Of a stretch of 64,000 nucleotides of DNA, positions 1-64,000 are shown in pieces. The stretch is from Hormiphora californensis. Its lineage: Eukaryota; Animalia; Ctenophora. Location of the stretch: contig CM035362.1 of the NCBI GenBank assembly GCA_020137815.1, positions 4,092,001 to 4,156,000 of the forward strand, in the 5' to 3' direction. Under the pieces are notes generated by a model. That model worked only from the letters and a program-made list of their open reading frames with translations, made no database searches and had not been told where the DNA came from. Position 1 is the stretch's first letter, and the number at the start of each line of letters is the position of its first letter. The position numbers and the translations under genes are program-made.

Positions 1-18
1 ACACAATGGTGGTATGTA

Positions 19-1026
19 GGCCAGTCACTTTTTGCTTAATTGGTGAACTGAGACATAACAAAGGTTTTCCACTTGTATTGTACTCCTATGGGGTCCTAGA
101 AACACCAAAAAAATTTTTCACTCCAACCGAGGTGAAGAAAGTGCCCAAAATGGCCACGCCCTTTTTGCCTGTATTTTCAGCCTTGACCAAAAATAGCAAC
201 TTTGCTTTGGATTGGAGTAGAAACGTAAATGAGGGCACTAAAATGTGTAGAATGAGCAGCAGAATCGATTGGTACCAAGCAGAAGTCGCTATCTCATCAG
301 GTTCGAGAGATAATTGGATAATTAGGTATGCGCATAACCGTTTTTGAGCCATATGGCTATAGCCGCTCAGGAGCGGTTTCAGAAATTTTGCTTCACAGGA
401 GCTTGTTCAGCATATAAAAATTAGTGGGGGTAACAAATATAAAGTTTTTATCGCATAAGGTCAATGAGTTATTCAACTTTAAAGATCGAAAAATGAGGGT
501 AAAATGAAGGAAAATGACCAAATTTCGACTTTTTACACCCATTTTTCGATCTTTAAAGTTGAATAACTCATTGACCTTATGCGATAAAAACTTCATATTT
601 GTTACCCCCACTAAATTTTATATGCTGAACAAGCTCCTGTGAAGCCAAATTTCTGAAACCGCTCCTGAGTGGCTATAGCCATATGGCTCAAAAACGGTTA
701 TGCGCATACCTAATTATCCAATTATCTTTCGAACCTGATGAGATAGCGACTTCTGCTTGGTACTAATCGATTCTGCTGCTCATTCTACACATTTTAGTGC
801 CCCCATTTACGTTTCTACTCCAATCCAAAGCAAAGTTGCTATTTTTGGTCAAGGCTGAAAATACAGGCAAAAAGGGTGTGGCCATTTTGGGCACTTTCTT
901 CACCTCGGTTGGAGTGAAAAATTTTTTTGGTGTTTCTAGGACCCCATAGGAGTACAATACAAGTGGAAAACCTTTGTTATGTCTCAGTTCACCAAACGGC
1001 CCCAAAATGACAAAAAATGACTGGCC
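19..1026. mobile_element. ~1-kb foldback/MITE made almost entirely of two inverted arms, flanked by TA
   Basis: TA|GGCCAGTCA...TGACTGGCC|TA; 19-~500 is the near-perfect reverse complement of ~535-1026; no transposase. Confidence 0.85.
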
Positions 1027-1408
1027 TAATGTAGTTGGGTGGTAGTACTCTTTCAATGGGACATAGATCTATCTTTCCCACGCACTATATCCCATGCGAT
1101 TCACAACTCTTACCACCATCAGAAGCCCCCTTCCATGTCTATAATAAGCTGGAACAGCACAGTGTTATAGCATTGTCCTCAACACTGTTTATTATATTGC
1201 CTTTATTGGATAAAGTAGTGTCGACTATATATAATAGTCTATTGTCTTAATCCCAACAAACAAAGATTAAATCATTCCAACTGAGCATGCCATTGTCGAA
1301 GTATGGGTGAAAAACACGGCAATAAGCACATACACATTCTTTGCTGTCTCTTGTTAATAAGCTCTATATTTTAACTAGCTTCTTCTCAGCTAAACAGATG
1401 AAAGGAGA

Positions 1409-1710
1409 AAAACCGACTCATATTCAATTATATGTTTCTGTCTCCTTATAATTAATTATAATGGCCCTTAAAAACCGACTCATATTCCATTATATGTTTA
1501 CTCATAATTGATTATAATGTCCCTTAAAAACCGACTCATATTCCATATGTTTACTCATAATTGATTATAATGGCCCTTAAAAACCGACTCATATTCCATA
1601 TGTTTCTGTCGACTCATACATATTATGAGGAGACAGAAACATTTAATTGACAGCCACGACTAAAATGCAATGAGTCGGTTTTAAGGGCCATTATCAATTA
1701 TGGGACTCAT
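1409..1710. repeat. ~55-60 bp tandem repeat (aaaaccgactcatattcc...), about 4 copies, followed by an inverted copy
   Basis: Direct copies near 1409, 1470, 1526 and 1580; reverse copy atgagtcggttttaagggcc near 1670. Confidence 0.65.
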
Positions 1711-1997
1711 ACACCCGCACAGTCGTGTTCCTCTATACTTTCTAGTTCACATTATGGGACTCATTCCATTTGAGCTTCAGCTTCGTGGCCCTGTTAATTA
1801 GCTAGGTAATTAATACACACATACATAACGTTGAACAATGTGCGTGTACCACGCGGCCCCCATTGTTTTACAATACCCGCCGCGGTCCCTCAAATGACAT
1901 TATGTCGGGCCGGTATTCAAACAATGAAAGTTTTCCCATACACTCACTTTTTTACCTTTGTTTCTCTTCGTCGTGTAATAAACATATAATTTGAAAT

Positions 1998-2106
1998 CAG
2001 GAACCGACCGAATTAAGTAAACAGCCAATCAGAACTCGGTATTTAGGTCACTTGACTGGTAATCAGCCAATCAGGGACTAGTATTTCCTGATTCGGTCGG
2101 TTCCTG
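1998..2106. mobile_element. 109-bp hAT-like MITE (family M1, CAGGAACCGACCG TIR)
   Basis: TIR caggaaccgaccga...tcggtcggttcctg; exact 8-bp TSD tttgaaat. Confidence 0.9.
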
Positions 2107-2535
2107 TTTGAAATTAATAATCGAGGACTCTCAATATACTTTATACAATATCGCTTTTCGCTTTGTTTCTCCTTTTCAACATTATATTGATCTTTTTGTA
2201 CTGCTATTTATATTTTAGACCTTTAGATCTTGATTATTTTGTTTAAATGAGGTAGTGGATTGGAGCTGGAGAATTGCACAGCTCTGTATTTCCCTGCCCC
2301 TTCAGCCGAGTTACCACACCTTCAATTTCTCTAGCCCTGATCCCAGCGATTTAAACATGTACTCTCGCCGGACCTCACATGAGCGAGCCTCCTTGATTTT
2401 CCTCCTATCTCTGGTTGGGTTGGTGTATGGTAAGGGTGCTGGTGGGAAGGCTAAGGGAGGTGCCGGAACGGGACAAGAGGGTATGAACTACGCTGCTTCA
2501 CATTGCAGAGGTGAGACAAACTATCATATATACGC

Positions 2536-2644
2536 CAGGAACCGATCGAAACAAGTAAACAACCAATCATAACTCGTTATTTAGGTCACGTGACTGGTTA
2601 TCCGCCAATCAGGGACCAGTATTTTCTGATTCGGTCGGTTCCTG
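2536..2644. mobile_element. M1 MITE
   Basis: Full-length copy with both TIRs; TSD not clean. Confidence 0.85.
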
Positions 2645-3290
2645 ACGCATAGTCACTAACATTGTGATTAGGAACTGCAATATAACTATGTATAAGCTTT
2701 TTAAAACATCATTGAAGAAATCTATTGTAGTTTTTATAACTTTACTGGACTCCATTTAGTTGCTCTGTCTGTCCATTCAGTTTGAAGGGTTGTGTGATTT
2801 CATTGATTGAATACCTTCCAAATAAAAACAGTTCTGGATTAACAACGGACCCAGAATTGTCTTCTTTTCGGGGTTTTGTTTCGGTTTCTTAGGATTGGTC
2901 ATGATTCATGTTCTCAATTTATCTTTTTTTACATGACGCGATGCTACTACCATCATGTTTGATGCTCTAAAAATAGCATCAAACAGGACCTTTGTCCTGT
3001 TTCATTCATTCTGATAGCGCTCCTTTATATTATAGGCCCCTCTCTCTTTCTTTCTCTCTCTCTTCTCTCTCTGTTATCGAAAACAATTGGAATCAACAAG
3101 CAGTATTGTTAGTAAACGGAAAAACAATGACTTCACAGCAACAACAATATGAATCTGGACCTGTGCAAAAAGGCCCCTCGCTCCACGCGACATCATGGCA
3201 ACAAAAAGGCCCGTACGGGATTATCAGTTGTACTTAATAGATCTGTGTAGCCCACTGTACCGCATTCCGCCATTCTGTTTTGTTTTTCAG

Positions 3291-5089
3291 CTCTGTTTCC
3301 GTCTTTTACTTTTTGCAATTACAGTTCCAATGGTCATGATTCAAGGTAAGAAACGAATTGTGGTAGTAGCTGGTAGTTCCCTTCGTGGGGTAAGGAGCAA
3401 AATAAATAGTTTTATGCGGCATCAGGCATGGCTTCATGGGGACCGAACCTATATTTTTTTCAGGGCCATGCAAACATCTGACTGTCACATACACAAAACA
3501 AAATTCCCGGAACAACAACTAAAAATAGACACAATTCAAGGCCTTTTGTGTTTACTTATTATGCCCAGTTCTTATGCCATGCAAATATATCTGACTTGGT
3601 CACATACACAAAACAAAATTCCCGGAACAACAACTAAAAATAGACACAATTCAAGGCCTTTTGTGTTTACTTATTATGCCACCATTATACACCACTTCTT
3701 CACTTTGTGTTCTTAGTATGTTGCTCTTCCACTCAGTTGTCTTGTTCTTGTGTGTGTTAGAAGGGGAGGGTAAGGGTGGAGGAAAGGGTGGAGCGGTTGC
3801 AGGTGGTGGCGCTTCCCCAACCATCCACAGTGATGCACGTACGAATATATAATTGGGTGTATTTATGAATGAGTAGTTGAGTGTATTTATGAAGGAGTAG
3901 TTGAGTGTATTTATGAAGGAGTAGTTGAGTGTATTTATGAAGGAGTAGTTGAGTGTATTTATGAAGGAGTAGTTGAGTGTATTTATGAAGGCGTAGTTGA
4001 GTGTATTTATGAAGGAGTAGTTGAGTGTATTTATGAAGGAGTAATTGGGTGTATTTATGAAGGCGTAATTGGGTGTATTTATGAAGGAGCAACATGGGAT
4101 TTTAACACGTCGTGTTATTTCAGAGTGCAACTGGATGATTTACGGGCCCATTTTGGGGACGATATTATTGATCACGTTGTGTGTACTTTACGATAAAGTC
4201 AACAACTGTATAATACGAAAAAGGGTAGGCAAATAAAATGTTATGTTACCCCCATCCCTCATTAAAAAGAGATGGAGGTTGGGAAGCCAGAATTGTATTT
4301 AAAAAAATCATTTTTAAATTTATTTTCACTTTTCAGTACGATAAAAGAAAGTTATCAATGACGGAGTCAAAACTAACAACCCGGAAATCAGAATCAGTGA
4401 AAGATGATACCTGTAATATGGTAAGACTAAAACTAAAAATACCCTCACTTGGGTTTTGTGAAATTTCTCCCGTTCATAACTCCAACCCTGATAAGATAGA
4501 GACTTAGGAAGATTATGAGAATAGTTAGTTTTACTGCCACAACTAATGTGATTGAAATTAAAACATTTCAGGTTGATGCAGATTTATTGAGTGAGATAAA
4601 TAGCGACCATAATCAGCTTCTCTACTTGGACCAACTTGGAAAATCCGATTACAAGTATGTTGATCAATGATCCAACCAGGAAATACTGGTCCCTGATTGG
4701 CTGATAACCAGTCACGTGACCTAAATAACCAGTTATGATTGGTTGTTTATTTGTTTCGGGCAGTTCATGGATCCGACTATCTCAGACTGTCTCCCGTGTT
4801 CTAACCCTCCTTGGTTGAAGAGCCGGATGTTCAAATTCAGATTTAAAATATTCAGAAATCAAGTCCACCTCCCATCCGAATTCCCCGACTCATTGAATTG
4901 GCATTTGGTAAGATATTATCATCTAACCTGATATTTCTATTCCAGGTACCACAACCTAAAAAGAGGATCCCTGGACACAGCACCACCACCACCACCCCAG
5001 CAGCGAGGTGCAGCCCAACAGCACTACCCCACACTTCCCCCCACCACCCAACATTACCCCCCAGTTGCCCGGTCAGCATCACTCCCTAA
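3291..5089 (+). CDS. Multi-exon gene for a small membrane protein of unknown function (5' incomplete)
   Basis: Phase-compatible GT-AG exons 3291-3345, 4124-4224, 4337-4420, 4572-4654, 4856-4907, 4947-5089: LCFRLLLFAITVPMVMIQECNWMIYGPILGTILLITLCVLYDKVNNCIIRKRYDKRK...; two hydrophobic segments, then a basic stretch. Confidence 0.5.
3465..3682. repeat. ~111-bp tandem duplication (2 copies)
   Basis: gccatgcaaa...cacatacacaaaacaaaattcccggaacaac...ttattatgcc occurs twice. Confidence 0.8.
3850..4089. repeat. 24-bp minisatellite (gtgtatttatgaaggagtagttga), about 10 copies
   Basis: Direct tandem copies. Confidence 0.95.
4677..4760 (-). mobile_element. M1 MITE, partial, reverse orientation
   Basis: caggaaatactggtccctgattggctgataaccagtcacgtgacc. 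Confidence 0.8.
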
Positions 5090-5270
5090 ATCATCGCCCG
5101 GCCAGATCCACCCGGGACACCCCTACTACCAGACCCAGCATCAAATCGCACAGGAGACCTTCCCCCTGACACCCGCCGATAGGAAGACGAAGAAGATGGG
5201 ACGGATAAAGGAGCAGCAACAACCAAGGACTGCCGAGCAGATTGTGTAGTGAGATGAGGAGAAGGGTGGT

Positions 5271-5376
<106 letters not shown>

Positions 5377-5960
5377 AATGAACAGTGGATTGAAGGGGCA
5401 GAGATGGTGAGGCGAATGGGTTTGGATCAGGAAGTTGATATTTCGTTGAAAGAAAGAATGACGTACGGAAAAGCTGGACTTATAATTCAAACTTTGTTTC
5501 AATAAGATACGATAAGAAACTCTGTATGAATAGTATGAACATATTGTTCATATTGTTCATTGAACAGTACACTGTAATGCGGCACAGAAAGAGAGAGATT
5601 AAAAGAGAGAGGGAGAGAAAGAGAGGGAGAGATTAAAAGACATTATAGTATGATGATATGGTGACCCAGAAGGAAGAACTTAATATTTGAGTAGAGGAAC
5701 CTAAAATACAGAAACACTATTTTTGGTTAAATTATATACAGCAAGGGAATGTTAATTTTATTTTAAACCAGTTTTATCGTTTTGTTGACATTTGTGTATT
5801 AGGGCATGCAAGGTCCTCTATAGTTTAAAGGCTGGGGTACCAACACTGAACACACCAAATAGGGGAGAAAATTAGGGGGGGGGGGTTATCCCTTGCTTTG
5901 TGTCATGGGATATCACAGTTGAGAATTTGAGATATAATTTTCACCCCCTGCCACACTTAC

Positions 5961-36341
<30,381 letters not shown>

Positions 36342-36350
36342 GCGCACATT

Positions 36351-36800
36351 TTCACTACCTACTATAGAGATAGAGATAGAGATAGAGATACAAGGAGAAC
36401 AGTTTCACTACCTACTAAAGTCGGATTTTTTGAAACTGTCACCCCCCTGGAGTTTTCAAAATCGTTAAATGACCATAAGTCCGGTTCCTGATGAGATAGA
36501 GACTTGAAATTTGGAGGTTACGAAGATCTTGCTAAGTTCTTCCGAACCTCCAAATTTCAAGTCGCTATCTTATCAGGAACCGGAGATATGACAAATTTTG
36601 TTATTTCAGGGGGTGACAGTTTCAAAAAATCCGACTTTATAGAGATAGGGATAGAGATACAAGGAGAACATGTTCACTACCTACTATAGAGATAGGGATA
36701 GAGATAGAGATACAAGGAGACAATTTTCACTACCTACTATAGAGATAGAGATAGAGATACAAGGAGAACAGTTTCACTACCTACTATAGAGATACAAGGA
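36351..36800 (-). repeat. Tandem repeat of the acceptor upstream of the first SMG1 coding exon (ctctatag|TAGGTAGTGAA), about 5 copies
   Basis: ttcactacctactatagagatagagatagagatacaaggagaaca units. Confidence 0.8.
36418..36637. mobile_element. TA-flanked MITE inserted in one repeat unit
   Basis: TA|AAGTCGGATTTTTTGAAACTGTCACCCCCC...GGGGGTGACAGTTTCAAAAAATCCGACTT|TA. Confidence 0.85.
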
Positions 36801-36988
36801 GGGGAGGTAAGGGATAAACGAGATTGAAACTGAAGTTTTGTGTAACACAACTCAATGGAATGTATATAGGGAAAATATGGGGAGTAGAAAATAACTTAAT
36901 ATAGTACACTAAGAGATCAGAGTCCAAAACACACAAAATAACTTCCACAGGATCGAGGTGATGATACACAAGACATCTACAAAACAGT

Positions 36989-37540
36989 TTACTTGAGGAC
37001 GTGGAAAAGGTGGCCCTGAGACACCTGAAATATAGAGGGTGTTAAGTTTCAAGTTGCTTATTATCAAAGGGCAAATTGATCTCGTACTAAGACAAGATGA
37101 CATGAATAGCATTATATATAGCTCAAAAGCGATTTGTAAATGTATAACATTAATCATTATTGCTAGCAACTTACACATTTGTCCCTGCATTCCAGAAGAT
37201 CAAAGTACTCCGGGGTGCAGTTCTCTTTCGCTCCCTCGTTGGTCACCCTGTTCTGGCAGGAGTTAAACGCATGCTTGAATCCCATACAATCGAACGAATC
37301 GACACACTTCTTCCTCTCGGCGATGATGGGATCCTTCAACTCATCCTCATCTTCTTCGTCGCCCTCATCGTCTTCATCTTCATCTTCATCTTCCTCTTCT
37401 TCCTCGGCTTCCTCCTCATCCTCATCTTCATCCTCAGCCTCGACAGAGAGGGCGACACAATCCTCAGTCTCTACAACGTCATCAACAACGGGCTCCTCCT
37501 CGACAGTCTCGATCTCCTCTTCGTGGGTAATCTCAGTCAT
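36989..37540 (-). CDS. UQCRH: Cytochrome b-c1 complex subunit 6 (hinge protein, QCR6)
   Basis: Exons 37540-37175 and 37024-36989; long acidic N-terminus, then ELKDP...C...C...C..RV...ENCTPEYFDLLECRDKC-VSQGHLFHVLK*. Confidence 0.92.
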
Positions 37541-37789
37541 GTTGTTGGTGGGTTGGTGTGGAGCTAGGGGAAGCAGTAAATGGGTTATACAAAGTTGTAA
37601 TAAGCCCGTTGACGGACGGTCACTTGCTGTCGTTTAGCCCAACATCAGTCAAAATTTGAAAAACAAAAACTCTGGGAACAACGTGCGACGTTGAAAAAAA
37701 TATAACGTCAACACCGATTTCTATCACTTATCAACAGCCGACTGCCGAGTGCCGAGTTGAAAAGCGCTGCCTTATCCCGCGGGCCGCGA

Positions 37790-38545
37790 TTATAATCTGG
37801 GTGCCTTACAGCCTCTTTAGGTGCGCGCTACCAAAAGAGTACACTCAGACCGACTTTTTTCAAGCGGCTATGCCACGCAACCACATGGCCAATTTGAGTA
37901 AACTAAACGGTATCTGTTAGAGAATCGATAGCCCTAACCGATAACCCCAAACCAAACCCTAACCAGACCCTAACGGATAGCCCTAACCCGTCGCGCGCGC
38001 TAAATCTACGAATTATTAGCAATGAAAGGCATCCAGATTTTAACGTTTTCCGGGCCGCACTGCTTTTGCCAAAAATTGGGTCGCAGGTGGGCTTGAAATG
38101 TGATTGTGCGCGGCTTTCGACAGTATTTCCTTTACATCATTATCGCCGCATTAAACGTAGCGCGCGAAAAATAAACATTTATGCGACGTCGCGGCTCAAA
38201 ATCATACACAATTCAATGCGGGCACGATTAAATTTTTAACCAGTTGTCAGCACTCACGAAACGGCCAGCGTTAAAATCTGGGTGTTTTGGGAGTGCTGAC
38301 AAACGGTTTTTTAGGGTTAGGGCTAAAGTAGGGTTAGGGTTAGGGTTGGGGTTTGGGTTGGGGTTAGGCCTTGACATTCCCTACCAGATAAACTTTGAAT
38401 CAGCCAAAACGGTTGAGTGGTTTGGCGGTTAGAGCCATTTTAGTGAATCAACTTTTTTGGCAGCGCGCACCTGTAAACAGGCCTCCAAACACCCAGATCG
38501 TAACGGCGCCCTCACGAAACACCCAGATTTTAACGCTGGCCGTTT
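37790..38545. mobile_element. Degenerate inverted-repeat element with internal TTAGGG-like repeats
   Basis: ccctaacc arm at 37932-37990 vs agggttagggtt arm at 38311-38368; inverted ggtgcgcgct/agcgcgcacc. Confidence 0.45.
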
Positions 38546-38569
38546 ATTACCTACCAGATAAACTTTGAA

Positions 38570-41500
38570 CTAAAACATGTTATCGGGCCTACGCATGTGA
38601 GGGGTGGCACACTTGATTTGGTGCTAACCAGGGATGCAGACCTTACGGCGTTGGACGGACTGGAAACTTATAGGGCACCTGCTCTTCCTGATCATTCACT
38701 AGTGAGCTTCTCTGTAAATGTGGCTGGCTGTAGTTCTAACAGTGAGTTTAAGCTAGTTACAAGCCGAAAAATGAAAGACCTTAACATTGAGGATCTTAGG
38801 GAAGACATTCTTCAGTCGGATCTTTGTGATGAGTTACCTGATGACCTGGACCAGTGTGTTGAGCTGTATGTCTCGGTGTTGACGGGGTTTATGGATAGTC
38901 GGGCGCCCGTGGTTATTAGGAAGGTTAAAACTCGCAGTAATAAATGGTTCACACAGAACTATGAGATCTGCCAGGGGGCAAGAAGGGAAAGAAGGAGGAA
39001 AGAAAGGAAGTATAGGGCAATTCTTCGGACCAAAACAGACCCTGTTGTGATACTCAACTTCTTTGAGGAGTGTAAAGCACAGGAGAAGGAAACTGATAAA
39101 ATCCTGACGGGAGTAAGAGAAAACTACTTCGCGGCTCGTCTCGAAGAACAACAGCATGACCCTCGGGCTACTTGGCAAACTTCGAACCACCTTCTGGGGA
39201 GGGAAAATGTTGAAGTCATGCCTGGGAACATTGAAAAAGGCAAGCTTGCTGACACCTTCATGGGAGCTTTTAAAGGGAAGGTTGAGAAAATCTATCGACG
39301 AATGGAGGAGAAGTGCCACAATCACGTTCAACCTGTCTCCATGACTACACAAAGTGACTCGCCATCATCTGTTCCGATTTTCAAATTTGAGCCGGTTTCT
39401 GATGAAGTGCTTCGGTCTACCATCATGGAAATGAGCACGAAACACTGTACCCTTGATCCTATACCAACATCCTTTGTACGAAAACTGTTCGGTGAACTAC
39501 TTCCTATCTTGTCGAAAATAGTTAATGATAGCTTGTCATCGGGGGTTTTTCCTACGGCTTTAAAAACGGCATTGATTCGTCCAACCATCAAGAAGGCAAA
39601 TCTTGACCCGGATGACTTGGGGAACTATCGACCGGTGAGTAATCTTCCGTTCCTTGGAAAGCTAATAGAGAAGTGTGCAGCGGACCAGTTTGTAAGGCAC
39701 CTGGAGGATAACAATTTACTCTCGAAGAAACAGTCTGCATATCGTCGACACAAAAGTTGCGAAACTGCCACCTTACGGATCTTTGATGATCTACTGACTC
39801 TGACTGATGACAAGTCGAAGGTAGTACTGTTGTTGTTAGACTTAAGTGCTGCTTTTGATACAGTGAATCATGTGATACTTCTGAAGCGGCTAGAAAAGTT
39901 GTATGGAGTAAAGGGGACTACTCTGAATTGGTTTCAGAGTTACTTAACGGGGCGTAATGCTGCAGTGGTGTTGGGGGATATGAAGTCAGCCCTTGCTGAA
40001 CTATCCATCGGAGTTCCACAGGGGTCTATTTTAGGGCCGATATTGTTCATTTGTTACACGACTGAGCTAGAAGCCATTGCTGATCGACATGGTGTTGGTA
40101 TTCACTTTTATGCGGATGATACACAGGTCTATGCGGCATATTCCTCGGATGATATCTCAGAGGTAGAACAAAAGTTAAGGCGTTGTGTCTCTGATATACA
40201 GGCCTGGCTCACGACAAACTTCCTTCAACTTAACCCAACTAAGACTGAAGTACTGATTTTGTCCCCGAGAGGTAGTAGTTCTGTTGACTCTATGCAGCTG
40301 TTTGAAGATAGTGGGCCCTCATTGGTAACGAGTTCGGCGAAGAACCTCGGGGTGTACTTTGACTCGAAGCTGTCCTTAGATGAGCACGTCACGGCTGTGG
40401 TCAGGTCATGTAAATCTACTCTGGTTAATCTGTGGCGAATTGCCGGAAAGCTATCTCGGAAGCTTAGGACAATATTGGTATGCAGCTTAGTTCATTCAAA
40501 AATAGACTACTGCAATTCTCTGATGTCTGGGATGACTAAACGGAATGTTGCTGAGTTACAAAAGGTACAAAATGCAGCAGCTAGATTCATTTATGGACAG
40601 AGGAGGTGGCAAGGCACAACGACGTTGCGTAAGGCATTACATTTCCTACCAGTGAGCGAAAGGATCAATTTCAAAACCTGTGTTTTGGTCTATAAATGTC
40701 TGAACGGCCTTGCACCCGAATACCTAAGTGGCCTTCTGGAAAAGAGGAAGAAAAAACCAATGACACTTCGTGCAGATTATGATGATCTTCTTCTAGAAAC
40801 TCCGCATCCCAAATACAAAACAACGGAAAGGGCTTTCAGTGTATCAGGGCCTAAGCTATGGAACAATCTTCCGCGGGAACTCCGTCGATCTAGGACTTTA
40901 CAGAGGTTCAAAACTGATCTAAAAACACTGTTGTTTTCCAAGGCCTTCTCTGAGTAGCATGTTATTATGTGTGTAGTTGCTAGTAAGGGATGATATGGAT
41001 TTGAATATTGAACTTTCAAGACGGGATCCTGGGAGATAGGGTACTGAGTAGATTATATTATTGAAATGTTTCTGTATGTTTCGTCCTCCTCAGCAAAAAA
41101 CGGAAAAATACATGATCGAATGTGAGGTAGTAAAAGTTAAAAAAAGAAAGAGGGATGTCAGAAAAATAATGTGAGAAAAAAGTGTGTGTGAGAATAAAAA
41201 AAAGAATCCCCACCCATGACAGATCTAGACACTGACTTACTTGTAGATACGCCTTTTGGCAACTGTTTGACGTTTACAGTTGACTTTCACACAATGGGAC
41301 TGTGAATTGTGTAGTCTTGGCTACGCAATTCACAGTGCTATATTGCTCTTGGAGGCTTCTACTATGAAGATTAACCCCCTCCAGAGCACCCTATTTTCAG
41401 AACTAAAAGTAAATTCCTAAATCCTGAAATCCTACATGATATCTCCTAAGTGTGAAACTGATATTCCTCCATGATAACCAATAACCATGATAATAATAAT

Positions 41501-41700
41501 CCAAGACAAAGCGAGTCCTAGTCACAATGAACTAATGAGTAATGAGGACAACACTCAATTAGCATTTATTTCTTTATTTTGTTCAGTATGTGGTAGGGTT
41601 GATTATCTCTGGACTCCGTTGGACGTTAGTGAATTTGGTTGTGTGCTTAATTTTTCGTATGTTAAGTACTTGCTTGTGTTTGTATGAATTTGTATGTGTA

Positions 41701-41762
<62 letters not shown>

Positions 41763-42025
41763 GTGTGTGTGTGTTGCATGTATTTGTGTGTCCATCGGTG
41801 TTCAGTCTGTCTTTTGTATCTTATTTATTAATTATCTAAGTCCGTTTTTATTTTTATATTATAATTTATTATCTATGACGACGAGGACGAATGTCTATAG
41901 GTTATTTCAGTGATGAAGCGCTTTAGAAAGCTTGCTATTATCGAGAGGACGCTGTTTAAGCTGATCGAGAATAGCATTATATAGCTCAAAAGCGATTTAA
42001 ATATGTATAATGTTATTGTTATTAT
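38570..42025 (+). mobile_element. 5'-truncated L2/CR1-group LINE
   Basis: Intact ORF2 remnant plus ~1-kb 3' UTR with (GT)n, ending in an AT-rich tail; 3' boundary approximate. Confidence 0.85.
38597..40957 (+). CDS. LINE ORF2: end of APE endonuclease plus reverse transcriptase
   Basis: TLDLVLT...PDH; NYRPVSNLPFLGK; LLDLSAAFDTV; GVPQGSILGP; YADD; RAFSVSGPKLWNNLP. Confidence 0.95.
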   Translation: MRGGTLDLVLTRDADLTALDGLETYRAPALPDHSLVSFSVNVAGCSSNSEFKLVTSRKMKDLNIEDLREDILQSDLCDELPDDLDQCVELYVSVLTGFMDSRAPVVIRKVKTRSNKWFTQNYEICQGARRERRRKERKYRAILRTKTDPVVILNFFEECKAQEKETDKILTGVRENYFAARLEEQQHDPRATWQTSNHLLGRENVEVMPGNIEKGKLADTFMGAFKGKVEKIYRRMEEKCHNHVQPVSMTTQSDSPSSVPIFKFEPVSDEVLRSTIMEMSTKHCTLDPIPTSFVRKLFGELLPILSKIVNDSLSSGVFPTALKTALIRPTIKKANLDPDDLGNYRPVSNLPFLGKLIEKCAADQFVRHLEDNNLLSKKQSAYRRHKSCETATLRIFDDLLTLTDDKSKVVLLLLDLSAAFDTVNHVILLKRLEKLYGVKGTTLNWFQSYLTGRNAAVVLGDMKSALAELSIGVPQGSILGPILFICYTTELEAIADRHGVGIHFYADDTQVYAAYSSDDISEVEQKLRRCVSDIQAWLTTNFLQLNPTKTEVLILSPRGSSSVDSMQLFEDSGPSLVTSSAKNLGVYFDSKLSLDEHVTAVVRSCKSTLVNLWRIAGKLSRKLRTILVCSLVHSKIDYCNSLMSGMTKRNVAELQKVQNAAARFIYGQRRWQGTTTLRKALHFLPVSERINFKTCVLVYKCLNGLAPEYLSGLLEKRKKKPMTLRADYDDLLLETPHPKYKTTERAFSVSGPKLWNNLPRELRRSRTLQRFKTDLKTLLFSKAFSE

Positions 42026-42477
42026 TTATTGTTTAACGGTTAGACACCCCTCCGGTTCCTCCACCCTGCCTTTACAATTTGTTTACACTTTACAGTGTTG
42101 AGTGTTTGTGTATTCCTACCTCATACCTGTCCTTCAACTGTCAACCCATGGCATGGTTCCCATGCCTTTCCATGCCTTTCTTGACTGGGCCAAGGCCGAG
42201 GTTGAAGGAAAGCCAGTGACCCTCTCGTTCCACAGCCAAAAGAAAACTCCCCCTCGCCCAACCACACACAAATCACGGTTGCTCTCTCTACGAGACGACA
42301 CACGGCAAGACAACTCATTGCTGACGTCAATGTGATTTTTGTTTTCAAACACTCCTTCCCAAAAACCCTCCAGCCTCCTATCCCTCGGGCCCCGGCGTTG
42401 ACTAATTCTTACCCTTCTTACCAGAAGTAATATATTCACAATCTAAACGTTCAAACTTTTCAAACAGGATATATAAT

Positions 42478-43935
42478 ATGGCAAAAAGGACCGAGAGTTC
42501 AAACAACCCATCCACGGTAGCTGATAGAAAGTTTGAAATCCCTCCTATTCTCAAAACCGAGCCAATATACGTAGAACATGTCATCAAACCTGCAACTTAT
42601 GAGACACCCCTCTCAGTTCAAACAATACCCGGGATAGATGAGAGAGATATTTTATTCAAATGTGATGGATGTGGAAAACCAGGGAGTTACCTTCTTGAGT
42701 CGGGGTATAGACTTGTTAAAACAGCAATGACGATGGAAGTTGGAACTCAAACTGGGTGTGATGAAATTACAGTGGATCCTGTAAAGATGGAGATTACTGA
42801 TCCTTTTTACTATGACTCAGTACCTACCACATCAGCTGCGTCAAGTTCACTAATAGTTGGTGAGTTTTGGAGGGAAATATATTTTTCTTCATTGGATGTA
42901 GATTCTTAACGATAAATTCTAACTGATCTTTTATTTTCAGGTGACAATAGTTCTGGCTTAGATGGAGTGGAATCTTTGGCTAAATCTGGTGGCAAAGATG
43001 AATATAGCAGTTCTAAAGATGACATGATGCTGGGTCTTACAGATGAGGCATTCAGTGATTCCAGCGAAAAAGAAGAAACAGAGGTCCAGCAGAAATTCAA
43101 CTCTACAGTCCAACTACAGTCATCCCGAACCTCTGCCAGGATTAAAGCTTTCCTCCCTGAATCTTCCTGTCACTCAAATGAAAGGGACGACGGCTATCCT
43201 CCACAGAAATTCACCAACATGTGCAATCGGGCTCCATTGGAGAAAGATTTTATTGACATTGAGAGGCAAAAAACTGTTTTCCAGTGTAAAATCAGAGGGT
43301 GTTCGGTTGAAGAAACATCGGAGAAGGACCTGTTTGAGCATGTTAGAATTGATCATCCAGATAGGAAATATCGGTGTGATATTTGTCCAATGGCATTTAT
43401 GCATTTTTATGGCCTTACTAATCACAGCCTGGTCCACAGTGGAGATAAACCCCACCGATGTGACGAGTGTGGAATGAAGTTTGGTACAAAATCACGTTTA
43501 GAAAAACATCGGCTTTCGATTCATAACGAGAAGGCTATAGTTTCCTGCCGAAAACAAAATTGTGGTGTAAGATTACCCAAGAACGAGATGCACGAGCACA
43601 TCAGAACTGCACATCCGAAAGAGAAGTTCCAGTGTGATGTTTGTCCTATGAGTTTCAAGAGATCAGGCCTATTAAATAAACATAATCGAAAACACGATGG
43701 AAAAAGACCATACGAGTGTGAGGTGTGCGGTAAGAAGTTTTCTGTATTGAGTAGTTACAAAAGACACTTAAGTTCTCATACTGGAGAGCGTTCATTTAAA
43801 TGTGATGTTTGTGGCAAATATTTTTCTCAGTCAGATGATATGAAAAGGCACATGAGGACACACACCGGCGAGAAACCGTTTCCATGTTCATTCTGTGAGA
43901 AATGTTTCACGTCTTCTTCAGATAGAAATGTTCAT
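42478..43935 (+). CDS. C2H2 zinc-finger gene, type A N-terminus (exons 42478-42859 and 42941-43935); last finger cut at an inversion junction
   Basis: About 9 C2H2 fingers with TGEKP-type linkers; phase-1 GT-AG intron. Confidence 0.88.
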
Positions 43936-44202
43936 TGTGCTAACTAGTCGGTACTCTAAACCCAAATGGTGAATACCTGATGCACCACAGCCACCGCATG
44001 TGAATGTTAAAATGTTATCTGAGGAAATTGTAATATTGGAACTCTTGGAGTCGGTGCAGGGTGTGAGAATTTCAGGTTTGATGTTGCTTTGCACCTCAAT
44101 TTGTTCCGTTTTCAGGAGGTTAGGAATTACAAACATTCTATCCGATTTGGAGACGATTACTGCTGACTCTCCAGTACCACATCTAAGTGTTCTCTTTGAC
44201 AT
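43936..44202 (-). pseudogene. ZNF type B first exon, truncated
   Basis: MSKRTLRCG...LLKTEQIEV...FTCGGCGASG...LEYRLV. Confidence 0.75.
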
Positions 44203-44438
44203 ACCTTGATGGGAGAAAAAGAAGTGATTAAAGACTTGAAACATAATAATAATTTTCAAACACGGGCACTGAAGATATTGATATGTAGATAGATTATATA
44301 AAGGTCTTCATTCGTATACATTGAGGAAAGAGTAAATTTACTTTCTCATTGACGTTTGAGTATCATAAAACACTCGAATAATCAATACAAATTCTGATAA
44401 AAGTCTCTTTTATATTTCTTAAACACAAATAAACTGAA

Positions 44439-45407
44439 TTACTGTTTCGCAGAACAGGAAAACTCATGTTCTTTTCTTTGTGAACAATGAGCAAACTTTT
44501 TCTGGCAGAAACAGCATGGAAACGGTTTCTCGCCAGTGTGTGTCCTCATATGCACCTTCATATAATGTGCTCGCGCAAATGCTTTACCACAGACATCACA
44601 TTTGAATGGACGCTCTCCAGTATGTAATTTAAGATGCATAATATAACTACCCGAATGAGAAAACTTCTTTCTGCACACCTCACACTCGTATGGTTTAATT
44701 CCATTATGTTTTCGCTTATGCATAGTTAAATCATTAGGTTTCTTGAAACTCATAGGACAAACATCACATGCAACTTCTCTTTCGGATGTGCAGTTCTGAT
44801 GTGCTCGAACAACTCATTCTTGGGTACTCTCATCCCACAATTTTGCTGTCGGCAACTAACCATCTTTTTCTCATTATGAATTGCAAGACGATGTTTGTTT
44901 AGGGCGTCTTTCATTCCAAACTTCATTCCGCACTCGTCGCATTGGTGAGGTTTATCTCCACTGTGGACCAGGCTGTGCATGGTAAGGTGACTGGTACGGT
45001 AAAAGCCATTGGACAAACATCACACCGGTATTTCCTATCTGAGTGATCAATTTTAACATGCTCAAATAGTTCATTTTCTCTAAGTTTTACAACAGAGCAC
45101 CCCCTCATTTTACACTGGTAACTAGTGTTTTGACCAGAATCCGCCCCTTTAACAATTGATAGAGAGGAAGTCACATGCAGAGAAGGCTTTTCAATTGGAT
45201 CAGCATATGTCTGATGATAAGAGGAATTTGGAGCCGTTGACCGACCATCAAAGGATTGACTAGGTAAGATTGGATTTGTAACTGGAAAATAGGACGTTTT
45301 TGTAGATTTGGATTTCTGATGTACCACCTCTTTATCATTGAAATCAATTAGCGCCTCTTTTTCAGTCTAAACATCAAGTCTGCGTCAGAGCTGCTAACCT
45401 CCTCCTC
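44439..45407 (-). pseudogene. ZNF finger exon with frameshifts, 5' end lost in the gap
   Basis: Three overlapping ORFs together give a finger array ending SCSAKQ. Confidence 0.75.
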
Positions 45408-45507
45408 NNNNNNNNNNNNNNNNNNNNNNNNNNNNNNNNNNNNNNNNNNNNNNNNNNNNNNNNNNNNNNNNNNNNNNNNNNNNNNNNNNNNNNNNNNNNN
45501 NNNNNNN
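45408..45507. other. Scaffold gap (100 N)
   Basis: Direct. Confidence 1.
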
Positions 45508-45881
45508 TGCACGAGCACATCAGAACTGCACATCCGAAAGAGAAGTTCCAGTGTGATGTTTGTCCTATGAGTTTCAAGAGATCAGGCCTATTAAATAAAC
45601 ATAATCGAAAACACGATGGAAAAAGACCATACGAGTGTGAGGTGTGCGGTAAGAAGTTTTCTGTATTGAGTAGTTACAAAAGACACTTAAGTTCTCATAC
45701 TGGAGAGCGTTCATTTAAATGTGATGTTTGTGGCAAATATTTTTCTCAGTCAGATGATATGAAAAGGCACATGAGGACACACACCGGCGAGAAACCGTTT
45801 CCATGTTCATTCTGTGAGAAATGTTTCACGTCTTCTTCAGATAGAAATGTTCATGAGGTTTCCTGTTCTGCAAAACAGTGA
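45508..45881 (+). CDS. 3' part of a ZNF gene, identical to 43589-43935 but with an intact end
   Basis: Sequence identity; ends HEVSCSAKQ*. Confidence 0.75.
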
Positions 45882-46420
45882 TATACAATGTGGGTTTGGG
45901 AAATAAGTGAGAGTGTCTGTTAAATATCTATTGACTATTAATTATGATTACCCGTGCTCGGGTGGCATTATTAATCATGTTTATTTATCAATTATTACGT
46001 GGGTGTGTTTGAGAAAAGTTTATTTGTTTTTTTGTGTGTTGAATATAAACGTAGTCAAACGCAATGAGAAACTGACTGATGATATGGTATATTATAGTAG
46101 GAGCACTTAGATAACCACGTGGTTAAAGTCGAGTGCCAAACTTTTTGTGCATTGTCATGGCTCCTTCATTTCACCTCCAATAAAAAATGGCCTTTTTAGT
46201 TTTCGAAAGATCTTGTCGAGATCTACAAAAAACTTGTGGGTCACTTTTTATTCGATGCAAAGCAAAGGAGTGACAGTAACCTAAATTTCGGGTGGCGTGT
46301 GAGTTTTGTACGTGCATGATCTAAGCGTTCCTAGTGTTTATCTATAAATTATCTTCTCAACACCGCTGTCCGCTGTTTGAAAATCAAGATTTAACGCCTA
46401 TTTTTTTCTCCTATTAAGGT

Positions 46421-46848
46421 ATGGCAAAGAGAAATCTTAGATCTGATACTGGAGAGTCAACAGAAATCGTCTCCAAATCGGCTAGAAAGTTTGAAATTCC
46501 TGTCCTCTTGAAAACGGAACAAATTGAGGTGGAAAGCAACATCAAACCTGAAGTTCTAACACCCTGTACCGACTTCAAGAGTTCCAATATAACAATTTCA
46601 TTAGATAACATTTTAACATTCACGTGTGGTGGGTGTGGTGCATCAGGTATTCACCATTTGGGTCTGGAGTATCGACTAGTGAAAACTGCAATGTTGGTGG
46701 AAGTTGGTACTCAAACTGGAGATGAGTCACGTTCTTCTGAGATTCCTGTCGAGACGTCGAATGATAGATTCTTGGATGACGAAAGCAATCCTGTCTCTGT
46801 TCCTACTTCTTTTACTGCTTCACCACTTGTTGTGTCTTCTGATAATGG
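46421..46848 (+). pseudogene. ZNF type B first exon only (part of a ~621-bp tandem duplication)
   Basis: 46259-46870 repeated at 46879-47490; no finger exon follows this copy. Confidence 0.75.
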
Positions 46849-47041
46849 TAAGCATCAGACTACTTTCACTTCGACACTGCAAAGCAAAGGAGTGACAGTA
46901 ACCTAAATTTCGGGTGGCGTGTGAGTTTTGTACGTGCATGATCTAAGCGTTCCTAGTGTTTATCTATAAATTATCTTCTCAACACCGCTGTCCGCTGTTT
47001 GAAAATCAAGATTTAACGCCTATTTTTTCTCCTATTAAGGT

Positions 47042-48390
47042 ATGGCAAAGAGAAATCTTAGATCTGATACTGGAGAGTCAACAGAAATCGTCTCCAAATC
47101 AGCTGAAAAGTTTGATATTCCTGCCCTCCTGAAAACAGAACAAATTGAGGTGGAAAGCAACATCAAACCTGAAATTATCACACTCTGCACCGACTCCAAG
47201 AGTTCAAATATTACAATTTCCGCAGATAACATTTTAACATTCACATGCGGTGGGTGTGGGGTATCAGGTATTCACCATTTGGGTCTGGAGTACCGACTAG
47301 TTAGAACAGCCACGTTGGTGGCGGTTGGTACTCAAACTGGTGATGAGTCAAGTACCTCTGAGATTCCTGTAGAGAGGTCTAATGCTCGATCCTTAGATGA
47401 CCAAAACAATCCTGTCTCAGTTCCTACTTCTTCTGCTGCTTCACCAATTGTTGTGTATTCTGATAATGGTAAGCATCAGACTACTTTCACTTCCATCTCG
47501 TTGCTATATTCTTTAATTGTGTTAATTTCATGGAAAACAGGATCAGGAGCCTATTTAAAATCCTAATGTGTTATTCGAAGTTCTAACCCTCCTTTTTATT
47601 TTCAGAAGATACTTCAGAAGATGAGGATTGCTCTGACTCAGATGAAGAGGAATCTCCGGATGAATCTGGTGGTGAGGAAGAGGTCAATGGAACAGATGAG
47701 CAGAGTTTCCAGTGTAAAATCAAAGTGTGTTCGGTTTTGAAACCAACGGAGGAGGACTTGTTCGAGCACGTTAGAATTGATCACTCAGACAGAAAATACG
47801 GTGCAATGTTTGTCCAATGGCTTTTAAGCAACCCAGCGCCCTAACTCAACACAGCCTGATCCACAGTGGAGATAAACCTTACCAATGTGACGTGTGTGGA
47901 ATGAAGTTTTTACTAAAACCTAATTTGGTAAAACATCAGTTATTGATCCATAACGTGAAAAAGACAGTTGCTTGTCGATTTAAAAGCTGTGGATTAGGAT
48001 TCCCCAACAACAACGAGTTATATGACCACATCAGAACTGCACATCCGAGAGAGAAATTCCAGTGCGATAAGTGCCCTTCTTCTTTTAAGTTTCAATCCCA
48101 ATTAATCCGCATAATCGAATCCTACTGGAATTAAACCTTACGAATGTGAGGTGTGTGGTAAAATTTTCTCAGTTAGGTCATTATAAATCACATTTTATTT
48201 TACATACGGAGAGCGTCCATTCAAATGTGATGTCTGTGGTAAAGCATTTTCTCGAGCAGAGAATATGAAGACGCATATGAGGACACACACTGGCGAGAAA
48301 CCTTTTTCTTGTTCTCACTGTGGGAAATATTTTACTAGAAAATCACACCGAAAAGTTCATGAGGTTTTCTGTTCTGCGAGCCAGAATTAA
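47042..48390 (+). pseudogene. ZNF type B gene with frameshifts in the finger exon (or consensus errors)
   Basis: Exon 1 47042-~47468; exon 2 from ~47606 with C2H2 array ending CSASQN*. Confidence 0.75.
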
Positions 48391-48581
48391 TAATTAGAGT
48401 ATTGAAAGTTGTGTGCTGTGTGTCGCAAGGGTATATTTATACTGCTATGTTTCTAAAATAAATTCTTTGATTCTTGGCGGTCCACTGTTATGCGATTATA
48501 ATGATATTTTTATTCTTCAAATTCTTATGGTTCTTACTTTGGTGACCACTATCTTAACAATTCCCTTTCTCCCATCAAGGT

Positions 48582-48911
48582 ATGGCGAAAAGAAAACGTG
48601 GGAGTCCAACTAAAAATGTCACAAAATCAGCTGAACAGTTTGATATTCCTGCCCTCCTGAAAACGGAACAAATTGAGGTGGAAAGCAACATCAAACCTGA
48701 AATTCTCACACCCTGCACCGACTTCAAGAGTTCAAATATAGCAATTTCTTCCGATAACATTTTAACATTCACATGCGGTGGCTGTGGGGCATCAGGTATT
48801 CACCATTTGGGTTTAGAGTACCGACTAGTTAGAACAGCCACATTGGTGGAGGTTGGTACTCAAACTGGAGATGAGTCAAGTTCCTCTGAGATTCCTGTAG
48901 AGAGGTCCAAT
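48582..48911 (+). pseudogene. ZNF type B first exon fused to the truncated transposase locus
   Basis: Family homology stops after EIPVERSN. Confidence 0.7.
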
Positions 48912-49262
48912 GGCATCTCTTCTATCTCGGCCCCGGTTGTCCCAGGGAGCTCAGCAACCAACAACCCGGTAAGTGTGCAAATAATTAGGTTTTTACTTCG
49001 TGTTCTCTTTCCTTCACTTTTATAATCTTGGCTCTCCTAGACCGGCCCATCAAGTAATCCTCTTTCTTTCTCTAAATCTCTAACCAATACACCCTCTCTA
49101 TACCTTCTTATTGTATTAATAAATAAATATCTTCCTAGGCTGAAGGAAGACCGCCATCTGTACAGGCATTTGTTGATGACCTAAACAAAAAATTGGCGGC
49201 CTGCAAGGATGTACAGTCAGTAACTTTGTGTACTGATATCAGGATGGCGGTGAGTTTGTCAT

Positions 49263-49512
49263 CAGGAACCGACCGAATCAGGTAAACAACCAATCAGAAC
49301 TCGTTATTAAGGTCACGTGACTGGTTATCAGCCAATCAGGGACCAGTATTACCTGATTCGGTCGGTTCCTGATGACAAACTTCTAAATGAACATGATGAC
49401 AAACAGGAACCGACCGAATCAGGTAATACTGGTCCCTGATTGGCTGATAACCAGTCACGTGACCTTAATAACGAGCTCTGATTGGTTATTTACTTGTTTC
49501 GGTCGGTTCCTG
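49263..49512. mobile_element. Two M1 MITE copies in opposite orientation with an inverted spacer
   Basis: 49263-49371 and 49404-49512; outer TSD tttgtcat. Confidence 0.85.
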
Positions 49513-50143
49513 TTTGTCATCATGTTCATTTAGAAACATTAGTTTGCCTCAATATATCGTTTGTTTTTGTTCTTTTTGTACGTATCGTAATCTATTTCAC
49601 AGATAACTCCTGCTGATGGCAAGTTAAGGTGCACCCTCAATTCCTGTAAACACAAAATTGGTATTAAGGTGCCACCGCCACCATACACAACCAATGGCAA
49701 TATTACAAAACCATTCGCTAACATGAGAAAGGCGATCAGAAATCACTTTAGCAGTGACGACCACATCAGGAACTGTCAGGCTGCGGTTGCCGTGCCTGCA
49801 ATCATGTCCAGGTCGAAGCTGGAGATCCTTAAAAAACTGCTGCTGATTGTGTACACCAACATTAAACACCGGGTTTCATTCGAGTAAGTTCTTATTACCG
49901 TCTCTCAAATTGAAAAAAAAATTCTAACACACATAAACATAGTTAGTTATTATTGTTATTATTAGCTCTTCCTGCTTAAAACTACCCTCCAATCCTATCA
50001 GGGCGTACGAAGACTATGTAACTACGATGTGGATGTTGGGTATCGATGTAGGGGATCAAGACCTTTCTAAGGAATTTCCTAGAAAGGCGCTTCCTATATT
50101 CCACGACCAAATCTTCACGGCCGCCAAGAAGAAACTCATCACC

Positions 50144-53100
50144 GTTTGCGGAAGTTTCAAACTTTTCAACACTACTTTAAACAAATTAATTTGAGTTTGC
50201 CGTCAATCGTTCCTGATAACTGTGTTAGCATCTATTCTCTAATCTTTTAGATCTCTGTTAGGCCTACTTTAACTTAACTTACGAGTGATATCAGTGAAGA
50301 GTTTGTTGTTGGCCGGCGTGCAACGGGTGTTTTAGGATGACCGTTACGAGTAATTATGACATATGTATCACTAAGAGTGATTTTGAAGACGTGTTAGCAG
50401 GAGAAGTATTTAGTAATGATTATAAGGGTAGTGATTTGTTAGTGTGCCTTGGGAGGGGTGACACTGTTTGTCCGTCGTCTGTCCATAAACCTCAGTTGTG
50501 GCATCTTCTCAAAGCCTGTTACAACATGCTTCCGGCGTCGGCACCGTTTTCTGTTCCTGGAGACCAGACTGATCTGAAAGAGTCGTTTGCAAAGCTGCAC
50601 AAGGATCTGGTTTCCACTATCTCTGCTTTGGTCAAACCTATGGAGAATAGTAGAAGTGATATTGGGTGGTGATCCAGAGGAACCGGTTACACCTACGATG
50701 AAACACTATGTGAATATTAAAACTGGCATCAATGAGGAAGGAGGGCCAGGATTCTGTGCGAAGAAGTGGACTGATGAGGTCAAACCCAAAGTGGAAACTG
50801 CGTTGAAGACGATACCGGTGGTGAGATCCAGAGTGAACAGTGACCATACCCGGCTGTATTTCCCTGATGAAGACCAGATGAAGGAAGCAGAGAAAGTTTT
50901 GACTCCACTTGCACAGGACTGTTCCATGTCATTTTTCTCAGAGGAGGCCAAGAAGCTTGAACCAAAGGTAACTATAAATGATTTGGACCCAGACCTACTG
51001 AAAAAGGAGACTATCCTGGCAGCGATTTTGGACAAGAATGTGGATATCAGAAAACTTTATCATGAGGACAAGAAGTTGAAGGTGGTGTTTGTGAGCGAAA
51101 GAGACAGGTATGCAGTATCCAGATGGCTCCAGAGATCCGGAGGCTTTTGTCTACTAACGGGGATAAGATCAACTTGGGTTTCGGCAAACACTTTGTCAAG
51201 AACAGGTATCATGTGATACAGTGTTTTCACTGTCAAGGATTTGGGCATATAGCAGGATCGATTACTGCCCCAAAAGGATACTCCAATATGCTGCTTCTGT
51301 GCTGGATCGCATCAGACGAAAGACTGTAGAGCAAGAAGAACAACGAGACTGGTAGGATGAAATGTGTGAACTGTGAAGTTGGAGGATCAAGAGAGGACAA
51401 GAAGTATTCGAAGACCCATACGGCTTCAAGTATGTGGTGCCCTTCCTACATCAATGAACGAGCACGGCTTATGGAGAGGACTGCAGGTGTAAGCAAAGAG
51501 GAAAAAAACCTGTACTGGACGAGGACCAAGGAGGAGCTACACAGGAAAAGACTTGGAAGATTGGGACACTAAATGTCCGCTCTCTTATTAACAAAACTGG
51601 AGGTGTTATTTCGCATCTGGAAGAGGAGGATTGTGATATTTGTCTTATACAGGAGACATTTTTGAAATCAACGGACACTGGAAAACTTCAAGAAATCAGA
51701 GATAATGGATGGGACATTTTCTCATGCCCCAGAGGAGACAGAGGAGGTGGAGGAATCGGAATACTTTTTCGAGATGGCATAGTTCTTCGGCAGTGTCCAG
51801 TGAAGACCAAGTATAAGTCTTTTCAAGTACAAGAGGTTCTGATCAGTGACAGAGATCAACCGAAGAGAATCTGTAATGTCTATCGTCCTCCGTACACACC
51901 GAGGTCAAGACTTACAGAAGCAACTTTCCTGTCGGAGTTGGTGACTACCTTTCCGAGCTTGTTATGAAGCAGGTACTCCGATCATCGCTGGTGACCTAAA
52001 CTTCCAGGTGCAAGATGATATAAACTTCTATGCAAGGAAACTTTTGGAGCTGCTGGATTCATTTGATCTTCACAAAAGAGTACCAATGTTGCCTACTCAC
52101 CAGCTGGGAGGAACCTTGGACTTGGTGATAACTACAAGAGAAACTTCTCTAGGTGACATATCCATATTTCCTAATGGTACTACATCCGATCACTTCCTAG
52201 TACAGTTTGGGATTCAAGTGAGACCTGACCTGTCGAACTCCTGTCTGAAGAAATCAGTGCATCGAGAATACATGGATTACAAGTCAGTGGATTTGGAAGG
52301 ATTTAAAGAGGACTTGCGGAAGGCAGATTTTGAAGGAGGTAGGGATCAGAGAGGCGTGGTGATTTCTATCGTTGGCTGGAAGGTATAGTGGAGAAGCGAG
52401 AGAGTACCGAGGAAACGGGTGAGGACTGGTAAAAAGTTTAAGCCATGGAGGGATGAGGAACTTAGAGGATTACTTCGAGAGAGGAGGAATGCAGAACGGT
52501 GTTGGCGGAAACTTGGAACTATGGATGCGAAAGGAGATTTAATGACCTGAAGAAACTGTATGGAAAGATGGATAGGAAAAGAGGTCACTTTTCATTAAAG
52601 AGGACTTGGTTGCTGCCAAAGGTGACCCAAGAAATTGCAAAGTAAGCTCCAGAAATCCTTGGAAAAGCTGAAACAATTCTTCCTGAAACAACAAACACCA
52701 AGAACTTGGCAGATGATTTCTCCCAGTTCTTTAGTTCCAAAGTGGAAAAAATTCGAACCCAAGTCAAGAGGAGCAGAAGCAAGCTGGCGACTTTGAGGAA
52801 CCCGGAAAAGCTGATTCAACATGGAAGGAATTCAAAGAGATATCGGAGGGAGGAACTTGTTAAGGTGGTGAAGTCTATGTCAAGCAAACATTGTGACCTT
52901 GATCCGTTGCCCACTTGGGTAGTAAAGGAGTGCATTAGGGATCTTGTCGGTATTAACATCGATGGTAAACCAATCTCTACATCAGTCTACAGTTGCGGAA
53001 TCTCTCCAGAAAGTTATCGTGTTTCCTACCATCAAGAATCTGTACGGAGATAGGGAAGCTCTCAGTAACTATCGTCCTGTCTCTAATATCCCATTCCTTC

Positions 53101-54800
53101 TAAGCTCCTAGAAAAGGTGTGCTCACGCAGCTGAATGAGTACCTTGAAAGCAATTCACTTCTGGGCAAGCATCAATCGGTTATCGTGCTGGTCACAGTTG
53201 CGAAACGCTGTTAGCCAGCATGTTTGATGATGTATTAGGTGAGATGGATAAAGGAAATGTTGTTGCTCTGATCTGTTTGGACATGAGTGCTGCGTTTGAC
53301 ACATGGATCATGGAAGTTGTTGGAGGTGTTGCAGAAACGGTTTGGAGTGGATGGTGATCCTCTTCAATGGTTTAAGAGCTACCGAGTTCCAGATCTTTTA
53401 GAGTCTCGGTTGGTGATTGTCTCTCGGATACCCTGGCCTACTCTGTGGAGTGCCCCAGGGGTCTCTTCTTGGTCCTATTTTGTTTCTACTTTACATTGAA
53501 GCTGTGCAAGATTGTGGAACCATATGGACTCCGGATAAAGTTATATGCAGACGACTCCCAGCTCTATGTGAGTTTGTTTCCTACGGATTCTACTGGCTGG
53601 TCTAGGACGAAGGTGGATATTGAGGAGTGTCTGGCGAAGGTGAAACGGTGGATGTGGGGCAGTGGTTGAAGTGTAATGAGGCCAAACGGAATTCATCCTG
53701 CTTGGAAAGCGCAGTTCTTTGAGTAAAATCTCTTCGATCCAGTTACAACTTTGGAGGAACGGAAATCTTCCCCAGTGAATGTAGTGGAGCAGATGGGAAA
53801 ACCTTGGGAATACTCTTGGACCACAATCTTAATCTTGAACGACAGGTTAACAATGTGAGGAAACAGTGTGGGCTGATATACGGAATCTTTGGCAGTTACA
53901 CAGATGTTGTTTGATATTCAAACGAAGATAATGCTGGTCAAACAATTGATTATATCGAGGATTGATTACAGTAATATTCTGTACTGTGGACTTCCGGCCC
54001 GAGTTCTTGGTGGGCTCCAGAAAACACTAAACTCCTGTGTACGCTTTATATTCAACATCCATGGGCATCAAGAGGATTACTCGGAATACTTCAGGCAGTG
54101 TCATATTTTACCCATCTCCTACAGACTGGACTTCAAAGCCTGTCAATCGCTTATAAGATAGTCTATGGAACGGCACCAGGTTACCTCCAGGAAATGGTTC
54201 CTCTTGATAAAAGCTGGGGAGTTCCAGGACAACAAGGATGACTAGTGTTATTGATCCTTACAGATTAAAACACCCCAAGATGACCAGTATCAACGCCAAT
54301 TCTAATTGAGAAGTAGGAGACTATCAGTATTTCTGCGCTATTTGGAATGAGCTACCCCTCGAGTTAAGGTCGATCCCCAACGTTGATACCTTTAAAGCTC
54401 GCCTGAAAACACATCTCTTCGTTGGTGCATTTGGAGTGGGTGATGGGAACCCATGGCTGAGTTGTAATGTTTGTTGTAGTTGGGGGTCTGCGGGCCATCA
54501 GTGTCATCCTCTCTCTAGTCATGTTATTAGTCGCTATCTGGTATCCTTTTTTGAGCAGGTGTGAGTATAGCGTGTTTAAAATTATATCTACAGGTTTATG
54601 GACCAGTTATTCCCCCAGTTTGATAAGTCCAGTTAATTTGGTTTCCATATATGTCTTTTTCAACCAGAATTGTTCGTGTGCGATATTTTTACTCTAGGAT
54701 ATACCGCTCTGATGACTCGTCGGAACATCGCCAATATTTTGACATGTTTCCGTCGGGTATGGGCGGTATATAAGCGCGGAATATTATTATTATTATTATT
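50144..54800 (+). mobile_element. Near full-length L2/CR1-group LINE with many frameshifts: ORF1 with zinc knuckles (~50337-51572), ORF2 APE-RT (~51550-54460), (ATT)n tail
   Basis: QCFHCQGFGH, CVNC; LNVRSL...IQETFL; GGTLDLVIT...SDH; GVPQGSLLGP; YADD; 5' boundary approximate. Confidence 0.88.
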
Positions 54801-56104
54801 AGTACCCTTGGCGGTGATAATCGATGGGGTTACCTCCCGCCAGATGTGAGTTGATCAAGCACCATCTTTTGGGCCAAAAACAAGAATAACGGTTTTCTGA
54901 TGGTTGTATTCTTTCTTATTTTGCAGGCAGCGTGTTGTGGTGGCAGTGCGATATCTTGATCTGGAAGGAGATGGACCCCTAGTCCGCATTTTGTATGCTG
55001 GCCATCCTGTCAACTCCGGCCACACCTGTGATGTAGCAGCGTTAGTGGTACCATGCCTCCAGAATATAATGCCCGATACAACATCCTTGTCCAGGTCTTT
55101 GAAATTCTTTATCACGGATGGCCACTTGATAAGTACATGTGTAAGTTTCAATCTTTTTAGACTCAAGATTACAAACATATATGGAATACTGTATCGTAAG
55201 CTTCTAAACTTTCTCGTTTGCTCCTTCAAACAGTTTTTCGTTCAGTTCAAGGACGAGATGTGTAGGAAGTTGGGTGTGTCGGTGAATGGCAGGTGCTTCG
55301 GTTGGGACTACGGCCATGCAAACCAATCCACCACCAAGGAGGCAATGAACTCGGTGGAAGGGTTGACATTTAAGATGGTTGTGGAGGAGTCTTTGGACAT
55401 CACATCGTACCTGAGGTAGTTGTACCCAAAATAGATATTCGAAACTGTAGATCTACTTTGAAACTGATAATATATGTACTGCTTATCAAGCAATTACTTT
55501 CTCAGGAAAAATCATGTACATGAGGAAGTCAAAAAAGAAATGAAATTTGTTCAGACCGACAGAACCATTGTCCACGATTTTTATAAGAACTGGAGCACTT
55601 ATGTCAAACGTAAGTAATAATGGGTGCTAAGGTCGAAATACTTTGCCCTACGTACAGTTTGTATTTATAATTACAATTCATTTTCAGTGTTGCAGAACCG
55701 TATTTCGGCAGGCACCGATGTGGCCAAGGCCCGGGCATACCTCGCTCTTATGGCATCGGATGAGTGGAAGTCGAAGCTGCTCTTCTTAAAGGTTATTGTT
55801 TGTAAATTTTATAACTCTATGAAACGTGATAATTAGCACTAGCTGAGTCGTTGTTCAGCCTTCAATTATGCAGTTTTTAGTATAATTTCTCCCGATCACA
55901 TATTGTACATGTATTAATGATTTCTCCCGATCAGGATTTCTTGTCCCTGCTCAAGAGATACTCGGTAACATGGCAGGACAACACAGCGCTCATTGGCCGG
56001 GCGGAGGAAACCAGGCACCAGTTACTTTTTGTTCTGGATAACATCCAGCTGGCTACTCCGTCCGAGGGGACCATGGCGCTCTTCCCCACGTTCCTGGAAA
56101 ACAG

Positions 56105-56199
56105 GTAAACAACCAATCAGAACTCGTTATTTAGGTCACGTGACTGGTTATCAGCCAATCAGGGACCATGGCGCTGTTCCCCACGTTCCTGGAGAACAG
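56105..56199 (+). other. Candidate newly created intron: M1 MITE core plus a duplicated exon segment
   Basis: AACAG|GTAAAC...(58 nt MITE)(37-nt duplicate of 56068-56104)...AACAG|TGTG. Confidence 0.6.
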
Positions 56200-57948
56200 T
56201 GTGGCAGGATTGGTTAACACAGCAGCAATGTGAGTTACATTTTTTGTAGTAGTTATAGTTGATATATGGGGAGATCACTACTGTACCTTTTTCTTGATGC
56301 TGATGCTATATTTGACACATATTTATTTGGGTATATATTGTATAACGCTGCTTGTTATATTTTACCAACAACGAGAATGGGATAGCCAGTGCGGAGTGTC
56401 GTAATTTATAATGTGAAGCACCCAACAATTTATTATGTATTAATTATTAATTAATTAATTAATTATTGATATTTTCAGCTCTACCCAGTCTCCTCCACAA
56501 GTTCCGGCAAGACAGGCCCAAGATAGGATGGATAATGTTGTGAACCAGGCTCAGCAGTTCATTACTAGATTTAAGACTTGCGTGGAAAACACCTGGTTCA
56601 CACATAGTCTGTGGGGGAAGGATAATTATTTTAGTTCCAGGTACCATATATCATGTTGAGATTCTTGTCATAATTTCTAGAATCGATCTTATGTAAATTG
56701 CTATCTAGCTCCATTTCTCTCTGTTTCTCTGTTTTCCCTCTCTCACATGATATTATTCAGATCCATTGAAGAATTGGGGAAATTCCACATGGAGCTCGAG
56801 AACGACATTGGGAGCCCGATTGTGGACGTTGCTGCCGGACCACTTTCCAGATGCAGGACATGTAACCTGGTAGTAGAGGGCCAGTTAAAGAGGGAGAAAC
56901 ATGCCAAATCTCATCAGCCTTCCTCCACCATGGCGCCAGTGCCCAGTGTTGCGGCTACATGGACGAGGCCTACAACACCGCCCGATTTGAGTCAGCTGAA
57001 ACTTCTGTCGACCTACCCACCCCAGGTTGGTTAATGGAACTAAGGCTTTCCTAATCACGCACAAATTTAATTTCAAACATTTCAAAATCTAACTTATCAG
57101 ATCAACCAACTGAACATGAATGTTCTAAGAACGACGCTGAAGAGGGTTGCAGCAGCTAAAGGAACAACCGACCTCGGCACGGCCATTAAGGCATTCCTCC
57201 AAGACCAAACAGCAGTTGCTACGGTCCATCCTGGCTGCCTGGAAGTCCTACTGGTGTCCTGTTCTATTGGGGGGTCTGAGGCAATAGCTGAGACAATAGG
57301 TGGTGACCTGGAATGGTACCACCAGAACCGATACTTCAATTTCGGCGATGGTGTTAAAGATGAAATGTACGTATCTTAACTAATAACAGTAAATTTTGTG
57401 CGGTCAGAGAAATTGGATTTACTTGTTTCTTGGAGTACATATCTTTCTTTGAAAGAAAACGTTCCATACAATGAACAAGTTGAATTGTTTCAGGTTACAG
57501 AAAGAGATATTTGTCAGACGGAACGGGCCACCTATCGTCCATTCCCAAGATCTAATAGACAAGGTGGCCAGAGAGATGCTGAGCGATGAACCACTAGAGT
57601 CGCCACTACAGCCTACCTGACCCCGAACACAAATGGTACACCACACTCGGTGTATCAAAACACTTTGAGAAAGGGGAAAGTAGTTGAAAAGAAACTGAAG
57701 GAGCCTGCCAGTGCATTTAAATTTTAATTTTTAATGTTTCAGTGTGCGTCTGTGTGTGAGAGAGTGCGTCTTTGTGTTTTTATCATCTACAAAACCAGTA
57801 CTTCCCTACTAGTTCGTGAACTAACGAGCATCAATGGAAACCCCCTATCCTGACCTCTCCTTCTTCCAAATTCCCCCTTCCAGATTTGACTAAACATTAC
57901 TCTTTTAACTTGTTTACCAATTCGTAAAATCTAAACTTTCTCTATTCT

Positions 57949-58097
57949 ATTATGCCAAAAACTAACAGAAATTAGTTGGCTGGAAAGGTGACCACTTTTT
58001 TGTCAAACTGACACCTTTGCCCTCTCCGGGTTTTTTCATCATTATCTTTCCCTCTCTGATCACTATTATTTCTCTCTCTCTCTCTCTCTCTCCCCCC

Positions 58098-58138
<41 letters not shown>

Positions 58139-58279
58139 CTCTCCTCTCTCCTCTCTCTCTCTCTCTCTCTCTCCTTCCCAGTTCCTCTCTTTCAGTAACC
58201 CGGCCGGGCAAAGGTGTCAGTTGACAAAAAAGTGGTCACCTTTCCAGCCAACTAATTTCTGTTAGTTTTTGGCATAATT
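57949..58279. mobile_element. MITE with ~73-bp TIRs enclosing a (CT)n tract
   Basis: attatgccaaaaactaacagaaattagttggctgg...ccagccaactaatttctgttagtttttggcataat. Confidence 0.8.
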
Positions 58280-58904
58280 AGGTATATTTTGGTATTTCTG
58301 ATTTAAAATACGATGAAGACATGTCTGGACGTAGCAGAACTTGTAAAGACCGTCAGGAATCGCTAAAATACGAAATTTCAATTTTGACGTCATTGTGACG
58401 TCATAGCGCGACGTCACGACGTTATAACGTCATGCTAGTGAAAAATTAGTATCAGGCTCATCTAGATAAAGATGCTGACCAAGTTTGAGATCGATTGGAC
58501 GAGATTTGAGGTCGCTATGGCGAAAAACAAACTATCGTCATATCTATTTTCATACAGTCTTAACACTTCAGACGCGATTTAAGACCCTTGAAAATAGAGT
58601 TTCACAAATTCGCTATATAGTTTCTGAAAGTTTAGACAATTACCTTTCGCAAGTGTGGTCTCCATTTTTCAATCAGAAGCCGTCTCAATGTGTAAATTGA
58701 GCTCAAAGAAATTTGGTTGATTTGAAAAATGTCTTAACTTTATGACAGTATTTCAGGACGTTCTGGTTGGACGGAACATGAAAACCGTCCAATACACAAT
58801 TCAGACGATTATCTTCGAATGCAACAAACGAGAAGTGTCTACTTTATGTAGTCTTTCCAGAAAACTGTCTGCAAATTGTGTAAAAAAGCGTCTATATGTA
58901 TGTA

Positions 58905-58941
<37 letters not shown>

Positions 58942-59209
58942 CAGGGACATTTATTGCTTTTTCACCATGTCAGAACTCTGAAACCCAAAAGAGATAGAGA
59001 CTTGCCCTTTTGAACTCAGTAGATCTAGTCTCACTGACACTGTATACCAATTTCAGACCGATTGGGTGCAGTGGGGGCTTCGCTATGGGCGTCGCAAAAT
59101 GACGTTTTTGGCTAAAAACTGAAAAAACTTATTACTGCTTTCTGGCACGCGCGGCTGGGGGGAGGTGGTGGTCACCTTTGCGCTTGCCAGCGCAGTGATT
59201 CAGGATATA

Positions 59210-60812
59210 ATGGCAAAAAGTAAACCTGACCGACCAAGAGCTGGTAGTTCAGAGAGTCCCGCCACGACAGCCGATAGAAAGTTTGAAATTCCTCCCCTTC
59301 TTAAAACTGAACCAATATACGTGGAATCTGCGATTTATGATACTCCCTGCCCAGTTTTTAAGATTCAAACAATACCAGGGGTAGATGAGAACGATATTTT
59401 ATTCAAATGTGATGGATGTGGAAAACAAGGGAGTTGCCTTCTGGAGTCAGGGTATAGACTTGTTAAAACCGCCATTTTGGTAGAAGGTGGAACTCAAACT
59501 GGGTGCGATGAAATTACAGTGGATCCTATAAAGATGGAAATTACTGATCCTCTCTACTATGACTCAATTCCTACCACATCAGATGCTTTACCACTAATTG
59601 GTGAGTTTTGGAATGTTTTTTATTGTGTTTCTCTCTTTCGATGTATCTTATGTAGATATCCTCAATGTAAATTCTAAATTATCTTATTTTTCAGATGATT
59701 TGTACAAGTTGGTGCTCAGATGAAGGAGAATCTGGTGGTGAGGAAGAGGTAAGCAGCTCTGAAGATGACACGATGTTGGGTAAAAAGAGGAGACACTCGG
59801 AGAAAAAGAAGAAGGAGTTCTGCAGAGTTCTTCCCGGATTCCCACCTCTGACCAAACGTCCCTGTTTCCCAGTCACAAATCCTACCTCGACAAACTGTTC
59901 ATGACCAACCGACTACTTCCGATCCTGATTTTCGTCAGACTTCTGCCAAGAATAAAGCTGATCCAATAAATAAGCCTCTACTTTCTTTCCTGTATGGATC
60001 TTCCTATCAGTCAAGTCCGGAAGAGTCGTATTCTCCTCAAACTGTGAGCAATCGAACCTCGCTAGCAATAGATTTTCCTGAAGAAAGTGGGCAGAACGCT
60101 CGTTACCAGTGTCAAATTATGCGGTGCTCAGTCGTTACATCATCGGAGAAGGACCTGTTCGAGCATGTTAGAATTGCTCACTCGGAAAGGAGATACCGTT
60201 GCGATTCTTGTCCAAAGGCGTTTATGTATCATAGTGAGCTTACTAAGCACAGCATGATGGTCCACAGTGGAGATAAACCTTTCCAATGTGACGAGTGTGG
60301 AATGAAATTTGGACTGAAAGTTACTCTAAAGCGACACCGGGATTCTATTCATAATGAGAATAAGGTGGTTTCATGTCGTATCCAGAAATGTGGAGTTAGA
60401 TTACCAAAGAGTGAGTTACATGAGCACATCAGAACTGCACATCCAAAAGAGAAGTTCCAGTGTGAAGTTTGTCCCATGAGTTTCAAGCGATCAGACCTAT
60501 TAAATAAACATAAGCGAAAACATGATGGAAATAAACCATTTGAGTGTGAGATTTGCAAGAAAAAATTTGCTACTAACAGTTCCTATAAAAAACATTATAA
60601 TTTACATACTGGAGAGAGTCCATTCAAATGTGAGGTCTGTGTCCATTAAATGTGAGGTCTGTGGTAAAGCATTTTCTCAGGCAGTTCATATGAGAAAGCA
60701 TTTGAGGTCACACACTGGCGAAAAACCGTTTCCATGTTCATTCTGTGAGAAATGTTTCACGTCTTCTTCAGATAGAAATGTTCATGAGGTTTCCTGTTCT
60801 GCAAAACAGTGA
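59210..60812 (+). pseudogene. ZNF type A gene; frame disrupted near 59900 and by a 22-bp duplication near 60620-60665
   Basis: Exon 1 59210-~59600; exon 2 from ~59695; C2H2 array ending SCSAKQ*. Confidence 0.78.
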
Positions 60813-61270
60813 TACAATGTGGGTTTGGGAAATAAGTGAGAGTGTTATTATATATCTACTGACTATTAATTATGATTACCCGTGCTCGGGTGGCATTATT
60901 ATTCGTGTTTATTTATTAATTATTACGTGGGTGTGTTGGAGAAAAGTTTATTTGTTTTTTTTGTGTGTTGAATATAAACGTAGTCAAACGCAATGAAAAA
61001 GTGACTGATGATATGGTATGTTATATCTAATAGTAGGAGCACTTAGATAACCACGTGGTTAAAGTCGTGTGCCAAACTTTTTGTGCATTGTCATGGCTCT
61101 TTCATTTCACATCCAATAAAAATGGCCTTTAAATTTTCGAAAGATTTTGTCGAGATCTACAAAAAACTTGTGGGTCATTTTTTATTCGATGCAAAGCAAA
61201 GGAGTGACAGTAACCTAAATTTCGGGTGGCGTGTGAGTTTTGTACGTGCATGATCTAAGCGTTCCTACTA

Positions 61271-61369
61271 CAGTCGGACCCCGATTTAGTGGCATCTTCG
61301 GGGGAAAGGGTTTTGTCCACTAAATCGGGGTGCCACTAAACCGGTGGCCACTAAATCGGGGTCCGACTG
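61271..61369. mobile_element. M2 MITE
   Basis: TA|CAGTCGGACCCCG...CGGGGTCCGACTG|TA; absent from paralogous sites near 46332 and 46953. Confidence 0.85.
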
Positions 61370-61464
61370 TATAACAATTTGTTAAGTGTTTATCTATAAA
61401 TTATCTTCTCAACACCACTGTTTGAAAATCAAGATTTAACGCCTATTTTTTCTCCCATCAAGGT

Positions 61465-62200
61465 ATGGCAAAGAGAAAACTTAGATGTAGTACTGGAGAG
61501 TCACGAAATTGCTCCAATCGGCTAGAAAGTTTGTGATTCCTACCCTCTGAAAAAGGCAAATTGAGGTGGAAAGCAACATCAAACCTGAAATTCTACACCC
61601 CTGCACCGACTCCAAGAGTTCAATTACAATTTCAGATAACATTTTAACATTCACATGCGGTGGCTGTGGGTGATCAGTATTCACCATTTGGGTTTAGAGT
61701 ACCGACTAGTTAGACAGCCACTGGTGGAGGTGGTACTCAAACTGTGATGATCCAGTTCCGCTGAGATTCCTGTCGAGGCGTCCAATGTCATCTTGGATGA
61801 CCAAACAATCCTGTCTCAGTTTCTACTTCTTCTGCTGCTCCACAAATTGTTGTGTCTTCTGATAATGGTAAGCGTCAGACTACTTTCATTGATCTCGTTG
61901 TTAAAATATTTAATTGTGTTTATTTCATGTAAAACAGGATCAGGAGGCGATAAATCCTAATGTGTTAGTTCTAACCCCTTTTTATTTTCATGATACTTCA
62001 GAAGATGAGGATTGTCTGACTCATATGAAGAGGGAACCTTTGGTGAATCTGGTGGTGAAGAAGAAGATGCTCAGCCTTGTTCAACCCAAAATCTCACACC
62101 TCCAAACCTCGGCCAGAATCAATACATTTTCCTAAACCATCCCTTCCAATCCAGCCGGTCTCTTCGAAAGCTAACAAGGTATCTGCACCTTCCAGTACCA
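61465..62200 (+). pseudogene. Degenerate ZNF type B copy without fingers
   Basis: Many 1-bp deletions relative to the 47042 copy. Confidence 0.7.
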
Positions 62201-62859
62201 AACAAGATTAAAAATCATTAACATTAAGATAAAGAGAAAGTCTTTAAAAATTTATCGATGGGGAACTTAATCCAATAAACAAGAATTATTGCATTATGTA
62301 TTCATAATGCTGTGTTTCCCTGCCCTACCGTTTCACATGTCAGTGACATTGTCACTGCCAACAGGATCAAGGCTTGGTCATAATGTAATGTGAGATGCAT
62401 ACGATCTAGCTGTCAGTATACTTCTCACATAACTTAGAGTTAGCTAACTCCCAATCACATGACACTTGCTAACCAGCTTTTGACATTCCAACTTAACTAC
62501 TTATTTAACATCTCACACTCGACTCGCAAGATGAAAATGTGTACGTAACACGCGAAACGCGTGGCAGAGCATTTCATGTTTTGTTGAGTGGCGCACGCAC
62601 ACACGTCCATCAAACTGTGTCAATGAGGTGTTTGATGAAGGAGTAGCTCGTCACTGTGCGTGCGGCTCTAGTTGCTACACCGTTGCCCTCGCAACGAAAG
62701 TGTGACCAAAAAATGTCCCTCTACCGATTAGTTAGTATACCAAAATGTCGTTTTCGAATTCTAACCCTGCTATGCCTTTTTACAAAGTAAAAAGGCATCC
62801 GGGTGAATGCCTTCGGCATTCACCCGGGCAGGGAAAAAATATCTCCCTCCAAAACTCAC

Positions 62860-63241
62860 CAAATAGTGATGAAACAGCTGATGTGGTAGGAACTGAGTCA
62901 TAGTACAAAGGATCAGTAATTTCCATCTTTACAGGATCCATTGTAATTTCATCGCACCCAGTTTGAGTTCCAACTTCCACCAAAATGGCTGTTTTGACAA
63001 GTTTATACCCCGATTCCAGAAGGTAACTCCCTGGTTTTCCACAGCCATCACATTTGAATAAAATATTATTCTCCTCTACCCCTGGTATTGTTTGAATCTT
63101 GAATACTGGACAGGGAGTTTCCACGTATATTGGTTCAGTTTTCAGAAGGGGAGGAATTTCAAACTTTCTATCGACTGCAGCTGTCATGACGGGGCTTTTT
63201 GAACTAACAGTTCTAGGTCGGCCAGCTTTTCTTTTTGCCAT
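62860..63241 (-). pseudogene. ZNF type A first exon, preceded by a finger remnant at 63260-63470
   Basis: MAKRKAGRP...KFEIPPLLKTEPIYVE...FKCDGCG...EVGTQTG. Confidence 0.75.
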
Positions 63242-63696
63242 TGTATCCTGTATGAAATAGAGAAAGTTCATAAACTGCTTGAGAAAACATTTTACCACAC
63301 ACATTACATTTGAATGGACGCTCTCCAGTATGTGAACTAATATGCCGTCTATACTCTATAATTATTTGATTGAGAAAACTTCTTCCCATATATGACATAC
63401 CTTACACTCGTATGGTTTATTTCCATGGAAATAAACATAATGCACTATGTTTTCGCTCATGTTAACTTAAAGCTGGCCGATAGTAAAACGCTCCCCCAAA
63501 AATCTGGGTGTTTCGTGGCCTGTTTAATTTTTACGAAGGCCGGGCTACCGGTTCAAATAGAATATATGTCAGTACAATATTATTTACATGAATAGGTATA
63601 AAAATAAAATTTACTCTTACGGGTGTAATAAGTTAATTATAAATAAATCAGATAATAAGATGAAAATCGTTTGTTTTGCTACAAAAGTGTGTCCAT

Positions 63697-64000
63697 TTAT
63701 TGCCCCTGTAGTCTGTACCCCCTGATGGCGATGAGAATAGTCTTCAACAGCGAGAAAGACAGACGGAGACGAATGTACCGGATGGCATCGTTGTAAGTGT
63801 GTCCCGTCTTGTCTGATAGAAGTTTAGCAACCTTCTTGTAGAACACCTCCGCTTGGGGGCCCATAACCCCAGTTGTTGAGAAGACTAGAGGTGTGAAAGT
63901 TGCCTTCTCGATCTGAAAGACTCTGTCGTTGTAATTTAATACCTTTTCCCTCTCGTGTCTCCTCATAGTGTCCTGGAGGGACTTGCCGATGTTGGTTGGC
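63697..64000 (-). mobile_element. 3' end of a CRE-clade (restriction-like endonuclease) non-LTR retrotransposon ORF
   Basis: FTPLVFSTTGVMG...FYKKVAKLL...YIRLRLSFSLLKTILIAIRG. Confidence 0.75.

What the first reader, a model, noticed from the sequence alone, without database searches (positions are those of the whole stretch)
42478..63241. Expanded C2H2-ZNF family with an unrecognised N-terminal module (SUMO sites, CxxC, TQT): a possible KRAB/ZAD analogue
Seen: eight first exons of two subtypes share KF(E/D)IPxLLKTExIxVE...F(K/T)C(D/G)GCGxxG..L...YRLV(K/R)TAxxVEVGTQTG, on its own phase-1 exon ahead of ~9 fingers whose contact residues differ between copies. Established: LKTE, IKPE and VKME fit the psi-K-x-E SUMO consensus, and xxTQT is the LC8/DYNLL-binding motif. 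The module matches none of KRAB, SCAN, BTB or ZAD as I recall them. Inference: a lineage-specific effector domain on a birth-and-death ZNF cluster amid transposons, possibly for SUMO/LC8-dependent TE silencing; the lone CxxC could bind zinc across a dimer.
Basis: partly seen in the sequence, partly recalled or inferred. Interest (0 to 1): 0.8.

Follow-up and report, generated by a model that had tools for sequence, protein, structure and literature searches.

The report
Comb-jelly KRAB-like module, captured by transposase
A family of comb-jelly zinc-finger genes carries a conserved front module that matches no catalogued domain and would likely pair up and recruit SUMO-based gene silencing, and one copy has been joined to a likely transposase gene, echoing what the KRAB domain does in vertebrates.

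Summary
The module is real. All eight first exons are present. The module is under purifying selection (dN/dS 0.26, 0.15-0.43), is spliced to the finger exon in one RNA contig, and has 37 relatives among 1.84 billion proteins; every one that names an organism is Pleurobrachia bachei. It has no Pfam, NCBIfam or PDB match. CxxC is kept in 51 of 52 copies and xQT in 50 of 52. SUMO sites, a SIM-like motif and an acidic tail surround a predicted half zinc ribbon.

Corrections: there are 8 fingers, not 9; only 3 of the 8 exons lead to a finger array here; the stretch at 43936-45507 is probably misassembled. Finger contact sites evolve fast (0.93 against 0.23), but not significantly above 1.

New: the copy at 48582 joins, in DNA of a second sample too, a 14-exon gene with hAT-like D, D, DxxH, E motifs (860 codons, no stop), interrupted by a LINE. 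It nests among the zinc-finger copies, so it parallels KRAB-transposase fusions. The transposase call rests on motifs only. Repression, LC8 or SUMO binding and transposon targets are untested.

The parts
42478..42859 (+). Module exon, subtype A, phase-1 donor; ATG 10 nt behind a splice acceptor
42941..43935 (+). Acidic linker and C2H2 array exon of the 42478 gene; cut at the inversion, true end probably at 45855-45881
43936..44202 (-). Module exon, subtype B, cut before TQT at the probable misjoin
44439..45366 (-). Orphan finger-array exon with frameshifts; its first exon is lost in the gap
45508..45881 (+). Exact duplicate of 43589-43935 plus the end of the array, just after the 100-N gap
46421..46847 (+). 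Module exon, subtype B, tandem duplicate with no finger exon of its own; phase-compatible with the next module exon and with the finger exon
47042..47468 (+). Module exon, subtype B, spliced to 47606 in RNA
   Evidence: (X12 contig 10)
47606..48390 (+). Finger-array exon of the 47042 gene, with single-base frameshifts that may be assembly errors
48582..48968 (+). Module exon, subtype B, similar to 47042 up to about 48912, then foreign sequence and a phase-0 donor: first exon of the fusion
   Evidence: (X3 contig 48878-49055 bridges the junction)
49139..57620 (+). Exons 2-14 of a likely hAT-like transposase gene: 49139-49249, 49603-49883 (C-x4-C...H-x5-H finger), 50002-50150 and 54803-54845 (one exon split by the LINE; IIDG), 54927-55140 (ITDG), 55246-55415 (DxxH), 55506-55609, 55688-55791, 55935-56104, 56200-56229, 56479-56640, 56761-57025, 57101-57366 (SEAIAE), 57494-57620
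   Evidence: intron 55141-55245 removed in X12 contig 15; identity from motifs only
50151..54802 (+). LINE inserted inside the transposase-like exon; begins with the spliced leader (50153-50195), ends in a (TTA)n tail
59210..59600 (+). Module exon, subtype A
59696..60812 (+). Finger-array exon of the 59210 gene, with frameshifts and a short duplication near 60640
61465..61867 (+). Module exon, subtype B, many 1-base deletions; second exon breaks off at about 62064
62860..63241 (-). Module exon, subtype A; degenerate finger remnant upstream (63267-63426), no finger exon downstream

Best explanation
This is a tandemly expanding family of eight-finger C2H2 genes in Pleurobrachia-like comb jellies whose first exon encodes a conserved module that likely acts as a portable repression handle, and one copy of that exon is joined to a likely hAT-type transposase gene. 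Shown: the exon is kept by selection, is spliced to the finger exon, and carries a basic N-terminus, one to three SUMO consensus sites, a CxxC, a hydrophobic stretch ending in TQT and, in subtype B and the most distant copies, a SIM-like motif before an acidic tail. Predicted: residues 56-79 form a three-strand half zinc ribbon. Inferred: LC8 binds the TQT of two chains and holds them side by side, the two CxxC pairs may then share one zinc, and SUMO on the flanking lysines plus the SIM gathers co-repressors at whatever DNA the fast-changing fingers 2-8 read. Fingers 1 and 4 have acidic helices and likely bind protein. Inferred: the fusion brings the same handle to the ends of the transposase's own element. 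My odds: effector module 0.85; LC8 binding 0.6; repression through SUMO 0.5; transposons as main targets 0.3; fusion expressed as one protein in some individuals 0.55.
For: Selection: module dN/dS 0.26 (0.15-0.43) within subtypes; CxxC-TQT core 0.12 in B and 0.35 in A, against 0.52-0.72 for the N-terminus. C69, C72, Y84, V87, Q98 and T99 are invariant in 32 of 32 aligned rows. Expression: one oligo-dT RNA contig joins 47467 to the finger exon, and another carries a subtype A exon. Family: 37 of 39 hits are the module, 16 found in the word-index search, mostly with C2H2 arrays. Contact positions change about four times faster than other finger codons: 0.93 (0.58-1.38) against 0.23 (0.12-0.37); finger 1 is conserved at 0.21. 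Structure: strands 56-59, 64-68, 75-79, pLDDT 78-86 over residues 51-80. SIMa consensus (PMC3395311 passage) in 20 of 50 instances against 2.1 in shuffles. LC8 binds an 8-residue motif anchored on TQT and dimerises the silencer Panoramix (PMC7861614 passages). Fusion: 860 codons with no stop over canonical GT-AG exons, against 46 and 49 stops in the other frames. The junction is bridged by a DNA contig of a second sample, and one intron is spliced out in RNA. The fused copy nests among ZNF-linked copies (96/95) and keeps dN/dS 0.27 against 47042. KRAB is the domain most often fused to transposases and such fusions repress (10.1101/2020.05.07.082677 passages).
Against: No functional or binding data. 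The contact-site interval includes 1, also without finger 1 (1.28, 0.81-2.07; that exclusion was made after seeing the data). Motif counts come from related copies found with a profile that holds those motifs. TQT sits only about 20 residues behind the predicted fold, in a hydrophobic stretch that could be a fourth strand and not a free LC8 site. The SIM-like motif is missing from all three window subtype A copies and from the fused copy. RNA support is a few contigs of depth 2-7 from one metatranscriptome (X12) whose organism is not shown to be this species; X15 gave no module contig among its 4 laid. No listed RNA contig crosses the module-to-transposase splice. The LINE breaks the exon with the first catalytic D in this assembly. 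Of 8 listed variants in the transposase exons 4 are silent and 4 change a residue, which says little. The transposase call has no database hit. Most copies in the window are broken or incomplete.
Confidence: 0.5

Rival explanations
1. The module is a dimerisation and scaffolding domain like ZAD, on general chromatin or insulator-type factors, with no special role in silencing transposons.
For: Invariant CxxC and predicted small beta fold. TQT would serve dimerisation. Drosophila ZAD-ZNFs are described as not specifically targeting TEs (PMC10547256 passage). Positive selection is not shown.
Against: SUMO sites and a SIM-like motif are conserved as well, and capture by a transposase-like gene fits a dominant regulatory handle.
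Confidence: 0.27
2. The proteins are activators: the acidic tail with the conserved DDMMLGL patch at the start of exon 2 is an activation domain, and SUMO and LC8 only tune it, as LC8 does for ASCIZ (recalled).
For: The acidic and hydrophobic patch is kept in both subtypes and in most P. bachei proteins. ASCIZ, a zinc-finger activator with TQT sites, is recalled, not checked.
Against: The best-conserved part is the CxxC-TQT core, and the fused copy keeps the core but has lost the acidic tail.
Confidence: 0.13
3. The module came from a transposase: it is the native N-terminus of a hAT-like family that was taken over by zinc-finger genes, and the window's fusion is a late swap back.
For: P0013, a deep and long branch, has the module followed by a finger that aligns with the window's transposase finger (score 42, reached by 9 of 2000 shuffles; region chosen by eye). 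P0015 also lacks a C2H2 array.
Against: The window's fused copy nests inside the ZNF clade, the tree has no root, BLAST found no P0013 match at E 10, and no inverted ends flank the gene.
Confidence: 0.07
4. The fusion is a dead rearrangement: a module exon landed next to a transposase gene, the LINE then broke it, and no fusion protein is made. This can be true while the ZNF family is functional.
For: LINE inside a coding exon; no RNA across the fusion splice; many broken copies nearby.
Against: The donor at 48968 is in frame, the junction exists in a second sample, the rest of the frame is clean, and skipping the broken exon still leaves 800 open codons.
Confidence: 0.35

Closest known systems
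FiNZ-ZNFs of cyprinid fish (PMC10547256, passages read)
   Same: Lineage-restricted N-terminal module with no known relatives, on one exon ahead of a finger-array exon; expanded family; acidic character.
   Different: FiNZ is 28 aa and Glu-rich; this module is about 80-105 aa with CxxC, TQT and SIM-like motif. About 700 genes, positive selection and TE derepression are shown for FiNZ; none is shown here.
KRAB-ZNFs and KRAB-transposase fusions (10.1101/2020.05.07.082677, passages read; ZNF862 recalled)
   Same: Two-exon layout, tandem clusters, variable contact residues, and capture of the effector exon by a transposase gene (hAT gives 23.4% of tetrapod fusions).
   Different: No sequence match to KRAB; predicted beta fold, not helices (KRAB fold recalled); no TRIM28 link tested; the fusion here is LINE-interrupted and unproven as a transcript.
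ZAD-ZNFs of insects (domain features recalled; PMC10547256 passage)
   Same: N-terminal cysteine-bearing module that may dimerise, on a lineage-expanded C2H2 family.
   Different: ZAD binds zinc with four cysteines per chain (recalled); here only two are invariant and the Pfam scan gave no match.
Panoramix in the PICTS/SFiNX complex (PMC7861614, passages read)
   Same: TQT motif for LC8-driven dimerisation in a silencing factor.
   Different: Panoramix has two TQT sites, is guided by Piwi and has no fingers; here one TQT per module, with targeting by fingers.
hAT and Dada DDE transposases (PMC3706591, PMC8869645, passages read)
   Same: Order D, D, DxxH, E; D-D spacing 71 (Dada-U6_DR 68); many introns; N-terminal C-x4-C finger; no terminal repeats found.
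   Different: Second D to E is about 406 residues (Dada-U6_DR 176; Hermes about 320, recalled); the finger ends in H...H, not CxxC; no tRNA or snRNA gene nearby.

Membership tests
Tandem C2H2 zinc-finger genes | Array of C2H2 fingers with TGEKP-type linkers | tested here: met
   zf-H2C2_2 E 8.5e-39 and 1.7e-27; 8 fingers
KRAB, SCAN, BTB or ZAD effector domains | Match to the family's Pfam profile | tested here: not met
   0 of 32 aligned members matched any of them at E 1; best was CpXC, 5 of 32, E 0.022, below cut-off
ZAD | Four conserved cysteines per chain (recalled) | tested here: not met
   Only C69 and C72 are invariant; the upstream TPC cysteine is missing in many rows
KRAB, ZAD or zinc ribbons | Fold match to a solved member | tested here: inconclusive
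   Model pTM 0.31; no Foldseek match at E 0.001, best VIA Z 2.2
FiNZ | 28-aa Glu-rich cyprinid sequence | tested here: inconclusive
   No FiNZ profile was available; length and make-up differ from the paper's description
KRAB/FiNZ-type systems (works like) | Effector exon spliced to a finger exon | tested here: met
   X12 contig 10 joins 47467 to 47605
KRAB/FiNZ-type systems (works like) | Positive selection at base-contacting positions | tested here: inconclusive
   0.93 (0.58-1.38); without finger 1, 1.28 (0.81-2.07)
KRAB/FiNZ-type systems (works like) | Repression when tethered; binding to transposons | not testable with these tools
   Needs reporter and binding assays
LC8/DYNLL clients | 8-residue motif anchored on TQT | tested here: met
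   TQT in 42 of 52, other xQT in 8; motif as described in PMC7861614
LC8/DYNLL clients | Motif lies in a disordered region and binds LC8 | not tested
SUMO substrates and SIM proteins | psi-K-x-E sites; SIMa consensus beside acidic residues | tested here: met
   At least one site in 43 of 50; SIMa in 20 of 50 (consensus). Modification itself untested
hAT-group DDE transposases | D, D, C/DxxH, E in order | tested here: met
   D317, D388, DxxH 416-419, E790/E794 in the exon model; signature from PMC3706591; E assigned by a recalled hAT pattern
hAT-group DDE transposases | Profile, sequence or fold match to a known transposase | tested here: inconclusive
   Single exons only: no hit; model pLDDT 32
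Intact hAT element | Terminal inverted repeats and 8-bp target duplication | tested here: not met
   Only a 10-mer chance match; no flanking repeat among the 25 longest of 192
Host-transposase fusion genes | Transcript joining the host domain to the transposase | tested here: inconclusive
   DNA junction and in-frame splice sites present; no RNA contig across 48968-49139

The most novel reading that the evidence does not exclude
Comb jellies independently built a whole KRAB-like system: a SUMO/LC8 silencing cassette on fast-evolving zinc fingers that track transposons, captured at least twice by hAT-like transposases (this locus and P. bachei P0013) to make new repressors. Zinc-finger policing of transposons and transposase capture would then have evolved convergently in the deepest animal branch, with a different chemistry.
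Probability: 0.25. Interest if true: 0.88.

Novelty: new variant of a known kind. Interest (0 to 1): 0.68.

Why it matters
Effector domains on expanded zinc-finger families are known from tetrapods, insects and cyprinid fish. The survey that named FiNZ does not mention ctenophores in its main text, and it leaves open how non-KRAB families silence. This module names its likely partners in its own sequence (SUMO, LC8), so the mechanism can be tested with a few point changes in a tethering assay. A parallel to KRAB-transposase fusion outside vertebrates would suggest that such capture follows whenever a portable regulatory exon exists.

Tried and rejected
No genome was held, so family size and location could not be counted. 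Pfam, NCBIfam and PDB sequence searches of the module gave nothing real; P0041 and P0044 are unrelated and were dropped from all counts. The third homologue search covered only 577-2000 aa and returned 5 proteins already seen. Both metagenome scans found no locus. The Atlas gave no answer. Homodimer with zinc: no verdict, score 0.01, alignment not used; this is no evidence either way. Fold searches: no significant match; the top Foldseek rows (E 0.5-2) are small chains of Pol II-ELOF1, XPA and RNase P entries that I recall as zinc ribbons, a weak hint only; best VIA Z 2.2. The single-sequence model of a transposase stretch was unusable. An early idea that the transposase is multi-copy in X3 was dropped: X3 is about ten times deeper than X1 everywhere. 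Dada membership was considered and left aside on spacing and the lack of a small-RNA target; its alignment supplement could not be read and might bear on this. Yuan and Wessler 2011 was not held. Literature searches for a prior description listed 2, 7 and 1 papers, none about this family by title and abstract start; subscription journals are not covered. In the finger rate test, finger 4, frameshifted fingers and the post-gap duplicates of fingers 5-7 were left out; 5 of 50 short instances were left out of the tree.
Full report
Source. Every homologue that names an organism is Pleurobrachia bachei (5 accessions; 14 more with the same sb/ naming); the rest are unnamed ENA or JGI fragments. The window is not identical to them, so it is probably a close relative. 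No whole genome was held.

Observation. Eight module exons are present at the reported span. Each ATG lies 2-10 bases behind an AG, mostly with a pyrimidine tract, and the next ATG follows a finger gene's stop by only 192-653 bases. Ctenophore mRNAs commonly receive a spliced leader (PMC8527503, passages), so these are likely leader-acceptor sites; no read showed a leader on a module exon. Arrays have eight fingers. Only three exons lead to an array in the window and only one model is uninterrupted. The 100% repeat across the N gap marks a probable misjoin. Single-base frameshifts may be assembly errors: an X1 contig on 47850-48157 is 2 bases longer than the window, but it could be a paralogue. 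P. bachei gene models P0001-P0005 merge two or three such genes each, so the tandem layout is shared.

The module. It has no Pfam, NCBIfam or PDB sequence match. A full HMMER scan of 1.84 billion representatives gave 39 hits, 37 of them the module. In 32 aligned rows C69, C72, Y84, V87, Q98 and T99 never vary. Within subtypes dN/dS is 0.26 (0.15-0.43), lowest in the CxxC-TQT core (Nei-Gojobori on overlapping pairs, codon bootstrap). AlphaFold2 gives three strands around the CxxC at pLDDT 78-86 and leaves the rest open, which reads as half of a zinc ribbon. These counts are over related copies, so they show conservation, not independent origins.

The fingers. Positions -1, 2, 3 and 6 have dN/dS 0.93 (0.58-1.38) against 0.23 (0.12-0.37) for other finger codons; finger 1 is conserved (0.21). 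This fits changing targets or relaxed constraint; it does not prove positive selection.

Expression. In one oligo-dT metatranscriptome (X12) a contig runs from 47391-47467 straight into 47605-47815, which removes the predicted intron; another carries a subtype A exon. Depth is 2-7 and the organism is not shown to be this species. X15 gave no module contig.

The fusion. The copy at 48582 matches 47042 up to about 48912, then changes to foreign sequence with a phase-0 donor. An X3 contig of a different sample covers 48878-49055 with one difference, so the junction is not peculiar to this assembly. Downstream, canonical GT-AG exons chain into 860 codons without a stop, against 46 and 49 stops in the other frames. 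The exons were chosen by hand for an open frame, but one intron is removed in an X12 contig. The protein has a C-x4-C...H-x5-H finger, then D317, D388, DxxH and a late E. A C/DxxH after the second D marks hAT, Kolobok, P, MuDR and Dada (PMC3706591 and PMC8869645, passages); the long D-to-E span and C-terminal patterns look like hAT (recalled). No search confirmed this, since only single exons could be sent. No terminal repeats were found, and summed X1 depth is 115-156 here against 440-2250 over the finger genes (not a copy number), which suits a low-copy host gene. A LINE sits inside the exon that holds the first D; skipping that exon still leaves 800 open codons, which would give a catalytically dead fusion. 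In the tree the fused copy groups with ZNF-linked copies (96/95), so the exon moved from a finger gene to the transposase. P0013 may be a second, older fusion (9 of 2000 shuffles reach its score; BLAST missed it).

Mechanism. Shown: sequence, selection, splicing, DNA junction. Predicted: the beta core. Inferred: LC8 pairs two chains at TQT as it does for the silencer Panoramix (PMC7861614, passages), the CxxC pairs may share a zinc, and SUMO with the SIM recruits co-repressors at finger-chosen sites. KRAB is the commonest partner in tetrapod transposase fusions and these repress at their own element ends (10.1101/2020.05.07.082677, passages); the fusion here would do the same. Rivals are a ZAD-like scaffold, an activator, a transposase origin of the module, and a dead fusion.

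Comparison and verdict. It is not a KRAB, SCAN, BTB or ZAD member by profile, and differs from FiNZ as described (PMC10547256, passages), but it is built like those systems. Three literature searches found no description (listings only), nor did four look-ups of earlier scan findings for this locus or sequence. It is a new variant of a known kind; interest 0.68. Features of KRAB, ZAD, ASCIZ, ZNF862 and Hermes are recalled, not checked here.

Noticed in passing
window 50151-54802: The LINE starts with the spliced leader: 50153-50195 equals the last 43 bases of the leader printed in PMC8527503, and X15 contigs lay there with many different 3' continuations. It was likely copied from a leader-spliced RNA.
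   Followed up: partly
window 56105-56199: A copy of the abundant genomic repeat, with a short duplication of exon sequence, forms a GT-AG intron that restores the frame when spliced to the second acceptor: a repeat-made intron.
   Followed up: partly
window 46256-47493: A 620-base tandem duplicate (92%) puts two module exons before one finger exon; phases allow either one or both in a row, which would give two TQT sites.
   Followed up: no
window 43285, 45114, 47713, 60110 and 47973: Fingers 1 and 4 have long C-x4-C spacing and acidic helices and are kept across copies and in P0045; they likely do not read bases.
   Followed up: partly
window 43010-43045 and exon 2 of relatives: A second conserved patch (SSSEDDMMLGLTDE-like) in the acidic start of exon 2 in both subtypes.
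   Followed up: no
window 38534-40957: A second LINE with an open 807-aa frame, RVT_1 E 2.7e-30.
   Followed up: no
window 10372-19005: Tandem array of a unit of about 114 bases over 8.6 kb.
   Followed up: no
window 40-995: A 956-base near-palindrome, 96% self-complementary.
   Followed up: no
window 57949-58278 and 49253-49535: MITE-like element with perfect 58-base arms around a (TC)n core; and a nested inverted set of the abundant repeat in intron 2 of the fusion.
   Followed up: no
window 37163-37633 (-): ORF with an acidic N-terminus and a cysteine-spaced tail that looks like the complex III hinge subunit (recalled).
   Followed up: no
P0014 and P0011: P. bachei models that join the module to F-box or LINE ORF1 sequence; probably merged predictions.
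   Followed up: no
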